Shown: in pieces, positions 1-64,000 of the stretch
Layout of the letters: the number at the start of each line of letters is the position of its first letter
Position numbering within the stretch: position 1 is the stretch's first letter
DNA from: an uncultured Candidatus Saccharibacteria bacterium
GTDB taxonomy: Bacteria > Patescibacteriota > Andersenbacteria > UBA10190
DNA length: 64,000 nucleotides
Direction of reading: 5' to 3'
NCBI GenBank assembly: GCA_964610055.1
Contig: CAZSUC010000002.1
Span: 18,283-82,282, forward strand
Position numbers and translations under genes: made by a program
The notes under the pieces: model-generated
Database searches by the model: none
The model's input: the letters and a program-made list of their open reading frames with translations, nothing else
What the model was told of the DNA's origin: nothing

Positions 1-27
1 AGAATTTTCTCGGTTTTTAAGTAAATT

Positions 28-369
28 ATGCAATCTAAAAATAAACTTATATATTGGTTACCCAGAATATTGTCATTAGGGTTTGTTGGATTTATATCGT
101 TGTTTGCGTTAGACGTATTTAGTGAATATCAGGGGGTTAGTGTAGTAGTACCGCTACTCATACATTTAATACCGTCTTTGATTTTACTTGGTTTAAGTGT
201 AATAGCTTGGAAATGGAATTTAGTGGGCGTGGTTTTGTTTGGATTGGTTGCGCTGGGGTATGTTGCAATGGTGGGATGGGGGCGGCCGTGGAGTTGGTAT
301 GCTTTTATTTCGGGGCCAGCTTTATTAGTGGCGGTGTTGTATTATCTAAGTTGGAAACAAAATGATTAA
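28..369 (+). CDS. hypothetical small integral membrane protein
   Basis: 113-aa ORF, hydrophobic segments throughout, no recognisable motif. Confidence 0.4.
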   Translation: MQSKNKLIYWLPRILSLGFVGFISLFALDVFSEYQGVSVVVPLLIHLIPSLILLGLSVIAWKWNLVGVVLFGLVALGYVAMVGWGRPWSWYAFISGPALLVAVLYYLSWKQND

Positions 370-449
370 ATATGATGGCTATACAAGCAAGCAGGATTTA
401 GAATTAAAACAAGAAGTTGCTGAAGTAACGATTAATATTACCGCGGAAT

Positions 450-2324
450 TTAAGCGCGATCAGAATTGGTGGTGATATTAGGTTTTGCTTGGGCGCGAAC
501 GCGGAAAGAGTTGGATAAGGGTAGAAAGTCAGACAGAAAGTTATAAGCAGCGGCGCCGGCGGGTCCGATGAGTCCGCCAAAGACAAAGGCTAGGCCGATG
601 GCGTTCGTGCAGCCCCAAATCCAAAAGTCTTGCAAAGAGATAATGCGAGCGCGGCGAGCTAATTGAATTGCGGTAGGGAGAGCGGATAAATCATCGCGCA
701 TAAGAACAATTTGAGCGGATTCGATAGTTCCTTCAGTGCCTAATCCCCCCATAGCAATGCCAACGCTGGCAATAGATAGAGCGGCGGCGTCATTGACGCC
801 ATCGCCAACCATGGCAAGAGATTGTTCGGACTGGAGACGACGAATGATGTTAACTTTGTCTTGAGGTAAGAGATCGGCGTGCCATTCGTCAATGCTAAGT
901 TGGCGAGCAACTGAAGCAGCAACACGATCGTTATCACCGGTTAGCATAACTATTTTTTGAATGCCGAGGGTACGCAAAGTATCCAAAGCTGTTTTAGCGT
1001 TAGGTTTGATTTGATCGGCGGCGGCAATAAAACCAATGACAGTTTGATTTAAAGCGAGATAAGAGACACTATTGCCGAGAGCAGAAGTTTTATGTGCGGA
1101 TTCTAATAGTGCAGGCGAAATCTCAAGATTTAGTTCAGCAAAGAAAGATTGTTTACCGGTGACGATGACATTTTGATCAAGGTGTGCAATGATGCCTTTC
1201 CCCCCCTTCTCTTCGACTTGTTTGGGGAAAGTAATAGTGTGTCCGTTAGCTTTGGCGTAGTTAATGATAGCGCGAGAAAAAGGATGAGACGAGCGGGCGT
1301 TAACAATAATGCTCCATTTGATAATATCGCTGGGGGTGTAGTTTGAGTCGGGAATAATTTTGGTTACTGCCAGAGATCCAGTGGTTAGTGTGCCGGTTTT
1401 GTCAAAAACAATAGTGCGTAAATTACCGAGAAGCTCAAGATGTTTACCACCTTTAATGATAATGCCATGATTAGCAGCAGCGCGGATGGCGCGGAGATAA
1501 GCAATAGGGATTGCGATAGCAATATCGTCAGCGCACACAACTAAGACGATCGCCAAGACAAGCAGTAAATTGTGGGTGATAGCGTAAAAAATAAAGGAGC
1601 CGGCAAAAATGGTAATGAGATAAAATTTGCCGAAGCGTTCGCCGAGGGTTTGAGAAGATGGTTTTTCTTGACGGGCAGATTCAACTAAGCTGATAACTTT
1701 TTCTAAAGTTGTATCTGAGCCGATATGAGTAGTTCGAATGCGTAAGCTGCCGGATTGAATTAGCGTAGAACTCATAACTCGATCTCCTGTTTGTTTATCA
1801 ACTGGAGTTGATTCACCGGTAAGAGAGGATTCGTCGACGGCAGCAGTGCCGGATATAACTATACCGTCAACTGGGATTCGTTGTCCGAGATCGATTAGAA
1901 CGATGTCGTTTACTTGGACGGTGGCGAGCGGAACAGAAGTGGGTTGGCCTTGGCGTTCAATGGTGGCATTTTCTGGACGGAGTTTAAGTAATCCGCGAAT
2001 GCTTTTTTCAGTACGATCGCGGGTAACATCATCTAAAATGCGAGCGGCAGCCAACATGAGTTCAATAAAGACGGCCGAAGTCCATTCTTGGCTGAGTAAG
2101 GAAAAGATCAGAGCAATAGAGGCGAGTAAGTCCATGGATGCCCATTCGCGTGCTCGTAAAGAGAGGATGGCGCTCCAAAGGACTGGAGTTAGACCGATAA
2201 ATGCGGTAGTAACAAGAATGACTGAGGAATAATTAGACCAAATGTGGCTGAAATGAAGGAGGAGAATGATAAGTAAGAAAATAGCGAGGCCAGAATCAAA
2301 GTGGTAACGAGCTAATGTCCGCAT
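450..2324 (-). CDS. cation-transporting P-type ATPase (P1B-like core without N-terminal metal-binding domain)
   Basis: TGES actuator motif, DKTGTLT phosphorylation site, GDGVNDAAAL hinge; ATG start verified; membrane motif CAD(D) where P1B pumps carry CPC. Confidence 0.85.
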   Translation of the reverse strand: MRTLARYHFDSGLAIFLLIILLLHFSHIWSNYSSVILVTTAFIGLTPVLWSAILSLRAREWASMDLLASIALIFSLLSQEWTSAVFIELMLAAARILDDVTRDRTEKSIRGLLKLRPENATIERQGQPTSVPLATVQVNDIVLIDLGQRIPVDGIVISGTAAVDESSLTGESTPVDKQTGDRVMSSTLIQSGSLRIRTTHIGSDTTLEKVISLVESARQEKPSSQTLGERFGKFYLITIFAGSFIFYAITHNLLLVLAIVLVVCADDIAIAIPIAYLRAIRAAANHGIIIKGGKHLELLGNLRTIVFDKTGTLTTGSLAVTKIIPDSNYTPSDIIKWSIIVNARSSHPFSRAIINYAKANGHTITFPKQVEEKGGKGIIAHLDQNVIVTGKQSFFAELNLEISPALLESAHKTSALGNSVSYLALNQTVIGFIAAADQIKPNAKTALDTLRTLGIQKIVMLTGDNDRVAASVARQLSIDEWHADLLPQDKVNIIRRLQSEQSLAMVGDGVNDAAALSIASVGIAMGGLGTEGTIESAQIVLMRDDLSALPTAIQLARRARIISLQDFWIWGCTNAIGLAFVFGGLIGPAGAAAYNFLSDFLPLSNSFRVRAQAKPNITTNSDRA

Positions 2325-2345
2325 ATAAGGATTTTAGCATGAAAG

Positions 2346-2819
2346 TTAATAGGGCTTAGGAGAAAAATTGAGGCAGTAGAAGAGCTGAAGGTTTTGGTGT
2401 GGAGCTGGAACATATGTGATGATAGTAGCAGAGCCATTTTGCGGTTCTTGTCCGTTAACGAAAAATAAGAGGCCTTGAGGAAGAAAAGCGGTGTGATTGA
2501 GAATAAAATCGTGTAAAGGAGAAACCGCAATCGCGATTTGATCTTTAATTATAAGAGTGAGATTACAGGAGTTTAGATTGGTTTGTAATAAATCGGCGGC
2601 TGACTGGTAATTTTGATCGGGAATTTGCATATTAGTAACTAAGCAAAGAAAACCATCGTAATTTTGATTATGAATACGCCAAACAGGATAAGATAGGGTA
2701 TTGTGGGTGATGTAATGCTCTTCTGTGACTAAAAATTCCTCGTTCCAAGCGTATAAGTGGTCGTGGTGATTATTAATTAAAGTGGGGGTGAGAGTCACTA
2801 TAGTATTGTAACGTGACAA
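2346..2819 (-). CDS. hypothetical protein (TTG start, uncertain)
   Basis: 157-aa ORF with no recognisable domain; starts immediately after an upstream-gene terminator. Confidence 0.3.
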   Translation of the reverse strand: MSRYNTIVTLTPTLINNHHDHLYAWNEEFLVTEEHYITHNTLSYPVWRIHNQNYDGFLCLVTNMQIPDQNYQSAADLLQTNLNSCNLTLIIKDQIAIAVSPLHDFILNHTAFLPQGLLFFVNGQEPQNGSATIITYVPAPHQNLQLFYCLNFSPKPY

Positions 2820-2825
2820 TTATGT

Positions 2826-2854
2826 AAAAAAATAGTCCCCGCAGGGGCGGGGAC
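2826..2854 (-). terminator. rho-independent terminator (GTCCCCGC-AGGG-GCGGGGAC plus U-run on minus strand)
   Basis: perfect 8-bp GC stem, 4-nt loop, followed on the minus strand by TATTTTTTT; 28 nt downstream of the 2882..3256 gene. Confidence 0.7.
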
Positions 2855-2881
2855 AAAAAGGTGCAGGTGTTTGTGGCCGTG

Positions 2882-3256
2882 TTAGACGGCGAGGTCTTCG
2901 CGGCAATTGGCCACGACAGACAAGAACCGGCCGGTTGCGTAGAAATTGTCGAGAAGAATCGTGTTTTGCCTGGTGGTCCAGTTGATGGCGATCTGACCGT
3001 TGGATAATTTTTCCAGGGAGACATTTGTATCTTCGGCGTGGCCGGTTTGATCGAGTTGAGCAAGAAGCTTGCGCCAGTCGTCCAAACTAATCTCGAGGCC
3101 AACATTGGTGAGGGTCATGCCGTCTTCCATGACGCAGTCTTCGCAGAACGCAACACGATTGTTGCGGGCGGCCACGTAGTTTCGGCCGTAGACAAGAGGA
3201 TGCTCAGCAATAAGATGATCATCGCAATTGACTGGTTGAAGAGGCGCTGTGGACAT
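2882..3256 (-). CDS. hypothetical Cys-containing protein (CDDH and CEDC motifs) in a GC-rich segment
   Basis: 124-aa ORF, SD GGAG 7 nt before ATG, strong terminator downstream, local GC ~52% versus ~43% window average. Confidence 0.5.
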   Translation of the reverse strand: MSTAPLQPVNCDDHLIAEHPLVYGRNYVAARNNRVAFCEDCVMEDGMTLTNVGLEISLDDWRKLLAQLDQTGHAEDTNVSLEKLSNGQIAINWTTRQNTILLDNFYATGRFLSVVANCREDLAV

Positions 3257-3378
3257 GATCCGGCTCCTGCAAAAAAGGTACTGATGGCCTGAAATCCAAA
3301 ATCAGGCTGAATATTACTTTAAGACAAATGTTATTTTTGTCAATAGATAGATTAAATTAAAGATGTTAAAATTATAAT

Positions 3379-3954
3379 GTGAAAATAGGTTATCAATTTT
3401 GGGGAGGTGTAATTGCAATAGTTGTTTTAATCGGGATAGTGGGGTGGTATAACATGAATCGATCTAATCAGTTGGAGCAGTCTGTGCGTGTGAATCAACA
3501 AAATTGTTTAGCGGATGATTGTTTGCGAGTTGAAGGATTAGAGTATCCAGTGGGAAATTTGTCAGTTGAAGTCCAGGATGCTTTAAATGAAGCGATTAAC
3601 GATGAATATAAGGCGTTGGCAACTTATATGGCAGTGATTGATAACTTGGGTGCGGTACGTCCGTTTGTGATGATTAAAGGAGCGGAAGAGCAACATATTG
3701 CAATGTTGAAAGCGATATACGACAAGTATGGCGTGATGGTGCCGGAGAATGAATGGGTAGGAACAGTAATTGTATCTCAGACATTGTCAGAGTCTTGCCA
3801 AGCGGGGGTTGATGCGGAAGTGGCAAATGCGGCTTTGTATCGTGATGAGTTATTGCCGGTGGTGGTAGATTACGAAGATATTACGTTGGTTTTTCAAAAT
3901 TTAATGAATGCTTCGGAACAAAAGCATTTGCCGGCATTTGAGAAGTGTAATTAA
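3379..3954 (+). CDS. ferritin-like domain protein (DUF2202-type) with N-terminal membrane anchor
   Basis: GTG start; N-terminal TM helix; EEQHIAML / DEYKALATY ferritin-like (DUF2202) pattern. Confidence 0.55.
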   Translation: MKIGYQFWGGVIAIVVLIGIVGWYNMNRSNQLEQSVRVNQQNCLADDCLRVEGLEYPVGNLSVEVQDALNEAINDEYKALATYMAVIDNLGAVRPFVMIKGAEEQHIAMLKAIYDKYGVMVPENEWVGTVIVSQTLSESCQAGVDAEVANAALYRDELLPVVVDYEDITLVFQNLMNASEQKHLPAFEKCN

Positions 3955-3962
3955 GTGAGAAA

Positions 3963-4490
3963 ATGGAGATTGAATTAGAACGGACATATTTAGTTAAAAG
4001 AACACCGGATGAACTAAAGAGTTTAAAACCGGTTGAAATTTGGGATGTATATTTCCCCAAAGAACATTCGCATCCGGTTTTGAGAATGCGGAAACGCGGA
4101 GAAAAACATGAATTAACTAAAAAGACTTGTTTAAATGAAAATGATTCTTCCGAACAAAAAGAAGATACTATTTTTTTAACCGAGGCAGAATTTAAGGCTT
4201 TAACGAAAGCGCATGGTAAAAATTTACATAAAAATAGATACACTTATAAGCAAGATAACGTGACGATTGAAGTTGATGTCTATTTAGATGACCTGGCTGG
4301 TTTAGTAGTAACTGATTTTGAGTTTGAGTCTCGAGAAGATAAAGATGTGTTTATGATGCCAAATTGGTGTTTAGTAGAAGTAACTCAAGATGAAGCGTTG
4401 GCTGGAGGAAAACTGGCAGGAAAAAAATATAGCGATATATTAGAGGTGTTAGAAAAGTATGGATATAACATGATAAAGAAGTATGAATAA
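3963..4490 (+). CDS. CYTH-domain protein (CyaB/thiamine-triphosphatase-like triphosphate tunnel metalloenzyme)
   Basis: N-terminal EIELERTYLV matches the CYTH ExExK/YL signature; size ~175 aa. Confidence 0.6.
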   Translation: MEIELERTYLVKRTPDELKSLKPVEIWDVYFPKEHSHPVLRMRKRGEKHELTKKTCLNENDSSEQKEDTIFLTEAEFKALTKAHGKNLHKNRYTYKQDNVTIEVDVYLDDLAGLVVTDFEFESREDKDVFMMPNWCLVEVTQDEALAGGKLAGKKYSDILEVLEKYGYNMIKKYE

Positions 4491-4866
4491 GAAGTTTATA
4501 TGGTACTTAATAGGAATAGTGGTTGTTGTATTGGTTTTTGTCTTGTTGGTAGTTAGTGCGCAAATTGGATATGGAGTACAGCAGCGCTGCAAAGCAGCAC
4601 AAGCGCAATATAATGGAGATTGTGTGGAGGCTTTAATGAACCAAGTAGCGGATGAGACTAAAACGAGTGGGAAAAATGATGCGATTTGGGCATTAGGGCA
4701 ATTGGGTGATCGGAGGGCGTTATCTTTTTTGCAACAGTATGATACGGGAGAGACTTTACCAGAACGAGAGTCGTGGGAAGAGGGAATTAGCCAGTATGAA
4801 TTACGCAAAGCAATAAGACTACTGGAAACGGGATGGAATGTGCCGGCGATTTTTTGGCGACATTAA
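4483..4866 (+). CDS. membrane-anchored HEAT/PBS-lyase repeat protein
   Basis: N-terminal TM helix; AIWALGQLGDRRALSFL HEAT-like repeat. Confidence 0.5.
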   Translation: MNKKFIWYLIGIVVVVLVFVLLVVSAQIGYGVQQRCKAAQAQYNGDCVEALMNQVADETKTSGKNDAIWALGQLGDRRALSFLQQYDTGETLPERESWEEGISQYELRKAIRLLETGWNVPAIFWRH

Positions 4867-4893
4867 AAGAGAGGTATAATAGGGTATAAGAAT

Positions 4894-5220
4894 ATGAAAG
4901 TACGGAGGGTACAAAAAATACGACCACCAATAGCAGTCGCACGAGCAGCGGAGCTAGGGTTGGAATTGCGACGAAAATTTCAGCGAGGCGGTACAATGGT
5001 TGGAGTCGCACGGGCACGAGATTTGAAGAACCGTCGAGTCTTAAGTCCGGAAACAATTAAACGGATGGTGAGTTATTTTGCTCGGCATGAAGTTGATAAA
5101 CGTGCGCCGGGTTTCGGAGAAATTGATAAACCGACAAATGGTTATATTGCCTGGTTATTATGGGGTGGAGACGCTGGTAAGAAGTGGGCGCAAAAAATTA
5201 AGCAAGAATTGACTGACTAG
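4894..5220 (+). CDS. conserved hypothetical protein
   Basis: 108-aa ORF with balanced composition; motif GYIAWLLWGG; no confident family assignment. Confidence 0.4.
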   Translation: MKVRRVQKIRPPIAVARAAELGLELRRKFQRGGTMVGVARARDLKNRRVLSPETIKRMVSYFARHEVDKRAPGFGEIDKPTNGYIAWLLWGGDAGKKWAQKIKQELTD

Positions 5221-8200
5221 ACGTTAGATTGGTGATCATCGTGTTCCTTTTTGAAGGTGACGTAATACACGATCGGGATAAAGAAGAGGATAATTAAGCC
5301 GGAAAAGCTAAGACCGGAGATGATAGCCCCGCCGACTCCGCGCCAAAGCGGATCGGAAATAGTGATAGGAACAAGTCCAAGGATCGCGGCAATGGATGTT
5401 AGGCTAATAGCTTCGAGACGACTAGAGGAACCATCAACAATAGCTTCAAAGTATGGCATACCAGATTTAAGATTGGCGGAAATCTTGTCGACAACAAGAA
5501 TGGAGTTTTTTACAACAATACCGAAGAGGGCCAAAATACCAATGAGGGCCGGGAACGACAAAGGTGTGTTGGTGAGAGCAAAAACGAGGAAAACGCCGGA
5601 GATTGATAACGGAATGATCAAGATTACAATCAAGGCTTTGCGGAAAGATTCAAACTGAATGACCATAGTGACGGAGATTAAGATGATCGCAACAATCATG
5701 GCTTGGAGAAGAGAATTGGTTGATTTTTGGTTTTCGTCATTAACGCCACCAACGCTCCAAGAATAGCCGTCGGGTAAATTGATATGGTCAGAGACGTATT
5801 GGGTGAGTTGTTTGTTGATAGCAGAACTGGAATATCCTTGAGTGACGCTAGCAGAAACAGAGATAGTGCGAATACCGTCTTCGCGGATGATTAAAGAAGG
5901 ATTTGGTTCGAGTTTAAAGTCACCAAGATTAGAAATAGGAATATAGCCTGAAGTGGTGGGTATAGATAATTGGCCAATATCTTCAGGAGCAGAAGTACTA
6001 GATTGAAGGCGCAAGGTAATATCTTTGGTTTGATCATTGAGACGAATTTCATCAATAGAAAATCCGCTGGTCAGAATGCGTAGCCAAGTTCCAATGGTTG
6101 AATTATTGATACCAAATTGAGCTAATTTGCTTTGATCGGGAACAAAAGTAATTTTACTGGTACCGTTTTTAACACTTTTATCAATGTTGGCGACGCCAGA
6201 TTGATTTTGCAAGAAGTCGATTGTTTCATCAGCGAGTTGATCTAACTGATCTAGGTCATTGCCAAAGTATTTAATCTGAATATCGCTACCGGCTGGTGGC
6301 CCAGAAGTTTTTTCGATAATTGAAAGTTTGCCGGTAGGGTAATCGGATAATTCTTGACGCAATTGTTCGGCGATGTCATAAGAGGCAAGGTCACGATCGT
6401 CTTTAGGGCTGAGATTCAAAGTAAAGAATGCCTTATTGCTACCAGTACCGGTAAAGTTAACGTCACTGGTATAAACTTGGCCTAAATCTAGAGATAAATA
6501 GGAAAGTTGCGGTGTATTAAGGAGTGTTGGAACTAGCTCTAAAGCAGCAGCTTTACTGGTTTCAAGATTAGTGCCCTCGGGAAATTCAAGGTTTACATAG
6601 AGCGCGTCTTGATCAGTCTTGGGAAAGAATTGAGTCTGGATTAAACCAAAGCCAGCTAAAGAGTAGCAAAAAACACAGAAGGCTAAGATAATAATCATCG
6701 CTTTTTTGCGGCCGGTGCGAGAAGATAAGATACGAGAGATCAGACGTTGATATTTTTGAGTTAAGCCATCAAAGCTAATTAAGCCGGAGGTGAGGCGATT
6801 AAAGAGCGAAGCGAGAGTGTGGGTATGGGAGGTACGGGAATGAATCCATGCCTGAAAGCGGTGCAAGAGAGGCGTGGCAGCGTAATAACTAATAATGAGG
6901 AAGGCGAATAACCCCGCTAACTGGCCAAAGAAAAGACGATTATGAAAAGTTAGGAGAATGAAAATCAAGAAGAGCAATACGGGCAGCAAGAAGCGAATTA
7001 AAAGTTGAACGCGACGAGGAAATTTGGGCTGCAAAGCAATCTTCATGAAAGGCATGGTGATGAACATAGCAACAACGAAAGAGGCGGCGAGAGCAGTTGA
7101 GACGACGACGGGAACAGGTTGGATGAATTCGCCAATAATTCCAGTGGTGATCAGAATGGGAAGGAAAGCAAAGATAGTGGTAAGAGTGGTGGTTGTGATA
7201 GCAATCAGAAAATCTTTCCAAACAAGCAAGGTAGTCTGGTCGGGGGTAAATTTTCCGGTTCGGTAATAAGAAGTCATAGCCGAAATAACGACAATGGTGT
7301 CGTCGATTAGGAGCCCTAAGGCTAGAAGTAAAGCCAGAAAAGAAACAGTGCTAAAATCAACGTCGACAAATTTCATAACGGCAAAAGTAATCAGAAAAGA
7401 GAAAGGAACAGCAAGCGATGCGACAGATGCTTGTTTAATGCCTAAGAAAATGAACATGGTAATAACAATCAAAATGATTGTGAAAGTAAGATCGTGGACT
7501 AGGCGGTTGAATTGTTCATCAATTTCGTCAGCTTGATTGAACTTAGCAATAGTCATGAATTGATCCGGATAAGCTGAAAGTTGACTATCTATTTCCGTCT
7601 GCACGTCATGGACAGCGTCGGTAATGGTCACATTAGAATTACGATAAACATTGAAAGTGACGGCTGGGATGGGGTTTTGATCAGTCGCTGAAACATAATA
7701 GGACTGAATTTGGTCTGGTTTTGATTTTTCAGAGATAGTTGCGATTTCGCCAAGAGCGACGTTGGTGCCGTTAAGATTAAGTTGAACAGTTCGAAAATCA
7801 TCGACTGAGGTAATAGCTTGGTTAATATTAAGCGAAAAGGAAAGTTGATCAGTGTTAGTTGTGCCAGCAGGATAAGCTTGCAAAGCAGTTTGAATAGCTT
7901 GAGCGATAGTGGAAGGGCTGATTTGATATGAGACAATAGTTTCAGGATCGATATCAATTTGAATCTCTTGTTCTTCGAGGCCAGCGGTTTCGATTTTATC
8001 GACAGCGGGGAGAGACTTAAGCTCATCTTCAAGAATTTTGGCAAAGCGAATCAGACTACCATTATCGCCGCGACTGACGAGAGCAAAAGTTAGAACAGGT
8101 TGATTAACGTAATCGTATTTAACAACTTGAGGAGCACCGACGTCATCTGGTAGGTCAGTTAATTCATCGATAGCGGATTGAGTATCAGATCGGGCTTTGT

Positions 8201-8564
8201 CGGGATCAATATTGGTATCAAATTCTAAATAAATAATGGAAGCAGATTCGCGAGAGGTAGATTGGTAGGTTTGAAGACCATTAAGACCTTTAATTTGGTC
8301 TTCAATCGGAATAGTGATGAGTGACTCGATGTCAGAGGGACTAGCGCCGGGAAGAGTAGTAGTGATAACAACGACTGGAATATCGATGTCAGGATAAAGA
8401 ACTTTAGGCAGGGTAATAAAACTAAAAGTACCTAAAAGAGTAATAGCTATAACTAAAAGAAGAGGTAAGCGGGGATTACGAAAATAACGAGCGATTAAGC
8501 TGTGGCCTAATTTATCCGGAAAGTGCAGGTTTTTTAGATATGACGAAGTGGAGTTAGCGGTCAT
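5217..8564 (-). CDS. RND-superfamily efflux transporter permease (AcrB/HAE-like)
   Basis: ~1115 aa, 12 predicted TM helices, two large periplasmic loops; start moved to ATG at 8564 (5 nt after adaptor stop) rather than the longest ORF at 8789. Confidence 0.8.
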   Translation of the reverse strand: MTANSTSSYLKNLHFPDKLGHSLIARYFRNPRLPLLLVIAITLLGTFSFITLPKVLYPDIDIPVVVITTTLPGASPSDIESLITIPIEDQIKGLNGLQTYQSTSRESASIIYLEFDTNIDPDKARSDTQSAIDELTDLPDDVGAPQVVKYDYVNQPVLTFALVSRGDNGSLIRFAKILEDELKSLPAVDKIETAGLEEQEIQIDIDPETIVSYQISPSTIAQAIQTALQAYPAGTTNTDQLSFSLNINQAITSVDDFRTVQLNLNGTNVALGEIATISEKSKPDQIQSYYVSATDQNPIPAVTFNVYRNSNVTITDAVHDVQTEIDSQLSAYPDQFMTIAKFNQADEIDEQFNRLVHDLTFTIILIVITMFIFLGIKQASVASLAVPFSFLITFAVMKFVDVDFSTVSFLALLLALGLLIDDTIVVISAMTSYYRTGKFTPDQTTLLVWKDFLIAITTTTLTTIFAFLPILITTGIIGEFIQPVPVVVSTALAASFVVAMFITMPFMKIALQPKFPRRVQLLIRFLLPVLLFLIFILLTFHNRLFFGQLAGLFAFLIISYYAATPLLHRFQAWIHSRTSHTHTLASLFNRLTSGLISFDGLTQKYQRLISRILSSRTGRKKAMIIILAFCVFCYSLAGFGLIQTQFFPKTDQDALYVNLEFPEGTNLETSKAAALELVPTLLNTPQLSYLSLDLGQVYTSDVNFTGTGSNKAFFTLNLSPKDDRDLASYDIAEQLRQELSDYPTGKLSIIEKTSGPPAGSDIQIKYFGNDLDQLDQLADETIDFLQNQSGVANIDKSVKNGTSKITFVPDQSKLAQFGINNSTIGTWLRILTSGFSIDEIRLNDQTKDITLRLQSSTSAPEDIGQLSIPTTSGYIPISNLGDFKLEPNPSLIIREDGIRTISVSASVTQGYSSSAINKQLTQYVSDHINLPDGYSWSVGGVNDENQKSTNSLLQAMIVAIILISVTMVIQFESFRKALIVILIIPLSISGVFLVFALTNTPLSFPALIGILALFGIVVKNSILVVDKISANLKSGMPYFEAIVDGSSSRLEAISLTSIAAILGLVPITISDPLWRGVGGAIISGLSFSGLIILFFIPIVYYVTFKKEHDDHQSNV

Positions 8565-9981
8565 AGGAAATGGTGTCACCGGCAACAACGGTGCGATCAA
8601 GAATAACAATATCGCCGTCGTGAAGACCATCAGTGATTTCGACGTAGCGGCCAAACATTTGCCCAAGCACGACATTGCGAAATTCAACTTGCTCACCAAC
8701 AGCGACGTATAGGACAGTTTCCTCCTGGGTTTGGGAGATAGCATCAATTGGGACGTAAGGAATAGTGCTTCCGGAATCAGCTGAACCAATGGGGACAGAA
8801 ACAGAAACGTAAGTATTGTCAGCTAGATTAGCGCAGCAATCATTTGGTAGTTCGTAAAAAACGGAATAAAGTTGGTTATTGGTTGCTTCTTGAGAGATAT
8901 AAGTAGGAAGTAAGGCTATCTCTTGACCGTTAATAGTGAAAACAGAATTTTCGGTCAGAGATACCGATTGAGCGAGGGTGGGAGAGAGGCTAACAGAGGC
9001 AACGTTATGAGGAGTAGCACTAGAAATTAAAGCTAATGGAGTACCGGCGGATACATTTTGTCCGGGGCGGACGTATATTTTTTCGACAGTGCCAGTGACA
9101 GGAGATGTTGGTGCCATAAACGAGGCATTAATCTGCGCAATTTTATAAGAGAGTGAACTTATTTCGCGATTAAGATCCAGAGCTTTTTCCTGAATGTCGA
9201 GTTGTTTTAGCGTGGTTTCTCTAGCAAGATCAGATAACTGCGCGGGCGGGTTAATCGCATTAACTTGATAGTTGGTAGTACGGATGGATGACTTTAAGCT
9301 ATTCAAAGCATTGGTATAGGTGCTTTTTAATTGCTTGGCACTTAAGATTAAGCTGTCAGAATTATCGTCACCGGATTCAAGGTCGTTTAGGTTAGAGTCG
9401 ATTTGATCTAAAATATCGGTAGTGATGGCGAGTTGATCTTCGGTTTCGGAAAGAGAGAGATTATTTAACCGACGGAGTTGATCATTATTAAGGTCGGTCT
9501 GTTGAGCGATTTCGCGTTGTTGGGCAATGATTTCTTTTTGAGTAGTGTAGGTATCATTAATGTTTGCTAGCTGAGCAGCAGCACTTTGGGCTTGTAATGA
9601 AGCGGCGTTAGCTCCTTGGTAGTTAGAAGATAGACCGATAATTTGTGTGCCGGTGGTAACTGATTGTCCGGCAGTACGGTAAATATTTTGAACGATACCG
9701 CTGGTTTGAGCGACGATAGTAACGGCGCCTTGTTTTTCAACTTTGGCTTGGAATGTCCAGCGTGGGGCTTGGCCGATATGATAAACCGAGACCGTTTTCG
9801 GGGTCGGAGATAGGGAGGTGGAGTCGGTGTGATTAAATAGATTTTCGCCTAAAATAAGGGCCAGCAGGAGAACCAAGGCAAGCAAAAAGCTAGAGAGCGG
9901 ATGAGCGTTGATATGAGACTTTAAAAACTGGCTGGATTGAGAGCAAAATTTCAAAAAGCGGCGGAATAAGGCTTGAAACAT
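8554..9981 (-). CDS. efflux periplasmic adaptor subunit (HlyD / membrane fusion protein family)
   Basis: N-terminal TM anchor, long coiled-coil, C-terminal beta-barrel typical of HlyD family; immediately upstream of RND gene. Confidence 0.7.
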   Translation of the reverse strand: MFQALFRRFLKFCSQSSQFLKSHINAHPLSSFLLALVLLLALILGENLFNHTDSTSLSPTPKTVSVYHIGQAPRWTFQAKVEKQGAVTIVAQTSGIVQNIYRTAGQSVTTGTQIIGLSSNYQGANAASLQAQSAAAQLANINDTYTTQKEIIAQQREIAQQTDLNNDQLRRLNNLSLSETEDQLAITTDILDQIDSNLNDLESGDDNSDSLILSAKQLKSTYTNALNSLKSSIRTTNYQVNAINPPAQLSDLARETTLKQLDIQEKALDLNREISSLSYKIAQINASFMAPTSPVTGTVEKIYVRPGQNVSAGTPLALISSATPHNVASVSLSPTLAQSVSLTENSVFTINGQEIALLPTYISQEATNNQLYSVFYELPNDCCANLADNTYVSVSVPIGSADSGSTIPYVPIDAISQTQEETVLYVAVGEQVEFRNVVLGQMFGRYVEITDGLHDGDIVILDRTVVAGDTISYDR

Positions 9982-10016
9982 AGAAATAGCGTGAATTAAC
10001 GATCTGAATAATTTTT

Positions 10017-10036
10017 CATTGACCGATTGGTCAATG
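10017..10036. promoter_or_regulatory. palindromic operator candidate CATTGACC-GATT-GGTCAATG
   Basis: perfect 8-bp inverted arms with 4-bp spacer in the divergent tetR / adaptor-RND intergenic region. Confidence 0.5.
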
Positions 10037-10047
10037 TTGGTTAGTAT
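10019..10047 (+). promoter_or_regulatory. sigma70-like promoter for tetR (TTGACC-N17-TAGTAT)
   Basis: -35/-10 hexamers with 17-nt spacer, -35 embedded in the palindrome; strong SD AAGGAGG upstream of ATG 10080. Confidence 0.4.
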
Positions 10048-10079
10048 GGTGCTATGTGGGATAAATTGTCAAGGAGGAT

Positions 10080-10700
10080 ATGCCAAAAACGAGGGAACAA
10101 AATTTAGCACGACGACGGGAGACCCGGGAAAAGATTCTGGTGGCAGCTTTAGATATGTTTGCTAAGCGGGGGTATCACGGGGCTTCGATTTGTATGATTG
10201 CGCGACGAGCTCGAGTTTCGAAGGGGTTAATTTATAGCTATTTTTTGAGTAAGCAAAAGATTGTGGCGGTTTTAGTTGAACGGCACAAGAAAAGAATAGA
10301 GAAGATTTTAGATATCAGTGCTGATTTGGAGCCAAAAATGCAATTAGAGCGGTTACTGGATGAATTTTGTACAATTGTGGTGCAAAATCGGCAAATGTAT
10401 CGTTTTATATTTTCTCTATTACTGCAACCAGATGTTGAAAGGTTTTTAAGTCGGCAACGTGATATGGGCGAACGATTGTCGAAAGACTTGATTCCTCGGT
10501 TACAAGCAATTGTACGAAAGGCGGGCGGAGAAATGAATCAGCATACGTTGGAACACTTGCGGGTGATGGCATACGGAGAGATTTTTGAGTATTTATGGCG
10601 AGACGATGAAGACGCATTTCGCAAATCAACACGTAATATGTTAGGAGTCATTTTGCAAAATAATATGCATGTAACAAAAAGAGTATGTGGCAAGGAATAA
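10080..10700 (+). CDS. TetR/AcrR-family transcriptional regulator
   Basis: N-terminal HTH (ILVAALDMFAKRGYHGASICMIARRARVSKGLIYSYF) typical of TetR; divergent from efflux operon. Confidence 0.85.
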   Translation: MPKTREQNLARRRETREKILVAALDMFAKRGYHGASICMIARRARVSKGLIYSYFLSKQKIVAVLVERHKKRIEKILDISADLEPKMQLERLLDEFCTIVVQNRQMYRFIFSLLLQPDVERFLSRQRDMGERLSKDLIPRLQAIVRKAGGEMNQHTLEHLRVMAYGEIFEYLWRDDEDAFRKSTRNMLGVILQNNMHVTKRVCGKE

Positions 10701-12142
10701 TAAATAAAGTGTGGCTTGAGTATCGTTCGTATGTGATAGCGAGCGTTTTGTTGATAATGATGGGAATAGGATTAGCGTATCCTACGATTAAAACACTGCG
10801 AACAGTTGAGTTTGCTCCGGAAAACCAAGGTGTTTTCGTTGAGCCGATGCAGCCATTAACGAGTAAGATAGCAGTGCCAGCAGGAGAGATTGATTATGTG
10901 ATGATATGGGTGCATGACGAATTTAATCAGCAAAAATTACAAAAAGAAGATTATCGGACTTTACAGTTAGAAGTAGTTAATGTAGCAGACGAGACAATAC
11001 GGACAGCAGTAAAACCACGTTTAATAAAAAGAGGTGACCAACCAGCGCTTTTGTTTAAGCTTTCTAAGATTAAAAATGAAGAAAAACAAAATTATAGTTT
11101 TGTAATTTATCAAAGAGGTGAAGGAGTCGTAGGAGTGCAGGATCCGTTAGGTTTACAATTAAAAACAGATGAGACAGCGGAAATGGCGTTAGAGGTGGGT
11201 GAAAAAAAGAATTGGTTAACTTTGTTGATAGATAAAGTATATACGGAAGATTTAGTTGGGCATGACATCTCTTTTTATTTGCGGCGAGGTAATCAGATTG
11301 TGCAGGGGGAAAATCCGTATGCGTGCGTGCAGGAAAACTCATGCATTGGGTATCCAGCGCATTTGCCAGGAATGTATTGGTTTGCGGCGGGGTGGGCGGC
11401 TTTAGGGTTTGACGATTTAAGTGAGTGGGCAATGATTTGGCGACCGATGATGTTGGCAGCTTGGCTGGGTGTTGGAGTTGTTTTATTAGGGTATAGCTTA
11501 CGACGAGGACAGCCAGGGCTGGGGGTGGCAGCAATGGGATTGTGGCTGTTTAACCGGTGGTCTTTAGATGTTTTGCGGGTCGCACATACTGATTTTGTGG
11601 GAGTTTTGTTTTTAATATTAGCGATTATATGCGCAGAACAATGGCCAATATGGGCAGCGGTATTATTGGCTTTATCTTTATCAGTTAAACAATTAGCCGT
11701 CTTAATAGTGCCGATATTTTTGATAGCGATGTGGCGACATTATGGTCTAAGTTGGAAGAAGTTAGCGTTGGTGATAACTATGATCATTGTTATACCGGGC
11801 GCGATAACGCTACCTTTTTTAATTGATAATCCAACGGCGACAATACAAGGACTTATGAACGTGGTTGAGAGGCCAGCTCAATCAGTGCGTGGTTTTGCGC
11901 CTTCGTTTGATGAATGGTTGGACGTAACTGATTGGGGGAAGTTATTGCCAATGCTTGGTCTAACCGGTATGGTATATGTGGCCGTGTGGCGGAAAGAAGT
12001 TGATCTGATACAAGGAACGGTAATGGTTATGGCGATTATGATGGCTTTCACCTCGGTTTTGTATAATCAGTATTTTGTGTGGTTTATCCCGTTTATTCCG
12101 TTGGCATTGGCAAGGTATCGAGAACAGCGACAAAAGACGTAA
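10685..12142 (+). CDS. polytopic integral membrane protein (possible GT-C / DUF2029-like glycosyltransferase)
   Basis: 485 aa, N-terminal TM plus extracytoplasmic segment followed by ~9 TM helices; no sharp motif. Confidence 0.4.
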   Translation: MWQGIINKVWLEYRSYVIASVLLIMMGIGLAYPTIKTLRTVEFAPENQGVFVEPMQPLTSKIAVPAGEIDYVMIWVHDEFNQQKLQKEDYRTLQLEVVNVADETIRTAVKPRLIKRGDQPALLFKLSKIKNEEKQNYSFVIYQRGEGVVGVQDPLGLQLKTDETAEMALEVGEKKNWLTLLIDKVYTEDLVGHDISFYLRRGNQIVQGENPYACVQENSCIGYPAHLPGMYWFAAGWAALGFDDLSEWAMIWRPMMLAAWLGVGVVLLGYSLRRGQPGLGVAAMGLWLFNRWSLDVLRVAHTDFVGVLFLILAIICAEQWPIWAAVLLALSLSVKQLAVLIVPIFLIAMWRHYGLSWKKLALVITMIIVIPGAITLPFLIDNPTATIQGLMNVVERPAQSVRGFAPSFDEWLDVTDWGKLLPMLGLTGMVYVAVWRKEVDLIQGTVMVMAIMMAFTSVLYNQYFVWFIPFIPLALARYREQRQKT

Positions 12143-12146
12143 TAAT

Positions 12147-12935
12147 ATGATAAAAGTTCATGAATTAACCCGTAAGTTTGATGATTTGACCGCGGTGGAC
12201 GGAATTTCTTTTGATGTTAAAGAAGGTGAGATTTTTGCTTTTTTGGGGCCGAATGGAGCGGGCAAGTCAACAACAATTAAGATGTTAACAACGTTATTGA
12301 GGCCGACGAGTGGCACGATTCGTATTAATGGATATGATCCAGTTGCAAATCCAGATGAAACGCGGCGGTCATTTGGGATTGTATTTCAAGATCCAAGTTT
12401 GGATGAAGAGCTAACGGCGTGGGAAAACATGGAATTTCATGGTGTGCTTTATGGTTTGCCTAAAATAGCACGCCGGGAACGGATTGAGCAGTTAATGAAA
12501 TTAGTAGAATTATGGGATCGAAAAGATGATTTAGTGAAAGAGTTTTCTGGTGGTATGAAAAGAAGGTTAGAAATTGCGCGTGGTTTGTTGCATCATCCAA
12601 AAGTTATTTTTTTGGATGAGCCGACTATTGGTTTGGATCCCCAAACGCGTAATCACATGTGGAGTTATTTGAAAGATTTAAATAAGCGAGAAAAAACAAC
12701 GGTGTTTTTCTCGACTCATTATATGGAAGAAGCGGACAAGCTAGCCCAACGGATCGCAGTGATTGATCATGGTAAGATTGTGGCGCGGGGAACACCGGCA
12801 GAAGTACGTAAACAAGGAGGAGCTGAAACTTTAGAAGAAGCGTTCATTAATTTAACCGGGCATGAAATTAGGACAGAGGAAGCGAGCAAGAAAGATCAAA
12901 TGCGCGCGCACCGGAAAATGCACGGAGGGAGGTAG
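12147..12935 (+). CDS. ABC transporter ATP-binding protein (ABC-2 type)
   Basis: Walker A GPNGAGKST, signature SGGMKRR, Walker B IFLDEPT; start moved to ATG 12147 directly after previous stop. Confidence 0.85.
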   Translation: MIKVHELTRKFDDLTAVDGISFDVKEGEIFAFLGPNGAGKSTTIKMLTTLLRPTSGTIRINGYDPVANPDETRRSFGIVFQDPSLDEELTAWENMEFHGVLYGLPKIARRERIEQLMKLVELWDRKDDLVKEFSGGMKRRLEIARGLLHHPKVIFLDEPTIGLDPQTRNHMWSYLKDLNKREKTTVFFSTHYMEEADKLAQRIAVIDHGKIVARGTPAEVRKQGGAETLEEAFINLTGHEIRTEEASKKDQMRAHRKMHGGR

Positions 12936-12938
12936 GAT

Positions 12939-13691
12939 ATGCGTTGGTCAGTAGTTTACATTTTGTGGTTGCGCCAGTTAAAGCGCTATGTTCGTTCGCG
13001 AGCACGAATGATAGGTTCGTTGGGTCAGCCGTTGTTGTTTTTAGTGGCGCTGGGGTTTGGTTTTGGTCCGATTTATCAGCAGGCAGGCGAAGGCAACTAT
13101 ATTCAGTTTTTGGCGCCGGGAGTGATTGCTATGAGTATTTTGTTTACAGCAATGTTTACTGGGATAGAAGTGATTTGGGACCGACAGTTTGGGTTTTTAA
13201 AGGAAACATTGGCTGCACCAGTGTCTCGATTTGAGATTATGGTGGGGCGAACCTTGGGCGGAGCGACTGTGGCCGTGCTACAAGGCATAATCGTGTTGGC
13301 AATGACGTTTTTAGTTGGGTTTAGAATAGCTAATTTTGGTTGGCTATCTATTGGTTTGGTTTTTATGGTGTTAATCGGATTGTTTTTTACGGGTTTAGGA
13401 ACAGCAATTGCTTCGAAGCTAGAGGATATGCAGGGTTTTCAATTGATTATGAATTTTTTGATTATGCCAATATTCTTTTTGTCAGGAGCTTTATTTCCGT
13501 TAACTGGTTTACCGCGAGTGATGGAGATAATTACCCGAGTTAATCCTTTGGCGTATGGGGTGGACGGAATGCGAGGGGCTTTAAGCGGACAGGCTCATTT
13601 TGGTATGGGATTAGACTTGCTGGTATTAGGTGTGGTGACAATAGTGGTTTTATGGATAGGAAGTCGGCTGTTTGCTCGGATTGAACCGTAG
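12939..13691 (+). CDS. ABC-2 type transporter permease
   Basis: 250 aa, 6 TM helices, follows ATPase gene. Confidence 0.75.
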   Translation: MRWSVVYILWLRQLKRYVRSRARMIGSLGQPLLFLVALGFGFGPIYQQAGEGNYIQFLAPGVIAMSILFTAMFTGIEVIWDRQFGFLKETLAAPVSRFEIMVGRTLGGATVAVLQGIIVLAMTFLVGFRIANFGWLSIGLVFMVLIGLFFTGLGTAIASKLEDMQGFQLIMNFLIMPIFFLSGALFPLTGLPRVMEIITRVNPLAYGVDGMRGALSGQAHFGMGLDLLVLGVVTIVVLWIGSRLFARIEP

Positions 13692-13705
13692 GATAAAATA
13701 ATAAC

Positions 13706-14302
13706 ATGCTTGAGTTAACCGACTTGTTGCAGTGGGGGCATGGTTCAATATGGGAGTATGTTGTGATTTTTATTTTAGCTTTTGGTGAGTCGTTGGCGTT
13801 TATTGGTTTGATTATCCCGGGGAGCGTGGCAGTGATAGCAGGAGGTTTTTTGGCTGCTCAAGGATGGATGCACGTCACTGACTTATGGTTGTGGGCAACG
13901 GTTGGCGCGATTTTAGGTGATAACTTTAGCTTTTATTTGGGGCAGAAAGGCTGGATTAAGTTTAGTGATAAAAATTGGTTATTTAAGAAATCGTTATTGG
14001 TGCAAGGAAAAAAATATTTTAGAAAGCATGGGGCAAAGAGTGTGTTTATTGGACGATTTATTGGATGGGTGCGGCCAATTGTGCCGTTTGTGGCCGGAGT
14101 ATTCTCATTACCACAAAGAAAGTTTATTTGGTGGAATGTAGCTAGCGCAGCCTTGTGGGCAGCTTCACATATCATAGTAGGTTATTTTTTTGGCAATGCC
14201 TGGAAAGGAATATCGATGTGGTCAACAACGATTAGTATTTTAATAGTAATTGTCGGATTAGGAGTGGCAGGATATCATGGAGTGCGATCGTTGTCGCGTT
14301 GA
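13706..14302 (+). CDS. DedA/VTT-family membrane protein
   Basis: IIPGSVAVIAGGFLAAQG and LGDNFSFYLGQKG motifs typical of DedA. Confidence 0.7.
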   Translation: MLELTDLLQWGHGSIWEYVVIFILAFGESLAFIGLIIPGSVAVIAGGFLAAQGWMHVTDLWLWATVGAILGDNFSFYLGQKGWIKFSDKNWLFKKSLLVQGKKYFRKHGAKSVFIGRFIGWVRPIVPFVAGVFSLPQRKFIWWNVASAALWAASHIIVGYFFGNAWKGISMWSTTISILIVIVGLGVAGYHGVRSLSR

Positions 14303-14327
14303 AATAATTAAGATGTAAAATAAAATT

Positions 14328-15608
14328 ATGGCGAAAATTAAATGGGTAAAGGGAAGGCAAATTTTAGATTCGCGGGGTAATCCAACAGTGGAAGCGGATG
14401 TTGTGTTGGAGTCAGGAGAATTAGGGCGAGCAGCAGTGCCATCGGGAGCATCAACTGGTTCACATGAAGCAATTGAGTTACGCGATCAAGACCCGAAAGT
14501 CTATCAGGGTATGGGGGTGATGCGAGCAGTAGGGTATGTGAATAGTGAAATTGCCAATCAACTTGTGGGACATGAGGCGGGTGATCAAAAAGGAGTAGAC
14601 GAATGTTTGGTTAAGTTAGACGGAACGGATAATAAAAGTAGATTAGGAGCAAATGCAATTTTAGCGGTTTCTTTGGCATGTGCGAAGGCGGAGGCGTTGG
14701 CCGAACAGAAACCGCTATATCGTTATGTGTATGAATTGACAGGCCAGGAGCGACCGTTGATGCTGCCGGTGCCGTTAATGAATATTGTGAATGGTGGTAA
14801 GCATGCGGCTGGTTCGACTGATATTCAAGAGTTTATGATTTTGCCTTTAAGTGGGCAGAGTTTTGCAGAGCGAGTGCGTTTAGGGGCAGAAGTGTTTCAT
14901 GCCTTGAAAGCAGAATTAGGAAAAGCGGGGTATCGAACGACAGTCGGGGATGAAGGTGGATTTGCGCCAACGGTAAAATCGGGTAACCAAGAGGCGCTAG
15001 AGCTCATTAAACAGGCGGTGCAACAAGCAGGGTATGAACTAGGACGAGATATTAGTTTTGGATTAGATGTTGCAGCGACAGAATTATATGAAGAAGGGCG
15101 ATATAGTTTAGCGACGGAAAACAAAAGTCTAACGACAAAGGACATGATTGAGTGGCTAGAAGAATTAAGACAGAAATATCCGATTATTTCGATCGAAGAT
15201 GGATTGGCTGAAGATGATTGGGGTGGATGGACACAAATGAATCAAATAATGGGACAAGAAATCCAGCTCGTGGGAGATGACCTGTTGGTAACAAATACTA
15301 AATTTTTAGAACGAGCGATAAAAGAAAAAGCGGCAAATGCAATTTTAATTAAGCCGAATCAAATCGGAACATTAACAGAGACAATTGCGGCAGTAGCATT
15401 AGCTCATCAACATAATTGGCGGGCAATTATTTCACATCGTTCCGGAGAAACGGAAGACACAACGATTGCTCATTTAGTGGTTGGGTTAGGTACTGGTCAG
15501 ATTAAAACTGGGTCGATGAGTCGGACTGATCGCGTTGCTAAATATAATGAGTTAATTAGAATTGAAGAAGAATTAGGGGCGGAAGCCCAGTTGGCATCTT
15601 GGAATTGA
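14328..15608 (+). CDS. eno: enolase (phosphopyruvate hydratase)
   Basis: N-terminus ILDSRGNPTVEADV and SGASTGSHEA are canonical enolase signatures; 426 aa. Confidence 0.95.
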   Translation: MAKIKWVKGRQILDSRGNPTVEADVVLESGELGRAAVPSGASTGSHEAIELRDQDPKVYQGMGVMRAVGYVNSEIANQLVGHEAGDQKGVDECLVKLDGTDNKSRLGANAILAVSLACAKAEALAEQKPLYRYVYELTGQERPLMLPVPLMNIVNGGKHAAGSTDIQEFMILPLSGQSFAERVRLGAEVFHALKAELGKAGYRTTVGDEGGFAPTVKSGNQEALELIKQAVQQAGYELGRDISFGLDVAATELYEEGRYSLATENKSLTTKDMIEWLEELRQKYPIISIEDGLAEDDWGGWTQMNQIMGQEIQLVGDDLLVTNTKFLERAIKEKAANAILIKPNQIGTLTETIAAVALAHQHNWRAIISHRSGETEDTTIAHLVVGLGTGQIKTGSMSRTDRVAKYNELIRIEEELGAEAQLASWN

Positions 15609-15636
15609 ACTTAATCAATAATTATTTGATGTTCAT

Positions 15637-15798
15637 ATGGATAAAGTAAAAGTTGAGAACCATGGTTTTACAGCCTTTTCCTGGTTTGCAGGGTGGTTGT
15701 TTACAATTGGTTTTTTGCAGCTAACTTTTTGGAAAGGTGTGTTAGCGGTTGTTGTGTGGCCGTATTTTATCGGAGTTTTTATTCGAGGATTGATTTAG
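15637..15798 (+). CDS. hypothetical small membrane protein (53 aa)
   Basis: ATG-initiated ORF below track cutoff; two hydrophobic helices; convergent with typA with 4-nt overlap. Confidence 0.3.
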   Translation: MDKVKVENHGFTAFSWFAGWLFTIGFLQLTFWKGVLAVVVWPYFIGVFIRGLI

Positions 15799-17588
15799 TG
15801 CTTACGGTCGTGTTTTTTGAGGTGTAATTTGCGTAGGCGTAAATTTTGAGGCGTGACTTCTAAGAGTTCGTCGTCGCCTAAGTACTCAATAGCTTCTTCT
15901 AAAGACAGTGTTTTGTGAGCATGTAGGGTAACAGAAACTCCTTCACCAGCAGAGCGCATGTTAGTTAGCTTTTTCTCTTTACAAATATTCACATCAATAT
16001 CCTCAATACGAGAATTCTGGCCAATAATCATACCCTCATAAACTTTTACTCCAGGGGCAATGAAAAGCTGACCGCGATCTTGAGCTTGAACAAGTCCGTA
16101 ATGAGTACTGGTTCCAGATTCATGAGCAATTAGAGAGCCGCGATGATCAAGAGGTGAGTCGCCGACATAAGGTAAATAGCCGTGGAAGATTGTGTTAATA
16201 ATGCCTTTGCCACGAGTATCGGTGAGAAAATCGGTTCGGTAGCCGATGAGGTAACGAGTAGGAACTAGAAAATGAAGATGAGTGGTGCCGTTTTCAAGAC
16301 GCATGTCTTTCATTTCGCCTTTACGTTTGCCCATTTGTTCGATAACTGTGCCGGAATGTTGGTCAGGGCATTCAATATAGACGTCTTCAAATGGTTCGGT
16401 AGTTTGACCGTTTTCAGTTTTAAGAACTACTTGAGGTTTACCGACTTGAAGCTCGTAACCTTCGCGGCGCATTTTTTCGATTAAAATGGAGAGATGAAGT
16501 TCACCTCGACCGTAAACAGTGAAGGAAGAATCGGAATTAGCCGATGATTCTATTTTAAGAGCGACGTCATTAAGGATTTCTCTTTCTAGACGATTTTTAA
16601 GATGACGAGCAGTTGAAAATTCGCCCTCAGTTCCGGCAAAAGGAGATGTGTTAACAGAGAAAGTCATTTTAACGGTTGGTTCATCGACGGAAATAGCAGG
16701 TAGGGCGTGAGGCTGGTCAAAGTCGGCAATAGTTTCACCGATTTTGACAGTTTCTAATCCGGCAATAGCAACGATGTCGCCAGCAGAGACGGAATCAACT
16801 TCAGTTGGTGCAAGGCCTTGGAAAGTCATGACAGCCATCGCTTTGGCTGGGATTTGAGTGCCGTCAGTTTGAATGCGCATGACGCGTTGATTTTTGCGAA
16901 TAACCCCACTAAGTAAGGGGCCAACAGCGGTTTGTCCTTTATAGGCGTCGTAAGTAACGTTAACGACGAGCATTTGCATAGGGGTGTCTAGTATTGTTGG
17001 GGCTGGAATGTGAGTAATGATGGCGTCAAAAACTGGTTTAATGTCAGTCATTTGGCTAAGGTCGGGAGTCGTACCAGCTTTACCTTGAATGGCGGATGCG
17101 TAAAGAACGGGAAAGTCGACTTGTTCGTCGGTGGCACCAAGATCAATAAATAAACTGAAAGTTTGATCTAAAACCCATTGAACACGGGCTTCAGGAACAT
17201 CGATTTTGTTGATTACAACAATAACACGGTGGCCGGCGTCGAGAGCTTTTTTGAGGACGAATTTAGTTTGCGGCATGGGTCCGTCTTTGGCATCTACAAG
17301 CAGGAGAGCGCCGTTAGCCATACTCATAATACGTTCTACTTCGCCGCCAAAATCAGCGTGTCCCGGGGTATCAATAATATTGATTTTATGGCCCTGATAT
17401 TGGACTGAAGCGTTCTTGGAAAAAATAGTGATGCCGCGTTGTCGCTCTAACTCGTTGGAATCCATAATCAAATTAGTATCATCTGACTTGGTGCGGAACG
17501 ATTCAGATTGACGTAACAAAGCATCGACCAAGGTGGTTTTGCCGTGGTCAACATGAGCGATAATAGCAACGTTGCGAATAGGTAACAT
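15795..17588 (-). CDS. typA: translational GTPase TypA/BipA
   Basis: N-terminus IRNVAIIAHVDHGKTTLVDALLRQS, ~597 aa, EF-G-like domain order without LepA C-terminus. Confidence 0.9.
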   Translation of the reverse strand: MLPIRNVAIIAHVDHGKTTLVDALLRQSESFRTKSDDTNLIMDSNELERQRGITIFSKNASVQYQGHKINIIDTPGHADFGGEVERIMSMANGALLLVDAKDGPMPQTKFVLKKALDAGHRVIVVINKIDVPEARVQWVLDQTFSLFIDLGATDEQVDFPVLYASAIQGKAGTTPDLSQMTDIKPVFDAIITHIPAPTILDTPMQMLVVNVTYDAYKGQTAVGPLLSGVIRKNQRVMRIQTDGTQIPAKAMAVMTFQGLAPTEVDSVSAGDIVAIAGLETVKIGETIADFDQPHALPAISVDEPTVKMTFSVNTSPFAGTEGEFSTARHLKNRLEREILNDVALKIESSANSDSSFTVYGRGELHLSILIEKMRREGYELQVGKPQVVLKTENGQTTEPFEDVYIECPDQHSGTVIEQMGKRKGEMKDMRLENGTTHLHFLVPTRYLIGYRTDFLTDTRGKGIINTIFHGYLPYVGDSPLDHRGSLIAHESGTSTHYGLVQAQDRGQLFIAPGVKVYEGMIIGQNSRIEDIDVNICKEKKLTNMRSAGEGVSVTLHAHKTLSLEEAIEYLGDDELLEVTPQNLRLRKLHLKKHDRKH

Positions 17589-17620
17589 AGAATTGGATAA
17601 TTATGGCCTAAACTGTAATT

Positions 17621-17649
17621 TTGTCAATTCATAATAAGAATGGAATAAT
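17621..17649 (+). promoter_or_regulatory. candidate promoter TTGTCA-N17-AATAAT
   Basis: hexamers with 17-nt spacing, 6 nt upstream of ATG 17656 (would give a near-leaderless mRNA). Confidence 0.3.
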
Positions 17650-17655
17650 AAAATC

Positions 17656-18822
17656 ATGCGCAATATGAGAATGTGGGTGAGTGGATTGATGGGGATATTA
17701 TTTTTTTTGATACCGATAGTAGCCGGGGCGCAAATAATGGAAGATGATCAGAATGATGTTATAGAGCTACCAGAGACAGAATTGATTGATCCGGCTTTGA
17801 CAACGATCGGGGGAACAGAAAAATATTATCGGGGTGTAGTAGTGCGGGTTTTAGAGGAAAGAGAAGAAGATTTAGGGTTAGCGAATAATAGGTCGCATTT
17901 GCAGAAAGTATTAGTTCAAATTCAAGAGGGAGATCGAGAAGGAGAAGAGGTTACGGTGGAGTATGGAAGTTTATCGGAGGCGCAAAAATTATCAGAAGGA
18001 ATGCGAGTGATTGTTGTTGATCCGGCTAATGTTGAAGTGTTTATTTTCGATCGTTATCGTTTGCCGATGATTGGTTGGATTGCGGCGTTATGCGCGATTT
18101 TGGTTGTCATTTTTGTAGGAAGAAAAGGATTAGGAGCAATGCTGGGATTAGTGATTAGTATTGTCGTGCTGTTAACTTATGTAGTGCCGAGAATTATTGC
18201 GGGAGCAAATCCTTTTGGAGTAAGTGTTATGGCGGCTTTAATAATTTCAGTGGTGTCGATTTATTTTGCGCATGGATTTAATCGAAGGACGAGTGTCGCG
18301 ATTTTGAGTACATTAGTGACGGTGGTGTTGGCGATGGGATTAGCACAGTTATTTGTGCAGTGGGCGCGTTTAACGGGAGCAGGAAGCGAAGAAGCGTTTT
18401 TCTTGCAAACTTCGGCAGCGTCTTTTGTAAACTTACGTGGATTGTTGTTAGGTGGAATTATTATTGGTGTTTTGGGGATTTTGGATGATATTACGACAGC
18501 GCAGGCAGCAGCAGTAGATGAAATTTGGCAAACCGATCCAACGATAGCGAGGCGAGAATTATATCGACGAGGAGCATCAGTCGGACGAGAACACATTACA
18601 TCATTAATTAATACTTTAGCTTTAGCCTATGCAGGGGCTTCTTTTCCTGCGTTATTGCTATTTACAATATATGAACGGCCATGGTGGGTAGTTGCAAACA
18701 CAGAAAATATTGCTGAGGAAATTATTCGAACATTGGTTGGAAGCATAGCTTTGATGGCAGCTGTGCCAATTACAACTTTGTTAGCAGTGTATTTGATTCC
18801 TAAAAGAAGAAGGCAAGCATGA
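17656..18822 (+). CDS. YibE/F-like polytopic membrane protein
   Basis: signal/TM, ~110-aa extracytoplasmic domain, then ~7 TM helices; architecture fits YibE/F family. Confidence 0.5.
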   Translation: MRNMRMWVSGLMGILFFLIPIVAGAQIMEDDQNDVIELPETELIDPALTTIGGTEKYYRGVVVRVLEEREEDLGLANNRSHLQKVLVQIQEGDREGEEVTVEYGSLSEAQKLSEGMRVIVVDPANVEVFIFDRYRLPMIGWIAALCAILVVIFVGRKGLGAMLGLVISIVVLLTYVVPRIIAGANPFGVSVMAALIISVVSIYFAHGFNRRTSVAILSTLVTVVLAMGLAQLFVQWARLTGAGSEEAFFLQTSAASFVNLRGLLLGGIIIGVLGILDDITTAQAAAVDEIWQTDPTIARRELYRRGASVGREHITSLINTLALAYAGASFPALLLFTIYERPWWVVANTENIAEEIIRTLVGSIALMAAVPITTLLAVYLIPKRRRQA

Positions 18823-19478
18823 TTAATTTGAAAAAATCAGTACCATATCGGGATTATTTGTTGTTAGATATGAATATCGTAGTGCGCTCTTTGGTATTAT
18901 CAGATGTCGTGTGGATGTCAGCGATCGGAATGTTAGGGCCAGTGTTTGCTCTGTTTATTGAGGATTATATTGAAGGAGGTAATGCAGCGACTGCAGGCAC
19001 AGCGGCGGCGATATATTTGATTGCGAAGAGTGTGTTTCAGATTCCAGTGGCGGGGTGGATTGATCGGATTCGAGGAGAAAAAGATGACTTTTGGTTGATG
19101 TGGGGTGGATCAATTATTGCGGCTTTAGTACCAATTCTGTACCTATTTATTCATACGGCTGCCCAGCTATATGTGATTCAGTTTTTTTATGGTGTAGCAG
19201 TTGCGCTGACATTTCCGCCATATATGGCGATCTTTACGCGGCATGTTGATCGGCATAAAGAAGGAACGGAATGGGGGGTATATTATACTTTGAGTGATTT
19301 AGTAGGAGCGGCGACGGCAACAATTGGTGGCGTGGTAGCGGTGACAATAGGGTTTAAGCAATTAATATTTGGTGTGGTGGCGGCTAGTATTATTGGGGTC
19401 ATGTTGTTATGGCCGATTCAATATCATTTGCGACAGATACCGAAAAATAAGCGGAGTAAACAGCGGCGGCGCAAGTAG
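18819..19478 (+). CDS. hypothetical 6-TM membrane protein
   Basis: 219 aa, six hydrophobic helices, basic C-terminal tail; start overlaps previous stop. Confidence 0.4.
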   Translation: MINLKKSVPYRDYLLLDMNIVVRSLVLSDVVWMSAIGMLGPVFALFIEDYIEGGNAATAGTAAAIYLIAKSVFQIPVAGWIDRIRGEKDDFWLMWGGSIIAALVPILYLFIHTAAQLYVIQFFYGVAVALTFPPYMAIFTRHVDRHKEGTEWGVYYTLSDLVGAATATIGGVVAVTIGFKQLIFGVVAASIIGVMLLWPIQYHLRQIPKNKRSKQRRRK

Positions 19479-19490
19479 GCGAATTTCAAG

Positions 19491-20549
19491 ATGGATAAAT
19501 TTAACTATCAATATGATTTACCGGAAAACCTGATTGCTAAACATCCGATGTTGCCACGTGACGCGGCTCGATTATTGATGTATGACACGGCAACGGATGT
19601 GGTTAAGGAGGATATTTTTGCTAATTTAGATATTTATTTGCCGGAAGGTGTTTTATTGGTCATGAATGATACGAAAGTGGTGCCAGCAAGAATTGATCTG
19701 TTTAAAGTAACTGGAGGGCGAGTAGAAGCTTTGTTTTTAGTTAATGAATGGAACGGAGCAGGATCAATACCGACTTTGTTAAGTCGTGGGGTGAATACGG
19801 GAGCTAGACTCCAATTAGCTGGAGGCAAAAGTTTTAAGGTGGTATCTCAGAGCGGTAAAATATTTGAGTTGCAGCCAGAGTTTGAAGCGCATGAAATATG
19901 GGAAATTTTAGATAATGACGGCAAGATGCCAATTCCAAAATATATTAAGGGGTCAACTTTGTCGGAAAGTGAATTGAGACAAGAATATCAAAGTGTGTTC
20001 GGAAAACAAGTTGCTTCGGTTGCAGCACCGACGGCTTCTTTGCACTTTACGTCTGAAGTATTGCGTAGGTGCGAAAAACGAAACATACAAATTGCGTTTA
20101 TAACATTGCATGTTGGATTAGGCACGTTTGCACCTCTAACAGCGCAAAATTTAAGAACTAATAAATTGCATCGAGAGCGTTTTCAAATTAGGAGTACGGT
20201 GGCTCAAAGCATTAAACAGTATAAAGATGCTAATAAGCCGGTTGTGGCGGTAGGGACAACTGTAACACGGGCGCTGGAAGCGGCGGCAAGTGAGATACTG
20301 GATTCGAGAAAAAGTAATAACGCTGATTTGGTTGGAATGACAGATATATTTATTCGACCGTCGTATCAGTTCAAAATAGTAGATGCATTAATTACAAATT
20401 TTCATTTACCAGCAAGTTCATTAATGATGATGGTGCAAGCGTTGTTGGCACAAAAGCGAGCGCAACGTAGTTTGGTTGAATTATATGAACTGGCAGTTAA
20501 CAAACAGTATAGATTTTATTCTTTTGGTGACGGAATGCTGATTAAGTAG
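19491..20549 (+). CDS. queA: S-adenosylmethionine:tRNA ribosyltransferase-isomerase
   Basis: N-terminus FNYQYDLPENLIAKHP...RDAARLL matches QueA; ~352 aa. Confidence 0.85.
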   Translation: MDKFNYQYDLPENLIAKHPMLPRDAARLLMYDTATDVVKEDIFANLDIYLPEGVLLVMNDTKVVPARIDLFKVTGGRVEALFLVNEWNGAGSIPTLLSRGVNTGARLQLAGGKSFKVVSQSGKIFELQPEFEAHEIWEILDNDGKMPIPKYIKGSTLSESELRQEYQSVFGKQVASVAAPTASLHFTSEVLRRCEKRNIQIAFITLHVGLGTFAPLTAQNLRTNKLHRERFQIRSTVAQSIKQYKDANKPVVAVGTTVTRALEAAASEILDSRKSNNADLVGMTDIFIRPSYQFKIVDALITNFHLPASSLMMMVQALLAQKRAQRSLVELYELAVNKQYRFYSFGDGMLIK

Positions 20550-20551
20550 AG

Positions 20552-21145
20552 TTAGTCTTTGTGGAAGATATTGCGAAAGAAATTCCGAATGCGACTAAAG
20601 AAACCAACTCGTTCGGTTTGTGGTTCAGGAGAAGGAAGAGCGCTGGAATCAAGAGCAAATGGTTGTCCTTGACCAAAGCTTGGTGACCCATCGGGATTTT
20701 GTCCAAAAGTATTACGATTTTGTTCAGGCATATCGCTTGGCATGGCGTCTTGGCGGATTTCAGTAGCAGTAATAGTGGTGTCAGAGATAGTACCGATAAC
20801 CATAACCATGTCGTCAACGGCTAAATCGGAGATAGTGGCACTAGTGTTGTTTTTGGTAATTTCAGCAGAGCTACCATCAACGGTATATGTTTTTCCAGAA
20901 TCATCATTTGGTCCAAGACCGCGAGTTGTTATAGTTAAGTTGGTTCCGTCAATGGCAGTGATAGTTCCCATAACTCCAGGTGCTTGAGAAGGGCGTTCGC
21001 CTGAAGGAGGATTGTTGCCAGGGGCTTGATCAGGGTTATTCGGTCGAGCGTTATTGCTTTGGGCGTGAGTAGTAGAGACTATTCCTAGGCTTAAGCAACA
21101 AATAGTCGCAAGCGATAAGAGCGAAATTTTGTTTGAAATACACAT
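20552..21145 (-). CDS. secreted protein with DUF5666-like beta-rich domain
   Basis: start moved to ATG 21145 (MCISNK..., signal peptide); motif TYTVDGSSAEITKNNTSATISDLAVDDMVMVIGT resembles the 23807..24244 paralog. Confidence 0.5.
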   Translation of the reverse strand: MCISNKISLLSLATICCLSLGIVSTTHAQSNNARPNNPDQAPGNNPPSGERPSQAPGVMGTITAIDGTNLTITTRGLGPNDDSGKTYTVDGSSAEITKNNTSATISDLAVDDMVMVIGTISDTTITATEIRQDAMPSDMPEQNRNTFGQNPDGSPSFGQGQPFALDSSALPSPEPQTERVGFFSRIRNFFRNIFHKD

Positions 21146-21219
21146 ACTAAAAATTAAAAGTAAGCTGATAGCGTTAGTATACTCTAGAAATAGATGAAGT
21201 ATATTTGAAGATAAACAAC

Positions 21220-21247
21220 AAACCGCCAGGGGCAAGGCTGGCGGTTT
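21220..21247 (-). terminator. hairpin terminator AAACCGCCAG-loop-CTGGCGGTTT
   Basis: 10-bp stem, 8-nt loop, T-rich tail on minus strand; 21 nt downstream of 21268..21834 gene. Confidence 0.5.
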
Positions 21248-21267
21248 GAAGCAGTTTAATATTTATG

Positions 21268-21834
21268 TTATTCGGTCGTAGTTTCAGTATCTTGATCGGT
21301 AGGTGGAGTACGGTCTCCGTTAGGACCACCTGGTCCGTGAGGACCGTTAGATCCTGGCCCGCCAGGACCGCCACCAGGGCCAAACGGCAAGAATTCTTCA
21401 GGAATACCGTTATCCGCTGCCCATTGCTTTAGTTCGTCCATGTGTGCAGTCATAGTTGCTTCGCGTTCTTCATCTGACATGTCTTGAAAAGAATCGCGGG
21501 ACTCTTGGAGTTCTTTTTGTTTCGCAATGATTTTATCGGCTTGTTCTTGAGTTAATGTGCCATCAGAGACAGCTTGGGTGAGACGATCCTCAAAATTTTG
21601 ATGTTGAGGACGTTCTGTGTCTTGAGGACGATGTTCATCAAAAACTTGTTGAACATCGTCAGCGCTGAGGCCAAATTTATCGGCGATTGCAGTAACAAGC
21701 TCAGACATTGGGTTGGGCCGATCGCTTTCTTCTTCATCGGCGAAAGCGGTTTGAGCGGTCTGCAAGCCAATGATGGTCGTGAGCCCGAGAGCAAGCATAG
21801 TGCCGGCTACGAGCATGGATTTGTTTGGCTTCAT
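21268..21834 (-). CDS. secreted protein with LTQEQADKI-type helical repeats and Gly/Pro-rich tail (DUF2680/YckD-like?)
   Basis: signal peptide, acidic helical region, C-terminal GPGGGPGGPGSNGPHGPGGPNG low-complexity tail. Confidence 0.5.
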   Translation of the reverse strand: MKPNKSMLVAGTMLALGLTTIIGLQTAQTAFADEEESDRPNPMSELVTAIADKFGLSADDVQQVFDEHRPQDTERPQHQNFEDRLTQAVSDGTLTQEQADKIIAKQKELQESRDSFQDMSDEEREATMTAHMDELKQWAADNGIPEEFLPFGPGGGPGGPGSNGPHGPGGPNGDRTPPTDQDTETTTE

Positions 21835-22087
21835 TAATGTCTAAGTTAAGAATGAGGTAGGAGGTAAAGGTGGCGCAACGTGTGGCCGGGAGGATAGCCT
21901 CGTTAGATTTGAAGGTGACGAGGCAAAATCGCAAAGCGTTATCTTTTCCGGGACGAAGCGTCTTTACCGAAGTGTGATATGGAGGACCGCAATACCGTAT
22001 TGGGCTAGCTACCGATACGCGTATATGCCGTCTATGATCACAATATTAGTATGCTAAATTACCAATGAAGTTAGAGTGAAGGCAACG

Positions 22088-23137
22088 TTATGATGTAGAA
22101 GAAGCAAGAGGCAAAGAGATTGTAACCGTAGTGCCTTGATTAAGGCGACTGGTAATGTGTACTGAGCCGTTATATGACTGAATGATTGATTGGACGATAG
22201 ACAAGCCGAGGCCGCTGCCACCAGCTGCGCGTGATCGACTTTGATCAGCTCGATAAAAGCGATCAAATAAATGAGGAATGACAGTGTCGGATATACCAAT
22301 ACCGGTATCAGTGATGGTAATTAGAGCGTTATGATTTTGTTGAATGAGATTAACAACAACCTGTCCATTCGGTTTGTTATAGTCGATTCCATTTTTGATC
22401 ACGTTGGTTAGGGCTTGTAAAAGATGTTCGTAGTGCCCTGTCACGGAGATTGGGTCCGGAGCGAGAGAGGTGATTAGTTTAATCTGGCGTTTATTAGCAT
22501 AGGTTGTAAGACGCGAGATGGCGGTAGTAATAGCATGAGTTAAGTCTACGGTTGTGGCAGGGGGTGAAGCGGGATTGTCGTTGTCGAGACGAGAAATTAA
22601 GAGGAGATCATTAACGATTTTACCCATCCGTTTTACTTCTTCCAGATGACTAGTTAATTCAGTTTTAAGCTCTTGATTAAGATGAGGACGCGATAATTCA
22701 TTCTCAAGATCAAGTTGTAAGACAGCTAAAGGAGTACGTAATTCATGAGAAGCGTCACTTAAAAAAGTACGTTGACGGTCATATGCGGCTTGAATAGGAC
22801 GTAAGGTGATGCCGGCGAGCCAATAGCTTAAACCAACGGCACCGATAAAGAGAATACCGTTAGTCATCCAGAGAGAAAAACTAAGTTCTTGTCTGACTTG
22901 GTTACGAGCCAAAGTGTCAATTTGTAAATTAGGTGCAGGAGGGAAGAGAGGGCGATTGTGTAGATTTGATTCAAGTCGACTAGAGAAAAAGGAGTGAGTT
23001 GAGAAGCTAGAAATGGCTAAGATGATTAACAGGAGAATAGCGTATAAAACCGTTAAACGAATACGGGCAGCGTGAAATTGATTGCTTTTATGAGAGCCGG
23101 TAACCTTTGCCGCGAATTGTTTTAATACGTCTTGCAT
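22088..23137 (-). CDS. sensor histidine kinase (HisKA + HATPase_c)
   Basis: two N-terminal TM helices, H-box SHELRTPLAV, N/G boxes (NGIDYN, DTGIGI, GGSGLGLSIV); start overlaps RR gene by 50 nt (alternative GTG start possible). Confidence 0.85.
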   Translation of the reverse strand: MQDVLKQFAAKVTGSHKSNQFHAARIRLTVLYAILLLIILAISSFSTHSFFSSRLESNLHNRPLFPPAPNLQIDTLARNQVRQELSFSLWMTNGILFIGAVGLSYWLAGITLRPIQAAYDRQRTFLSDASHELRTPLAVLQLDLENELSRPHLNQELKTELTSHLEEVKRMGKIVNDLLLISRLDNDNPASPPATTVDLTHAITTAISRLTTYANKRQIKLITSLAPDPISVTGHYEHLLQALTNVIKNGIDYNKPNGQVVVNLIQQNHNALITITDTGIGISDTVIPHLFDRFYRADQSRSRAAGGSGLGLSIVQSIIQSYNGSVHITSRLNQGTTVTISLPLASSTS

Positions 23138-23750
23138 ATTGATTAGGTAATTTTTTACGTAAGTTTTTTAGATGAACGTCGACGACGTTGCTTAATGAAT
23201 CATAGAAACTATCCCAAACATGACTTAAGATATCATCTCGGGTTACAACTGTGTTTTGATTGCGTAATAGGTATTCAAGTAAAGCATATTCACGAGCGGT
23301 TAGGTGAATTTCTTTGTTAGCGATGGTAACACGTTGAGCTTGGGTGTCGAGAGTAAGTCCATCAAGAGTCATGATGTCAGGGACAAGTTGATTAGGGCGA
23401 CGAAGAAGACTGCGGATACGAGCGAGTAATTCTTCAAAGGAAAAGGGTTTTGTAAGGTAATCGTCACCACCATGATCTAAGCCAGTGACTTTGTCTTCGA
23501 TCGCATCTTTGGCAGTTAAGAAGAGGATCGGAGTGGTGATTTGGTCGTGGCGTAGATTTTGGCACACGGTTAATCCGTCTCGAAGAGGCATCATAATATC
23601 GAGGATAATAAGATCATAGGGATTACGACGGGCTAATGTTTCACCTGCCACGCCTTCAAAAGCAAAATCGACCGCATATCCTTGGTTTTTTAAGGCTTTA
23701 ACTAGCCCTTTATTTAATTTTGGCTCGTCTTCGACGACTAAAATACGCAT
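23088..23750 (-). CDS. OmpR-family response regulator
   Basis: receiver domain (ILVVEDE..., DLIILDIMMP) plus winged-helix C-terminus ending RGKGYRL. Confidence 0.9.
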   Translation of the reverse strand: MRILVVEDEPKLNKGLVKALKNQGYAVDFAFEGVAGETLARRNPYDLIILDIMMPLRDGLTVCQNLRHDQITTPILFLTAKDAIEDKVTGLDHGGDDYLTKPFSFEELLARIRSLLRRPNQLVPDIMTLDGLTLDTQAQRVTIANKEIHLTAREYALLEYLLRNQNTVVTRDDILSHVWDSFYDSLSNVVDVHLKNLRKKLPNQYARRIKTIRGKGYRLS

Positions 23751-23806
23751 ATGTTCATGATACTACCTGGGGCGGGATGAAGAATAGCTGAAGAGGGTGG
23801 GTATAG

Positions 23807-24244
23807 CTAATTAGCGGGTCCGTTACCTCCAAAGGGCATGTCCGAATCTGTCGGTATAATTTGAACAGAGGTGGCTGTAGTGCTGCCATCAGCATTTTTT
23901 TCGCCGACTACCATAATTTGACTGCCATCCGTTAGATCACTCAGAGCGCCGTTGGCAGTTTTTTGGTAAGTTGTGCTGCTATTAACGAGAATGATTTGGG
24001 AATTGTTGTTTTGAGTAGTTACTATAATACGACCATCAGCGATTGATTGGATAGAACCGGAAATACGGTTTTCGCTGGTGTCGGCTGGAGCGCCACTACG
24101 AGATGATCCGCTGGGCATGTTACCACCCATTGGTCCGCCATTAGGTTGACCAGAACCAATTAAGGAGCGGCTAAAATATCCGCCGAGACCACCAATGACC
24201 AAACAGGCAATGGCAGTAAGAATGAGACTATTTTTAGGAGTCAT
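23807..24244 (-). CDS. membrane-anchored secreted protein with DUF5666-like domain
   Basis: N-terminal TM/signal, Gly-rich linker, motif RIIVTTQNNNSQIILVNSSTTYQKTANGALSDLTDGSQIMVVG paralogous to 20552..21145. Confidence 0.5.
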   Translation of the reverse strand: MTPKNSLILTAIACLVIGGLGGYFSRSLIGSGQPNGGPMGGNMPSGSSRSGAPADTSENRISGSIQSIADGRIIVTTQNNNSQIILVNSSTTYQKTANGALSDLTDGSQIMVVGEKNADGSTTATSVQIIPTDSDMPFGGNGPAN

Positions 24245-24265
24245 ATAATAAGTAATTAAGATTAA

Positions 24266-25486
24266 TTATTCGTAACGTAAGGCGACGATTGGTTGTAACT
24301 TAGCAGCACGTTGAGCTGGATAATAGCCAAAGACGATTCCAATGGCACTACTAACCGTGAAGGCAAGGAGAGGCCCGTAGAAGGAAATAGTGATGGGCAT
24401 GCCAAGTAGATTGCTGCCGATAATGGAAATGATAATACCAAGGATAATGCCGATAAGGCCACCGCTCACTGTCAAGACAATAGATTCAACTAAAAACTGG
24501 AGGAGAATGTCTTTGTGCTTGGCGCCGATAGCCTTGCGAATACCAATTTCTCGGGTGCGTTCAGTAATAGTAACGAGCATAATATTCATAATTCCGATAC
24601 CGCCAACGAGAAGTGAAATAGCGGCGATGCCAGAAAGTAAGTTAGTAAATGTGCTGGTAGTTTCACTGACAGTTTCAATGAGATCGGCTTGAGAACGAAT
24701 ACTGAAATCAGCATCATCGACATTAGTAAAACCATGGCGACGAAGTAAAAACCAGCCAACTTCATCCATAGTTTGATCCATGACGTCGGCGCTAGTTGCC
24801 GTGACAGAAATACTACTAACGTAATCGCTGCCAACCAAGAGTTTTTGAGCAGTAGTAATAGGAACGTAAACGCTATCGTCGGAGCTACCGAAACCACCGC
24901 CACCTTTTTCTTCAGTTAAACCAACAACTCGAAAAAGGATGCTGTTGATTTTAATGTTTTGACCAATTGGATTATCGTTTTCAAACAGACTTTCGGCGAC
25001 ATTGGGGCCCAAGACAGCGACGCGGGCAAGATCTTCTATATTTTGTTCGGTGATAAAAGAACCGGATGAAATGGTGATATTGGAAGTGGTGACATGAGAT
25101 GGCATAACGCCAGATATTTGGGCGTTAGTATTGTTTCTTCCGGCTGTGATTTGGAAATTACTGGAAACAGTAGCGCTAACGGCGGAAACGGTGGTTAAGG
25201 ATGTATTAGAAGATAAGGCTTCAACATCATCCATAGTAAGACTATCGGCTGATCCCATGGCACCACGAACACCGCTTTGACTAGAAGCCCCAGGTGAAAT
25301 TGTAAGTAAATTTGATCCAATCGATGATATCTGGTCTGTGACTGAAGTCTGCGCGCTTTGACCAAGAGAGATTAAGCTGACAACAGCGGCAATACCAATA
25401 ACAATGCCTAAAATAGCTAGGCTGGTACGTAGCATGTTAGAAAGTAAGGCATTAAAAGCAGTGGCAGTTGTTTCGCGAATATCCAT
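24266..25486 (-). CDS. ABC transporter permease, FtsX/MacB type
   Basis: TM1, large extracytoplasmic domain, then 3 TM helices with FtsX-like C-terminus; C-terminal IVALRYE. Confidence 0.8.
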   Translation of the reverse strand: MDIRETTATAFNALLSNMLRTSLAILGIVIGIAAVVSLISLGQSAQTSVTDQISSIGSNLLTISPGASSQSGVRGAMGSADSLTMDDVEALSSNTSLTTVSAVSATVSSNFQITAGRNNTNAQISGVMPSHVTTSNITISSGSFITEQNIEDLARVAVLGPNVAESLFENDNPIGQNIKINSILFRVVGLTEEKGGGGFGSSDDSVYVPITTAQKLLVGSDYVSSISVTATSADVMDQTMDEVGWFLLRRHGFTNVDDADFSIRSQADLIETVSETTSTFTNLLSGIAAISLLVGGIGIMNIMLVTITERTREIGIRKAIGAKHKDILLQFLVESIVLTVSGGLIGIILGIIISIIGSNLLGMPITISFYGPLLAFTVSSAIGIVFGYYPAQRAAKLQPIVALRYE

Positions 25487-25491
25487 AGATA

Positions 25492-26193
25492 TTATTGAGG
25501 GAAGGGGTGATTAGGGCTAATTGGTATTTGTTCTTTGTCTTCGTAGATAAGGCCGTCACGAAGAGAAATAACACGTTTAGCGTGGGCAGCGATGTCATGT
25601 TCATGTGTAACCATAACTATAGTGTGTCCTTCTTGGTTTAATTGCTGGAAGAGATGCATGATCTCATCTCCTGTTTTAGTGTCGAGGTTACCAGTTGGTT
25701 CATCGGCGAGAATAATACTAGGATCGGTGATTAAGGCGCGAGCGATAGCGACGCGTTGTTTTTGTCCACCAGAGATTTCATTTGGCATTTTTTGAGCTTC
25801 CTTGGTTAAACCAACTAGATCAAGAAGTTTTTGAGCTTTTGCGTTACGATCGTGATCGTTACAGTAGGCGAGTGGCAAGGCAACGTTTTTAAGCAAGCTC
25901 ATGCGAGCTAAGAGATTGAATGCTTGAAAAACGAAACCAATTTTGCGATTACGGATATCAGAGAGACGATCGTCAGTAAGATTTTCAACAGCCTCGCCGT
26001 CTAATTCGTAGGTACCGCTAGTCGGGATATCAAGGGCGCCTAAGATGTGCATCAAGGTTGATTTACCGGATCCGGACGGTCCCATGATAGCGACAAATTC
26101 CTTCGCTTTTATATTAATGGTAACGCCTTTTAGGGCCTGAGTCTTAGTTTCGCCGGTATCGTATGTCTTTGTAATGTTGTTGATCTTGATCAT
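25492..26193 (-). CDS. ABC transporter ATP-binding protein (MacB/LolD-type NBD)
   Basis: GPSGSGKST Walker A, LSGGQKQRVAIARAL signature, [11 protein letters not shown] Walker B. Confidence 0.9.
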   Translation of the reverse strand: MIKINNITKTYDTGETKTQALKGVTINIKAKEFVAIMGPSGSGKSTLMHILGALDIPTSGTYELDGEAVENLTDDRLSDIRNRKIGFVFQAFNLLARMSLLKNVALPLAYCNDHDRNAKAQKLLDLVGLTKEAQKMPNEISGGQKQRVAIARALITDPSIILADEPTGNLDTKTGDEIMHLFQQLNQEGHTIVMVTHEHDIAAHAKRVISLRDGLIYEDKEQIPISPNHPFPQ

Positions 26194-26201
26194 GGCGAAA
26201 T

Positions 26202-27644
26202 TTAGAAGCCTCCGCCGGGAGGACCGCCACCTCCCATGACGCTGCCCATACCGCTCATGCTTCCGCTACCAGAACGTTGGCTGCTTTCGTCGGACTCGCT
26301 GTCACTAAATGATCCTGTAATGTTACTACCACTAATAACGACTTCGTCTCCTTCGCTAAGACCGTCAGTAATTTCAATATTGAGGTCGTCGCTAGCGCCG
26401 ACAGTTACTTCGACTGTGGTAGCAACACCATCGCGCATAACAGTGACACTGGCTTGGTCGTCTTGGTATTGCACGGCATTAGTCGGGATTAAGAGAACGT
26501 CATTTTTTTGAACAGTTATAATGCTGGCGTCAACAGACATGCCTGGTCGAATAGTTTCATCTAATTGGTCAAATGTAATTTCGACATTATAAGTTGTAAC
26601 GCCGCTAGTAGTTGTACTGAGAGTATCGATATTGGAAATCACGCCAGTCGCAGTTTTATCAGATAAGGCGTCAAAAGTAAGAGTGGCGGGTTGGCCGAGC
26701 GCAATACTGGAAATATCAACTTCACTGATAGATACTTGGGCGCGTAAACTGGTCATGTCTACAATAGAGAAGAGTGTACTAGAAGAGCTGGAATCATCGC
26801 TATCGCCGTCAGAGCTGTCGTTTTTACCGACAACACTGCCTTCTACTAAGGACATATTCATAACTGTTCCGGCGACGGGGGCGGTGACAGTTTCGCTAAT
26901 CATGGCTTGGTAGCTGAGTCGAGTAGCAGTCAGACTAGCTTGGGCTGCGGTTAGCGACTGCTGAGAAATTTTAGTTGTAGTGGCGGCTGATTCAGCATTA
27001 AGTTTTGCTTGCGCTAAAGAAGCTTCCGCGGTTTTAAGGCTTTCTTGTCCGGATAGTTTGGCGGTCTTGAGTTCAATTTCAGCGCTTTCAGTTGTACGTT
27101 CAGCGGAGACTGTTTCTAGGTCGGTGTCGGCAGATTCTTGTGTCATGGCAGCGCTAATAACGCCCTTATCGGCATCAATAATACTTTTGTTAACAGCAAT
27201 TTTAGCTTGATCGTAGGCTAATTGACTGGCTTCAAGGTTAGTTTGTTTGATTTGCTCGTTTTTTTGACTTTCAGTTAATGTTTGTTCAGCGGAAGTAACG
27301 GCTTTTTGCGCGGATAGGAGAGAGGCATAAGCTTGCGCTAATTCTTCATCGGTTGATAGTGATTTTAGAGCAACAAGAGTTTGATCAGCGGTAACGGTTT
27401 CGCCATTTTCGACATATATTTTTTCGATCCGACTTGCACCGCTAGTAGTGACATCAGAAGATATTTTAGCGATAACAGAACCGCTGCCGCTAACTGACTC
27501 GACAATTGTGCCGCGCTCGACTGTTGTAGTGCTGGTTGTGACTACCGTTTCAGTGGTGCGGAAAAAGAACCACCAAACTGCTACTCCAGCGAGCAGGAGA
27601 ATAATAGTGATAATGAACCACGGTTGACGATAAGGGATTTTCAT
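26202..27644 (-). CDS. HlyD-family periplasmic adaptor (MacA-like) with Gly/Ser-rich C-terminal tail
   Basis: N-terminal TM anchor, coiled-coil, beta-barrel; C-terminal low-complexity SGSGSMSGMGSVMGGGGPPGGGF. Confidence 0.75.
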   Translation of the reverse strand: MKIPYRQPWFIITIILLLAGVAVWWFFFRTTETVVTTSTTTVERGTIVESVSGSGSVIAKISSDVTTSGASRIEKIYVENGETVTADQTLVALKSLSTDEELAQAYASLLSAQKAVTSAEQTLTESQKNEQIKQTNLEASQLAYDQAKIAVNKSIIDADKGVISAAMTQESADTDLETVSAERTTESAEIELKTAKLSGQESLKTAEASLAQAKLNAESAATTTKISQQSLTAAQASLTATRLSYQAMISETVTAPVAGTVMNMSLVEGSVVGKNDSSDGDSDDSSSSSTLFSIVDMTSLRAQVSISEVDISSIALGQPATLTFDALSDKTATGVISNIDTLSTTTSGVTTYNVEITFDQLDETIRPGMSVDASIITVQKNDVLLIPTNAVQYQDDQASVTVMRDGVATTVEVTVGASDDLNIEITDGLSEGDEVVISGSNITGSFSDSESDESSQRSGSGSMSGMGSVMGGGGPPGGGF

Positions 27645-27742
27645 TATGTAACCGATTAATGATCAGAACGTTAGCAAGTAAATAACTGGCACGCATAGGT
27701 GTATAGGGCGAGCCAATTACGGTTTGAAGTGTACGCGAGGGA

Positions 27743-27764
27743 CTATGAAATTTCTATGAAGACA
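27743..27764. promoter_or_regulatory. tandem direct repeat CTATGAA-N4-CTATGAA (11-bp period), Pho-box-like
   Basis: two identical heptamers exactly 11 bp apart; 12 nt upstream of a TATAGT -10 candidate (27773..27778) for the 27799 gene. Confidence 0.35.
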
Positions 27765-27798
27765 TTATACTCTATAGTAACTATTAGATTAATAATGC

Positions 27799-29244
27799 GT
27801 GTTAACGACCAAAGTAAATGAAATAGACTTGGGCGGATCCGATGCACCGGTGAAGTTGTTTTTGATTCACGGATATACCGGGAGTCCAACTGACTTTAAT
27901 CAGTTGCCAGATTTTTTACATGACCAGTATGGAGTTAGGGTGCGTGTACCTTTACTGCCGGGGCATGGTACTGAAGTGAATGATTTAGATAACTATAACT
28001 ACGAGGATTTTATTCAAAAGGTTGAAAAGGAGTTTGCTCAAGAACGTCAAAAAGGAGGAAAAATATTGGTTGGCGGAGTGTCTTTTGGAGCGCTAGTGGC
28101 TTTACGTTTAGCAGCGAAGTATCCGGTTGATGGTGTAGTCAATATTAGTATTCCGTTTAGTTTAAAAATGCCTTTTGGAATGCCCGGCATAAAATGGTTG
28201 CGTCTGATAAAGAAATACTGGAGAAAAAAAGTGAAATCAGATGAAATAGGGCTGCGGCGCGATTCCTTCCATTACGATTATATGCATGTAAATGGTCTGG
28301 GAATTGTAAAGCAAGCTAAGCGTGAGGTGAAAGATAATTTACGTGGAGTTACGTGTCCGATTATAACAATTCATTCAAATCACGATCCGATTGGAAGTGT
28401 GCGAGGAGTGCATAAATTACAGAAGAAAATGGCTAAAGATCATCAGGTTGTGATGTATGATAATCCTAATCACAATATTTTTTTTAGTAATAAGCATACC
28501 GATGCTTACCAAAAGATTGGTGATTTTGTGCAAGACACAATAAAATCACGATCAGTGAAAACAAAGCACAAAGTTGCGGCAATTGTACCAGCTTATAACG
28601 AAGCGGATCGCATTAAGCCAGTATTGGAAACTTTGATTCGGACTGACTTAATTAATGAGGTGATGGTAGTGGATGATGGATCAACGGATAAAACAAGTGA
28701 AATTGCGCGGGCTGTGCCAGGAGTAAAAGTGATTACTAATAAGGAGAATAAGGGGAAGGCAGCCTCTTTGCAGCTGGCAATTGATCAAACGAAAGCAGAC
28801 GTTTTATTTTTTTGTGACGCAGACTTAGAAGAATTAACACCAGAGATCGTAACGGAGATTATAAACCCAGTAGTGTTAGAGCAACGAGATATGTTTATTG
28901 GGGTGCGCAATAATGTTACGCAAAAAGCGTTGACTTTATTTGCGCTGAATTCAGGTGAGAGAGCGTTGCGACGAGAAGTATGGGAAGAGATGCCGGATAT
29001 TTTTAAATATCGTTATCGATTAGAAGTAGGTTTAAACGCGACTGCTCGATGGCGTAAGAATGGTTATGGATGGAAAAAGTTTCCATACTATCAGACATTT
29101 AAAGAACGTAAATATGGGTTTGTCAAAGGCACTATTTTGCGCTGGTGGATGAATTTAGATGTGTTGTATGCGTATGCAGTGGTTGTGGGAAGGCGCGTTT
29201 TGGGGCGACGGGGATTGGTGGCGGAGAAAAAGACTGGCATTTAA
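27799..29244 (+). CDS. bifunctional alpha/beta-hydrolase (esterase-like) and family-2 glycosyltransferase fusion protein
   Basis: GTG start; N-terminal HGYTGSP ... GVSFGA (GxSxG) hydrolase fold; C-terminal AAIVPAYNEADRI ... VVDDGSTDKT ... CDADL GT2 (DPM1-like) motifs. Confidence 0.7.
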   Translation: MLTTKVNEIDLGGSDAPVKLFLIHGYTGSPTDFNQLPDFLHDQYGVRVRVPLLPGHGTEVNDLDNYNYEDFIQKVEKEFAQERQKGGKILVGGVSFGALVALRLAAKYPVDGVVNISIPFSLKMPFGMPGIKWLRLIKKYWRKKVKSDEIGLRRDSFHYDYMHVNGLGIVKQAKREVKDNLRGVTCPIITIHSNHDPIGSVRGVHKLQKKMAKDHQVVMYDNPNHNIFFSNKHTDAYQKIGDFVQDTIKSRSVKTKHKVAAIVPAYNEADRIKPVLETLIRTDLINEVMVVDDGSTDKTSEIARAVPGVKVITNKENKGKAASLQLAIDQTKADVLFFCDADLEELTPEIVTEIINPVVLEQRDMFIGVRNNVTQKALTLFALNSGERALRREVWEEMPDIFKYRYRLEVGLNATARWRKNGYGWKKFPYYQTFKERKYGFVKGTILRWWMNLDVLYAYAVVVGRRVLGRRGLVAEKKTGI

Positions 29245-29269
29245 AGAGGGGCTCGTTATAATAGGTATC

Positions 29270-29662
29270 ATGAAAGGATACATAGCAAACTTAGAACAAG
29301 AAACTTTAGAAAATAACGACTATCGTCGCGTATTGTATACGGGACGGTATAGTCAATTAGTAGTCATGAGTTTAGAGCCGGGTCAGGAGATAGGGAACGA
29401 GCAACATGGCCTTGATCAATTTATTCGAATTGAACAAGGAAAAGCGAAGGTTGTTTTAGGCAATGGAGAATTGGAGCAAGAGGTGCAGGATGATTGGGCA
29501 TTTATTATTCCAGCGGGAACTTGGCATAACGTGATCAATACGGGAGAAACTCAATTAAAGTTATACACTGTTTATTCTCCCCCTGAACATCGACATGACG
29601 TGGTGCAACCAACGAAAGCAGATGAAAAGGAAGAACATTTTGACGGTCAGACAACTGAATAA
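29270..29662 (+). CDS. cupin-domain protein
   Basis: start moved to ATG 29270 (after previous stop); motif G..EQHGLDQFIRIEQG...IIPAGTWHNVIN typical of small cupins. Confidence 0.6.
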   Translation: MKGYIANLEQETLENNDYRRVLYTGRYSQLVVMSLEPGQEIGNEQHGLDQFIRIEQGKAKVVLGNGELEQEVQDDWAFIIPAGTWHNVINTGETQLKLYTVYSPPEHRHDVVQPTKADEKEEHFDGQTTE

Positions 29663-30061
29663 TCAGTGGTGTCCACAGCGGCAGCCTTTGGGAGTGATAT
29701 AGCCGTCGAAGTATTCGGATCCGTAATGATAAGTTAGTTCAGTGCCAGCGGGGATGTCGGTAATTGCGTAAACGAAAAGACGGCGACCGTCTTGTTCGAC
29801 TTCACAGTTAGGTTGGCATGAGTGATTGAGGTAACGAGCGATGTTTTGACGGTGGCTACCATCAATGGTGCGATGGTCGTCTAAAGCAAATAAATATTTT
29901 CCGCCGGCTTTTTCAGCGGCAGCGTTGGATAAAATTGGTCCATAGTATTCAATAACAAAATCATCTTTTTTGATAGGGCTTTGCGAGAAAAGGCCTAAGC
30001 CGGATAGTCCGCGTTTAACTACGAGCTGGTGTTTGGATGGCCGAGGGTAACGATAAGGCAT
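29663..30061 (-). CDS. SET-domain protein (putative protein-lysine methyltransferase)
   Basis: RYLNHSCQPNC and ELTYHYG SET signatures plus C-terminal CRCGHH post-SET-like Cys cluster; 132 aa. Confidence 0.7.
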   Translation of the reverse strand: MPYRYPRPSKHQLVVKRGLSGLGLFSQSPIKKDDFVIEYYGPILSNAAAEKAGGKYLFALDDHRTIDGSHRQNIARYLNHSCQPNCEVEQDGRRLFVYAITDIPAGTELTYHYGSEYFDGYITPKGCRCGHH

Positions 30062-30095
30062 AGTTTAAGATAGTAAATTAAAGTATGATTATAAT

Positions 30096-30575
30096 ATGAA
30101 AACGGAAAAGAGCCAGGGGTCGATAACTCTGATGGTGTTAGTCATGTTGTTGGTGTTTGGATTAATTTTTGGAACGATAGCGGCTTTGATTAGTCGCCAG
30201 GCCAACCAGATTTCTGATCAGGAGGAAAATGAGCAGGTCGCTGGGTTGGCTGATGCTGGGGTTCAGTATGCATTCTGGTTGCTAAAAATATCCACTCAAG
30301 GAGGCGGTATAACACCGGAAAGTTTGTGTACTAATCCTCCATCTGGGGCAAGTGAGCATATGATTTTAGATGAACAAGGGGTGGAGCTAGGATATTTTGA
30401 TTTAGATTTTGTGTCGTGTAGTGATGAATATGTGCAAGTTAATTCCTGGGGGTTTGATGAGAGTAAGAGTGATATCTGTCAATTGATTGTGGCAGAGTTT
30501 GAGAAAACTCAAGAAGGTTCATTTGTGAGAACAGGCTGGAATGCGAAATCAGGAGTTGACTGTCCGAATAACTAA
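30096..30575 (+). CDS. type IV pilus minor pilin-like / PilX N-terminal-like protein
   Basis: N-terminus KSQGSITLMVLVMLLVFGLIFGTIAAL resembles PilX_N hydrophobic segment; remainder unassigned. Confidence 0.4.
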   Translation: MKTEKSQGSITLMVLVMLLVFGLIFGTIAALISRQANQISDQEENEQVAGLADAGVQYAFWLLKISTQGGGITPESLCTNPPSGASEHMILDEQGVELGYFDLDFVSCSDEYVQVNSWGFDESKSDICQLIVAEFEKTQEGSFVRTGWNAKSGVDCPNN

Positions 30576-30578
30576 AAT

Positions 30579-31826
30579 TTATTCGTAGCGTAAGGCTTCG
30601 ATTGGATCTTTACGGGCAGCAGCGCGAGCCGGGTAAATGCCAAAAACTAAGCCGACGAGAGTAGCGGTGCCAACTCCGAGTAAAATGGCGTTAAGTGGGA
30701 AACTGGTTGGCCAATCGAGTCCAAATTGAGTACGAACGACATAAGCCACTAACCAAGAAATGCCAAGAGCAAGAGAAGTGCCTAGAATGCCACCGGAAGC
30801 GGTCAGGATGGTAGCTTCTAAGAGGAATTGGCGCATGATGTCGTTGTTTGTAGCACCAACAGTTTTGCGAAGACCAATTTCACGAGTACGTTCCGTAACT
30901 GAAACCAGCATAATATTCATAATACCGACGCCGGCAACTAACAGTGAAATAGCGGCAATTGAGACTAAGAAAATAGTTAGGATATTTGTGATAGTACTGA
31001 CGCGCGTAGCAATATCAGCTTGAGTCATGACTGAAAAATCGTCTTTAGTGGTATCAGTAATATTATGTTCTTCGCGCAAAGTTAAGCGCACGTCTTGGGC
31101 AACCTGTTCGGCATTAGCATCATCATTGGTTTGAATTAAAACTTCGTTGAAATAATCAATTCCCATGATATCTTTTTGGGCAGTGGAATAGGGAATTAAA
31201 GCAAGTTTATCAACATTTAAAAATGATACTTGGCCAGTTTTAGGAAAAGTACCGACAACTTTTAAACGAGTGTTTTTAATTGTGACAAATTGTCCAATTG
31301 CGTCAATGTTACCGAAAAGATCTTGTTTGACTTGATAACCAAGGACAACTACTTTAGATCGTTGTTTGATGTCGTCTTGAGTGAATAAAAAACCTTGGTC
31401 GGGATATAGATCGAGCATAGTAGCTAAAGCTTCAGCATCGTACCCGATTGTTAGAGGACGGGCGATGGCATCGCGATAGGACATGCTGCCGGAAACAATA
31501 ACTTCAGGAATAATGTTTTGAACGTTCGGTACGTTAGCGGGGCGACTAAGGGCATCAATATCGGAGCTGGTGATGGAGTCGGAGAAAAGAGCGCTAGTAA
31601 AATCGGATGGGCCTTCGGCTTGACGTCCGGGTTCAATCATAACGACATTACCACCAAAGGCGCGAACTTCATTGAGAATCACTTCTCGTGAACTTTGGCC
31701 TAAGGCGACGACTAAGACGATGGCGAGGACACCAATCACAATGCCGAGAATAGTGAGAAGAGAGCGAACTAAATTATCGCGAAGGGCGCGGAAAGAAATT
31801 GTAATTGTGTCGCGCAGCTGAATCAT
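30579..31826 (-). CDS. ABC transporter permease, FtsX/MacB type (second copy)
   Basis: same architecture as 24266..25486; C-terminal PIEALRYE. Confidence 0.8.
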   Translation of the reverse strand: MIQLRDTITISFRALRDNLVRSLLTILGIVIGVLAIVLVVALGQSSREVILNEVRAFGGNVVMIEPGRQAEGPSDFTSALFSDSITSSDIDALSRPANVPNVQNIIPEVIVSGSMSYRDAIARPLTIGYDAEALATMLDLYPDQGFLFTQDDIKQRSKVVVLGYQVKQDLFGNIDAIGQFVTIKNTRLKVVGTFPKTGQVSFLNVDKLALIPYSTAQKDIMGIDYFNEVLIQTNDDANAEQVAQDVRLTLREEHNITDTTKDDFSVMTQADIATRVSTITNILTIFLVSIAAISLLVAGVGIMNIMLVSVTERTREIGLRKTVGATNNDIMRQFLLEATILTASGGILGTSLALGISWLVAYVVRTQFGLDWPTSFPLNAILLGVGTATLVGLVFGIYPARAAARKDPIEALRYE

Positions 31827-32537
31827 TTATTTGTGATAAGTGTTATTAGGATTGAATTTATTAGGAGAATCACTAGCGATACGTCCATCGCGCATTTCAA
31901 TAATGCGTTGAGCGTATTGAGCGGTGGGGGTTTCATGAGTAATTAGAATAATGGTGTGACCTTGCTGGTGAAGACGTGCAATTGTATCCATAACAATAGC
32001 GCCGGTGCGTGAGTCGAGATTTCCCGTTGGTTCATCGGCTAAGATTAGGCGAGGTTCATTAATAAGAGCACGGGCAATGGCCGCTCGTTGCTTTTCGCCA
32101 CCGGAGAGTTGGGTGGGGCGATGATGGAGTCGATGAGACATTTCAACTTGAGCTAGGGCGGCTTGAGCGCGACTAACATATTCGCGTGAACGAACAGAAG
32201 AATATTGCAAAGGTAAAATAACGTTTTCTAAAACGGTTGAATGAGGAAGTAAATGAAATGATTGGAAAACGAAGCCAATGCGTTGGTTACGAATTAGCGC
32301 TAGTTCTTGGTCGGTTAAGGTAGAGGTGTCTTGATTGTCGAACAAGTATTGTCCAGAAGTGGGTCGACTGAGGAGGCCGAGAATTTGAAGAAGAGTGGAT
32401 TTACCGGAGCCACTAGCACCCATGATAGAAACAAATTCACCGGCTTCAATGTGAAAAGTGGCATGGTCAAGAGCGGTAACAGCAGCTTCATCCATGCCGT
32501 AAACCTTGCGCAGGGCAGAGCATTGAATGAGGGGCAT
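31827..32537 (-). CDS. ABC transporter ATP-binding protein (second copy)
   Basis: [35 protein letters not shown]. Confidence 0.9.
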
Positions 32538-32545
32538 AGACTGAA

Positions 32546-33823
32546 TTAAGGAGTGTTAACGTCTGGATCAATTACCAGAGGGTCGTTTTCGTTTAATCCA
32601 CTAGTAACTTCAGCTAAACCATTGGAACCATATAGGCCGATAGTAACTGAGTGAGAAACGGGCACGTTATTTTCTAAGACATAAACGTAAGTACCGGTAT
32701 TATCAGTGTGAATAGCGCGACGGGGGATGGCGAGGGTGTGGGAATGTTCAGCAACATGGACTTCAATGTTAGCGGTAAACCCAGCTTTAAGCTCAGAAGG
32801 TTGATTAGGAAGTTTAAGTTTTACTTCGTAAGTTGGAACTCCTTCGGTAAGAGTGGCTGAAGGAGAAATATAGGTAATTTCTGCAGAATATTCTTGATTA
32901 ATAGGCAGGGCATCAAAAGTAATAGTGGCGGATTGATTAGCTGCTAGGCTAGCAGCATCAGTTTCCGGAACCATGGCACTGATTTCCAGATTGGTTAAAT
33001 CAGCAAAAGTCATGACAGGGACAGTGGCAGTGATAATTTCGCCAATTTCGTTATCAATAGCTGTGACAGTGCCGTCAAAAGGAGCGCGAAGAATACTTTT
33101 AGATAATTTAACTTCAGCGAGAGAACGAGCGGCTGATAAGCTAGATAAACCCGAGGTATTACTAGCAGCTTGAAGAGTGGCTTGGTATTGAGCAGCGGCA
33201 AGATCAACGGCATGAGAAGCAGTTTCATTGGATTGAGAAATTGTTTTTTCGGATTGAGCTAGGGTCTCTTGGGCGGCATGATAGGCGGATTCAGCAGTGA
33301 GAACGGCAGCGTAAGCGGTTTTAGCAGTGCTAGAATATTCGTCGTATTCTCGCAAAATTTGTAAATACAATTCTTTTTGTTGATCAAGAGCCTTTTTGGT
33401 ATCTCGAACTGTCTGACGTTTAGTTTCCAGCGCTTGAGCATTCGTGGTTTTAGTATTATTCCAATCTTCTTCAGCTTGGCGCCAGGCTAACAAAGCTTGT
33501 TCGGTGGTGCTGGCTTGATTGGCATTGGCTTGCGCGAGTTCAAGTTGAGCGGCCTGATCATCGAGGTAAGCCAAGACGGTACCAGCAGTAACAGTTTGTC
33601 CGGCGGCAACTGGTAAAGCGGTGAGGGTGCCACCATACTCGAATCCTAGAGCAACTTCATTGATAGGCTGAAGGCGACCAGTAAAACTAATATCTTGGGT
33701 GACAGTCTCATAGCTAACAAGGCTAGTTTCAATGGTTTGATCGGAAGATTGACCGCGACTCATGAAAAAGACGACAAGACCGATAAGAACGCAGGCACCA
33801 ATAATCCACCAAAGTTTTTTCAT
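32546..33823 (-). CDS. HlyD-family periplasmic adaptor (second copy)
   Basis: N-terminal TM anchor, coiled-coil, beta-barrel; paralog of 26202..27644. Confidence 0.75.
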   Translation of the reverse strand: MKKLWWIIGACVLIGLVVFFMSRGQSSDQTIETSLVSYETVTQDISFTGRLQPINEVALGFEYGGTLTALPVAAGQTVTAGTVLAYLDDQAAQLELAQANANQASTTEQALLAWRQAEEDWNNTKTTNAQALETKRQTVRDTKKALDQQKELYLQILREYDEYSSTAKTAYAAVLTAESAYHAAQETLAQSEKTISQSNETASHAVDLAAAQYQATLQAASNTSGLSSLSAARSLAEVKLSKSILRAPFDGTVTAIDNEIGEIITATVPVMTFADLTNLEISAMVPETDAASLAANQSATITFDALPINQEYSAEITYISPSATLTEGVPTYEVKLKLPNQPSELKAGFTANIEVHVAEHSHTLAIPRRAIHTDNTGTYVYVLENNVPVSHSVTIGLYGSNGLAEVTSGLNENDPLVIDPDVNTP

Positions 33824-33918
33824 ATGTATAAAGTACCTTAAGAAGGCTGAATTACGCTAGGGTAAGTGAGAGTTATTTTTTTGACTAAATAAATAAAACA
33901 TGTGTTAATAAGAATATT

Positions 33919-34629
33919 ATGAAAATTAGAAAATCAGGGATAATTGGAATCATGATAGTGGTGGTTGTCGGAGTGAGTGTCAGTTTATTGATGAGAGAAA
34001 AAGAAGAGCTGGATTTACAAGAGGAAAGAGGGGTATTACCTGTAGCGTCTTCCTTGGTAAAAGTGGTAGGGCAAACAGTGGTCCCGAGGCCGCAAATTTT
34101 ATTTGTTGGTCCGCGAGAAAATATTCCGGAAGATGCACCGACAGCTTATGGTTTTTGGTCGTTTGCGATACCAGTAACCAATGTCTTATCTCGTTCCGGA
34201 CAGCCCCTAATTGGAGAATTTGAGTGGTTGCGAGAGAATGGCTGGCAAAGTGTAATTGACCTTAGAACGGATGGGGAGCGTGACGAGGTGGGTGATGACG
34301 CGAAAATTTCGGGATTTAATGAATTAGGATTTACGTATAAATATATGCCAATAATTGATGGTCATCCGCCAACGGAAGAACAGGCGATGGAATTTTTACA
34401 ATTTGTCACAAATCCGGTCAATCAGCCGGTGCATATTCATTGTCGAGGGGGGATTGGTAGGACGGGAACATTGGTTGCCTTGTATCGTTACGCTATACAG
34501 AGTTGGCCGATGGAACAGGCAATTGAGGAGTCACGGGCTTTTCAGGGAGGAGTGAGCACGTTGCAAGAACCATGGCTATTGGAATGGGCACAGACGCATG
34601 CGCCAGGTGAATATGGGGCAAGTAAATAA
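33919..34629 (+). CDS. membrane-anchored protein tyrosine / dual-specificity phosphatase
   Basis: N-terminal TM helix; active-site HIHCRGGIGRTG (CX5R P-loop). Confidence 0.65.
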   Translation: MKIRKSGIIGIMIVVVVGVSVSLLMREKEELDLQEERGVLPVASSLVKVVGQTVVPRPQILFVGPRENIPEDAPTAYGFWSFAIPVTNVLSRSGQPLIGEFEWLRENGWQSVIDLRTDGERDEVGDDAKISGFNELGFTYKYMPIIDGHPPTEEQAMEFLQFVTNPVNQPVHIHCRGGIGRTGTLVALYRYAIQSWPMEQAIEESRAFQGGVSTLQEPWLLEWAQTHAPGEYGASK

Positions 34630-34639
34630 GGGCGAATAA

Positions 34640-35632
34640 ATGGCTATGGGAAACGTGTGGAGTGAGTTGTCGCGAAAAAAACCTTTTTTGGCATTGGCAC
34701 CAATGTATGACGTAACGGATGTATCTTTTCGAGAAGTGGTAGCCGAAGCAGCAGCACCGGACGTGTTTTTTACAGAATTTGTTAATTGTGAAGCTTTGCA
34801 GTCGGCAAGAGGTCGGGCAGTGCATCTATCGAAATTGAAATTTACTGAGAAGCAAAGGCCGGTTATTGCGCAGATTTGGGGAGTAAATCCGGATTCTTAT
34901 TTTAAAACAGCACAATTGATTCGTGGATTGGGATTAGATGGGATTGATATTAATATGGGGTGTCCAGAGAAGTCGGTTATGAAAATTGGAGCAGGATCAG
35001 CTTTAATTGGCCAATATGGATTAGTGGCAGAAATTTTACAGGCGACCCGTGAAGGGGCACAGGAATTACCAGTTAGTGTGAAGACAAGGATAGGTGTTAA
35101 GACGATAGTTACTGATGATTGGATAGGCTGGTTATTAGAACAAAAATTGCCGGCGTTAACAATTCATGGTCGGACAGCTCGAGAAATGTCGGATGTTCCG
35201 GCTCATTGGGATGAGATTAAGCGGTCAGTGGAGTTACGCAATAAAAAACAAGTAGAAACGTTGATAGTTGGTAACGGAGACGTGCGTAATGCTAAGGAGG
35301 CACAAGTAATAGCACGTGAATTCGAAGTTGATGGTGTTATGATTGGGCGAGGAATATTTCAGGATTTGTATGTGTTTGACCAAATAAAGCGATGGGATGA
35401 GGAGGCCGTGCAAAAGAAAATCCAATGGTTAAAACGTCACATTGTATGTTTTGAGCAATACAGGGATGAATATCGTAATTATGAAGTTATGAAAAAATTT
35501 GTGAAAATATATTTAAATGGGTTTCCGCAAGCAAAAATAATGAGAGAGGAAGCTATGCGAGCTAGCGGATTAAGGGAGTTGAAGGAGATAGTTGATAGGT
35601 TGGAAAAAGAGGTATTGCATTCCAATAGTTAG
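34640..35632 (+). CDS. tRNA-dihydrouridine synthase (Dus family)
   Basis: LAPMYDVTDVSFR and IDINMGCPEKSV...GAGSALI match Dus FMN-binding TIM barrel. Confidence 0.85.
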   Translation: MAMGNVWSELSRKKPFLALAPMYDVTDVSFREVVAEAAAPDVFFTEFVNCEALQSARGRAVHLSKLKFTEKQRPVIAQIWGVNPDSYFKTAQLIRGLGLDGIDINMGCPEKSVMKIGAGSALIGQYGLVAEILQATREGAQELPVSVKTRIGVKTIVTDDWIGWLLEQKLPALTIHGRTAREMSDVPAHWDEIKRSVELRNKKQVETLIVGNGDVRNAKEAQVIAREFEVDGVMIGRGIFQDLYVFDQIKRWDEEAVQKKIQWLKRHIVCFEQYRDEYRNYEVMKKFVKIYLNGFPQAKIMREEAMRASGLRELKEIVDRLEKEVLHSNS

Positions 35633-35655
35633 TTTTTCCCTGCTATAGTAGAGCT

Positions 35656-37107
35656 ATGGAAGAAAAACCACGTCGGCGTAAGCAGACAAAAGTAGTATGT
35701 ACGATGGGGCCGGCATCGGAGACGGTTGAGTTAATGAAAGAGATGGTGGCGGCGGGTATGAACGTGTGCCGATTGAATTTTTCTCACGGGACATATGAAC
35801 ATCATCAGATGTTGCTTGATAATATTCGAGCGGTAAGTGCGGAAACGAATGTGCCGTTGGCGATTATGGCGGATTTGCAGGGACCCCGAATTAGAACAGG
35901 ACTACTACCAGAACAAGGCGTGTTGGTGAAAGTTGGTGAAACAGTCACGCTGTCGGCGGAAGCTAAAGAATATAAGGATGAAATTGTGCCGGTAACTTAT
36001 GGGGATTTGTATCGTGATTTAACAAAAGGCGAACGGGTATACATTGACGATGCGTTAGTGGTGCTCATGGTGAGAGAGATCGAAAAGAAGAAAATTGTAT
36101 GTGATGTTTTGCAAGGTGGGACGATTACAACGCATAGGGGGATGAATTTTCCAGATTCAAAACTGCGGATTGAGACGATTACTGCAAAAGATAAACAGGA
36201 TTTAAAGTTTGCAATTCAGCAGAACGTAGATTATGTCGCATTGTCGTTTGTGGCGGGAGCAAAAGATGTGTATGACCTGAAATATCTGATCAAGGAATTC
36301 GCGGAGAAGCGTGATGAAGATGAGCGTTCCGGAATCATGGTGATTGCAAAGATTGAGAGGCGGGAGGCAGTAGAAAATATCGATGAGATTATTGAGGCGG
36401 CCGATGGGATTATGGTGGCGCGAGGTGATTTGGGGATTGAATTAGCGCCAGAGGATGTGCCGTTGTATCAAAGAGAGTTAGTGGACAAATGCTTAGCAGC
36501 GGCAAAGCCGGTAATTATTGCAACGCAAATGTTGGATTCAATGACACGAAATCCAAGGCCAACCCGAGCGGAAGTATCGGATGTTGCTAATGCGGTGATT
36601 AATCATACTGATGCCATGATGTTGTCAGCAGAGTCAGCCACAGGGGCGCACCCGGTGGCGGCAGTGCAAACAATGACCCGGATTGCTATGACGACCGAGG
36701 AATCGGAGTATGACGATTTAGTGGTGCAGGAATCATTGCAGCGATTACCAATTGATATGGCTGTTAGCCAAGTCGCACATATTTTAGCGGGTAGTGTGCA
36801 GGCAAAGTTAATTTTAGTAGCTTCTTTATCCGGAAACACAGCGCGGGTAGTGTGTCGCTATCGGCCGGAATTACCGATTTTTGCAACAACGGATAGTGAG
36901 CGAGTATATCGGCAATTAAACTTATCCTGGGGAGTAGTGCCGTTTGTATTGCCGACATGTAAGACGGTTGAAGAGTTAGTTGATCGCTCGATCGGATATC
37001 TAAAGAAGGAGAAACAAGTGGAGATTAGTGATAAAATTATTGTGATTGCAGGTGATCCAGTGGGAAGCAGTGGAGTTAATCTGGTTGAGATTAGAGAAAT
37101 AAAATAA
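35656..37107 (+). CDS. pyk: pyruvate kinase
   Basis: N-terminus TKVVCTMGPASE, MVARGDLGIE active-site region, ~483 aa. Confidence 0.9.
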   Translation: MEEKPRRRKQTKVVCTMGPASETVELMKEMVAAGMNVCRLNFSHGTYEHHQMLLDNIRAVSAETNVPLAIMADLQGPRIRTGLLPEQGVLVKVGETVTLSAEAKEYKDEIVPVTYGDLYRDLTKGERVYIDDALVVLMVREIEKKKIVCDVLQGGTITTHRGMNFPDSKLRIETITAKDKQDLKFAIQQNVDYVALSFVAGAKDVYDLKYLIKEFAEKRDEDERSGIMVIAKIERREAVENIDEIIEAADGIMVARGDLGIELAPEDVPLYQRELVDKCLAAAKPVIIATQMLDSMTRNPRPTRAEVSDVANAVINHTDAMMLSAESATGAHPVAAVQTMTRIAMTTEESEYDDLVVQESLQRLPIDMAVSQVAHILAGSVQAKLILVASLSGNTARVVCRYRPELPIFATTDSERVYRQLNLSWGVVPFVLPTCKTVEELVDRSIGYLKKEKQVEISDKIIVIAGDPVGSSGVNLVEIREIK

Positions 37108-37134
37108 ACGTAATTATTAAAAATATTTAAAACT

Positions 37135-39525
37135 ATGGCAGACCAAGCAACCATAATGTGGTTTAAGGATATAACTATTAAAGATGTACCGCTGGTCGGA
37201 GGAAAGAATGCTTCCTTGGGTGAAATGTATCAAAAATTGACACCGCAGGGAGCGCGAGTTCCAAATGGGTTTGCTGTGACTGCTTATGCGTACGAAAGGT
37301 TTTTAAAAGAAGCAGGGATTAGAGAGAAAGTGAAGGAAATTGTGGAAGGGGCGGATAATAATGATGTGGATGACTTGAAGCGGCGGGGTGCAAAAATTCG
37401 GCAGATTATTTTAGAAGCGAATTATCCGACTGATATTGAGAAAGAAATTGTGGAGGCATATAAATGGTTAAGTGAAGAGTGTGGAGCGAAAGAAGTGGAT
37501 GTAGCAGTGCGATCGTCGGCGACAGCAGAAGATGCGCCGGATGCGTCGTTTGCTGGACAGCAGGAAACTTATTTAAATATCAGCGGTCCAGAACAATTGA
37601 TTCTGGCATGTAAGCGATGTATGTCGTCATTGTTTACTGATCGCTCAATTTCGTATCGAATTGATAAAAAGATTAGTTTGTTTGATGTGGCTTTGTCGGT
37701 CACGATACAGAAAATGGTGAGGTCGGATGTAGGAGCGTCAGGGGTTATGTTTACGATTGATCCGGAATCTGGATTTAAGAATGTCGTGGTGATTAATGCT
37801 GCTTATGGGTTGGGAGAAAATGTAGTAAAAGGTGCCGTGACACCAGATGAATATTTTGTGCATAAAGAACTATTAGCAAAAGGATTTAGACCAATTGTGG
37901 GCAAGACACTGGGGTTAAAAGACAAAGCGATGGTATACACTGACAATCCAAAATCGCCGACAAAAAATGTAAAGGTAGAAGAAGAGCGACGAGTTCAATT
38001 CGCTTTGACGGACGATGAAATTTTAGAGATGGCTAAGTTTGGCATGATGATTGAGGCGCATTATGCGCGGCCGATGGATATTGAGTGGGCGAAGGATGGT
38101 GAAGATGGAAAGCTGTACATTGTGCAAGCGCGTCCGGAAACAATTCATGCTCAGCAGAGTGATTTAGAATATGAGGAGTATTTCTTAGATAAAAAGAGTG
38201 AGCCAATTTTAGAAGGAGCAGCGATTGGAGCTAAGATTGGCCAAGGCAAGGTAAAGGCAATTTTAGATGTGAAGGACATGGATACGTTTGAGCCAGGAGA
38301 GGTGTTGGTGACTGATATGACGGATCCGGATTGGGAACCAGTAATGCGAGTGGCAAAAGCGATTGTAACGGATAGTGGTGGACGAACGTGTCACGCGGCG
38401 ATTGTGTCGCGTGAGTTAGGGATACCGTGTGTGGTTGGCACCGGTGAGGCAACGAGTAAGCTAAAAGATGGACAAGAAGTAACAGTGAGTTGTGCAGAAG
38501 GAGAGTCTGGGCATGTGTATGATGGATTGCTGCCAATTCGTAAAGAGACGATCAATCTAAAAACTTTTCAGAAACCAAAAACGAAAGTGATGATGAATAT
38601 TGGAGTACCGCGAGAAGCGTTTGCGACAGCATTTATTCCCAATGAAGGAGTGGGGTTGGCACGTGAGGAGTTTATTATTGCGAACTTTATTAAGATTCAT
38701 CCCTTGGCATTGATGCAGTTTGCAGACTTAAAAGATACAGAGGCGCGGGCGCAAATTGAAAAATTGACGGCAGGATATGATGATAAGGCGCAGTATTTTG
38801 TGGATCAACTAGCTTGGGGAATGGGACGGATTGCCGCTGCGTTTTATCCTAAAGATGTGATTGTGCGTATGAGTGATTTTAAAACGAATGAATATGCGAC
38901 TTTGATAGGAGGAAAGCAGTTTGAGCCGGAAGAACATAATCCGATGATTGGGTGGAGAGGAGCTTCTCGATATTACGATCCGAAATATGAAGCAGCTTTT
39001 CGATTGGAATGCAAGGCATTTAAAAAATTAAGAGATGAAATGGGGTTTGCGAACGTTAAAATTATGGTGCCGTTTTGTCGAACAATTGCGGAAGGCAAGA
39101 AGGTGCTGGAGATCATGAAAGAAGAAGGTTTAGAGCAAGGCAAAAATGAATTAGAAGTATATGTAATGGTTGAGATTCCGGCGAATGTGATACTAGCGGA
39201 TCAGTTTGCTGAGTTATTTGATGGTTTCTCAATTGGAACAAATGATTTAACGCAGTTAACTTTAGGCGTTGATCGAGATTCGGCAATTGTGAGTCATGTA
39301 TACGATGAACAAAACGAAGCCGTTAAGATTTTAGTCAAAAGAACGATTGAGGCGGCGAAGAAAGCAAAGATTAAAGTTGGGATTTGCGGCGATGCGCCCT
39401 CGACGTTTCCTGAGTTTGCACAGTTTTTGGTAGAAAACGGGATTGATTCGATCTCGCTGACACCGGATGCGGTTTTGCCAACGACGTTGAAGATTTTGGA
39501 AGAAGAGAAGAAAATAGGGTTATAG
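37135..39525 (+). CDS. ppsA: phosphoenolpyruvate synthase (pyruvate, water dikinase)
   Basis: N-terminal VPLVGGKNASLGEMY, phospho-His region GGRTCHAAIVSRELGIPCVVG, ~796 aa three-domain layout. Confidence 0.9.
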   Translation: MADQATIMWFKDITIKDVPLVGGKNASLGEMYQKLTPQGARVPNGFAVTAYAYERFLKEAGIREKVKEIVEGADNNDVDDLKRRGAKIRQIILEANYPTDIEKEIVEAYKWLSEECGAKEVDVAVRSSATAEDAPDASFAGQQETYLNISGPEQLILACKRCMSSLFTDRSISYRIDKKISLFDVALSVTIQKMVRSDVGASGVMFTIDPESGFKNVVVINAAYGLGENVVKGAVTPDEYFVHKELLAKGFRPIVGKTLGLKDKAMVYTDNPKSPTKNVKVEEERRVQFALTDDEILEMAKFGMMIEAHYARPMDIEWAKDGEDGKLYIVQARPETIHAQQSDLEYEEYFLDKKSEPILEGAAIGAKIGQGKVKAILDVKDMDTFEPGEVLVTDMTDPDWEPVMRVAKAIVTDSGGRTCHAAIVSRELGIPCVVGTGEATSKLKDGQEVTVSCAEGESGHVYDGLLPIRKETINLKTFQKPKTKVMMNIGVPREAFATAFIPNEGVGLAREEFIIANFIKIHPLALMQFADLKDTEARAQIEKLTAGYDDKAQYFVDQLAWGMGRIAAAFYPKDVIVRMSDFKTNEYATLIGGKQFEPEEHNPMIGWRGASRYYDPKYEAAFRLECKAFKKLRDEMGFANVKIMVPFCRTIAEGKKVLEIMKEEGLEQGKNELEVYVMVEIPANVILADQFAELFDGFSIGTNDLTQLTLGVDRDSAIVSHVYDEQNEAVKILVKRTIEAAKKAKIKVGICGDAPSTFPEFAQFLVENGIDSISLTPDAVLPTTLKILEEEKKIGL

Positions 39526-39532
39526 TAAGGAT

Positions 39533-39955
39533 ATGGTTGATTGGGTTATTTACGCTTTATTGTCAGCGGCTTCAGCAGCTTTGGTCGCGGTTTTTGGCAA
39601 AATTGGAATGGGGGAAGTTGATTCGACGTTAGCGACGGCGGTGCGAGCTGTGATTATGGCGACGTTCTTGGCGATGGTGGCGATAGTATTGGGCAAGCAT
39701 CATTTACTAACAAGTATTAATGGTAAGGCCTTAGGGTTTATTGCTTTATCGGGGGTGGCAGGAGCGGTTTCATGGTTATTTTACTTTGTGGCATTAAAGA
39801 CTGGGCCGGCGACAGGAGTGGCAGCACTGGATCGGTTGAGCGTGGTATTTGTAGTTTTATTTGCTGCCTTGTTTCTGGCGGAGAAGTTAACCTGGCAAAC
39901 AGCAAGTGGGGCAGTGTTACTGACGATAGGAGCGTTGTTAATGACAATTAAGTAA
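39533..39955 (+). CDS. small EamA-like (DMT superfamily) 4-TM membrane protein
   Basis: 140 aa, four TM helices, single EamA-like half domain. Confidence 0.55.
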   Translation: MVDWVIYALLSAASAALVAVFGKIGMGEVDSTLATAVRAVIMATFLAMVAIVLGKHHLLTSINGKALGFIALSGVAGAVSWLFYFVALKTGPATGVAALDRLSVVFVVLFAALFLAEKLTWQTASGAVLLTIGALLMTIK

Positions 39956-39963
39956 ATGATGGC

Positions 39964-41040
39964 GTGAATATGAATTGGAGTATGGAAATGTGGGGGAACG
40001 CGGTGTGGTCGTATTTAGAAGCGGCGGCAGACTGGGTAGTGTTATGGGTTGGTTTTTACCTAGTGCAGTGGGTGCTATTGATTAGATTGGAAAAGTGGGT
40101 CAAAAGAACGAAGACAGATTTAGATAACACTGTTATCCGGATTGTAAAAAGCATTAAACCACCGGTGATATTTGTGCTATCGGTGTATTTAGCGGCGCAA
40201 GCATTAGTGTTAAGCGAGGGACTGGAGAGATTGATAAATTTACTGACGGTTATAGTCCTGTCGGTGCAAGTCGTTTTAATCTTACAGATTCTGTTAGATT
40301 ATTTAGTGAAACGACGTTTACAGCAGAAGATAACAGATGGAACAGAGTCGGCGCAGGAAAACGGTCAGAATATTGAATCAGCGTTGCGGATGATGAATCA
40401 GATTGGGCGATTTGTATTGTGGTCTGTGGGACTCTTGTTTGTGCTTTCGAATTTGGGAGTGAATATAAACTCTTTGATTGCGAGCTTGGGAATTGGTGGA
40501 GTAGCGGTGGCATTGGCAGCGCAAAGTGCATTAGGAGACTTATTTAGTTCGTTAGTGATTTATTTTGATAAACCGTTTGCAGTGGGTGATTTTATTGTAA
40601 CGGGAGACGTGATGGGAACAGTTAAATATATTGGAATTAAAACGACACGGATCAAAGCCTTATCAGGAGAAGAAATAATTTTACCGAATCAGGATATTAC
40701 CAGCGCGAGGATTAGTAATTACAAGAGAATGGAGGAAAGACGGGTGCCGTTTAAGATAGGGATTAAGTACGAGACTCCGGGAGACAAGTTAAAACAAGTA
40801 CCACAAGTGATAGAGGATATTATTGGTAAAATTGAGCAGGTGCGGTTTGGTAGAGCTCATTTTGAGTCTTTTGGCGACTCAGGACTTATATTTGAAGTCG
40901 TCTATTTTGTGACTGATCCAAGCTATAACTTATTTATGGATGTTCAGCAGACGATTAATTTTGAAATTAAGCAGCAATTTGAACGGCTAGGAATTGAATT
41001 TTCTTACCCAACACAAACGCTACATATAGCCAAAAATTAG
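39964..41040 (+). CDS. mechanosensitive ion channel, MscS family
   Basis: 3-4 N-terminal TM helices then the conserved MscS beta-domain (FAVGDFIVTGDVMGTVKYIGIKTTRIKALSGEEIILPN). Confidence 0.8.
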   Translation: MNMNWSMEMWGNAVWSYLEAAADWVVLWVGFYLVQWVLLIRLEKWVKRTKTDLDNTVIRIVKSIKPPVIFVLSVYLAAQALVLSEGLERLINLLTVIVLSVQVVLILQILLDYLVKRRLQQKITDGTESAQENGQNIESALRMMNQIGRFVLWSVGLLFVLSNLGVNINSLIASLGIGGVAVALAAQSALGDLFSSLVIYFDKPFAVGDFIVTGDVMGTVKYIGIKTTRIKALSGEEIILPNQDITSARISNYKRMEERRVPFKIGIKYETPGDKLKQVPQVIEDIIGKIEQVRFGRAHFESFGDSGLIFEVVYFVTDPSYNLFMDVQQTINFEIKQQFERLGIEFSYPTQTLHIAKN

Positions 41041-41055
41041 AATTGTCAATTAGTT

Positions 41056-41085
41056 TTGACATTATTTAGGATGACGGAGCATAAT
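41056..41085 (+). promoter_or_regulatory. near-consensus sigma70 promoter TTGACA-N18-CATAAT
   Basis: consensus -35 and 5/6 -10 immediately downstream of mscS stop, at the start of the GC-rich cassette. Confidence 0.5.
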
Positions 41086-41200
41086 GGAAAAGTTGTGTTC
41101 GTTTACCAATTTTATGTTGCTTTAACCTGGAACCAAGGAAGAAAGGAGGGGCATGTTCCAGTAGGAGGTTTTTCCGTCTGTCTAGCAAAGGAGTCACGAG

Positions 41201-41488
41201 ATGGCAGTGGCGGAAGTTCCGAAGGAGAAAACGGCACGCGAATGCAGTTTTGCTCTGGCTAGGGAGGGGCTCAAGAAACTGAAAGCATCGTTGTCGGATT
41301 TGCCTCGTCTGCGGCAGCGCTACGCGTGTTTCTGTCCAGGTTGTCAGGGGACCCTACTGGGTTCCTATGAAAAGGCCGTGATTGTTGAAGGGGACGAAGG
41401 GCCGAGTCTGCGGCGGCTTGGGCATGAAGGCCAGTCTAAGTGCTTGCCGCTTACCCGAAAGAATTTGTTGGCTGCCTTGAGGGGGTAG
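41201..41488 (+). CDS. hypothetical small protein with CFCPGC motif (GC-rich cassette ORF A)
   Basis: 95 aa; SD AAGGAG 7 nt upstream of ATG; GC-rich codon usage unlike neighbours; no recognised family. Confidence 0.45.
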   Translation: MAVAEVPKEKTARECSFALAREGLKKLKASLSDLPRLRQRYACFCPGCQGTLLGSYEKAVIVEGDEGPSLRRLGHEGQSKCLPLTRKNLLAALRG

Positions 41489-41561
41489 AATAGTACGGAA
41501 GCGGAGAAGAGGCCTGATTATTCCATTTCTTTCTTGGTCTTGGTTTTCATGGGAGGAATCC

Positions 41562-41960
41562 ATGTCACGCGGTCTTGAAGAGATGATGCGTACTTTGGAA
41601 GACGTTGCGCAGATGATGGCTCGAGTGACTAGGCGGCCGCCTGGGTTTTGTCGGGATCAGCTGCTGGCAACTTGCGACGGGATCTCTGGTAAACAGCTGC
41701 ATGACTGTTTGATGGTGGTGATGCGTCTCAACAGGCGTCTGTTCTTCGTTTCGTCGATTCAGGACATGCGGCGAGCGCAACAGGTTGGCGCTCTGATCTG
41801 TCGGTGGGGGGGCTTGGATGTGAAGACATTCTTGCGTCAGGTTGTCGAACATCCGGAGTACATGGCTGCGGTGATTGAGCTTCCTTCTTTGAGGAAGGTG
41901 AACAAGCGGCCTTGCAGAAAGAAGAGGTCGGCGAAGGGTGCACCAATGAGGATGCACTGA
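41562..41960 (+). CDS. hypothetical basic protein (GC-rich cassette ORF B)
   Basis: 132 aa; SD GGAGGAA 5 nt upstream of ATG; helical, Arg/Lys-rich C-terminus; antisense ORF is low-complexity His/Pro, so plus strand favoured. Confidence 0.45.
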   Translation: MSRGLEEMMRTLEDVAQMMARVTRRPPGFCRDQLLATCDGISGKQLHDCLMVVMRLNRRLFFVSSIQDMRRAQQVGALICRWGGLDVKTFLRQVVEHPEYMAAVIELPSLRKVNKRPCRKKRSAKGAPMRMH

Positions 41961-41994
41961 TCATCGTGCTGGTGGTGAACACAAGCAATACAAC

Positions 41995-42026
41995 GGGTGT
42001 ACTACGGTATGCCCGCTTTTTCTTTT
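41995..42026 (+). terminator. rho-independent terminator GGGUGUAC-UACG-GUAUGCCC + GCUUUUUCUUUU
   Basis: 8-bp stem (two G-U pairs), tetraloop, long U-tract; 35 nt after ORF B stop, 13 nt before lgt ATG. Confidence 0.55.
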
Positions 42027-42038
42027 ACAATAATAAGG

Positions 42039-42821
42039 ATGATTAATTTCTTACCAAGTCGAGAAGTGTTTGTGCATATCGGAATGTTCGATATTCGGTG
42101 GTACGGAGTGATGTATGTCGTTGCGTTTGGACTGACCGCCATCATGTTATTTAGATTACAAAAATGGCGTGGTTTAAATGAAGATAAATGGTTTTGGTGG
42201 GAAGTAGCGGCATGGTTGGCGGCCGGAGCAATGATAGGAGGGAGATTAGGCTATATGTTGATCTATGATGGGGCGGATTTTTGGAGAAATCCAATAACGG
42301 TTTTATGGATTCAAAATGGTGGGATGTCATCTCATGGTGGAGTGATAGGAGTAGGACTGGCGTTATTGGCTGTGCAACGATGGTTGAAACCGAAAAGTTT
42401 ATGGAAAATAGCTGATTTGATTGTGGTACCAGCAGCGATTGGATTGGCTTTAGGGAGATATGGAAATTTTATTAACCAAGAACTTTACGGCACAATAACG
42501 AAATTGCCGTGGGGGATAGGTATACCAGGGGTGAATGGTTTGCGTCATCCGTGGCCGATATATGAAGCAATCTGGTTGTTATGTTTGGCGATAATTGGGA
42601 TGAGAGGATTGCGCAAAGTTAAGATTGAAGGAGTGGTGGTGGCGTGGTTTTTAATTGAATATGGAGCGGGTCGTTTGTTTTTGGAGATATGGCGGGAACC
42701 GGAGTGGGATTTAGTGTACGGATTAACACCGGGGCAGTGGTGGTCGATAGCGGTAATAATAGGTGGAATGTGGTTATGGGTGAATCGAGCAAAAACGATG
42801 CCTAAGAGTAATTCGCGTTAA
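42039..42821 (+). CDS. lgt: prolipoprotein diacylglyceryl transferase
   Basis: FDIRWYGVMY N-terminal motif and GRYGNFINQELYG Lgt signature; start set to ATG 42039 downstream of the terminator (longer GTG 41997 ORF would span it). Confidence 0.85.
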   Translation: MINFLPSREVFVHIGMFDIRWYGVMYVVAFGLTAIMLFRLQKWRGLNEDKWFWWEVAAWLAAGAMIGGRLGYMLIYDGADFWRNPITVLWIQNGGMSSHGGVIGVGLALLAVQRWLKPKSLWKIADLIVVPAAIGLALGRYGNFINQELYGTITKLPWGIGIPGVNGLRHPWPIYEAIWLLCLAIIGMRGLRKVKIEGVVVAWFLIEYGAGRLFLEIWREPEWDLVYGLTPGQWWSIAVIIGGMWLWVNRAKTMPKSNSR

Positions 42822-42847
42822 GCAGTGAGATCTTGTACGCTATTTGT

Positions 42848-45800
42848 ATGCGGAAAGTCAAGTTTGCAGAAAAGTACGCGCAATTAAATCCGGCTCAGCG
42901 AGCGGCGGTAGATGCAATTGAAGGTCCGATGATGGTGATAGCTGGTCCAGGAACAGGTAAAACACAAGTTTTAGCGATGCGAATCGGTAAGATTTTACAG
43001 GAGACACAGATGGAGCCGGAAAATATTTTGTGCTTAACGTTTACTGAATCTGGAGTAGCGGCAATGCGAGAGAGATTATTAGAGTTAATCGGAGAGGCCG
43101 GATATTACGTACGCATAAATACTTTTCACTCTTTTTGTAATGAGATTATACAGGAATATCCCGAAATATTTGCTTTGAGTCCAAACTGGCGGGCATTGAG
43201 TTCGTTTGAAAAAATTGAGATTTTGCGCGGATGTTTGAACAACTTGAAAGGAACGAGTCGATTAAAGCCGAACGGGGATCCGTACATGTTAGAACGTGAT
43301 ATTGAAAAAGATATTAAGGATTTGAAACAGGAAGATATTAGTCCCGATTTATTTCAAGAGATTGTGGTGCATATGGAGAAATTTGTCGGTGCGGTTCAGA
43401 AAGATGTTGTGCGGGTTGATAAATTAAAACCGAAAGAAAGAACAGAAGTAGTAATGAGCGAGTGGTTGCAGAAATTGCGTAAAGAAGCGCAGGTAGCGCA
43501 ACTGCCAGAAGGAATGCAGGGGGTGTTGGATAATTTTAAGGATAGATATGAGGCGATGAGTGCGGAGGCTGAAAATGAAAAAGAGTTAAGTAAAGTGAGG
43601 ACGGCGATAAAAAATGAAGTTAAGAAATGGTATAGCCGGATGGAGCAACAATTAGATAAGCAAAGAGATCTGGCGCGAGTATATGCTGATTATCAGACGG
43701 AATTAAAACGAAGGGGAAGGTACGATTTTGAAGACATGATTATGATGGTGATTAAGGAATTAGGGCAAAATGATCAGTTATTATCTCGTTACCAAGAGCA
43801 ATATCAATACATGTTAGTCGATGAATTTCAGGATACAAATGGTGCCCAAAATGAGATTATGAGTTTGTGGGGTAGTTTTGATGACAATCCAAATTTGTTT
43901 GTAGTGGGAGATGATAAACAGTCTATTTTTCGATTTCAAGGGGCGTCATTGGCAAACATGTTGGCTTTTTATCGAAAATATCCGCAAGCAAAGATAGTAA
44001 GTTTGGAAAATAATTATCGGAGTCAGCCACATGTTTTAAGCATGGCGGCAGCAATAATTAAGCAGAATGAAGAGTCATTAGCTAAATATATCCCGGAGGT
44101 GAAGTTAGATTTAATACCTAAGTCTAAGTGGGGCGAATGTAAGGCAGAATGGACTGAATATCGAACTGAAGAAACAGAGAACGAAGGGGTGGCGCAGCGG
44201 ATCCGACATTTAATTGATGAAGGGGTAAAGCCGGAAGAGATAGCGGTTTTGTTTCGGACGAACAAAGATGGGCGAGGTATTCTCAAACGTTTACAGCAAT
44301 TAAATGTGCCGGTGCGATTAGAGGCGGGTGAAGATGCTTTGGAAGATATAGCGGTGCAAAAATTTATTCAGGTTTTGGAGTATATAAACAATCCGGTGCG
44401 AGATGACTGGTTGGGTGAAATTCTACAATACGAATGGTGGGGGTTTGATGCTTTGGTGATGATACAGGCAATTCGAGAAGCATACACAAACAGACAGGGA
44501 TTATGGGAAGTGATTCAGACTAAAACTGAGTTTCAGGATTTTGTGACTAAGTTGGCAAATTGGAAGAAGCGTAGTCAACAGACTGGTTTGATTCAGTTTT
44601 GGTGTGAAGTTTTAAATGAATCGGGTTGGTTAAAGTGGGTTATGCAAAAACAAGATGGAGTAGTGGTAATGCAAAAAATGAATCGGATAGTTGAGGAGGC
44701 GCGTCAGTGGAAAGAAAGCATATCGGAAGACAATCGCGGAGTGAATAATTTTGTGCGCCAGTTGAGTTTGTTGAGAGAAGCAGGGGAACAGTTAAAAGTG
44801 CGTCAGGCGCACATGGAAGAACAAGCGGTGCGTTTAATGACAGCGCATAAGGCGAAAGGTTTAGAATTCGAACATGTATTTATTATCCGTTTGAATAACA
44901 GGCACTGGGGAAATGTAGTGGAGCAGAATAAGGTGCCGTTGCCACATGGTTTAGTGAGATACGATTTTGTGATGGCAGGCGGGAATAACGAGGACGAGAG
45001 ACGTTTGTTTTACGTGGCGTTAACACGGGCAAAGCAGGGGTTATATCTCTCGCGGCCAATATTTAATGTGTCTGATAATCAGATTTCGCCAAGTATTTTT
45101 TGTACAGAATGGCCGGCAGAATTGGTACAGGGGCAAAATGGCGGAGAAAGTGAGGACCAAACCAAGGTTAGGTTGCTGGCAGAGTTACAGCCAGCGAAAG
45201 GTTGGAAAAAAGAGGAAGTAAAATCTTGGTTAAAGCGAATTGCGAGTGAGCAGGTTTTAAGCGCGACACATTTGAATAGGTATTTGGCCTGTCCACAAGA
45301 ATTTTATCAACGTTTTATTATTCGAATTCCGGAAGCACCGACAAGCTATCTAGCATTAGGAACAGCAGTGCATGCCGCTTTAGATTTTATGGTTAAGGAA
45401 AAGAATCGGGATCGAGGAGAGAGAATTACAGAGGCAAGCCAAGTGTTTCAGCAAGTTTTGCAGCGCGAAATCAGGGAGTCAATAGAATATGAACGAGTGT
45501 TAGCGGTTGGACAAGATATGTTGCGACGATATTGGGAACATTATGCAGACGAGAAAGTATTGCCGGCAGCAAGTGAATGGAACATGGGTAGATATAATGT
45601 GAGAGTAGAAGGAGTACCGATAACTGGTAAGTTAGATAAGATTGAATTGTTAGATCCGAGTGATGCGTTGGCGGATGGTAGCTGGCGTCGAGGTGCGCGA
45701 GTGCGAATAGTGGATTACAAGACATCAGAATTATCACGCGGGTTGAGTCAGGCGAAGCATGGGGGAGATTATTGGCGGCAGTTAGGTTTTTATAAATTAT

Positions 45801-46054
45801 TATGTGAGTCAGCACCGCAGTTTCCGTATACAGCAGAAGAGTTTGTGCTTGATTTTATTAGACCAGATGGAAAGAAAGGAAATTTCGTGCGGAAAAAAGT
45901 AGAGATTACTGGTGAAGATATGGCTGAACTAAAAGAAACTATTAAAAAAGTATGGAATGAAATTCAGGATCTAGGGTTTATGACAGGAGAGAAAAATTCT
46001 TTTTGTGGGCAGTGTCGTTATTGCCGTCTTGCAGGAGTAGAGATAAATGGGTAG
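42848..46054 (+). CDS. UvrD/PcrA-type superfamily-1 helicase fused to C-terminal Cas4/AddB-like PD-(D/E)XK nuclease
   Basis: AGPGTGKT, DEFQDT, VGDDKQSIFRFQGA, NYRS, VALTRAK helicase motifs; C-terminal RIVDYKTSE nuclease motif and Cys cluster C...CGQCRYC; start set to ATG 42848. Confidence 0.8.
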   Translation: MRKVKFAEKYAQLNPAQRAAVDAIEGPMMVIAGPGTGKTQVLAMRIGKILQETQMEPENILCLTFTESGVAAMRERLLELIGEAGYYVRINTFHSFCNEIIQEYPEIFALSPNWRALSSFEKIEILRGCLNNLKGTSRLKPNGDPYMLERDIEKDIKDLKQEDISPDLFQEIVVHMEKFVGAVQKDVVRVDKLKPKERTEVVMSEWLQKLRKEAQVAQLPEGMQGVLDNFKDRYEAMSAEAENEKELSKVRTAIKNEVKKWYSRMEQQLDKQRDLARVYADYQTELKRRGRYDFEDMIMMVIKELGQNDQLLSRYQEQYQYMLVDEFQDTNGAQNEIMSLWGSFDDNPNLFVVGDDKQSIFRFQGASLANMLAFYRKYPQAKIVSLENNYRSQPHVLSMAAAIIKQNEESLAKYIPEVKLDLIPKSKWGECKAEWTEYRTEETENEGVAQRIRHLIDEGVKPEEIAVLFRTNKDGRGILKRLQQLNVPVRLEAGEDALEDIAVQKFIQVLEYINNPVRDDWLGEILQYEWWGFDALVMIQAIREAYTNRQGLWEVIQTKTEFQDFVTKLANWKKRSQQTGLIQFWCEVLNESGWLKWVMQKQDGVVVMQKMNRIVEEARQWKESISEDNRGVNNFVRQLSLLREAGEQLKVRQAHMEEQAVRLMTAHKAKGLEFEHVFIIRLNNRHWGNVVEQNKVPLPHGLVRYDFVMAGGNNEDERRLFYVALTRAKQGLYLSRPIFNVSDNQISPSIFCTEWPAELVQGQNGGESEDQTKVRLLAELQPAKGWKKEEVKSWLKRIASEQVLSATHLNRYLACPQEFYQRFIIRIPEAPTSYLALGTAVHAALDFMVKEKNRDRGERITEASQVFQQVLQREIRESIEYERVLAVGQDMLRRYWEHYADEKVLPAASEWNMGRYNVRVEGVPITGKLDKIELLDPSDALADGSWRRGARVRIVDYKTSELSRGLSQAKHGGDYWRQLGFYKLLCESAPQFPYTAEEFVLDFIRPDGKKGNFVRKKVEITGEDMAELKETIKKVWNEIQDLGFMTGEKNSFCGQCRYCRLAGVEING

Positions 46055-46084
46055 GTTATTAAGAAATCCTAATTTTAATAATTA

Positions 46085-46840
46085 ATGATTTTTATGAGCG
46101 AAGATAAAGCGATTAAAAAAGAAATTAGTAATATGGGTGTTCCGGCCGCGATTGTGATTGCGGGAGGATTGATTGCGCTGGCGGTGTATTTTGGAGGGCA
46201 ATCTGGCAATAATACTCAACAAATAACAGCACAAAATAATGGGGGAGTAACACCAGTGCCGACTGCGTTAGTAGTGGGTGATTCTGGTGTCGGTGAAATT
46301 AGAGACGTCACAACTAACGATTTAGTCCAGGGTTCAGAAGATGCGCCGGTGACAATTATTGAATATTCTGACTTAGAATGTCCGTACTGCAAGCGTTTTC
46401 ATACGACGATGCGACAAGTATTTGCGGATTATAACGGACAAGTAAGATGGGTGTTTCGACATTTCCCGTTAGATCAATTACATAGCCAAGCGCGCCAAGA
46501 AGCGGTAGCGGTAGAATGTGCGGCGGAACAAAACAAAGGCTGGGAATTGTTAGATAAGATTTATGAAGTTACAACTTCAAACGATGGTTTAGATTTAAGT
46601 ACTTTACCGCAATTAGCCCAACAAGTTGGCGTAGGGAATGCGAGTCAATTTACAACTTGTTTAACGGCGGGTGAGCATGATGATAAAATTGTGGCGGATG
46701 AAACTGACGCGCAAGTAGCGGGAGGCAGAGGAACGCCATATTCGGTTTTGATTTTGCAAGATGGAACCAAAATTCCTATTTCAGGAGCGCAACCGATTGA
46801 GAATGTGAAGGCCATTATTGACGCTGCCCTGCAATCGTAA
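46085..46840 (+). CDS. DsbA-like thiol:disulfide oxidoreductase (thioredoxin fold), membrane anchored
   Basis: N-terminal TM, active site CPYC, cis-Pro region typical of DsbA family. Confidence 0.7.
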   Translation: MIFMSEDKAIKKEISNMGVPAAIVIAGGLIALAVYFGGQSGNNTQQITAQNNGGVTPVPTALVVGDSGVGEIRDVTTNDLVQGSEDAPVTIIEYSDLECPYCKRFHTTMRQVFADYNGQVRWVFRHFPLDQLHSQARQEAVAVECAAEQNKGWELLDKIYEVTTSNDGLDLSTLPQLAQQVGVGNASQFTTCLTAGEHDDKIVADETDAQVAGGRGTPYSVLILQDGTKIPISGAQPIENVKAIIDAALQS

Positions 46841-46854
46841 GGTACAATAGAAGC

Positions 46855-47379
46855 ATGAAAGGAAAATTAGTGGTAGGGGCGATAGTGTTATTAGTAGCGA
46901 TAGCTGTTGGCGTGGGTTGGTGGTGGAAACTAAATCAAGGTCCGACAGATGAAGAATTGAGTGTGTTGTTTCAAGAAGAAGGCGAAAGTGAAGACGTGAA
47001 AGTCAGTGACAATGGTAATTATTTGCACGAGGCGCCGGCGGATTTTCCGGAGAGTACAGAAGGATCAGAAGTGGTTGAGGGAACAATAATACCGAATAGT
47101 GAAGTGGAAGTGATTAATCAGAATACGAGTATGACAGAAGTATCAATTAGTGAATTAGGGTTTACTCCAGAAGAGGTGACGGTTGCGCAAGGAGAAAAAG
47201 TGAAATTTGTAAATAACGGCCAAGGTATGCATGAACCAATGCAGACTGATCTGGACGGTTTTGTCGCTGGGATTATGCAAACCGGAGATAGTTATACTTT
47301 TACTTGGGAGATGTCAGGAGAATGGCTGGTAACAGATAAATATAATGATGAAGCGAAATTGAGAGTCGTGGTAGAATAG
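46855..47379 (+). CDS. membrane-anchored protein with cupredoxin-like C-terminal domain
   Basis: N-terminal TM; C-terminal VTVAQGEKVKFVNNGQGMHEP...GDSYTFTW beta-sandwich-like pattern, no Cu ligand Cys. Confidence 0.35.
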   Translation: MKGKLVVGAIVLLVAIAVGVGWWWKLNQGPTDEELSVLFQEEGESEDVKVSDNGNYLHEAPADFPESTEGSEVVEGTIIPNSEVEVINQNTSMTEVSISELGFTPEEVTVAQGEKVKFVNNGQGMHEPMQTDLDGFVAGIMQTGDSYTFTWEMSGEWLVTDKYNDEAKLRVVVE

Positions 47380-47385
47380 GCGAGT

Positions 47386-48789
47386 ATGCAAGTAACCTTT
47401 TATGGGGCAGCAGGAGGAGTAACAGGGAGTAAGTTTTTAGTAGAAGTTGGAGATCAAAAAGTATTACTTGATTGTGGAACTTTTCAAGGGATTGCTGATG
47501 TGCGAGCGCGCAATCGTTTTTTTCCATTTGCCCCTGATCAAATTAAGGCGGTGGTTTTGTCGCACGCACATTTAGATCATTGTGGAATGCTGCCGTTATT
47601 AGTGAAGCGAGGTTTTTTAGGAGAAATTTTTGCAACTCCAGCCACGAAGCAAGTAGCCGAATATATGCTTTTAGATGCGGCTGGGATTGAGGAGCAGGAC
47701 GCAGCATACCGGCAGAAACATAAATTAGGCGCTAAGGAGGATCGGCAACCATTGTTTGAAACTAGGGATATTCCAGCAGTGATGAAAAGATTTCGAGAAG
47801 TGCCATATGTTTGGAAGAAAAATGCTTGGCATGAAGTTGTGCCAGGGGTACGAGTGAAACTATATGATGCCGGACATATTTTAGGTTCGGCGGTTGTGGT
47901 GCTTGAACTAACTGAGGGCCAGCAGAAAAAACACATGATGTTTTCGGGCGATTTAGGAGCGCCAGGGCGGCCATTACTGCGTGATCCGCAAGTTCCGGAT
48001 GAACCGGTGCAGGTGGCGTTACTAGAGAGCACGTATGGTGATCGAACACATGAGCCGTATGCACAAGGATTGAACCGATTAGCGGATGTAATCAGAAAAG
48101 TGGCGCAGCGAGGAGGAAAAATAGTTGTACCAGCGTTTTCGTTAGGACGAACGCAAATGCTGGTATATGAATTACATAAGTTACGTAATGAGGATAAAAT
48201 TCCTAAGATTCCGGTGTATGTTGACTCTCCGCTAGCAATAGAAATTACGGATGTATTTAGAGCGAATGCCGGAGATTATGATCGGCAAACTCAAGTTGAT
48301 TTTGGCCAGGCGGGTAAGAAACCGCTCGCGTTTGAGGGGCTCACGTATGTGAAGTCAATTGAAGAGTCAAAACAGCTGAATACTAAAGCGGGTCCTTTTA
48401 TTGTATTATCGGCAGCCGGCATGATGACTTCGGGGCGGGTAGTGCATCATTTACGACATGTTTTGGCGGATGAGAGAAACGCGGTTTTAGTAACTGGCTA
48501 TCAGGCAGAAGGAACAGTAGGGAGAAGGATCTTAGAGGGGGCAAAGAAGGTGGAGCTATACGGCGACATGGTGCCAGTAAGAGCTGAGATAGAAGTTTTT
48601 AATGAGTTTTCGGCACATGCTGATAAGAATGAGTTAATAGATTATGCGCAGCGTTTGCAAGAAGTTGAAAGTATGTATCTAGTGCATGGGGAGCCAAGCG
48701 GAGCAGAGGCACTTAAATTGGAATTGCAGCAGAGACATCCGGAATGGAAAGTGAAGCGTCCGCATGAAGGTGATACGGAAGAGATTTAG
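47386..48789 (+). CDS. metallo-beta-lactamase fold beta-CASP family RNA-metabolising hydrolase (CPSF/RNase J-like)
   Basis: VLSHAHLDHCG MBL motif 2, beta-CASP region, C-terminal RNA-specificity domain; 467 aa. Confidence 0.8.
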   Translation: MQVTFYGAAGGVTGSKFLVEVGDQKVLLDCGTFQGIADVRARNRFFPFAPDQIKAVVLSHAHLDHCGMLPLLVKRGFLGEIFATPATKQVAEYMLLDAAGIEEQDAAYRQKHKLGAKEDRQPLFETRDIPAVMKRFREVPYVWKKNAWHEVVPGVRVKLYDAGHILGSAVVVLELTEGQQKKHMMFSGDLGAPGRPLLRDPQVPDEPVQVALLESTYGDRTHEPYAQGLNRLADVIRKVAQRGGKIVVPAFSLGRTQMLVYELHKLRNEDKIPKIPVYVDSPLAIEITDVFRANAGDYDRQTQVDFGQAGKKPLAFEGLTYVKSIEESKQLNTKAGPFIVLSAAGMMTSGRVVHHLRHVLADERNAVLVTGYQAEGTVGRRILEGAKKVELYGDMVPVRAEIEVFNEFSAHADKNELIDYAQRLQEVESMYLVHGEPSGAEALKLELQQRHPEWKVKRPHEGDTEEI

Positions 48790-49010
48790 TTGTTCCAGCG
48801 AGGGTGGTTAGGATCCCATTGAGCATTGTGTTTATTGGCGCGGGTAATGTCGGCACGTTGGGATTGCATGTGAGTTACTTGTCCTTTAGCGTAAACTTTA
48901 TTGGCTAAAATCATGCCAATAACAGTTCCGGGGCCAAATCCGATAAGAAAATAGAAGAAAACAATACCAAAAGTACGCAAGAGGAGGCCAGTTAATTCAA
49001 GAGCCGTCAT
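48786..49010 (-). CDS. hypothetical small membrane protein (74 aa)
   Basis: ORF with two hydrophobic helices; preceded on the same strand by a 36-aa hydrophobic ORF (49007..49117) overlapping via ATGA. Confidence 0.35.
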   Translation of the reverse strand: MTALELTGLLLRTFGIVFFYFLIGFGPGTVIGMILANKVYAKGQVTHMQSQRADITRANKHNAQWDPNHPRWNN

Positions 49011-49170
49011 AATTTTTTACTACCAGCAGTAATCATGATTTGGGCGACGACATATCCTAAAGCTAGGCCAGTTAAGAAAAAGGCCCCGAACAGTTGTAAG
49101 TGAGATAACCAGTTCATAAAGGGAGTGTGAGAGTAGACATATCAATGATAGTATAGTACTACAGAGAGTT

Positions 49171-51057
49171 ATGGCAGTGAATCTATTAAAAGTTGGAGAC
49201 AGGTTGATTGGCTCGGGGAAGCCGACGTTTGTAATTGCTGAGGCGGGAATTAACCATAATGGCAGCGTGGAGCGAGCCAAGGATTTAATTGACGCTGCAG
49301 CGACGGCGGGGGCGGACGCGGTTAAATTTCAGAAACGATCACTAAAAGATGTCTATCAAAAAGAAATTTTAGACAATCCCAATAAAGCAGAGCAGCGTTA
49401 TCAGGTTTATATTCCTTTATTAAAGGAGTTTGAGTTTTCAGACGAAGTGTTTTTGGAACTGGAAAAATATGCTCAGCAAAAAGGGATTATGTTTTTGGTG
49501 AATCCATGGGATAAACCCAGTGCGGACAAGATAGAGACGCAACTACATGTTCCAGTGTATAAAGTTGGGTCACCGGATTTAACAAACGATGAACTTCTGG
49601 AATATTTAGCTGCGTTTGGAAAACCAATGATTTTATCGACCGGCATGAGTAGTGCTGACGAGATTGATCATGCGGTAACATTATTGAAGCGCAAAAGAAT
49701 TGATTTTGCGCTTTTGCATTGTAATAGCACTTACCCGGCTCCGTTTGATGAAATTAATTTAAGATTTATGGAAGAATTGGCACGGTACGGGGTGCCGGTG
49801 GGGTATTCGGGGCATGAACGAGGGATAGCTGTTTCAATTGGCGCAGTAGCGCGAGGAGCTTGTATTATTGAGCGACATCTGACGGTTGATAAGGATTTAG
49901 AAGGACCGGATCATAAGGCCAGTCTAACACCGGAAGAATTTCAACAAATGGTTATGGGGATACATGAGGTGGAGCGAGCGGTTGGAGTAAGAGAGAAGAA
50001 ACTGTCTCGCGCGGAAGTAATGAATCGGGAATTATTAGGAAAAAGTATTGTCGCAGCGAAGTTTATTCCGGATGGAGCGATCATTACGCGAGCAATGTTA
50101 ACAACTCGTTCGCCGGCGAAGGGATTATCTCCACAGATGATGGATAAGATTGTGGGTTCGGCGGCACAGCGAGATATTTTTGAAGGAGATGCTTTAACTG
50201 AAGACGATTTAACCGGAACAAATTTTGAGCAAGAGTTTGAGACAGGAGGGATCAAGTGGCAATGGGGCCCGGTGGTGAGATTTAGTGATTTTGAACAGTA
50301 TCTGCGCTATCAGCCAAATTTATTTGAGTTCCATTTAAGTGATAAGGATTTAGAAGAGGACTTGCCGCAAGGAAAATGGAAGCAGCAATTAGTAGTGCAT
50401 GCTCCGGAATATATGAAACGAACATATCTAAATCCAGCAGCAGTTAATAGAGATGAGCGCAAAATAGCGATTAAGACTTTACAAAAGACAATTGAATTAG
50501 CGCGGAAATTAGGAGAGTCATTTGAGGGAGTGCCTAAGATTGTGATTCATCCAGGCGGGATTACTTTAAAACCGTATGATAACAAAAAGGAGCTGCTGGA
50601 TTTATTTAAAGATACTTTAAGTAAGTTGCCGAGCGATGGAGTCGAAATTTTACCGGAAAATTTGCCGCCACGAGCATGGGTCTTCGGAGGAGAGTGGGTA
50701 ACAAATATTTGGATGTTATCCGATGAGATTGAGAATTTTCTACAGGAGACAGGGTATAAGATGACTTTAGATACTTCTCATTTGGCTTTAGCTTGTAATG
50801 TTTATGGTCGGTCATTAAAAGATGAAATTAAAAGATTAAAACCATATATAAGGCACCTGCATGTGTCTGATGCGTCTGGTGTTGGTGATGAAGGTTTGCA
50901 GATTGGACAAGGAGACGTAAATTGGCAAGAAATTTTACAAATACTGGATGATTATAAAGAGACGATGGTGCCAGAGATTTGGCAAGGGCATTTGCATGGC
51001 GGAAGAGGATTTTTGCAAGCAATGCAACATTTAAAGACGTGGTGGAAGAAAGATTAA
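49171..51057 (+). CDS. NeuB-family nonulosonic acid (sialic/pseudaminic/legionaminic acid-type) synthase fused to xylose-isomerase-like TIM-barrel domain
   Basis: N-terminal FVIAEAGINHNGS ... AGADAVKFQ NeuB core and SAF domain (aa ~290-360), then ~270-aa C-terminal domain with VVHAPEY, IVIHPGG, LDTSHL, HLHVSD motifs of sugar-phosphate isomerase/epimerase TIM barrels. Confidence 0.75.
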   Translation: MAVNLLKVGDRLIGSGKPTFVIAEAGINHNGSVERAKDLIDAAATAGADAVKFQKRSLKDVYQKEILDNPNKAEQRYQVYIPLLKEFEFSDEVFLELEKYAQQKGIMFLVNPWDKPSADKIETQLHVPVYKVGSPDLTNDELLEYLAAFGKPMILSTGMSSADEIDHAVTLLKRKRIDFALLHCNSTYPAPFDEINLRFMEELARYGVPVGYSGHERGIAVSIGAVARGACIIERHLTVDKDLEGPDHKASLTPEEFQQMVMGIHEVERAVGVREKKLSRAEVMNRELLGKSIVAAKFIPDGAIITRAMLTTRSPAKGLSPQMMDKIVGSAAQRDIFEGDALTEDDLTGTNFEQEFETGGIKWQWGPVVRFSDFEQYLRYQPNLFEFHLSDKDLEEDLPQGKWKQQLVVHAPEYMKRTYLNPAAVNRDERKIAIKTLQKTIELARKLGESFEGVPKIVIHPGGITLKPYDNKKELLDLFKDTLSKLPSDGVEILPENLPPRAWVFGGEWVTNIWMLSDEIENFLQETGYKMTLDTSHLALACNVYGRSLKDEIKRLKPYIRHLHVSDASGVGDEGLQIGQGDVNWQEILQILDDYKETMVPEIWQGHLHGGRGFLQAMQHLKTWWKKD

Positions 51058-51097
51058 GGGGTTTGCAGACATTAATATTTGTAATTATCCTGGAATC

Positions 51098-51889
51098 ATG
51101 TTTAGACTAGAAAAATTTTATGCACAGGGGTTTGATCCGCAACTGTATTGGGATGATAAATACGCTAAAGAACACATTGCGGGGAAGAGTAGTGATGAAT
51201 TTAAGAAACAAGGATTTTGGCCATTATTAGAGAGTGTCTTAGAAAAAGGGAAACTGTATTTGGATGCAGGATGTGGAATTGGTGGCTGGATATTGTTTTT
51301 GAAAGAGCAAGGATATAACGTTGAAGGAATTGATATTGCGGCGCGGACAGTACGAGCATTAACAGAGTATGATCAAGAATTAAAAGTAAAAGTTGCGAGT
51401 ATTACTCGGATTCCATATGCTGATGAAACTTTAGATGGTTTGTTAGCGATTGGTACGTTGGAATATGTAGATGGAAAAGTGCCAGACGCATTGACTGAAA
51501 TTAAGCGAGTCTTAAAACCAGGAGGAGTGTTATTTGCGGAAGTGCCTATTGTGAATGGGGTGCGTAAGTGGTTATATCTTCCGCTGAAAAGAGTTGAGGG
51601 ATGGGTGCGTCGTCGACAAGGTAGGAAAGCCGTGTTTTCTAATTATTTATTTGATGTAGCTGCATTGCGTCAGAGTTTGGAAGAAGTTGGGTTTAAGGTA
51701 GAAAAGGTGCAGCCACATGAATTACCAGGAGCGAATAATCATTATGGACTATATATTGATTTTCCGTTTTTGCGTGGTAAAAATCCATATCAACTAAATT
51801 TGTTGGGGAGAGTGGTAAAGTGGATTGCAAATTCAATTTCACCGTGGGTTGCTTCAACAGGGGCGATATTTGTAGCGTACAAACAATAA
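51098..51889 (+). CDS. class I SAM-dependent methyltransferase
   Basis: motif I LDAGCGIGGW and VLKPGGVLF post-I region. Confidence 0.75.
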   Translation: MFRLEKFYAQGFDPQLYWDDKYAKEHIAGKSSDEFKKQGFWPLLESVLEKGKLYLDAGCGIGGWILFLKEQGYNVEGIDIAARTVRALTEYDQELKVKVASITRIPYADETLDGLLAIGTLEYVDGKVPDALTEIKRVLKPGGVLFAEVPIVNGVRKWLYLPLKRVEGWVRRRQGRKAVFSNYLFDVAALRQSLEEVGFKVEKVQPHELPGANNHYGLYIDFPFLRGKNPYQLNLLGRVVKWIANSISPWVASTGAIFVAYKQ

Positions 51890-51892
51890 GAT

Positions 51893-52327
51893 ATGTTTAG
51901 TTGGGTGATACCGGGCAAGAAGTGGCGTTGGTTTTTATTTGCTGCAGCGTTAGCGGGATTGATAATTTCTGGGTATTTGCTTCAAGCTTACGTGTCAAAT
52001 CGTCCAGTGATTTGCGGCCAGAGTGGTGGATGTGAAGTGGTGCGATTAAGTCGTTACGCGGCTTGGTATGGAGTGCCAACGCCTGCTTTAGGAGCGTTGT
52101 TTTATTTAAGTTTGGCAGGAGCGGCAGCATTAATGCCAATGGCCTGGAGCAAGGGAAAAATACTATTGATGCTAATGACGGCGGCTGGTATAGCTGTATC
52201 AGCCGGTTTGTCTTATATAGAGGCATTTGTATTGCACAGTTGGTGCCGGTGGTGCATTGGGAGTGCAGTCGTATCAGTCTTGACATTTATGCTTACATGG
52301 GTTATACTACCAGACTATGACAAGTGA
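51893..52327 (+). CDS. vitamin K epoxide reductase (VKOR) family protein
   Basis: 4 TM helices, loop Cys pair CGQSGGC and TM CXXC (CRWC). Confidence 0.65.
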   Translation: MFSWVIPGKKWRWFLFAAALAGLIISGYLLQAYVSNRPVICGQSGGCEVVRLSRYAAWYGVPTPALGALFYLSLAGAAALMPMAWSKGKILLMLMTAAGIAVSAGLSYIEAFVLHSWCRWCIGSAVVSVLTFMLTWVILPDYDK

Positions 52328-52961
52328 GACGAAAGGCATGTTAGGAATGCTGGTGATAACAGTCGCCATTATTGGTTTAGGAGCTTGGTGGGCGCATTGG
52401 AGCGATAATGGCCAAATTACCGGGGAAGTAGCGGGTGACGTTAATTTGTTATCGCGTTCACAAGAGGTAAATAATGAAGAGGTTGATATGCCAGTGACAT
52501 TGGTTGAATTTAGTGACTTTGAATGTCCAGCGTGTGCGTTATTACACGAACCGTTGCAAGAAGTAGTGAACACTAACGCAGATAAAGTTAATTTTATATT
52601 TCGTCAATTTCCGTTATCATCGCATGAATTTGCTGCGTTGGCTGCTCAGGCTTCTTTAGCTGCGCAGGCGCAAGGAAAAATGTGGGAATATAATGATATC
52701 TTGTTTAATAACCAAGAGGCTTTAGACAAGGACAGTTTAATAAAATATGCAGACCAGTTGGGACTGGATGTCGAAGTTTTTCGTAAAGCGTTAGACGAAG
52801 GGACATATACGGATGTGGTGCGGCAAGATGTGCAAGACGGATATGAATTAGGTTTGCAGGGGACACCAACGTTGTATGTGAATGGAGTGCAGTATATCGG
52901 ACCGTATACCGTGGATGGATTGCAGGCTGCGATTGATGAGGCGTTCGAGCAAGCGCGATAA
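52317..52961 (+). CDS. DsbA-like thiol:disulfide oxidoreductase
   Basis: N-terminal TM anchor, CPAC active site, adjacent to VKOR gene (overlapping start). Confidence 0.7.
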   Translation: MTSETKGMLGMLVITVAIIGLGAWWAHWSDNGQITGEVAGDVNLLSRSQEVNNEEVDMPVTLVEFSDFECPACALLHEPLQEVVNTNADKVNFIFRQFPLSSHEFAALAAQASLAAQAQGKMWEYNDILFNNQEALDKDSLIKYADQLGLDVEVFRKALDEGTYTDVVRQDVQDGYELGLQGTPTLYVNGVQYIGPYTVDGLQAAIDEAFEQAR

Positions 52962-52970
52962 TCTTAACTC

Positions 52971-53756
52971 GTGTATAACAGTATGCAAAAAGATTTTTCT
53001 TTAGAGGGGAAAACAATTTTAATTACTGGAGGAGCGGGATTTTTGGGTAAATATTTTACAGAGTCTTTAGCGGCAGCGGGCGGGCGCGTGGTGATAGCGG
53101 ATAAAGATGAGGCGGCTGCGATGGAAAGAGCAAAACAATTAGGAGCAGAACATATAGGAGTGAAGATTGATGTAACGAAGAAGGCTAGTATCGAGGCGGT
53201 TTTTGAGCAGATTGGGACTGTCGATGTGGTTGTGAATAACGCAGCGATTGATCCTAAGTTTGATCAACAAGCAGCAAAAAACGATCAATTATTTGAAAAT
53301 TACCCGGAAGAATTATTGGCTTTAAGCGTGAATGTTAATTTATTAGGGTATGTACGGGTGGCACAAGTGGCGGTGAAAAGAATGTTGGCGCAGGGTGGTG
53401 GTAATATTATTAATATTTCTTCGATTTATGGCATGAGCGGACCGGATCAAAGCATATATCCGGAAGGAACGCAGAAGCCAGTAGATTACGCGGTTACTAA
53501 AGGGGGTGTAGTAATGTTAACGAAGTGGTTGGCGACTACATATGGAAGGAATGGTATTCGAGCTAATACTTTGTCGTTAGGCGGAGTATTAAAAGGTCAT
53601 GACGATGATTTTGTGAAAAAATATGGTCAGCATAACGCCTTCGGACGCATGATGGATCCAGCGGAGGTGGGGGCGCCGTTAGTGTTTTTAGCGTCTCAAG
53701 CGTCACGTGGAATGACCGGGCAGATGGTTTGTGTTGACGGAGGTTGGAAAGTTTAG
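52971..53756 (+). CDS. short-chain dehydrogenase/reductase (SDR) family oxidoreductase
   Basis: TGGAGFLG Rossmann motif, NNAA, catalytic YxxxK (YAVTK). Confidence 0.8.
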   Translation: MYNSMQKDFSLEGKTILITGGAGFLGKYFTESLAAAGGRVVIADKDEAAAMERAKQLGAEHIGVKIDVTKKASIEAVFEQIGTVDVVVNNAAIDPKFDQQAAKNDQLFENYPEELLALSVNVNLLGYVRVAQVAVKRMLAQGGGNIINISSIYGMSGPDQSIYPEGTQKPVDYAVTKGGVVMLTKWLATTYGRNGIRANTLSLGGVLKGHDDDFVKKYGQHNAFGRMMDPAEVGAPLVFLASQASRGMTGQMVCVDGGWKV

Positions 53757-54694
53757 AGAGCTGGCCACCGGGAGGGATCAACTTGATCAGGATCAGTGAG
53801 TCCGAGAGAATTTAGTTTAGTTATAATGGCGGGTGGCAAGGATTCATACTGAACAGCGGCAATGGCGGTTTCGAGATGCTTGGGTTTGATAGTACCAATT
53901 AGGATAGTCGAGACAGCTGGATGAGAGGCTACAAAACGGAAAGCTAATTCAGGCAGGGTAATGCCAAGGTCATGGGCAATCTGAGCGGCTTGATCGGCAG
54001 CGTGGTTAAGAGGGTCAAGCTGAGCCGGTAAGGCAGAGCGTTTATCGGTTAATACTCCTTTGAGTAAGACAGAACGATTGATGATGCCGACGTTATTGGC
54101 TAACGCGGTAGACAAGACACGAGGTGCCATGCGTTGGTCTAAGATACTATAGGCAGTTTGAATAGTATGATAGTGTCCGGATTGAATAGCGGCGAGAGGA
54201 ATATCTTCGCCGCGAGTGGCAACGCCAAGGTATTTGATTTTGCCTTCACTTTGGAGGGATAGCATGATCTCGGTTAATTCAGGCAAATGAGCATAATCTG
54301 GTAGCTCTAGATGCAATTGTACAAGAGTAAGAGTGTCTAGTTTGAGCAAACGGCGGCTTTCATCAATTTCAGCGCGAATGCGTTGGGCAAGATCAGTGCC
54401 AGTGAGATCTGGTTCTTGTTTTAAGAATTGACCGCATTTAGTACCAATGGTGATGCCAGGGGTAGTACTGATGCCAAATTTGCCGAGACGTTCTTCAGCG
54501 AGACCATAAGCCCGGGCGGTGTCGAAATAGGTAATACCTAAATCAAGGGCTGATTTGAGAATATGCTCGGCTTCTTGATCGGTGGGAAGGCCTTTATTCG
54601 CAATGCCATAAGGCAGACCAATTTCAACGGTGCCAAGACCGATGCGGGAGATTGAAAGCCCGGTTTGGCCTAAAGTAGAGACAGGGATAGACAT
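53753..54694 (-). CDS. aldo/keto reductase family oxidoreductase
   Basis: N-terminal LGQTGLSISRIGLGT AKR motif, ~313 aa. Confidence 0.8.
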   Translation of the reverse strand: MSIPVSTLGQTGLSISRIGLGTVEIGLPYGIANKGLPTDQEAEHILKSALDLGITYFDTARAYGLAEERLGKFGISTTPGITIGTKCGQFLKQEPDLTGTDLAQRIRAEIDESRRLLKLDTLTLVQLHLELPDYAHLPELTEIMLSLQSEGKIKYLGVATRGEDIPLAAIQSGHYHTIQTAYSILDQRMAPRVLSTALANNVGIINRSVLLKGVLTDKRSALPAQLDPLNHAADQAAQIAHDLGITLPELAFRFVASHPAVSTILIGTIKPKHLETAIAAVQYESLPPAIITKLNSLGLTDPDQVDPSRWPAL

Positions 54695-54731
54695 AACTTT
54701 ATGCTAAGACATAGTGTGCTACACTGCCAAC

Positions 54732-55865
54732 ATGGATTATGGAGCTAAAAGCGTAACGGAACATAAAAAAACCGGCGGAAAGATTGAAATTAAGAGTAAA
54801 ATGCCGGTCACAAATCGAGAAGAACTGTCAATTGCCTATACCCCCGGAGTAGCGGCAGTAAGTGCGGCGATACGAGATAATCCAGTAGAAGCGCGTGAAC
54901 TAATTGCAACGAAAAAAATGGTAGCAGTGGTCACAAACGGGACGGCAGTATTGGGACTAGGTAATATCGGGCCAGTGGCTGCTTTGCCGGTGATGGAAGG
55001 GAAGGCCGTATTATTTAAAGAGATGGCTGGGATTGATGCTTTCCCGATAGCAGTACAGGCTGACAGTGCGGAGGAGTTTGTAAAAATTGTCGCAGGATTT
55101 GCGCCTACTTTTGGAGGAATCAATTTAGAGGATATTGCGGCACCGGAGTGTTTCGAGATTGAACAGAGGCTACAGGAAATGATTGACATTCCGGTTTTTC
55201 ATGATGATCAGCATGGTACAGCGATTGTAGTGTTGGCGGGACTGATCAATGCTTTGAAAGTTGTGGCTAAGAATAAAACTGAAATTCGAGTGGTGGTCAG
55301 CGGAGTAGGGGCGGCTGGTACGGCGATTATTAAATTATTAGCTGCTTATGGTATTCGGCAGATTGTAGCGTGTGACAGTATGGGAGTAGTTTATGCTGGA
55401 CGCGAAGGGATGAACGCAGCGAAAGATAATTTATTGGAAATGATAAGTGCGGAAACAAGAGCCAGAAGTATGTCAGAAGCTTTAATAGATGCAGATGTGT
55501 TTATTGGTGTGTCGGCACCAAATATCTTAACAGCAGAAGAGGTTAAAAAAATGAATGAGAAGGCGATTGTTTTTGCTTTAGCTAATCCTGTTCCAGAGAT
55601 CATGCCGGAAGAGGCAAAAGCAGGAGGAGCGATGATTATAGGCACTGGCAGATCCGATTATCCAAACCAACTCAATAATGTATTAGCATTTCCGGGAGTA
55701 TTTAAAGGTTTATTGGAATCCGGAGCAAAAATAGTAACCAATGAAATGAAAATTAAGGCAGCGGAAGCTTTGGCGAATGTTGTGACTAAGCCGAGTGTAG
55801 AGGAAATTATTCCGACGCCTTTTGATGAGCGAGTGTTACCAGCGGTAAGCGAAGCGGTGAAATAA
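54732..55865 (+). CDS. NAD(P)-dependent malic enzyme
   Basis: LSIAYTPGVAAV and GTAVLGLGNIGP motifs; start set to ATG 54732 (track ORF begins at upstream GTG 54714). Confidence 0.85.
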   Translation: MDYGAKSVTEHKKTGGKIEIKSKMPVTNREELSIAYTPGVAAVSAAIRDNPVEARELIATKKMVAVVTNGTAVLGLGNIGPVAALPVMEGKAVLFKEMAGIDAFPIAVQADSAEEFVKIVAGFAPTFGGINLEDIAAPECFEIEQRLQEMIDIPVFHDDQHGTAIVVLAGLINALKVVAKNKTEIRVVVSGVGAAGTAIIKLLAAYGIRQIVACDSMGVVYAGREGMNAAKDNLLEMISAETRARSMSEALIDADVFIGVSAPNILTAEEVKKMNEKAIVFALANPVPEIMPEEAKAGGAMIIGTGRSDYPNQLNNVLAFPGVFKGLLESGAKIVTNEMKIKAAEALANVVTKPSVEEIIPTPFDERVLPAVSEAVK

Positions 55866-55884
55866 AGAAGTGGGAGTAAGAGAA

Positions 55885-55912
55885 ACGGCTTCACTGATGA
55901 GAGTGAAGCCGT
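55885..55912 (+). other. perfect 11-bp hairpin ACGGCTTCACT-GATGAG-AGTGAAGCCGT
   Basis: 19 nt after malic-enzyme stop; no U-tract; possible terminator or stability element. Confidence 0.3.
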
Positions 55913-55966
55913 GAGCGGAGAAAGGTCGCACTGGTTAGTTTGTCAGGCCGAGGATGTAATATTAAG

Positions 55967-55995
55967 TTGACTAGATATACATATTGTTACATAAT
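55967..55995 (+). promoter_or_regulatory. sigma70-like promoter TTGACT-N17-CATAAT
   Basis: good -35/-10 with 17-nt spacer, ~60 nt upstream of ATG 56055. Confidence 0.45.
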
Positions 55996-56000
55996 ATATA

Positions 56001-56021
56001 GTTACGTTGTTGTGACGTAAC
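56001..56021. promoter_or_regulatory. inverted repeat GTTACGT-N7-ACGTAAC at predicted transcript start
   Basis: perfect 7-bp arms immediately downstream of the -10; operator or 5'-UTR hairpin candidate. Confidence 0.4.
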
Positions 56022-56054
56022 TTGAACATTGAAAACAGATTGCGAGGAGAGAAG

Positions 56055-56534
56055 ATGGCTGTTGTGCTGGTGTTGATTTATGCGATTTTTATGAGCACCT
56101 GGTGGGTGTTGATGAAATCTCTGATGAACAAGGGAGTACCGAATAATTTGATTAGAGCAGTATCTGGCATGGGAGCCGGTACATTGGTTATGTGGTCATG
56201 GTGGCAGGGGGAGGTAGAAAAAATTCCGTGGCAATTTTGGCCATGGTTTGCCGGGACTGTTAGCCTGAATGTTGCAATTGCTTTTGCTTACGTGAAAGCA
56301 ATGCAGAAAGAGGTGGCTTCAGTAGCAGTGCATGTCACGATGCTGGCTCCGATTTTAGCGATTGTTACGAGCTGGCTGCTAGGCGTTGATCATTGGCCGA
56401 GTAGTCTGACTTTAACTGGAATTACGGCGATAGCCAGCGGATTGTACGTTTTGCATTTCAATCCGCGAATGCACCAGAAGTTTCTTGATCCCCTAAGACG
56501 GCCGGATGCGCTATCCCAATTGATAAGCGGTTAG
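56055..56534 (+). CDS. half-size DMT/EamA-like membrane protein (5 TM), first of a pair
   Basis: start set to ATG 56055 after SD GAGGAG; five hydrophobic helices then hydrophilic tail. Confidence 0.5.
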   Translation: MAVVLVLIYAIFMSTWWVLMKSLMNKGVPNNLIRAVSGMGAGTLVMWSWWQGEVEKIPWQFWPWFAGTVSLNVAIAFAYVKAMQKEVASVAVHVTMLAPILAIVTSWLLGVDHWPSSLTLTGITAIASGLYVLHFNPRMHQKFLDPLRRPDALSQLISG

Positions 56535-56899
56535 TGCTGATGACGAGTCCTACTTTGGCACCGGGAATGACATTGCTTCTTTCGTGGGGCGGTGTATACG
56601 CACTGCTTTCTTGGTGGAATCGATCTGAGTTCGGAGCAATATCTTGGCGTAAAGTATGGCTGCCGTTAGTAACTATGGGATTGGCGTTTGGTTTAGCGCA
56701 AGTTTTTCAGGGAGCTGCGTATTACTGGCAAGATGCGGCAGCGGTCGCCTCTCTCAAGCGTTTGGATGCGCCATTTACAGTGCTCTGGGCATGGATATTT
56801 TTTCGAGACACTGAAGCTGAGAACGGAAGCTTTTGCTTTCGAATCACAGGAAGCATGATCGTGTTTGTAGGGGCATTGTTGATTGGCCTCGGAAAGTAA
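56534..56899 (+). CDS. half-size DMT/EamA-like membrane protein (4 TM), second of a pair
   Basis: GTG start overlapping previous stop by 1 nt (ATG at 56540); could alternatively be the 3' half of a frameshifted single DMT gene. Confidence 0.5.
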   Translation: MLMTSPTLAPGMTLLLSWGGVYALLSWWNRSEFGAISWRKVWLPLVTMGLAFGLAQVFQGAAYYWQDAAAVASLKRLDAPFTVLWAWIFFRDTEAENGSFCFRITGSMIVFVGALLIGLGK

Positions 56900-56956
56900 G
56901 TTAGGAGTTTGTTTGTTCCAACAGCTAGCAGGATGCTAGCTGTTTTCTTTAGATGA

Positions 56957-57427
56957 CTAAACAATTAATAGTGCTGTGTTTATTTTAACGACTATTTTAG
57001 AGAGGGGAGCGGGATGTATTGGAGTGATTTTGGGCATGTGCGCTTCGCCCGGGAAAAAGATGGCAAACATGCCAGGGTTAAGAGTGAGAGATGGGGCTGA
57101 AGCAGGCGCGGAAAAAAGTGTGTAATCTTGTGTGGGATTGGACTCGGTTTGATGAGCGGTTAATTCTTGGACCGGAAGCCATTCAATGATTTCTTGGCCA
57201 GCGAGGCAATAATGAAGATCGATGTATTGGTGGTGAGATTCAAAGGAACATTGAGTACGAGGAAGCGTTTTAGTCTGGATGACGTTAGCATAAATATCGT
57301 GGTTGCGAATAGGGTATTCTCCGGGGTCGAGTGGGTGATAGTCTTTGAGCCAATTGAAAATTTCTATCCAAGTAGGCGAGCTGAGGATAAGATAGGTTTG
57401 AGGGTGATTGATATAGCTGATTAACAT
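56957..57427 (-). CDS. YhcH/YjgK/YiaL (DUF386) family protein
   Basis: FESHHQYIDLHYCLAGQE matches the family H..YIDIQ..L.GEE core. Confidence 0.6.
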   Translation of the reverse strand: MLISYINHPQTYLILSSPTWIEIFNWLKDYHPLDPGEYPIRNHDIYANVIQTKTLPRTQCSFESHHQYIDLHYCLAGQEIIEWLPVQELTAHQTESNPTQDYTLFSAPASAPSLTLNPGMFAIFFPGEAHMPKITPIHPAPLSKIVVKINTALLIV

Positions 57428-57465
57428 AGGTTAAATTAGAAGAAGCTAATATTTTTACTATATAT

Positions 57466-58281
57466 ATGAATCAAGAATTACGTAATCCAAAACGAGAACC
57501 AGTTGAAGTTGTGGCGTTAATTCCGGCGCGGGGTGGACAGCAAAGTGTGCCGTATAAAAATTTGCAGAAATTGGGTGGCAAGACTTTATTACAATGGGCG
57601 GTTGAGGTGGCGTTGGCAGCGGACAGTGTTGATGCGGTGATTGTTTCAACGGAAGATGAGCGGATTGCGGCAGAGGCGCGAGCGTTAGGGGCGATAGTGG
57701 CGCCGCGTCCGGCCGAATATTCGCAACCAACAAGCGGAGATGCTGGTTTTTATCAACACGCGGTAAAATGGATGGAGAGTGAGTATAGTTGGAAGCCGGA
57801 ATTTTTAGTTAATTTGCGTCCGACGAGTCCATTGCGTTTCGTGGAAGATGTTAACAAGATGGTGAAATACATAAAGGAGTCCGGAGCGGATGGAGTGAAG
57901 AGTGTTATTCCGGCACCGATTCATCCGTACAAGATGTGGCAATTTGCGAATGAAAACAATCTGTCAGTTGGAGAGGCGGGAGCTTTGAAACCGGTGTTTG
58001 ATAATGATTTTCGGCGAGAGAATGGTCCAGATCAACCACGGCAGAAGATTCAGGAAATGTTTCCGGTGTATTTTCAAGACGGGCAGGTTGATATTACGCG
58101 GCGTAAATTTATATTACGACCGGAGACGTTGGAACGGGAAAATGTATGGGGTCAAAATATTCATGGTTATGTGCTGGATCCACGAACCAGTACTGATTTA
58201 GACAACCCAGAAGATTATATTCGCGCCGAGAAAATTTATGCCATGTTAACAGAAGAACGGAGTCAGGATAAAACGAGATAA
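57466..58281 (+). CDS. acylneuraminate (nonulosonic acid) cytidylyltransferase, CTP_transf_3 family
   Basis: ALIPARGGQQSVPYKN, GKTLLQW, VIVSTEDERIA match NeuA/PseF/LegF-type CMP-sugar synthetases. Confidence 0.8.
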   Translation: MNQELRNPKREPVEVVALIPARGGQQSVPYKNLQKLGGKTLLQWAVEVALAADSVDAVIVSTEDERIAAEARALGAIVAPRPAEYSQPTSGDAGFYQHAVKWMESEYSWKPEFLVNLRPTSPLRFVEDVNKMVKYIKESGADGVKSVIPAPIHPYKMWQFANENNLSVGEAGALKPVFDNDFRRENGPDQPRQKIQEMFPVYFQDGQVDITRRKFILRPETLERENVWGQNIHGYVLDPRTSTDLDNPEDYIRAEKIYAMLTEERSQDKTR

Positions 58282-58295
58282 GCGAAGTAATTGGT

Positions 58296-58574
58296 ATGGT
58301 TAAAATTGACGTAAAAATTATTACTGAAGATCCGTGGGAATTTGACGTGTCTTTGCATGAAGATGGATCGTTATTAGGTGAATATGTAGTGCATATGACA
58401 GCCGAAGATTATGAACATTACGGCGTGGAAGCCGATCCAAGTGAACTAATTGAAGGGACATTTAAGTTTTTATTAGATCGAGAAGACGTGCACATGATTC
58501 TGGCGGAGTTTAGTTTACCCGAAGTAGAAAAATATTTTCCGGAATATCCGGATATGGTGCCGGACTATTTATGA
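58296..58574 (+). CDS. hypothetical small acidic protein
   Basis: 92-aa ORF, Asp/Glu-rich, no motif. Confidence 0.4.
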   Translation: MVKIDVKIITEDPWEFDVSLHEDGSLLGEYVVHMTAEDYEHYGVEADPSELIEGTFKFLLDREDVHMILAEFSLPEVEKYFPEYPDMVPDYL

Positions 58575-58993
58575 CGACGAAGTCGCTGCTGTAATTTTTG
58601 AATTTCAGTAGGGCCACCTTTGATAGCTTGTTCAACTTGATTACGCATTTTAGCCGGCATGCGACTTAAAAGTCCGGTCATAACATGTTGAGCGGTTACT
58701 TTAGTTTGATTAGCAGCGCGAGCAGCTTCTTCGGCAGCACTTTCAAGTTCTTTTTTGACGCGACCGCGCAACATGGCGGGGATAGGTGCTTGTTGGAGCG
58801 CTTGGTTAATAGCAGTACGGGCAGAGTCTTCCCAAGTAAGATTTCCAGATGTGTTATTAGATTTATTTTTAGGCCAAATCTTAAGCATATGTTTGACAGT
58901 TAATGATGGATATGTTGGTACTATAACGGGCTTGCTTTGGGAGGGCAAGACTGTGGTATGATGATCATCCGATGCAGCCAAGACACAAGACAA
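58565..58993 (-). CDS. PCP_red-like domain protein (start probably internal)
   Basis: C-terminal LTWEDSARTAINQALQQAPIPAMLRGRVKKELESAAEEAARAANQTKVTAQHV resembles the protochlorophyllide-reductase C-terminal (PCP_red) domain; internal Met (MLKIW) may be the real start. Confidence 0.45.
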   Translation of the reverse strand: MSCVLAASDDHHTTVLPSQSKPVIVPTYPSLTVKHMLKIWPKNKSNNTSGNLTWEDSARTAINQALQQAPIPAMLRGRVKKELESAAEEAARAANQTKVTAQHVMTGLLSRMPAKMRNQVEQAIKGGPTEIQKLQQRLRRHK

Positions 58994-59691
58994 TTTGGTT
59001 AGCTCAAGAGCCGCATAAATATATGCTGCGTCGAAGTCGACGAGCTCGTCAGCTTGCCATAAGAGTTGATGTGTGGCGTGGTATTGAAGTGGTGGTGCCG
59101 TGGCGAGTTCCGTATGTGGTGGCGCAAAAATTTGTGAGTGATAAACGAGGATGGCTAGAGGATAAGGTGAAGCAGTTGGAAATCTTACGCCGAGAAATCC
59201 CGCGTCGAAAATTGCGGTCAGGGGCGCGTTTGCCTTTGGCGGGACAAGAATGGCATTTGTATATTCATGAATTAGCAGATGGAGAAAGGTCGCGGATTAA
59301 AGAAGAAGGACGAGAGTTGCATTTGTTTGTGCCAATGGATCAAGAAGTCAGAACGATATTAGAAAGATGGTATCGACGTAAGGCGAGAGTATTTTTTGCA
59401 GAAGCAACCGCAGAGTATGCGAGCCAATTGCGTGTGAAGATAAAAAAAATTGTGATTAATGATCCTCATACTCAGTGGGGAAGCTGCTCATTTGATGGTA
59501 GATTGTCGTTTGGTTGGCGTTTAATGTTGGCACCGCGCAGAATTGGGCGGTATGTGGCAGCGCATGAAGTGGCGCATATTAAAAAACATGACCATAGTCC
59601 AGCTTTTTGGCGATTGGTTGGTCAATTAGATCCAGCGTATAAGGCACATCGTCAGTGGTTGAAGGAGCATGAACATACACTGGTGTTATAA
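58972..59691 (+). CDS. YgjP-like (DUF45) / M48-type metal-dependent hydrolase
   Basis: HEVAHIKKHDHSPAFW matches the DUF45 HExxH...NHS..FW signature. Confidence 0.75.
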   Translation: MQPRHKTIWLAQEPHKYMLRRSRRARQLAIRVDVWRGIEVVVPWRVPYVVAQKFVSDKRGWLEDKVKQLEILRREIPRRKLRSGARLPLAGQEWHLYIHELADGERSRIKEEGRELHLFVPMDQEVRTILERWYRRKARVFFAEATAEYASQLRVKIKKIVINDPHTQWGSCSFDGRLSFGWRLMLAPRRIGRYVAAHEVAHIKKHDHSPAFWRLVGQLDPAYKAHRQWLKEHEHTLVL

Positions 59692-59715
59692 ACAGATACG
59701 GCGAAAGCAAAACAT

Positions 59716-59749
59716 ATACCGCGCTACCAATGATTTGAGAGCGCGGTAT
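59716..59749. terminator. bidirectional hairpin ATACCGCGCT-N14-AGCGCGGTAT between convergent genes
   Basis: perfect 10-bp stem; T-rich stretch on minus strand downstream of the Pro-rich gene. Confidence 0.4.
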
Positions 59750-59778
59750 TGTCACCTCCAACAAAATATCATTAAACT

Positions 59779-59979
59779 TTACATGCCCTGCGTGGCGTTG
59801 TCGTCAGAAGCAGGGGCGACTGGTGTTTCAGGAGATACTGGTGCGACTGGTTCAGCTGGCATTTCTGGCGCAACAGGCGCAGTTGGTTCAGCCGGAGTAG
59901 CGGGCATTTCATCAGGCATAACTGGAGGAGTTGTAGTTTCTTCTGAGTTATTGTCATCATGTTTCCCAAATCCGAACAT
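59779..59979 (-). CDS. small Pro/Ala/Glu-rich repeat protein (66 aa)
   Basis: strong SD AAAGGAGGTGA 5 nt before ATG 59979 (track ORF starts at GTG inside the SD); repetitive PAEPVAPV-type sequence. Confidence 0.5.
   Translation of the reverse strand: MFGFGKHDDNNSEETTTPPVMPDEMPATPAEPTAPVAPEMPAEPVAPVSPETPVAPASDDNATQGM
59800..59935. repeat. imperfect ~27-bp-period tandem repeats inside the Pro-rich gene
   Basis: recurring ACTGGT/TCTGGC...GGTTCAGC units on the plus strand. Confidence 0.4.
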
Positions 59980-60035
59980 GATAATCACCTCCTTTCTGAA
60001 ATATAGACTCTAATAATTTAAGTGTATAAGAATGT

Positions 60036-60248
60036 ATGGTTGAGTGGAAGGATACCAGATTTTTATTTGCGGCCTTAGGGATGATTTTAGCTATGATTGT
60101 GGTGACGATCGTGAGATTAAATATTCCAGAAGAGTCGGAAACTATGATGGCTAACGAAACTAGAGCAACGGTGGGGGCGGGTGGATTGGCAAAGGCGTTT
60201 CCTGCAACTCGGGTCGTGGCGCCTCGAAATCCATTTGTCAAAAAATAA
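60036..60248 (+). CDS. hypothetical small membrane protein (70 aa)
   Basis: ATG start, one TM helix. Confidence 0.35.
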   Translation: MVEWKDTRFLFAALGMILAMIVVTIVRLNIPEESETMMANETRATVGAGGLAKAFPATRVVAPRNPFVKK

Positions 60249-60270
60249 ATTCAGGATAAGTATATAGCAT

Positions 60271-60828
60271 ATGTTGGGCATGACTGATATTCGTAAAGGA
60301 AAAGTGATTGTCTGGGAAGACGAGCCTTTTGTGGTGGTTTCAGCGGAATTTTTGCGAAAACAAAAAACTCGGCCAGTGATGCGGACTATTCTGAAGCATT
60401 TGGTTACAGGTGCGACTAAAGAGCATTCTTTTCATCAGTCGGATAAAGTAGCGGAAGCAGATGTCGAGCGTAAGCAGGTGCAATATTTGTATGCAAATAA
60501 TGATCGATATGTGTTTATGGACTTAGCGACTTATGAGCAAATTGAGCTGGAGGACAAAATCGTAGGAGACCAAGCAGAGTATTTGTTAGAAGGAGAAAAT
60601 GTGGAAGTATTAACATTTGAAGGCAATCCAGTTATGGTGGAGTTGCCGATTAAGGTGAAACGTCGGGTTGTAGAATCGCCGCCGGGAGTGCGAGGGGATA
60701 CTTCGACAAATGTAATGAAAGATGCCGTTTTAGAAGGTGGAGTGAAAGCAAAAGTACCATTATTTGTCAGTGAAGGGGATACTATTGTTTTGGATACGCG
60801 AACTGGAACTTACGTGGAGAGAGTATAA
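60271..60828 (+). CDS. efp: translation elongation factor P
   Basis: 185 aa, three-domain EF-P layout, C-terminal GDTIVLDTRTGTYVERV; modification-loop sequence is RKQKTRP rather than KPGKGQA. Confidence 0.85.
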   Translation: MLGMTDIRKGKVIVWEDEPFVVVSAEFLRKQKTRPVMRTILKHLVTGATKEHSFHQSDKVAEADVERKQVQYLYANNDRYVFMDLATYEQIELEDKIVGDQAEYLLEGENVEVLTFEGNPVMVELPIKVKRRVVESPPGVRGDTSTNVMKDAVLEGGVKAKVPLFVSEGDTIVLDTRTGTYVERV

Positions 60829-60891
60829 GAGCCCTTGCGATAAATTGAGGGGGTTGTATGGTAAAAAAGCCAATCATTAAATAATGATATT

Positions 60892-61746
60892 ATGGCTGCA
60901 CAAATTAAACAGAGAGAAGAAACAATTTTAGCGCAATATTTACGTGAAATGGCGACAACGCCATTGTTAACGGCTGAGCAAGAACAGGAATTAGCGCGAC
61001 AATATCAAGAGGGGCGAAGTGAGGTAGCCCGACAAGCACTAATGAAAGCTAATTTGAGGTTAGTGGTAAGTGTGGCTAAGAGGTATGCACCGAGTCATGA
61101 TCAAGATTTGTTAATGGATCTAATTCAGGAAGGGAACATCGGTTTAATGAAAGCAGTGGAGCGGTTTATGCCGGGACGAGAAACTAGATTTTCAACTTAT
61201 GGAGTTTATTGGATTAAGCAGGCGATTTTGAGAGCCTTGAAATCGCGTCGGATTGTGAGATTGCCAGAAAATGTTGTGGACCGAGTACTGGAAATACAGC
61301 GGGTTAAGCAAAAACTGTATCAATGGTTAGGGCGAGAGCCGTTGGCTGAAGAGATAGGTAAGGAAATGAATTTGCCGGTACGGGAGATTAGACGTCTGGA
61401 GGAGGTTTCGGGAGATGTGGTGTCTTTGGATCAAGTTGTAAGAGGTGATGTGGAAAGTGATATGACATTATTAAAAGATGTGTTGGAGGATAAAGAAGCT
61501 CCACAACCCGAGCGAGAGGCAAAAGATAATATGATGCAGGATATTGTGGGGCGAGCGGTTGAAGCTTTGCCTGAGCGGGAGAGAAAGATTTTAGAAATGA
61601 GATTTGGATTATCAGATAATGAACCTAAGACTTTAGAGGAAATAGGTGATCGTTTTGGCATTAGTCGAGAACGTGTGCGTCAATTACAAAATTCAGCTTT
61701 ATATCGTTTACGCAGACGTCAGGCGATCCAGCGGGCGTACAGATAG
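60892..61746 (+). CDS. RNA polymerase sigma-70 family factor (primary-like, lacking region 1.1)
   Basis: region 2 DLIQEGNIGLMKAVERF / TYGVYWIKQAI, region 4 TLEEIGDRFGISRERVRQL. Confidence 0.85.
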   Translation: MAAQIKQREETILAQYLREMATTPLLTAEQEQELARQYQEGRSEVARQALMKANLRLVVSVAKRYAPSHDQDLLMDLIQEGNIGLMKAVERFMPGRETRFSTYGVYWIKQAILRALKSRRIVRLPENVVDRVLEIQRVKQKLYQWLGREPLAEEIGKEMNLPVREIRRLEEVSGDVVSLDQVVRGDVESDMTLLKDVLEDKEAPQPEREAKDNMMQDIVGRAVEALPERERKILEMRFGLSDNEPKTLEEIGDRFGISRERVRQLQNSALYRLRRRQAIQRAYR

Positions 61747-61772
61747 ACATAAGACCGTGTTATAGTGACTGC

Positions 61773-62945
61773 ATGACAGTCCGTAATAAGTTTTTATGGG
61801 GAGCAGCGACGAGTGCTTATCAGGTAGAGGGGAATAATATACATAGTGACTGGTATCACTGGGAGAAAAAGCAAGTTAATCAAGCAAGATCCGGGAAAGC
61901 AGCAGGACATTATGAGCGTTTTCGGGATGATTTTGTGTTAGCGCGACAGTTAGGGCATAATGCTCATCGCTTTTCGTTAGAATGGGCACGCTTAGAGCCG
62001 GCAGAAGGTGAATGGAATGAGGAAGCGGTGCAGCATTATCGTGAGGTTTTATTGGCGTTACGACAAAACGGATTAGAGCCATTAGTAACTTTGTATCACT
62101 TTACGTTACCGCAATGGGTGGCGGAGCGAGGAGGCTGGCAAAATCCGCAAACTATTCATTGGTTTGCGCGGTATGTTGAGCGTATAGTTGAGGCGCTAAA
62201 GGACCAAGCGGACTTTTGGATCACAATCAATGAGCCAACTGTTTATACGGATCAGGCGTATTTTAAGGGAAATTGGCCGCCGGCGAGAAGATCATGGTAT
62301 CGCACATGGAAAGTAATAAATAATTTGATTCGAGCGCATCAAGTGACTTATAAAATTATTCATCGTCAGCAACCGCAAGCGAGAGTAGGAATTGCAAAGC
62401 ATTTTATTTGTTTTTCTCCCGAGCAAAATAGATGGGCAGACAAGTTATTAGCGGTGATACAAAGAAAAGTTTTTAACCGATATTTTTTGGAACAGACGCG
62501 AGGAACCCATGATTTTATCGGGGTGAACTATTATTTTAGCGCTACGCGACATTGGGATTGGAAAAGTTGGCGAGTTGTCACAACTCCAACTGTCGAGGCG
62601 GTTTCTGATATGGGGTGGGCACTTAATCCAGAAGGATTAACGGCTGTTTTAATGGAAGCCAAGAGATATAAGCGGCCAATTTATATTACAGAGAATGGAA
62701 TTGCTGATGCTAAAGATAACCGGAGAGGAGAATTTTTACGGTCGCATTTGCGAGCAGTAGAAGCAGCGCAAGCGCGCGGGGCTGATGTGCGAGGATATTT
62801 TTATTGGTCGTTATTAGATAATTTTGAATGGCGGTATGGGTTTAAGCCGAGGTTTGGTTTAATTGAGATTGATTACGACACAATGCAAAGGCGAATTCGT
62901 CCGTCGGCATATGTTTATCGTGCGATTATTGAGCAAGGGAAATAA
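61773..62945 (+). CDS. glycoside hydrolase family 1 beta-glucosidase
   Basis: N-terminal FLWGAATSAYQVEGN signature, TINEP acid/base and YITENG nucleophile motifs. Confidence 0.85.
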   Translation: MTVRNKFLWGAATSAYQVEGNNIHSDWYHWEKKQVNQARSGKAAGHYERFRDDFVLARQLGHNAHRFSLEWARLEPAEGEWNEEAVQHYREVLLALRQNGLEPLVTLYHFTLPQWVAERGGWQNPQTIHWFARYVERIVEALKDQADFWITINEPTVYTDQAYFKGNWPPARRSWYRTWKVINNLIRAHQVTYKIIHRQQPQARVGIAKHFICFSPEQNRWADKLLAVIQRKVFNRYFLEQTRGTHDFIGVNYYFSATRHWDWKSWRVVTTPTVEAVSDMGWALNPEGLTAVLMEAKRYKRPIYITENGIADAKDNRRGEFLRSHLRAVEAAQARGADVRGYFYWSLLDNFEWRYGFKPRFGLIEIDYDTMQRRIRPSAYVYRAIIEQGK

Positions 62946-63606
62946 GGTGAGTCCAGAACAGACGAGTGTAAGCGGCACTAACTTCATAACTCATTTTGAG
63001 GCGAGCGTAAAAACCGGGTAATAATCCATATTTAATTTCTTTGATGGTTTGAGAAAGATGAGGAAAGATTCTGTAATCGTAGCCATGCCCGTGATAACGA
63101 GCATAAAAATTAAGGGCAGCCTCAATGCGAAAGCGGCGTTTATATGGAGCTGGGACTTGATTCCAAAGTGAACGAGTGACGGCTCTTTCGCCACTTAGCA
63201 GAGGGACAATGTGTAATAGCCAGGGAAACCAAGAGAAAGCGACTCGAGGGTGCATGGCAATAAACATGTCGTGCTGACCCTGAATAACGGGAGTTAAAAT
63301 AGCAGTTATATCAGCGGTAGTAAGACCGATAACGTCAGCATCGCAAAAAAAGAAAATGTCGGATTTAGAAGCCTCAATACCTGCTTGCAAGGCAGCGCTT
63401 TTGCCTTGGTTTGAAGTGAAGCGGATTAGAGTAACCGGGTATGTGCTGACAATTGCGCTGGTGTTATCGGATGAGCCATCGTCAATAACAATAATTTCAT
63501 GGAAGGCAGAGGAAGACGTTAAAGTCTTCAGAACGAGTCCAATGCGGTTAGCTTCATTAAAAGCAGGAACAATGGCAGAAACTGGAGGTTGAGGGGGCAT
63601 GATCAA
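62926..63606 (-). CDS. family-2 glycosyltransferase (DPM1-like), paralog of the C-terminal domain of 27799..29244
   Basis: AIVPAFNEANRI ... VIDDGSSDNT ... CDADV; C-terminal region aligns with the fusion protein tail. Confidence 0.7.
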   Translation of the reverse strand: MIMPPQPPVSAIVPAFNEANRIGLVLKTLTSSSAFHEIIVIDDGSSDNTSAIVSTYPVTLIRFTSNQGKSAALQAGIEASKSDIFFFCDADVIGLTTADITAILTPVIQGQHDMFIAMHPRVAFSWFPWLLHIVPLLSGERAVTRSLWNQVPAPYKRRFRIEAALNFYARYHGHGYDYRIFPHLSQTIKEIKYGLLPGFYARLKMSYEVSAAYTRLFWTHLISLAQ

Positions 63607-63897
63607 AAAGAAAGTGCTTAGACAAAATGATTATACCTAATTTAAGAACGAGGCAGCTAGGCTGTGGATAAATGAAGATGATTATAGGTAATGAGCAGAG
63701 CGTGCAAGAAAATATGATTCAGAAAAAACGAAATAGAAGCGGAGTGTAGGGCGTAAAATGCTAATGTTTCTTTTTTGTTCACACGAATTCTACACAGGAT
63801 GTACGAATTCTTTTCGCTTCGGAAAAATTCCGGTATATTGGGATAGTGCTTTTGAAAAGAGAGCCAAGATTTAATCCTTCACTTTTGTTTCCACCAT

Positions 63898-64000
63898 ATG
63901 GTGACTGAGATTCGCAAGCGGGACGGGAAAGTGGTCCCTTTCTCCCCGGAAAAAATCACAAATGCTATTTATAAGGCTCTGCTTTCAACAGGTGAAGGTG
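63898..64000 (+). CDS. ribonucleotide reductase N-terminal ATP-cone (gene truncated by window end)
   Basis: MVTEIRKRDGKVVPFSPEKITNAIYKAL matches ATP-cone allosteric domain; 34 codons only. Confidence 0.5.
   Translation, partial: MVTEIRKRDGKVVPFSPEKITNAIYKALLSTGEG

Follow-up and report, generated by a model that had tools for sequence, protein, structure and literature searches.

A MacAB/YknXYZ-type pump with a DUF5666 protein as constant fourth gene and a putative two-component regulon in Candidatus Andersenbacteria

MacB-type transporters are thought to do their work from the membrane's outer face (PMC5985334). The macAB genes of Salmonella and E. coli are under the control of PhoPQ, and SpMacAB of Streptococcus pneumoniae is induced by antimicrobial peptides and protects against them (PMC5985334). 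Bacillus YknWXYZ, a member of the core regulon of the ECF sigma factor sigma-W, contains a fourth membrane protein that is enigmatic (PMC5985334, PMC3498285). The immunity pump AS-48EFGH, encoded by an operon within a bacteriocin cluster, also has an additional component, the 4-TM protein AS-48E, whose role is unknown (PMC5985334). The locus described here encodes a MacB-type pump, probably for detoxification and thus of a known kind; what is new is a DUF5666 protein, DUF5666-B, as its constant fourth gene.

The locus lies in a 64 kb window, the whole stretch of DNA analyzed here, from a bacterium of the candidate phyla radiation (CPR), Candidatus Andersenbacteria. An ORF check and Pfam searches bore out the original prediction of eight genes, all on the minus strand, in position, order, and identity. 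A MacA/YknX-like adaptor is followed by an ABC ATPase, a MacB permease, DUF5666-B, an OmpR-type regulator, and a histidine kinase; downstream of the kinase gene are two genes for secreted proteins, the second being another DUF5666 protein. The gap between the kinase gene and the first of these is exactly the 253 nt expected (22087..21835). Chance was dismissed as the origin of this arrangement because the layout recurs in related genomes at ∼50% protein identity and in different flanking contexts.

The adaptor (26202..27644, minus strand) is a membrane fusion protein of 480 aa with Pfam HlyD_D23 and HlyD_3 domains, an N-terminal TM segment at residues 5-31 by hydropathy, and a low-complexity Ser/Gly tail. 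Precomputed annotation assigns it to the YknX beta-barrel and YknX_C families; the NCBIfam model RND_mfp scores 132 bits (cut-off 94.9), and MacA (5nik_D) is matched with E 4.6e-17. The ATPase is a separate polypeptide (25492..26193, minus strand; ABC_tran 114.6 bits) of the MacB/LolD/FtsE clade, and its top NCBIfam match is the NBD of MacB (E 1.2e-72). The permease (24266..25486, minus strand) matches Pfam MacB_PCD (157 bits) and FtsX (69.5 bits). Hydropathy indicates TM1, a periplasmic core domain of ∼230 aa, and three more TM segments, and the protein aligns over its full length with MacB (5gko, E 1.1e-64) and S. pneumoniae Spr0695 (5xu1_M, E 8.6e-46). The exporter had been called tripartite. 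The locus contains no gene for an outer-membrane or TolC-like factor, and CPR bacteria are considered monoderm, which argues against that description. The second adaptor-ATPase-permease set (30579..33823, minus strand) and the neighboring membrane-anchored tyrosine phosphatase (33919..34629) are both present as predicted. Gene check and pairwise identities with the first pump (adaptor 26%, ATPase 47%, permease 37%) identify this set as an old paralogue. It has neither a DUF5666 gene nor the regulator box described below and was therefore left out of the proposed regulon.

DUF5666-B (145 aa; 23807..24244, minus strand; Pfam DUF5666 32.8 bits, cut-off 27) has an N-in TM anchor carrying a GxxxG motif, which a Gly/Pro-rich linker connects to a single OB-fold DUF5666 domain (residues ∼60-130). 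The domain is confidently modeled by AF2 (pLDDT ∼90) as a six-stranded barrel, and its fold neighbors are generic OB folds with E ∼1e-2. Within the family, 89 of the 119 members carry GxxxG, and 115/119 have Lys or Arg ahead of the TM segment. The N-terminal anchor itself looks uncleaved and is kept in 118/119 relatives; the protein therefore appears to remain membrane-bound. In the domain alignment, the residues that never vary are Thr, Asp, Gly, Ser, and Ala; no His, Met, or Cys is conserved. The long family members included no natural fusion of DUF5666 to a permease or adaptor. The DUF5666 domain family as a whole comprises 5,810 clusters, with multi-repeat proteins predominating, and the pump association applies to the anchored single-domain subfamily only.

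With DUF5666-B alone as the query, 20 distinct CPR loci were retrieved, spanning Andersen-, Yanofsky-, Nealson-, Moran-, Buchanan-, Kaiser- and Woesebacteria, Paceibacterota, and Saccharibacteria. The DUF5666-B gene is directly 3′ of the adaptor-ATPase-permease genes, on the same strand, in every one of them. A two-component system (TCS) adjoins the cassette in six loci (downstream in three, upstream in three), an ECF sigma module lies upstream in eight, and five have no adjacent regulator; one could not be scored because the contig ends. Thus, the synteny proposed for DUF5666 genes holds for the pump (20/20 loci, anchored single-domain subfamily), but the link to a TCS is not universal (6/20). 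Since the type of regulator varies between loci, the conserved unit is the four-gene pump cassette. This swapping points to a cassette that would be self-contained and separately regulated.

The regulator in the window is an OmpR/PhoB-family protein of 220 aa (23088..23750, minus strand; Pfam Response_reg and Trans_reg_C), whose nearest NCBIfam models, CztR/SilR/CopR and RppA, each score below their cut-offs. Its gene overlaps by 50 nt that of a minimal sensor histidine kinase of 349 aa (22088..23137, minus strand; Pfam HisKA and HATPase_c). Hydropathy gives the kinase two TM segments, an outer loop of ∼34 aa, and the H-box His131 ∼20 residues past TM2; neither a HAMP nor a PAS domain was found in it. 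Six aligned orthologues (the window kinase and five others) all have two TM segments joined by a short loop and lack HAMP.

A direct repeat, TTCA-N7-TTCAT, occurs in four exact copies in the window (1.25 expected), all on the coding strand in intergenic DNA of this locus. With one mismatch allowed, the box is not enriched, and a generic promoter scan showed no enrichment. At all four sites, a -10-like hexamer follows at a fixed spacing of 11-12 nt, and the boxes head four units, namely the pump genes, the regulator, the gene for a 188-aa secreted protein, and the second DUF5666 gene. Box P1 (TTCATAGAAATTTCAT; 27745..27760, minus strand) lies 11 nt 5′ of TACACT (27733..27728), which gives the adaptor gene a leader of 84 nt; a box is also found 5′ of the adaptor gene in the related loci L004, L007, and L014. 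Box P2 (TTCAGCTATTCTTCAT; 23777..23792, minus strand) is 11 nt 5′ of TAGTAT (23765..23760), and equivalents precede the regulator gene in L007, L017, L019, and L025. The regulator ATG is 9 nt past the P2 hexamer, and a leaderless or near-leaderless mRNA is therefore predicted. Box P3 (TTCACTCTAACTTCAT; 22065..22080, minus strand), immediately past the kinase stop codon, stands 11 nt 5′ of CATACT (22053..22048) with a leader of ∼210 nt; in L004, L007, and L014, an equivalent box precedes the homologue of the 188-aa gene. Box P4 (TTCAAATATACTTCAT; 21194..21209, minus strand) is 12 nt 5′ of TATACT (21181..21176), with ∼30 nt between the hexamer and the gene start. Between the 188-aa gene and this last gene is an intrinsic-terminator-like hairpin of 11 pairs (7 G-C) followed by TTGTTTAT (21219..21248, minus strand).

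In total, five independent related loci (L004, L007/L014, L017, L019, and L025) carry the box at equivalent positions, and it is absent from L009, a cassette locus with an ECF sigma module and without a TCS. The pattern was defined after three of the four window sites had been seen, so only the fourth window site and those in other species serve as independent tests. As promoter rules in CPR bacteria are not established, the -10 assignments are consensus guesses. Four units, each with a box and a -10-like hexamer, and a terminator-like hairpin ahead of the last gene speak against the single operon of the original prediction. The functional link that it drew between pump, TCS, and small secreted proteins is supported by the conserved box that they have in common and by the conserved synteny.

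The first of the two downstream genes (21268..21834, minus strand) encodes a secreted, acidic, all-helical protein of 188 aa with a signal peptide and a Gly/Pro-rich tail, modeled by AF2 as five helices with pLDDT above 85. Its start may alternatively be at 21816, giving 182 aa as in public gene calls. The protein belongs to no Pfam family and has no NCBIfam match, and a comparison with the PDB gave no match in fold or sequence. Its 68 homologues form an unnamed CPR family. DUF5666-2 (197 aa; 20552..21145, minus strand; Pfam DUF5666 30.0 bits) most likely starts at 21145, with a signal peptide, rather than at the TTG at 21235. The longer ORF (21235..20552) crosses the hairpin (21248..21219), a strong one, and public calls start at 21145. 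The signal peptide is of the cleavable type (…THA/QS) and is followed by a Pro/Asn-rich linker and a single DUF5666 domain; the C terminus carries an amphipathic basic helix (RVGFFSRIRNFFRNIFHKD). DUF5666-2 is 28% identical to DUF5666-B, is its own representative in clustering at 50% identity (P0034), and has no counterpart in L004, L007, or L014; on these comparisons it is lineage-specific. The 188-aa family and DUF5666-2 are absent from most cassettes, whereas the pump and DUF5666-B are constant.

On balance, these observations favor, with moderate confidence, a stress-inducible envelope pump of the Gram-positive MacAB/YknXYZ kind with DUF5666-B as fourth component and under TCS control through the box. 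The pump would consist of adaptor, ATPase, and MacB permease, with DUF5666-B as a conserved subunit for substrate capture, assembly, or signaling that its GxxxG TM helix may keep beside the permease. The OmpR-type TCS would be autoregulated and would control the cassette in this lineage. When phosphorylated, the regulator is predicted to bind the 11-bp-phased direct repeat, which is placed at the position of a -35 element, and to activate the four pump genes, its own gene together with that of the kinase, the gene for the 188-aa protein, and that for secreted DUF5666-2. The kinase, nearly devoid of a sensor domain, probably senses indirectly, by way of either the pump or DUF5666-B, in the manner of transporter-coupled sensing. 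The pump probably clears the wall zone and the outer face of the membrane of membrane-active peptides or toxins, and a peptide- or toxin-sensing detoxification module, as originally proposed, is still the likeliest function.

The adjoining genes and the box in common could also be taken to mean that the pump exports or releases DUF5666-B, the 188-aa protein, and DUF5666-2, and MacB-family pumps can indeed move small proteins, for instance enterotoxin STII and dispersin, once these are past the cytoplasmic membrane (PMC5985334). We regard this as decidedly unlikely, given the Sec-type N-termini on all three proteins, the uncleaved-looking DUF5666-B anchor, the many cassettes without the 188-aa family and DUF5666-2, and the 188-aa homologues that have no pump nearby (L031, L033). 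The suggestion of exporters dedicated to the adjacent secreted proteins is likewise not upheld, since each has its own Sec-type signal peptide or N-terminal anchor and MacB-type pumps are believed to act from the outer face (PMC5985334). Analogous to FtsEX, the complex might instead expel no substrate. ATP-driven movement of its periplasmic domain would then turn a partner outside the cytoplasm on or off; DUF5666-B would be that coupled partner, or an adaptor to one such as a cell-wall hydrolase. FtsEX and LolCDE, both of the MacB fold, act on protein partners (PMC5985334), DUF5666-B is an obligate neighbor anchored beside the permease, in L009 the DUF5666-B gene overlaps at its end with an Amidase_3 gene, and a Peptidase_M10 gene comes after the cassette in L013. 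Such hydrolase neighbors occur in only 2/20 loci, however, and every cassette encodes a full-length MacA/YknX-like adaptor, a hallmark of conduit-forming pumps that is absent from FtsEX and LolCDE. Together with the better fit of the permease to NCBIfam MacB (E 6.6e-77) than to FtsX models (∼1e-5 to 1e-7), this makes mechanotransmission unlikely.

Metal efflux resembling CusRS/CusCFBA, with the OB-fold DUF5666 protein as a CusF-like metallochaperone feeding the adaptor, is suggested by the heavy-metal models CztR/SilR/CopR, which rank top for the regulator, and CztS/SilS/CopS, which also match the kinase. Both matches fall short of the family cut-offs (226 vs 279 bits and 166 vs 293 bits). The CusF-like C-terminal domain of SilB (2l55) ranks 15 among the DUF5666-B fold matches, which are generic, and the DUF5666-B domain, as noted above, has no conserved His, Met, or Cys. 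Multicopper oxidase and CsoR-like genes lie ∼3 kb upstream in L004, but copper genes are not conserved as neighbors in other loci. MacB-type pumps are not known to export metals, and we consider a metal substrate highly improbable. It is equally hard to believe that the genes are coincidental neighbors, with a TCS that controls only itself or unrelated genes and a box that reflects chance or promoter composition. Short repeats are frequent in AT-rich intergenic DNA, this one was picked after inspection, and five cassettes have no adjacent regulator; yet the box is kept at orthologous positions in the five independent loci despite diverged intergenic sequence, holds a fixed distance to the hexamer, has no further exact copies within 64 kb, and is missing where an ECF sigma module replaces the TCS (L009).

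Compared with described systems, the pump of the favored reading has its strongest sequence homology to Gram-negative MacAB-TolC (MacB E 1e-64, MacA E 5e-17), whose expression is also under TCS control. The window locus differs in its monoderm host, the lack of a TolC-like gene, an ATPase that is not fused to the permease, and a TCS that is adjacent and dedicated. SpMacAB (Spr0693-0694-0695) has the identical adaptor-ATPase-permease gene order and architecture, but a DUF5666-like fourth gene and an adjacent dedicated TCS are not described there (PMC5985334). AS-48EFGH of Enterococcus faecalis similarly combines a MacB-like pump, an adaptor, and the extra small membrane protein AS-48E (PMC5985334). 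In contrast, no bacteriocin genes were found beside the CPR cassette in the window or related loci.

The BceRS-BceAB type of module, which senses and detoxifies peptide antibiotics in Firmicutes, likewise pairs an FtsX-fold ABC transporter with an OmpR-type regulator and a two-TM, near-sensorless kinase, and by this analogy transporter-dependent sensing would be the obvious working model. The original likening to the Bce type does not fit, since the permease, with four TM segments and one periplasmic core domain (PCD), is a MacB rather than a 10-TM BceB, and an adaptor and a DUF5666 partner are present. Classical intramembrane-sensing kinases have loops under 25 aa, a limit that the ∼34 aa loop of the window kinase exceeds. 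CusRS-CusCFBA likewise combines a TCS and an adaptor-dependent pump with a small OB-fold protein outside the cytoplasm, all encoded together. Its pump, however, is of the RND class and has an outer-membrane factor, and CusF uses Met and His to bind metal, whereas DUF5666-B is membrane-anchored and has no conserved metal ligands.

The closest analogue is Bacillus YknWXYZ (B. subtilis/amyloliquefaciens), which protects from the SDP toxin, with DUF5666 in the place of YknW. Both are monoderm MacAB-like pumps with an N-terminal TM segment in the adaptor, a separate ATPase, a 4-TM permease with an extracytoplasmic domain, and an additional membrane protein, which in YknWXYZ is co-transcribed. Both are associated with an envelope-stress regulator, sigma-W in Bacillus and an ECF sigma module in 8/20 CPR cassette loci. 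YknW is a multi-pass Yip1-type protein encoded first, whereas DUF5666-B is a single-pass OB-fold protein encoded after the permease. In the window, the place of the ECF sigma factor is taken by an OmpR-type TCS, and the proposed regulon adds two secreted proteins.

At its core, the locus is a MacB/YknXYZ-type pump cassette with a strictly syntenic, membrane-anchored OB-fold protein, accompanied by a dedicated two-component system (TCS) and by a candidate regulator box that marks four putative promoters. The eight minus-strand genes of the original prediction (20552..27798) are confirmed, with identities taken from Pfam. The cassette consists of an HlyD-type adaptor (27644..26202), an ABC ATPase (26193..25492), a permease with MacB_PCD (157 bits) and FtsX (69.5 bits) domains (25486..24266), and DUF5666-B, an anchored protein of 145 residues (24244..23807); the gaps between these genes are 8, 5 and 21 nt. 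An OmpR-type response regulator (23750..23088) and a HisKA/HATPase_c kinase (23137..22088), whose genes overlap by 50 nt, come next. After a gap of 253 nt (22087..21835) lie the genes of a 188-residue protein with a signal peptide and without a family (21834..21268) and of a second DUF5666 protein, DUF5666-2, first read as 21235..20552. Both DUF5666 proteins exceed the Pfam gathering threshold for PF18914 (32.8 bits for DUF5666-B and 30.0 for DUF5666-2, cut-off 27). The coordinates stand except at one and possibly two start codons. DUF5666-2 most likely starts at 21145, giving 197 residues with a signal peptide ending THA/QS, because the longer ORF, opening on TTG, crosses a strong terminator-like hairpin (21248..21219, minus strand) and public gene calls use 21145. 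The gene for the 188-residue protein may start at 21816.

The second adaptor-ATPase-permease set (pump set 2, 33823..30579) and the anchored tyrosine phosphatase (33919..34629) are equally real. Identity between the two pump sets is 26% for the adaptor, 47% for the ATPase and 37% for the permease, and set 2 is an old paralogue. Beside it, a 159-residue ORF (30096..30575, plus strand) has a pilin-like hydrophobic N terminus (KSQGSITLMVLVMLLVFG) and matches no Pfam family above threshold. Elsewhere in the window lies an AcrB-like RND transporter (8789..5217, minus strand; ACR_tran E 8e-169), together with the gene of an adaptor-like protein (9981..8554, also minus strand) and, in divergent orientation, that of a TetR regulator (10080..10700, plus strand). 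This set, spanning 5217..10700, is a third adaptor-dependent efflux system and is followed by an ABC-2 exporter pair at 12075..13691. Three adaptor-type pumps within 30 kb are many for a small genome of the candidate phyla radiation (CPR) without an outer membrane. The plus-strand GC skew is positive throughout the window (1..64000; 0.10–0.40 in 2-kb windows, with no sign change) and weakest over the minus-strand locus at 24–28 kb.

The hydropathy profile of the 406-residue permease gives one transmembrane (TM) segment, a periplasmic core domain (PCD) of ∼230 residues and three further TM segments. Four TM segments with the PCD between TM1 and TM2 identify a MacB-type ABC transporter (type VII ABC fold). 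Full-length alignments link the permease to MacB structures (5gko, E 1.1e-64) and to Spr0695 of S. pneumoniae (5xu1_M, E 8.6e-46), and it also matches the extracellular domain of YknZ (5f9q, E 3.9e-08). The ATPase falls within the MacB/LolD/FtsE clade, its best NCBIfam matches being the MacB NBD, LolD, DarD and FtsE (E 1e-72 to 1e-63). The adaptor is MacA-like, with a TM segment at residues 5–31, membership of HlyD families and a match to MacA (5nik_D, E 4.6e-17). For the adaptors of both pump sets, the precomputed Pfam matches are YknX-type families of Gram-positive pumps. With Beta-barrel_YknX and YknX_C on the adaptor, a separate ATPase and a YknZ-like permease, the pump has the composition of YknX/Y/Z; no Yip1-like (YknW) gene is present in the locus, whose fourth gene is that of a DUF5666 protein with a single membrane pass and an OB fold. 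BceB-type permeases work without an adaptor and have ten TM segments, TM7 and TM8 being separated by a large extracellular domain. Membership of the Bce type was rejected on the four-segment topology and the presence of an adaptor gene. CPR cells are generally regarded as monoderm and no TolC-like outer-membrane factor gene lies in or beside the locus, so the label "tripartite" does not apply, and the locus does not encode a complete MacAB-TolC pump.

The DUF5666-B protein alone served as the query for related loci; some came from exact look-ups, others from scanning a single genome of each species, and the latter were mapped with home-made profiles. After removal of duplicates (L007 = L014, L013 = L016), 20 distinct loci were counted, the window included; three more matches, at the ends of short contigs, were left as uninformative. 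Synteny with the pump holds throughout: in 20 of 20 distinct loci the DUF5666-B gene lies directly downstream of the adaptor-ATPase-permease genes on the same strand. The hosts are Andersen-, Yanofsky-, Nealson-, Moran-, Buchanan-, Kaiser- and Woesebacteria, Paceibacterota, Saccharibacteria and unnamed CPR; the cassette spans at least nine CPR lineages. The Saccharibacteria locus is L015, and natural transformation and Tn-seq are available for a tractable Saccharibacterium (PMC10633639). Identical copies of the DUF5666-B protein occur on metagenome contigs as long as 165 kb, and its nearest named relatives belong to Candidatus Andersenbacteria (CPR/Patescibacteria). A search of the literature found no paper assigning a function to DUF5666 or describing the cassette in Patescibacteria. 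Other neighbors recur beside the cassette, perhaps by coincidence: SET-domain genes in the window (29663..30061, minus strand, between the pump sets) and directly upstream of a Kaiserbacteria adaptor gene (L022, 1846..2274), and cupin genes in the window (29159..29662), L011 and L012.

Members of the DUF5666-B subfamily, found across CPR, are about 130–190 residues long; a TM segment at the N terminus is followed by a linker rich in Gly, Gln and Pro, a single DUF5666 domain and a short tail. The TM segment is present in 118 of 119 members, is preceded by Lys/Arg in 115 and contains GxxxG in 89. AlphaFold2 models residues 60–130 of DUF5666-B as six strands (pLDDT ∼90), and the invariant positions are Thr91, Asp103, Gly114, Asp119-Gly-Ser and Thr123-Ala. 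A Foldseek search of the PDB returned generic OB folds alone (E ∼3e-3 to 2e-2), among them IF1, cold-shock domains, proteasomal ATPase OB rings and the CusF-like C-terminal domain of SilB. A profile search with the DUF5666 domain collected 5,810 clusters at E ≤ 1e-3, mostly multi-repeat proteins. Among ten long family members, none was fused to a permease or adaptor in Rosetta-stone fashion; they contained DUF5666 repeats only, or DUF4382 or CarboxypepD_reg domains.

The pump and DUF5666-B are constant while the regulator differs between loci, which defines an invariant core with an exchangeable sensing module. A TCS lies downstream of the cassette in three loci (Andersenbacteria, window included) and upstream in three others (L017, L019, L025). 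In eight loci the upstream position is occupied by an ECF sigma factor, a multi-TM anti-sigma-like protein of ∼135 residues and usually a second type of DUF5666 protein (A-type). No regulator is adjacent in five loci, and in one (L011) the contig starts within the adaptor gene, so that the regulator cannot be scored. A-type proteins combine a TM anchor, a conserved juxtamembrane motif (W/F-G-E-N-Y-H-R-N-F-x-G-P) and a DUF5666 domain. They were detected in seven of the eight ECF-type loci, encoded between the anti-sigma-like and adaptor genes (L009 4125..4643; L010 1725..2291; L012 808..1314; L013 1751..2254; L023 3429..3995; L026 3483..4016; L028 3312..3806). A 240-residue ORF in L021 (3412..4134) is weakly similar to the anti-sigma-like protein and also to the end of the A-type subfamily, and is possibly a fusion of the two. 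Inspection by eye revealed no obvious shared ECF-type promoter upstream of the sigma genes in these loci.

In the window, the response regulator combines a receiver domain (100.8 bits) with a winged-helix Trans_reg_C domain (90.5 bits), the architecture of the OmpR/PhoB family. Its partner kinase has TM1 at ∼28–51, an outer loop of ∼34 residues, TM2 at ∼86–110 and the H-box His131 ∼20 residues after TM2; it contains neither a HAMP nor a PAS domain and has no room for either. Five orthologous kinases from other TCS-type cassettes share this build, with loops of 30–45 residues. The loop exceeds the classical limit for intramembrane sensing; the kinase has two TM segments, no other input domain and an OmpR-type partner. 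Judged by its domain content, it has no real sensor domain.

Reading of the intergenic DNA revealed a direct repeat with 11-bp phasing before three genes, which was then searched as TTCA-N7-TTCAT. The 64-kb window contains exactly four matches where 1.25 would be expected on its two strands, and each of the four falls in an intergenic stretch of this locus, on the minus strand. P1 (27760..27745) precedes the adaptor gene; P2 (23792..23777), which went unnoticed until the search, lies between the DUF5666-B and regulator genes; P3 (22080..22065) directly follows the kinase stop codon; and P4 (21209..21194) is located after the terminator hairpin and before the DUF5666-2 gene. The -10-like hexamers TACACT, TAGTAT, CATACT and TATACT, respectively, are found 11–12 nt past the boxes. 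Variants with one mismatch are not enriched (21 found, 33 expected), and pump set 2 is preceded by no copy, exact or with one mismatch. The box is conserved with its geometry at eight sites in five independent related loci, with a -10-like hexamer 10–12 nt onward each time. It precedes the adaptor and small secreted genes in L004 and the adaptor, regulator and small secreted genes in L007/L014, and as TTCA-N7-TTCA it precedes the regulator gene in the more distant loci L017, L019 (TTCAGCTATTTTTCAGCTAT) and L025, in which the TCS comes first. No box is present in L009, which has an ECF sigma factor in place of the TCS, or in L032, where a homologue of the 188-residue protein is followed by a TCS; its absence from L032 points to a different TCS family. 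Tandem-repeat sites are typical of OmpR/PhoB regulators, and the box has their arrangement, with direct repeats about one helical turn apart in the -35 region of the putative promoters; by this analogy, the regulator probably binds the candidate box. Rather than the one operon originally proposed, the locus is a small regulon of four predicted units, each headed by a box: adaptor-ATPase-permease-DUF5666-B, regulator-kinase, the 188-residue protein gene and the DUF5666-2 gene.

In every lineage measured, the start codon of the regulator gene lies 6–10 nt after the predicted -10 element, as do those of the adaptor genes in L004 and L007 (window 23750..23765; L007 8552; L019 2362; L025 2601; L004 4724). 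This short spacing suggests that mRNAs without a leader are frequent among such CPR loci; the adaptor gene of the window, by contrast, has an 84-nt leader. The leader predicted for the 188-residue protein gene is ∼210 nt long (21835..22045, minus strand) and exceeds shuffled sequence in folding stability (-54.8 kcal/mol, z = -3.2); neither the 253-nt gap nor the rest of the locus has a riboswitch or other known RNA matching Rfam at E ≤ 1. In L004 and L007 the small gene starts only 32–36 nt after the predicted -10 element, so the long leader would be specific to the window's lineage. Two contigs with the cassette, L017 and L028, have titles that assign them to Pseudomonadales and Gammaproteobacteria MAGs; in cassette, box and leaderless regulator gene they resemble the CPR loci, and the labels may be binning or naming errors.

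The 188-residue protein belongs to an unnamed CPR family with 68 homologues and five confidently predicted helices. Neither a 33-member profile nor Foldseek (E < 3) found a match in the PDB. An LTQEQ motif had suggested CpxP/Spy/ZraP or DUF2680, and a sub-threshold DUF2680 match does lie around LTQEQADKI (13.2 bits, cut-off 25; E 0.1), but these identities are not supported by Pfam, the PDB profile search or Foldseek. Homologues occur after an ECF sigma pair (L031), before another TCS with a MacB-type pair nearby (L032) and alone (L033), contexts that fit a member of a stress regulon and not a pump subunit. DUF5666-2 forms its own cluster at 50% identity and has no counterpart in the other Andersenbacteria loci.

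How the parts might work together can be proposed in steps of decreasing confidence. The regulator would activate the four units from a site overlapping the -35 region and thereby its own gene. Judging from its analogues YknWXYZ, SpMacAB and AS-48EFGH and from how MacB is modelled to work, by mechanotransmission (PMC5985334), the cassette would defend the envelope, removing membrane-active peptides or toxins at the membrane's outer face. DUF5666-B would be a pump subunit or close partner, held by its GxxxG helix. Finally, the kinase may sense through the pump or DUF5666-B and not by itself. The original prediction had also considered the pumps as dedicated exporters of the adjacent secreted proteins. 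Such a cargo role is unlikely, since the small proteins have their own Sec-type N termini and only DUF5666-B is constant. Partner switching by the ABC module, as in FtsEX, is a minor rival; the only hint of a hydrolase link comes from two cassettes, where the gene right after DUF5666-B encodes an Amidase_3 (L009, 8441..9202, overlapping the DUF5666 stop codon) or a Peptidase_M10 (L013, 6598..7581). Another minor rival is a metal-chaperone role for DUF5666. CusF-like metallochaperones bind metal at conserved Met/His (and Trp) residues of an OB fold; alignments of the DUF5666-B domain contain no conserved His, Met or Cys and the fold matches are to generic OB folds, so a CusF-like identity was rejected.

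A farther-reaching idea, to which only a small probability is given, is that the two DUF5666 subfamilies relay the signal in an envelope-sensing system that is coupled to the transporter and found throughout CPR. The B-type protein, anchored next to the MacB permease, would pass on pump activity or substrate load, and the recipient would be the regulator that the lineage uses: in TCS-type loci the sensor-less kinase, informed directly, and in ECF-type loci the anti-sigma-like membrane protein, reached by way of the A-type paralogue. If true, this would be a new, accessory-protein answer to flux sensing, for which Bce modules use direct transporter-kinase contact, and the first function for the large orphan family DUF5666.

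The locus is coherent, yet it is no new kind of machine. One subfamily of DUF5666, an orphan domain that counts thousands of clusters, now has a consistent genomic context for the first time; a MacB cassette of four genes is defined across CPR, with evidence that ECF sigma module and TCS are interchangeable in it; and an uncultured organism gains a testable candidate box together with a putative regulon of four units. A large part of bacterial diversity belongs to CPR/Patescibacteria, whose genomes are tiny and whose cells live mostly attached to other microbes; genes that they keep everywhere are therefore likely to matter at the attachment interface. After YknW and AS-48E, this is the third case of a monoderm MacAB-like pump recruiting an extra membrane protein, which strengthens the argument that fourth subunits matter functionally.

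In comparison with Bce modules, the window locus lacks the 10-TM BceB permease and possesses an adaptor; it may work like a Bce module in sensing. With MacAB-TolC it shares the MacB fold but not the outer-membrane factor. The closest analogue, and the one whose YknX-like adaptor is found here, is YknWXYZ of Bacillus, a MacAB-like pump of a monoderm; its fourth component, a membrane protein, is enigmatic, and the pump belongs to the core regulon of the ECF factor sigma-W (PMC5985334, PMC3498285). The fourth protein in CPR is of a different family and topology, a single-pass DUF5666 protein instead of the Yip1-type, multi-pass YknW, and whereas YknWXYZ is under sigma-W, the CPR cassette is paired with an ECF sigma factor or a TCS depending on the lineage.

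Follow-up and report, generated by a model that had tools for sequence, protein, structure and literature searches.

The gene at positions 29663–30061 of the analysed stretch of DNA (64,000 nucleotides, here called the window) encodes a SET-family protein; all sequence and fold criteria that were applied agree on this. From its fold, motifs and conservation, the product is predicted, with a probability of about 0.8, to be a minimal, soluble, cytoplasmic protein-lysine N-methyltransferase. Its sequence places it in a large class of small stand-alone prokaryotic SET proteins that has been recognised before. The gene stands alone, without a conserved operon partner. The features of the locus are:

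29270–29662, plus strand: cupin gene, 130 aa, Cupin_2 at E 1.9e-13, convergent with the SET gene and without a gap to it.
29663–30061, minus strand: SET gene, predicted stand-alone SET-domain protein-lysine methyltransferase, 132 aa, with a SET core and a probable shortened post-SET, C127-x-C129-x-x-H132.
30062–30095, no strand: divergent intergenic spacer, 34 nt, AT-rich, read from the sequence.
30096–30575, plus strand: 159-aa ORFan with a membrane helix at the N-terminus and an acidic domain that contains four Cys, divergent from the SET gene.

The open reading frame of the SET gene was read from an ATG start to a TGA stop codon and the full protein is MPYRYPRPSKHQLVVKRGLSGLGLFSQSPIKKDDFVIEYYGPILSNAAAEKAGGKYLFALDDHRTIDGSHRQNIARYLNHSCQPNCEVEQDGRRLFVYAITDIPAGTELTYHYGSEYFDGYITPKGCRCGHH. 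The start codon is backed by the N-terminus, MPYRYP or MAYKKP, that is kept in homologues. The initial annotation had described a 132-aa SET protein with NHSCQPN, ELTYHYG and a C-terminal CRCGHH. All three are present, at residues 79–85, 108–114 and 127–132. The core motifs are G21-L-G23, Y39-Y-G41, N79-H-S-C82-Q-P-N85 and E108-L-T-Y111-H-Y113. The Pfam SET model (PF00856) was matched over its full length (residues 21–114 to model positions 1–105 of 105) at 86.2 bits and E 2.5e-24, with a gathering score of 22.4. In a phmmer search against all PDB chains, the protein matched 138 sequences. The best matches were the catalytic domains of NSD2, ASH1L, NSD1, MLL1-4 and SET1, with E about 1e-17. 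The architecture is reduced: a pre-SET or AWS domain is absent, and only a very short insert separates the N- and C-terminal halves of the SET core. A cytoplasmic location is probable because the protein has no hydrophobic N-terminus, a GRAVY of -0.59 and a pI of 8.3. Neither a signal peptide nor a membrane segment nor a recognisable secretion signal was found in the sequence. An identical protein is also present in NCBI and Logan assemblies.

An AlphaFold2 model, built on an alignment of 48 family sequences, had a mean pLDDT of 84.7 and a pTM of 0.77. Confidence was low over the last ~20 residues only (pLDDT 58–67), the region of the putative C-terminal zinc motif. In a Foldseek search against the PDB, all top ranks were SET domains (E 2e-9 to 2e-8, TMq 0.62–0.84), including MLL1, NSD1, G9a/GLP, ASH1L, SETD2, EZH2 and SET8; for MLL1, NSD1 and G9a, TMq was 0.66–0.84. 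The protein shares 32–36% identical amino acids with the top structures of MLL1, MLL3, MLL4, NSD1, G9a and ASH1L. A search with SET profiles and a structure prediction had been proposed as checks in the initial annotation, and both support the SET assignment, the latter for the overall fold.

A search of 5.8 billion proteins yielded 65 relatives that share exact words with the SET protein. Nearly all are 123–175 aa long and contain the SET domain only. The closest are 132-aa proteins of Andersenbacteria and Peribacteria MAGs with 62–67% identity, and the best named SET match is from Ca. Andersenbacteria. Of nine named enolase matches, five are likewise from Ca. Andersenbacteria, with all enolase matches at about 65–70% identity; this is suggestive, and the window probably belongs to an Andersenbacteria-like genome of Patescibacteria. 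The family alignment comprises 48 of the 65 relatives, which are 38–67% identical to the SET protein. Invariant residues are G21, G23, F25, Y39, G41, F58, G68, N79, H80, C82, N85, Y113, C127 and C129. They span all four SET motifs (GxG, YxG, NHSCxPN and the final Tyr of ELxYDY) and the C-terminal Cys pair.

The C-terminus was compared with the post-SET domain of eukaryotic enzymes. The canonical motif CxCx4C is not matched: C127, C129 and H132 end the protein. The CRCG aligns with the post-SET CRCG of NSD2 in the phmmer alignment to the PDB. The third residue past C129 is a Cys in 27 and a His in 16 of the 48 aligned sequences, and by this alternation the family carries a CxCxx[C/H] motif. The SET protein and its closest relatives have the His, and the chain stops there. 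A position that alternates between Cys and His, combined with an invariant Cys82, is the pattern expected of a four-ligand zinc site. CxCxx[C/H] is probably a shortened post-SET that still binds zinc. This ending is a family trait and a minor variation; no description of it was found in the literature searched. Of the 48 relatives, 19 extend into a C-terminal tail that is rich in Lys and Arg and nearly free of acidic residues; the SET protein itself lacks such a tail.

The subfamily is widespread. The pattern NxARY[IL]NHSC was scanned over one genome per GTDB species and is carried by at least 600 species genomes; all 600 listed stretches were confirmed by tblastn. The best 80 of these at least 600 loci are mostly from Patescibacteria MAGs: Andersenbacteria, Peribacteria, Paceibacterota, Kaiser-, Nomura-, Yonath-, Wolfe-, Uhr- and Doudnabacteria, and 'Saccharibacteria'. 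A second block among the best 80 belongs to Acidobacteriota (Pyrinomonadaceae, Blastocatellia and Chloracidobacterium), and a few further MAGs are labelled Proteobacteria. An exhaustive phmmer search of 1.84 billion cluster representatives detected 9441 proteins at E <= 1e-3, 1360 at E <= 1e-10 and 15 at E <= 1e-30. Most of the top 150 representatives are 110–200 aa long. The statement of the initial annotation that SET methyltransferases are uncommon in bacteria was overstated: beyond the species counted here, passages of a 2014 review put the number of bacterial genomes with SET genes above 500 and argue for a bacterial origin (Alvarez-Venegas, PMC3980110). A literature search on SET in Patescibacteria or CPR found no relevant paper.

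Carriage on mobile elements was considered and rejected. The subfamily had no match on sequenced phages. Giant-virus contigs hold only distant SET relatives (27–34% identity), and the copies on Burkholderiales megaplasmids, e.g., of Paraburkholderia and Burkholderia, are also distant, with 37–45% identity in the 15 best records. Most of these Burkholderiales relatives are named 'SET domain-containing protein-lysine N-methyltransferase' by PGAP.

The gene order in the window is MacB-type efflux, 159-aa ORF, SET, cupin and a hydrolase-GT2 fusion. Six SET contexts were fetched by exact protein look-up, and all differ. Neighbours elsewhere are PD-(D/E)XK and ParB, EamA and a glycosyl hydrolase, FtsK-gamma and ParB, a ClpB-like protein, or an SMC-like ATPase and RRF. 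On a larger scale, ORFs were called in 86 non-redundant SET loci and clustered by all-against-all BLASTP. The SET cluster was recovered by ORF call in 71 of the 86 loci, and no neighbour cluster occurred in more than 15. A universally conserved neighbour was sought and rejected for the 86 loci, which have just two clade-specific blocks. In the first (~12 loci), SET is preceded by a putative TyrRS, a putative epimerase and a putative RlmI-like class I methyltransferase and followed by putative RuvC and RuvB; these names are a reading of the sequences. The second (6–7 loci) has acetate kinase and phosphoketolase upstream. Neither the two blocks nor the neighbourhoods in general give a consistent pointer to a substrate. 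An Rfam scan of the 64-kb window had no RNA family match, and a scan for promoters and terminators around the SET locus gave nothing above shuffled expectation. The spacer at 30062–30095 holds ATTATAAT immediately 5' of the ATG of the 159-aa ORF. It has no obvious Shine-Dalgarno sequence for either gene and no scoring site in a consensus promoter scan.

The gene across this spacer had been called a PilX-like minor-pilin candidate in the initial annotation, divergent from the SET gene. The divergent orientation holds, with the ORF on the plus strand 34 nt away; the PilX-like character is not supported. Pfam gave nothing for the 159-aa protein at E <= 0.01, and only DUF7289 (E 0.031), SecE and DUF2897 at E <= 10. 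PilX_N and N_methyl were without a match even at E up to 10. The only NCBIfam match is the N-terminal part of GspG (TIGR01710), which scores 16.3 bits (E 0.007) where the cutoff is 88.85. The protein begins with MKTEKSQGSITLMVLVMLLV; its prepilin region reads SQG-SITLMV, and Glu5 is absent. The prepilin site G|[FMLIV][ST]L[IVL]E, strict or relaxed, was matched by none of the window ORFs of at least 50 codons, the 159-aa ORF included. The protein found only itself among 5.8 billion proteins, and tblastn detected it neither in the 84 other SET loci (E <= 1) nor in 80 cupin loci (E <= 1e-4). An ORF of the same length near SET in one of the other loci (L003) was compared and rejected as unrelated (E 4.6). 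A single-sequence AF2 model of the 159-aa protein (pLDDT 51.7, pTM 0.35) has a helix at residues 7–49, followed by strands.

The two genes had been proposed to form a divergent functional pair in which the SET protein methylates the 159-aa protein, or pilins and surface proteins generally. This pairing could draw on the short distance between the genes, on the sub-threshold GspG match, on four lysines past the membrane helix (64, 124, 137 and 151) and on the pilin-like shape of the low-confidence model, a long hydrophobic helix before beta-strands. It is nevertheless extremely improbable. The SET family occurs in at least 600 species, and its conserved function cannot rest on a partner that is confined to one lineage. 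Topology fits poorly with a methylation pair: the SET protein has no export signal or membrane segment, and the Cys-bearing domain of its membrane-anchored neighbour is presumably outside the cell. Among ~50 window ORFs scanned against Pfam, there was no pilus ATPase, platform protein, secretin, prepilin peptidase or pilin. These ORFs include efflux systems, the glycolytic enzymes enolase, pyruvate kinase and PPDK, and BipA, QueA, Lgt, an AddA-like helicase-nuclease, DsbA/VKOR and a two-component system. Bacterial SET enzymes had also been said to be often linked to pilin methylation; the review passages name histones and archaeal and chlamydial chromatin proteins as substrates, and no pilins. 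The 159-aa ORFan is not considered part of a SET system, and the pilin hypothesis is not supported and can be dropped.

The neighbour on the other side is the cupin gene, and its tail-to-tail position was described correctly in the initial annotation: the cupin gene ends at the base just before the SET stop codon. In four loci (L055, L059, L060 and L073), homologues with 57–67% identity are encoded immediately upstream of SET and in the same direction, and a further one is located 4 kb from SET in L007. The order GT2-cupin-SET is shared by L059, L073 and the window. These arrangements would fit a pair of a SET writer and a cupin-fold oxygenase or eraser, or a place of SET in a GT2-cupin module for sugar modification. 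Either is very improbable. The four co-directional loci share wider synteny with further genes and count as one clade, and the cupin is missing in 79 of 84 SET loci. The view from the cupin side is similar. The cupin family is highly conserved, with 81% mean column identity and a C-terminal EHEEHFDGxTTE tail, and widespread, with 221 confirmed metagenomic stretches. Among the metagenomic cupin loci, 71 have a downstream flank of 450 nt or more; SET follows directly in four of them (L129, L134, L141 and L154) and is absent downstream in the other 67. In the window, the convergent orientation makes co-transcription impossible. Known JmjC demethylases are much larger than a single-domain cupin of 130 aa, which speaks against an eraser. 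A general partnership of cupin and SET was therefore rejected, since adjacency, examined from both sides, is limited to one clade. It is probably a synteny remnant or at most a clade-limited association, and the cupin is probably not a functional partner.

Two further explanations concern the protein itself. Patescibacteria are regarded as episymbionts that attach to host cells, and this lifestyle would fit a SET protein that is delivered into the host cell to methylate its chromatin or nucleoid proteins, like RomA/LegAS4, NUE, BtSET and BaSET. The experimentally characterised bacterial SETs that are listed in passages of a 2022 review are secreted nucleomodulins. The SET protein of the window, however, carries no signal peptide or other secretion signal, and no secretion-system gene is located nearby. 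The equivalog model of LegAS4/AnkI (NF043024) has a cutoff of 550 bits; the protein reaches 22, with its SET core only. The same subfamily is common in MAGs of Pyrinomonadaceae and Blastocatellia (Acidobacteriota), which are free-living, and the known hosts of Patescibacteria are prokaryotes without histones H3 or H4. Delivery into a host is improbable on this evidence. A catalytically inactive SET fold that serves as a binding module would be a most improbable explanation. It could be suspected from the truncated post-SET and from the change of ELxYDY to ELTYHY. The His in place of the Asp is common to several, though only some, of the closer relatives in the 48-sequence alignment. Against a loss of activity, all SAM-binding and catalytic positions are invariant in these 48 sequences, and such invariance at 38–67% identity indicates purifying selection on the active site.

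The preferred reading, an active cytoplasmic protein-lysine methyltransferase, suggests the following mechanism. The motifs GxG, YxG, NHSCxPN and ELxYxY would bind SAM and form the lysine channel as in characterised SET enzymes, with Tyr113 as the catalytic residue. CxCxx[C/H] and Cys82 may jointly coordinate a single zinc ion and close off the active site like a post-SET domain. The enzyme would then move a methyl group from SAM to the epsilon-amino group of one or more lysines in one or a few endogenous proteins. Tyr111 sits at a position which we take to be that of Tyr3942 in the ELTYDY of MLL1, the site of the Phe/Tyr switch. By the switch rule, a Tyr at this site would favour mono- or dimethylation over trimethylation, an argument of low weight here.

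The likeliest substrates would be abundant, basic proteins associated with nucleic acids, either of the nucleoid or of the ribosome and translation. An endogenous substrate, probably of this type, is ranked first within the main reading, tentatively and at somewhat less than even odds, because free-living Acidobacteriota carry the same subfamily and the protein has no secretion signal. The association with nucleic acids is suggested by two precedents. According to passages of reviews, Go1-SET of Methanosarcina mazei methylates the chromatin protein MC1-alpha, and cpnSET of Chlamydia methylates the histone-like Hc1. The passages name no other endogenous substrate of a prokaryotic SET; the other characterised bacterial SETs in them are secreted effectors acting on host histones. 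The basic tails of 19 of the 48 relatives are a hint that would fit a location on nucleic acid. A broader proposal is that the SET proteins of Patescibacteria and some Acidobacteriota mark their own nucleoid or ribosomal proteins in a manner similar to chromatin marks, with the cupin as a modifier or eraser in some lineages. This broader proposal is unlikely.

Few prokaryotic SETs have a known endogenous substrate, and the review passages name just Go1-SET and cpnSET. Patescibacteria, in which the family is abundant, are a major uncultured radiation, and in their tiny genomes each retained gene likely matters. The identity of the substrate would tell if these organisms use the methylation of lysines on nucleoid or translation proteins as a layer of regulation. 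It would also inform the proposal that SET enzymes first arose as modifiers of prokaryotic chromatin (Aravind et al. 2011, cited in passages of PMC3980110). The single locus of the window adds one more member to the family and offers no special handle on the substrate.

Among known systems, the effectors RomA/LegAS4, NUE, BtSET and BaSET share the SET catalytic domain with the protein of the window. In contrast to effectors of the RomA/LegAS4 type, it has no ankyrin repeats, NLS or secretion signal. The viral vSET (PBCV-1 A612L, 119 aa) and the SETs of giant viruses are similar in size and in their minimal, SET-only architecture. vSET reportedly lacks the zinc motif of a post-SET and acts on H3K27 as a dimer. 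The best matches in sequence and structure are eukaryotic enzymes of the SET2/NSD/ASH1L and MLL/SET1 groups (E about 1e-17, TMq 0.66–0.79). Unlike these, the SET protein has no AWS or pre-SET domain, only a very short I-SET insert and no partner or reader domains. The eukaryotic post-SET is CxCx4C, whereas that of the SET protein is CxCx2[C/H] and terminates the chain. Go1-SET and cpnSET, as described in review passages, are prokaryotic SETs with an endogenous, DNA-associated substrate and serve as the precedent for the predicted function of the SET protein. The closest correspondence is with the small stand-alone prokaryotic SETs, named by PGAP and treated by Alvarez-Venegas (2014). They have the same single domain of ~130–170 aa, the same motifs and no pre-SET. 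Nothing essential differs: the lineage of the window ends in a His (CRCGHH) where distant members have a Cys, and it lacks the basic tail of the 19 relatives.

The stand-alone SET-domain protein gene lies in a four-gene island (hydrolase-glycosyltransferase fusion, cupin, SET and a divergent ORFan), which is flanked by two co-oriented efflux modules of the MacB type. The region is organised as follows, in window coordinates.

24266-27644, minus strand: MacB-type efflux module of three genes (YknX-like adaptor, ABC ATPase, MacB/FtsX permease)
27799-29244, plus strand: 481-aa fusion of an N-terminal alpha/beta-hydrolase and a C-terminal family-2 glycosyltransferase (GT2)
29270-29662, plus strand: cupin, 130 aa
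29663-30061, minus strand: SET, 132 aa
30062-30095: divergent spacer between SET and ORFan, 34 nt
30096-30575, plus strand: ORFan, 159 aa
30579-33823, minus strand: paralogous MacB-type efflux module of three genes (YknX-like adaptor, ABC ATPase, MacB/FtsX permease)
33919-34629, plus strand: 236-aa protein resembling dual-specificity/Tyr phosphatases (families PTP-NADK, Tc-R-P and Y_phosphatase2), with a membrane helix at its N-terminus

The permeases of the two modules share 37% identity. An AcrB-type RND pump with a HlyD-like adaptor and a TetR regulator is encoded at 5217-10700. The genome probably belongs to the Patescibacteria, and for such a genome the window is rich in envelope-spanning efflux machinery. 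Further downstream, on the plus strand (49171-51057), a 628-aa fusion joins NeuB, a sialic/nonulosonic acid synthase, to SAF and a xylose-isomerase-like TIM barrel (AP_endonuc_2); genes for a class I methyltransferase, VKOR and DsbA come after it. ORFs of 120-190 aa at 2346-4866, 21268-21834, 41562-41960, 46855-47379 and 56534-56899 had no Pfam match at E ≤ 1e-5.

The spacer between SET and the ORFan contains the palindromic ATTATAAT. The palindrome directly precedes the ORFan ATG, suggesting that the transcript is leaderless or has a very short leader. A consensus promoter scan of the spacer yielded no scoring site.

The cupin family is very highly conserved, with 81% mean column identity among six sequences. 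In the same alignment, the C-terminal tail EHEEHFDGxTTE is invariant. The family is encoded in at least 221 metagenomic stretches; L007 and L090-L169 are further loci with it. In one clade of SET loci (L055, L059, L060 and L073), SET is located directly downstream of the cupin on the same strand, and in L059 and L073 the cupin is itself preceded by a stand-alone GT2.

The SET relatives vary at the C-terminus. In the family alignment, 19 of the 48 relatives (including P0008, P0011, P0013, P0016, P0025, P0039, P0040, P0052, P0058, P0060, P0062 and P0064) carry a Lys/Arg-rich tail of 3-35 residues, nearly devoid of acidic residues. These basic tails may be nucleic-acid-binding appendages. The window SET and its closest relatives end immediately past the CxCxxH motif, without a tail. 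The top match to SET among 1.84 billion cluster representatives, the 264-aa protein P0068, was matched in two stretches and apparently carries two SET domains in tandem.

A different neighbourhood is present in a Paceibacteria-type clade (L020, L024, L028-L031, L033, L035, L044, L046, L053 and L075). There, SET is immediately preceded on its own strand by the gene for an RlmI-like class I SAM methyltransferase of 286 aa, and RuvC and RuvB follow a few genes downstream of SET; these three names were assigned by reading the sequences, not by HMM. In this clade, the RlmI-like gene and SET possibly form a two-methyltransferase operon.

Follow-up and report, generated by a model that had tools for sequence, protein, structure and literature searches.

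The interval between mscS and lgt in the 64-kb stretch of DNA analysed here (hereafter the window) holds a cassette of two small open reading frames, ORF1 and ORF2, between a sigma-70-type promoter and an intrinsic terminator (Table 1). The original prediction had described a self-contained expression unit, with a near-consensus promoter, a 95-aa ORF containing a CFCPGC motif, a 132-aa ORF with a basic C-terminus, a Shine-Dalgarno site at each ORF and a rho-independent terminator. We recovered all of these elements. The promoter and the terminator were both found by scanning, the two ORFs lay where they had been placed, and the whole reads as an expression unit in which two translated-looking cistrons stand between promoter and terminator. 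The terminator fold had a free energy of -14.4 kcal/mol (z = -3.35), and its T-run ends 13 nt before the lgt start.

Table 1. Features of the mscS-lgt interval, with positions in the window
Feature	Position	Strand	Description
Sigma-70-type promoter	41056-41085	+	TTGACA-18-CATAAT; scan, 11/12 consensus positions
Transcription start (predicted)	~41092
5' leader	41092-41200	+	~109 nt, GC 0.40; 75% identical to the L005 leader
ORF1 Shine-Dalgarno site	41187-41194	+	AAAGGAGT / AAAGGAGU
ORF1	41201-41488	+	95 aa, pI 9.5; listed ORF
Inter-cistronic spacer	41489-41561	+	73 nt, between ORF1 and ORF2
ORF2 Shine-Dalgarno site	41551-41558	+	GGGAGGAA
ORF2	41562-41960	+	132 aa, pI 10.6; listed ORF
Intrinsic terminator	41994-42025	+	9-bp stem CGGGUGUAC/GUAUGCCCG, then U-run; scan; hairpin 41994-42015
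-10 box of lgt	42026-42031	+	TACAAT; read from sequence; 7 nt before the lgt ATG
Start of lgt	42039

Relatives of the cassette and its expression signals

Only two other lineages have the mscS-lgt or the lgt-helicase synteny, and both carry the cassette there. The gene order is ppsA-mscS-104 aa-154 aa-lgt in L005/L006 and ...-145 aa-lgt-helicase in L004. The proposed check of related genomes for an empty mscS-lgt interval found it occupied in both syntenic lineages. Three lineages are known in all, and every statement on the conservation of the cassette is based on them. The cassette ORFs are 23-31% identical and more diverged than the flanking genes, which are 53-62% identical (Lgt 52-56%, MscS 62%). 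The units of the two relatives are homologous to that of the window. Promoter, leader, two cistrons with Shine-Dalgarno sites, a spacer of roughly 70 nt and terminator keep their positions in the three lineages; the promoter and leader sequences were compared between the window and L005. The homology of the window ORFs to their relatives is weak (pairwise E = 0.005 each) and rests partly on position and architecture; BLASTP gave no match between the window and L004. When 618 six-frame segments of the window were searched, ORF1 was the best match of the L005 ORF1 (E = 0.076, the next 0.52) and ORF2 was the best match of a profile made from the L004 and L005 ORF2 sequences (E = 8e-4, the next 1).

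In Peregrinibacteria further removed from the window, the cassette is absent and lgt has other neighbours. Further relatives of Lgt (P0005, P0010, P0014, P0015, P0017 and P0021) had another gene context or a truncated contig, and were uninformative on an empty site. A scan of genome contigs with Lgt added one distant Mycoplasmatota locus and nothing more, and metagenome scans with the leader DNA pattern and with the ORF2 alignment gave no match.

The L005 promoter, TTGACA-16-GATAAT, likewise agrees with the consensus at 11/12 positions. Conservation of the leader between the window and L005 exceeds that of the ORFs. In the leader, CUGGAAC (41127-41133) pairs with GUUCCAG (41155-41161) to form a hairpin, whose loop contains a Shine-Dalgarno-like purine tract, GAAGAAAGGAG (41138-41148), and a UUUCC motif follows on the 3' side (41171-41175). 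The consensus hairpin of the two sequences has nine pairs, with one compensatory change and three one-sided changes. Leader folding was no better than that of shuffled sequences (z = +1.2 and +0.2), and repeats of GAAGAAAGGAG elsewhere in the window were not above chance. The leader may have a regulatory role. A leader mini-ORF, ATG-TTC-CAG-TAG (41153-41164), was rejected because it is not kept in L005.

Shine-Dalgarno sites ahead of both ORFs are conserved, and so is the spacer length, at 73 nt in the window against 72 and 67 nt in the other two lineages. A predicted spacer hairpin (41525-41559) pairs the pyrimidine tract AUUUCUUUC with the ORF2 Shine-Dalgarno sequence GGGAGGAAU; in the minimum-free-energy folds of both the window and the L005 spacers, this site is sequestered against UUUCUUU. 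The pyrimidine tract is common to the window and L005 and absent from L004, and the z-scores of the spacer folds were not significant against shuffles. The cassettes of L005 (z = -5.1) and L004 (z = -3.8) likewise end in a hairpin followed by a U-run, in which bases of the stem have changed.

The segment 42026..42041 is the downstream boundary of the cassette and lies outside the cassette itself. A -10 box stands 6-7 nt ahead of the lgt ATG in 3/3 loci (TACAAT, TACAAT and TATAAT). Both relatives have full promoter-like sites before lgt, TGCACA-16-TACAAT in L005 and TCCACA-17-TATAAT in L004, each ending 6 nt before the ATG; the -35 element of the window is poor. The cassette had been proposed to displace the native lgt promoter, a view at odds with the presence of the lgt -10 box in all three loci.

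Base composition of the cassette ORFs

The cassette had been described as a GC-rich segment in DNA of about 43% GC, and this description holds. In 300-nt bins, GC is 0.52-0.55 across 41100-42000 and 0.35-0.49 in the flanks. Among 600-nt bins, the maximum of the window is 41201-41800 (0.545), with 0.49 in the runner-up bin. The strongest GC outlier within the 64 kb is 41201-41960 (0.55-0.57 vs 0.43), which spans ORF1 (0.566) and ORF2 (0.549); the entire window has a GC of 0.432. The elevation is limited to the two ORFs. The leader, the spacer (0.44) and the 3' UTR (0.44) are normal.

The anomaly extends to codon usage. GC3 is 0.60 in ORF1 and 0.64 in ORF2, compared with 0.27-0.47 in nearly all other long ORFs of the window, and the codon usage of the two ORFs differs from that of 5100 reference codons (binomial p = 1.7e-12). 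Both avoid A-ending codons (A3 0.12 vs 0.32; 0.16 in ORF1 and 0.10 in ORF2), and the codons TTA, GGA and GTA do not occur in them. The dinucleotide UpA is depleted in all codon phases, with rho_TA of 0.52 in ORF1 and 0.20 in ORF2. The lowest 400-nt rho_TA bins of the window fall in the cassette (0.20; window mean 0.82, sd 0.14), and UpA is rarer at codon junctions too (observed/expected 0.49 vs 0.93, P = 0.003). Codon usage had been said to differ from that of every neighbouring gene. This is true locally, but one more ORF of the window is anomalous. This second small ORF (2882-3256, minus strand) shows the same anomaly and is likewise a UpA-poor orphan unit. Expression-level codon bias was considered as an explanation and rejected. 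Two ORFs that we take, from their N-terminal sequences and not from a search, to be an enolase-like protein and a probable EF-P have low GC3 (0.34-0.38), so the bias of the cassette does not look like one that follows expression level.

The composition is shared by the relatives. All five cassette ORFs of the three lineages (5/5) have GC of 0.55-0.57 and GC3 of 0.60-0.73, compared with 0.39-0.52 in the flanks. Their A3 is 0.06-0.16 vs 0.27-0.35, and their rho_TA 0.13-0.54 vs 0.65-1.15. Synonymous sites of lgt are saturated between the lineages.

Coding capacity and origin

Four residues of ORF1, C15, C43, C48 and H75, are kept in its L005 counterpart of 104 aa; the cysteine cluster has the form C-x-C-x2-C. 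The two proteins are 28% identical, and their BLASTP match (E = 0.005) is confined to the sense frame. For ORF2, the AF2 model has an alpha-alpha-(alpha)-beta-hairpin-alpha-alpha core, then a disordered basic C-terminal tail ending in His. This topology is shared with the L004 ORF2, at pLDDT values of 54 for the window and 61 for L004. ORF2 retrieved itself alone both in a word-indexed search of 5.8e9 proteins and in a phmmer search of 1.84e9 representatives, and a three-sequence ORF2 profile retrieved just the three known family members. All five cassette proteins of the three lineages gave noise alone against Pfam, PHROGs, PADLOC and NCBIfam, and PDB sequence profiles gave no match and fold comparison no clear one, the comparison of ORF2 with winged-helix/HTH DNA-binding proteins included. 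The two proteins, which had been reported as unrecognised, thus stayed so in all these searches. Their pI is not conserved across lineages (range 5.7-10.6). ORF1 and ORF2 are orphans that evolve fast and are specific to the lineage, and they probably encode small cytoplasmic proteins.

Judging from their substitution pattern, the cassette ORFs are protein-coding rather than structured RNA. The ORF2 sequences of L004 and L005 match in frame +1 (BLASTP E = 5.7e-15), and the other frame pairs tested had E of at least 0.04. Identity at the first, second and third codon positions is 0.45/0.54/0.28, a pattern shared by the lgt control (0.63/0.74/0.31). Conservation is thus frame-specific, and codons vary most at their third position; support is weaker for ORF1, for which there are two sequences (E = 0.005). 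Signals of transcription and translation are kept on the coding strand, namely the promoter (window and L005), the Shine-Dalgarno sites and the terminators (three loci). A GC-rich island between a promoter and a terminator is a classic signature of large structured RNAs, and the cassette is such an island. Were it a non-coding RNA with accidental ORFs, we would have an explanation for a leader more conserved than the ORFs, for a plus strand that folds with z = -2.7 while the minus strand gives +0.1, and for L005 ORFs that fold better than their synonymous shuffles (z of about -3). We consider this very unlikely, since protein-level similarity is frame-specific with coding-type substitutions, the GC rise ends exactly at the ORF borders, conserved Shine-Dalgarno sites precede both ORFs and the window ORFs are not structured beyond their shuffles (z = -1.05 and -0.19). 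Over all the mRNAs, structure did not consistently exceed that of synonymous shuffles (z from -0.2 to -3.1). At gathering thresholds, Rfam had no match anywhere in the window; at E<=10, the cassette region gave just two chance matches to snoRNA models. ARAGORN found no tRNA in the window. Another reading, in which the true gene is an in-register antisense ORF mirroring ORF2 (41565-41957, minus strand), can point to a frame open across all of ORF2 in the three loci and reaching 281 aa in L005. However, this frame is open because TTA, CTA and TCA codons are missing, which follows from the A3 and UpA depletion. Conservation is missing from the antisense translations (frames -1/-1 of L004 and L005, E = 0.81, vs 5.7e-15 for the sense frame), and every expression signal, from the promoter through the Shine-Dalgarno sites to the terminator, lies on the plus strand. 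The antisense gene was rejected for its lack of conservation, and we regard it as extremely improbable.

The cassette is probably an independently transcribed bicistronic operon that has long resided between mscS and lgt in a small clade of Peregrinibacteria (CPR), to which the host belongs. It had originally been viewed as an insertion acquired horizontally. A recent arrival of foreign GC-rich DNA between mscS and lgt would account for a composition and codon usage sharply unlike those of the host, which would then derive from the donor, and for products that are orphans. However, every known relative with shared synteny has the cassette at the same site, and the same unit in the same place in both syntenic lineages speaks against a recent insertion. 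The cassette proteins are also more diverged than the flanking genes, and the anomaly is still there in three lineages although third positions are saturated. The relatives carry the unit, and it is GC-rich in all three lineages. Since synonymous sites of lgt are saturated, the composition cannot be taken to indicate that transfer was recent. An anomaly that is conserved despite full synonymous turnover is maintained, whether by selection or by a local bias acting on nucleotides or RNA, and does not stem from recent transfer. No integrase, tRNA, direct repeats or mobile-element genes lie nearby, and the flanks have short chance repeats alone. Searches of phages (tblastn) and plasmids (blastn) and three scans of viral contigs revealed no relatives of the cassette, and no donor was found. 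We therefore consider recent acquisition unlikely, the interval in the relatives being occupied by homologous GC-rich units. Its absence from distant Peregrinibacteria makes it possible that the ancestor of the clade gained the cassette long ago. Of the toxin-antitoxin, regulator and immunity modules first suggested as candidates, all of them guesses, we also weighed a type II toxin-antitoxin-like addiction or defence module, in which one product would neutralise the other and UpA depletion would shield the mRNA of the module from its own ribonuclease toxin. Two small adjacent genes (95 and 132 aa) under a single promoter, their fast evolution and their orphan status would fit such a module, and UpA depletion would suit the avoidance of a UA-cleaving nuclease. 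This too is improbable. Usual toxin-antitoxin genes overlap or abut, whereas a spacer of about 70 nt and a separate ORF2 Shine-Dalgarno site leave this pair without tight coupling. Toxin, antitoxin and defence profiles gave no match in Pfam, PADLOC and NCBIfam, the synteny beside housekeeping genes is stable over deep divergence, and the pattern of an acidic antitoxin and a basic toxin is not conserved.

Possible functions and comparison with known systems

Under the preferred reading of a resident operon, several functions may be proposed with differing confidence. The pairing of pyrimidine tracts with Shine-Dalgarno sites might gate the translation of ORF2, and perhaps of ORF1, which we put forward tentatively. 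That the depletion of UpA and A3 serves mRNA stability or resistance to endoribonucleases is somewhat more doubtful. The conserved Cys cluster and His of ORF1 might bind a metal, and ORF2 might fold into a small alpha/beta domain that carries a basic tail; that the two make up a nucleic-acid-binding regulatory pair is conceivable but rather unlikely, though such a pair with gated translation is our best guess at function. A stronger form of the mRNA proposal is a long shot: the depletion of UpA and A-ending codons would be adaptive, the operon mRNA being shaped to evade a UA- or A-directed endoribonuclease. The evaded nuclease might be encoded by the operon itself or come from a host or phage system. 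Escape would keep both orphan proteins expressed while bulk mRNA is degraded, and the unit at 2882-3256 would join the same class of nuclease-resistant transcripts. Alternatively, and no more probably, the transcript might be a dual-function RNA, with synonymous sites constrained by its structure.

If the two orphan protein genes of the cassette have, as seems probable, been kept by vertical descent, they offer a lesson for annotation: a GC-rich island flanked by a promoter and a terminator need be neither foreign DNA nor an RNA gene, even where the genome around it is AT-richer. The atypical composition of the cassette outlived complete synonymous turnover in three lineages, a clean natural example of base composition that should not be used to date a horizontal transfer. 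The same finding hints at selection at the nucleotide or RNA level, as avoidance of UpA and A3, on specific genes of a CPR bacterium. Should the pair prove to be regulatory or related to ribonucleases, it would represent two new families of small proteins.

The cassette resembles several known systems in part. Like GC-rich non-coding RNAs of the OLE, GOLLD, ROOL and HEARO types, it is an island of about 0.9 kb between a promoter and an intrinsic terminator, but it has no Rfam match and its GC rise is confined to two frame-conserved ORFs. Like ameliorating transferred genomic islets, it has GC and codon usage atypical for the host; however, the anomaly is common to orthologous copies with saturated synonymous sites, the opposite of what amelioration predicts. 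Type II toxin-antitoxin systems also consist of two small co-transcribed genes (about 100 and 130 aa) with a patchy taxonomic distribution. The cassette differs from them in having no homology to toxin or antitoxin families, a stable chromosomal synteny and no mobile context, and in having a spacer of about 70 nt with separately gated translation (predicted) in place of coupled or overlapping genes. The predicted duplex between UUUCUUU and the ORF2 GGAGG, which includes several G-U and A-U pairs, recalls RNA thermometers of the fourU/ROSE type and anti-Shine-Dalgarno leaders, and the cassette leader also combines a Shine-Dalgarno-like purine tract with a UUUCC tract and the actual Shine-Dalgarno site. 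In contrast to those elements, the cassette hairpin is a minimum-free-energy prediction in 2/3 lineages, no stabler than shuffles and with no Rfam family. The CPR phylum is rich in orphans, and on present evidence the cassette is an ordinary orphan operon. As in other orphan small-protein operons of CPR/Patescibacteria, its ORFs have no detectable homologues or domains, are limited to a narrow clade, evolve fast and lie amid housekeeping genes. It differs from them in its complete and conserved expression signals, with a leader more conserved than the coding sequence, and in an A3 and UpA signature that is kept across lineages and is unlike the host genome.

Layout and conservation of the cassette

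The GC content was 0.52-0.55 at ~41100-42000 versus 0.35-0.49 on either side (300-nt bins), and the most GC-rich 600-nt bin of the 64-kb window was 41201-41800 (0.545). The rise was limited to the two reading frames of the cassette, ORF1 (GC 0.566, GC3 0.60) and ORF2 (GC 0.549, GC3 0.64); the leader, spacer and 3′ UTR had a normal GC content of 0.40-0.44. With the GC bins, a promoter, two ORFs preceded by Shine-Dalgarno sites and a terminator all present, the original prediction of a GC-rich island between mscS and lgt was confirmed. The element is a genuine, self-contained unit for the expression of two small proteins of no recognisable kind.

Features of the cassette, its neighbourhood and a second GC-rich unit
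Feature	Position	Strand	Evidence or description
Promoter TTGACA-18-CATAAT	41056-41085	plus	consensus scan, 11/12 positions
ORF1	41201-41488	plus	95 aa; AAAGGAG upstream
ORF2	41562-41960	plus	132 aa; GGGAGG upstream
Terminator hairpin, then T-run	41994-42015	plus	consensus scan; fold -14.4 kcal/mol, z = -3.35
Flanking genes			ppsA, EamA transporter, mscS, lgt, UvrD/PD-(D/E)XK helicase
Second GC-rich unit	2825-3345	minus	TTGACA-type promoter, Shine-Dalgarno GCAGGAG, strong terminator GUCCCCGCCCCUGCGGGGAC + U7

Contigs of the closest Lgt relatives were retrieved for a comparison of gene order. The nearest Lgt homologue was only 56% identical, and the source-named homologues were almost all from Peregrinibacteria or Peribacteria, with one from Andersenbacteria. 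The order was ppsA-mscS-[104 aa]-[154 aa]-lgt on contigs L005 and L006, which carry an identical cassette sequence, and [...]-[145 aa]-lgt-helicase-dsbA on contig L004. More distant Peregrinibacteria had lgt in other contexts, beside tsaD, RNase HII or glycosyltransferases, and one relative's contig ended 25 nt upstream of lgt. The mscS-lgt interval was occupied in every known genome with shared synteny.

The promoter has a counterpart in L005 (TTGACA-16-GATAAT), where the 5′ leader is 75% identical to that of the window. From the ORF1 stop to the ORF2 start there are 73, 72 and 67 nt across the three loci, and a strong hairpin with a U-run, its stem bases changed, closes each of them. ORF2 of L004 matched that of L005 at E=6e-15, and the window ORF1 and ORF2 matched their L005 counterparts at only E=0.005 each. 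When a profile built from the L004 and L005 ORF2 sequences alone was searched against 618 six-frame segments covering the entire window, ORF2 was the best hit (E=8e-4; runner-up E=1). Likewise, the window ORF1 ranked first with L005 ORF1 as query (E=0.076; runner-up 0.52). Because two independent top hits fell on positionally equivalent ORFs and the architecture is shared, orthology of the three units is the only reasonable reading. The identity of the cassette proteins was 23-31%, versus 62% for MscS and 52-56% for Lgt, and they thus evolve much faster than their neighbours.

The cassette had also been proposed to displace the native lgt promoter. This is contradicted by a -10 box that each of the three lineages has just ahead of the lgt ATG, 6-7 nt from the start (TACAAT at 42026-42031 in the window, TACAAT in L005, TATAAT in L004), and both relatives have full promoter-like sites before lgt (L005 3013-3049; L004 592-629). 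This arrangement suggests that the lgt mRNA is leaderless or nearly so, starting right after the cassette terminator. The lgt start (ATGATT, window 42039) is conserved in the three lineages, and in the resulting protein the Pfam LGT domain aligns from residue 10 onwards. The other annotated starts, ATG 42009 (gene callers) and GTG 41997 (mechanical ORF list), both lie within the terminator hairpin.

A shared compositional anomaly

The L005 cassette ORFs had a GC content of 0.55 and a GC3 of 0.65 versus 0.39 in the flanks, and the L004 cassette ORF had 0.566 and 0.73 versus 0.52. Third codon positions are saturated between the lineages. Because a foreign signature under no constraint would by now have faded at such positions, the composition is a maintained property of the cassette. 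Thus, of the earlier interpretation, the self-contained expression unit stands; its recent horizontal acquisition does not, as the interval is occupied in relatives and the anomaly is common to L005 and L004 despite this saturation. The cassette is a conserved resident of the clade, not a recent insert.

A-ending codons were avoided (A3 0.06-0.16 in cassette ORFs versus 0.27-0.35 in flanks), and the window cassette had no TTA, GGA or GTA codons. UpA was depleted in all five cassette ORFs (rho_TA 0.13-0.54, versus 0.65-1.15 in nine flanking genes), and the cassette had the lowest rho_TA among the window's 400-nt bins (0.20; mean 0.82, sd 0.14). As the depletion was present in every codon phase, including codon junctions (observed/expected 0.49 versus 0.93, P=0.003), it is not due to the choice of codons or amino acids alone. 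Expression-linked codon bias does not appear to be the source, since the lowest GC3 in the window belonged to an enolase-like and a probable EF-P ORF, which we take to be such from their N-terminal sequences. Our leading inference is that the bias is kept for mRNA stability or endoribonuclease escape; a dual RNA role of the transcript may also lie behind it. What is new here comes down to two previously undescribed protein families of three members each and this curious conserved UpA/A3 depletion, and the cassette would become more noteworthy if the constraint proves functional.

Coding capacity of the cassette

In an AT-richer genome, a promoter and a terminator around a GC-rich island are the hallmark of a large structured RNA, and so this reading, in which the ORFs would be accidental, was examined first. 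The fold of the plus strand was somewhat more stable than those of shuffled sequences (z = -2.7, against +0.1 for the minus strand), and the L005 ORFs alone exceeded synonymous-codon shuffles (z about -3). No such excess was found for the window ORFs (z = -1.05 and -0.19) or L004 ORF2 (z = -0.39), and Rfam gave no match, either with gathering thresholds or with a cutoff of E<=10. The RNA reading is outweighed by the similarity between L004 and L005, which is confined to the sense frame (E=5.7e-15; other same-strand frame pairs E>=0.04), and by nucleotide identities per codon position of the coding type (ORF2 0.45/0.54/0.28; lgt control alike, 0.63/0.74/0.31). From these patterns we judge both ORFs to be translated, on strong evidence for ORF2 and on weaker evidence for ORF1, with its two sequences only. 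An in-register antisense ORF mirrors ORF2 on the minus strand (window 41565-41957, L004 86-523, L005 2116-2961), and in L005 it covers both ORFs (281 aa). Its translation is not conserved (L004 versus L005 E=0.81), which argues against a real gene; the most likely explanation is the lack of TTA, CTA and TCA codons, which leaves this frame open as a by-product in all three loci.

For ORF2, neither a word-indexed library of 5.8 billion proteins nor a full phmmer run over 1.84 billion representatives yielded anything but the query itself. ORF2 is an orphan. Neither cassette protein matched Pfam, PHROGs, PADLOC, NCBIfam or PDB sequence profiles, and the searches linked the cassette to no toxin-antitoxin or defence system and to no phage or plasmid. 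ORF1 keeps C15, C43 and C48 of its Cys cluster and H75 (versus L005), which is compatible with metal binding. No signal peptide or hydrophobic membrane segment was obvious by eye in either protein, and the pI of the cassette proteins varied from 5.7 to 10.6.

Predicted translational control and other window features

The leader contains a hairpin (CUGGAAC/GUUCCAG in the window, CUAGGG/CCCUAG in L005; one compensatory pair) with an invariant purine tract, GAAGAAAGGAG, as its loop, followed by a conserved UUUCC and the ORF1 Shine-Dalgarno site. In minimum-free-energy folds of the window (41525-41559) and L005, the spacer tract UUUCUUU pairs with the ORF2 Shine-Dalgarno site. These elements suggest, as a working hypothesis, that translation might be gated via the leader hairpin and the spacer anti-Shine-Dalgarno pairing. 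Fold energies of leader and spacer were no better than those of shuffles, and the L004 spacer has no pyrimidine tract. Between ORF1 and ORF2 of L005 there is a terminator-like hairpin (2437-2471, 14 pairs and a T-run), which may be an internal attenuator; its window counterpart is weak. A mini-ORF (ATG-TTC-CAG-TAG, 41153-41164) begins 4 nt past the leader GGAGG tract, and is unlikely to encode a conserved leader peptide, the equivalent L005 site having no start codon.

The second self-contained GC-rich orphan unit is, beyond the cassette, the only sustained stretch with GC>0.51 in the window, and its ORF (2882-3256, 124 aa; GC 0.525, GC3 0.62, A3 0.13, rho_TA 0.38) is the only other long one with GC3>0.52. 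This ORF forms a singleton cluster and had no Pfam, PHROG, PADLOC or NCBIfam match and no viral relative. Another low-UpA region (21268-21834, minus strand; rho_TA 0.33-0.44 in 400-nt bins) holds an ORF of 188 aa with a signal-peptide-like N-terminus (GC 0.49, GC1 0.66). Across the whole window, the plus strand had 27.8% G versus 15.4% C; C3 was only 0.07 in plus-strand genes, and the GC skew was positive (0.14-0.19) even over minus-strand gene blocks. A similar strand disparity has been reported for some Microgenomates genomes (PMC7143001).
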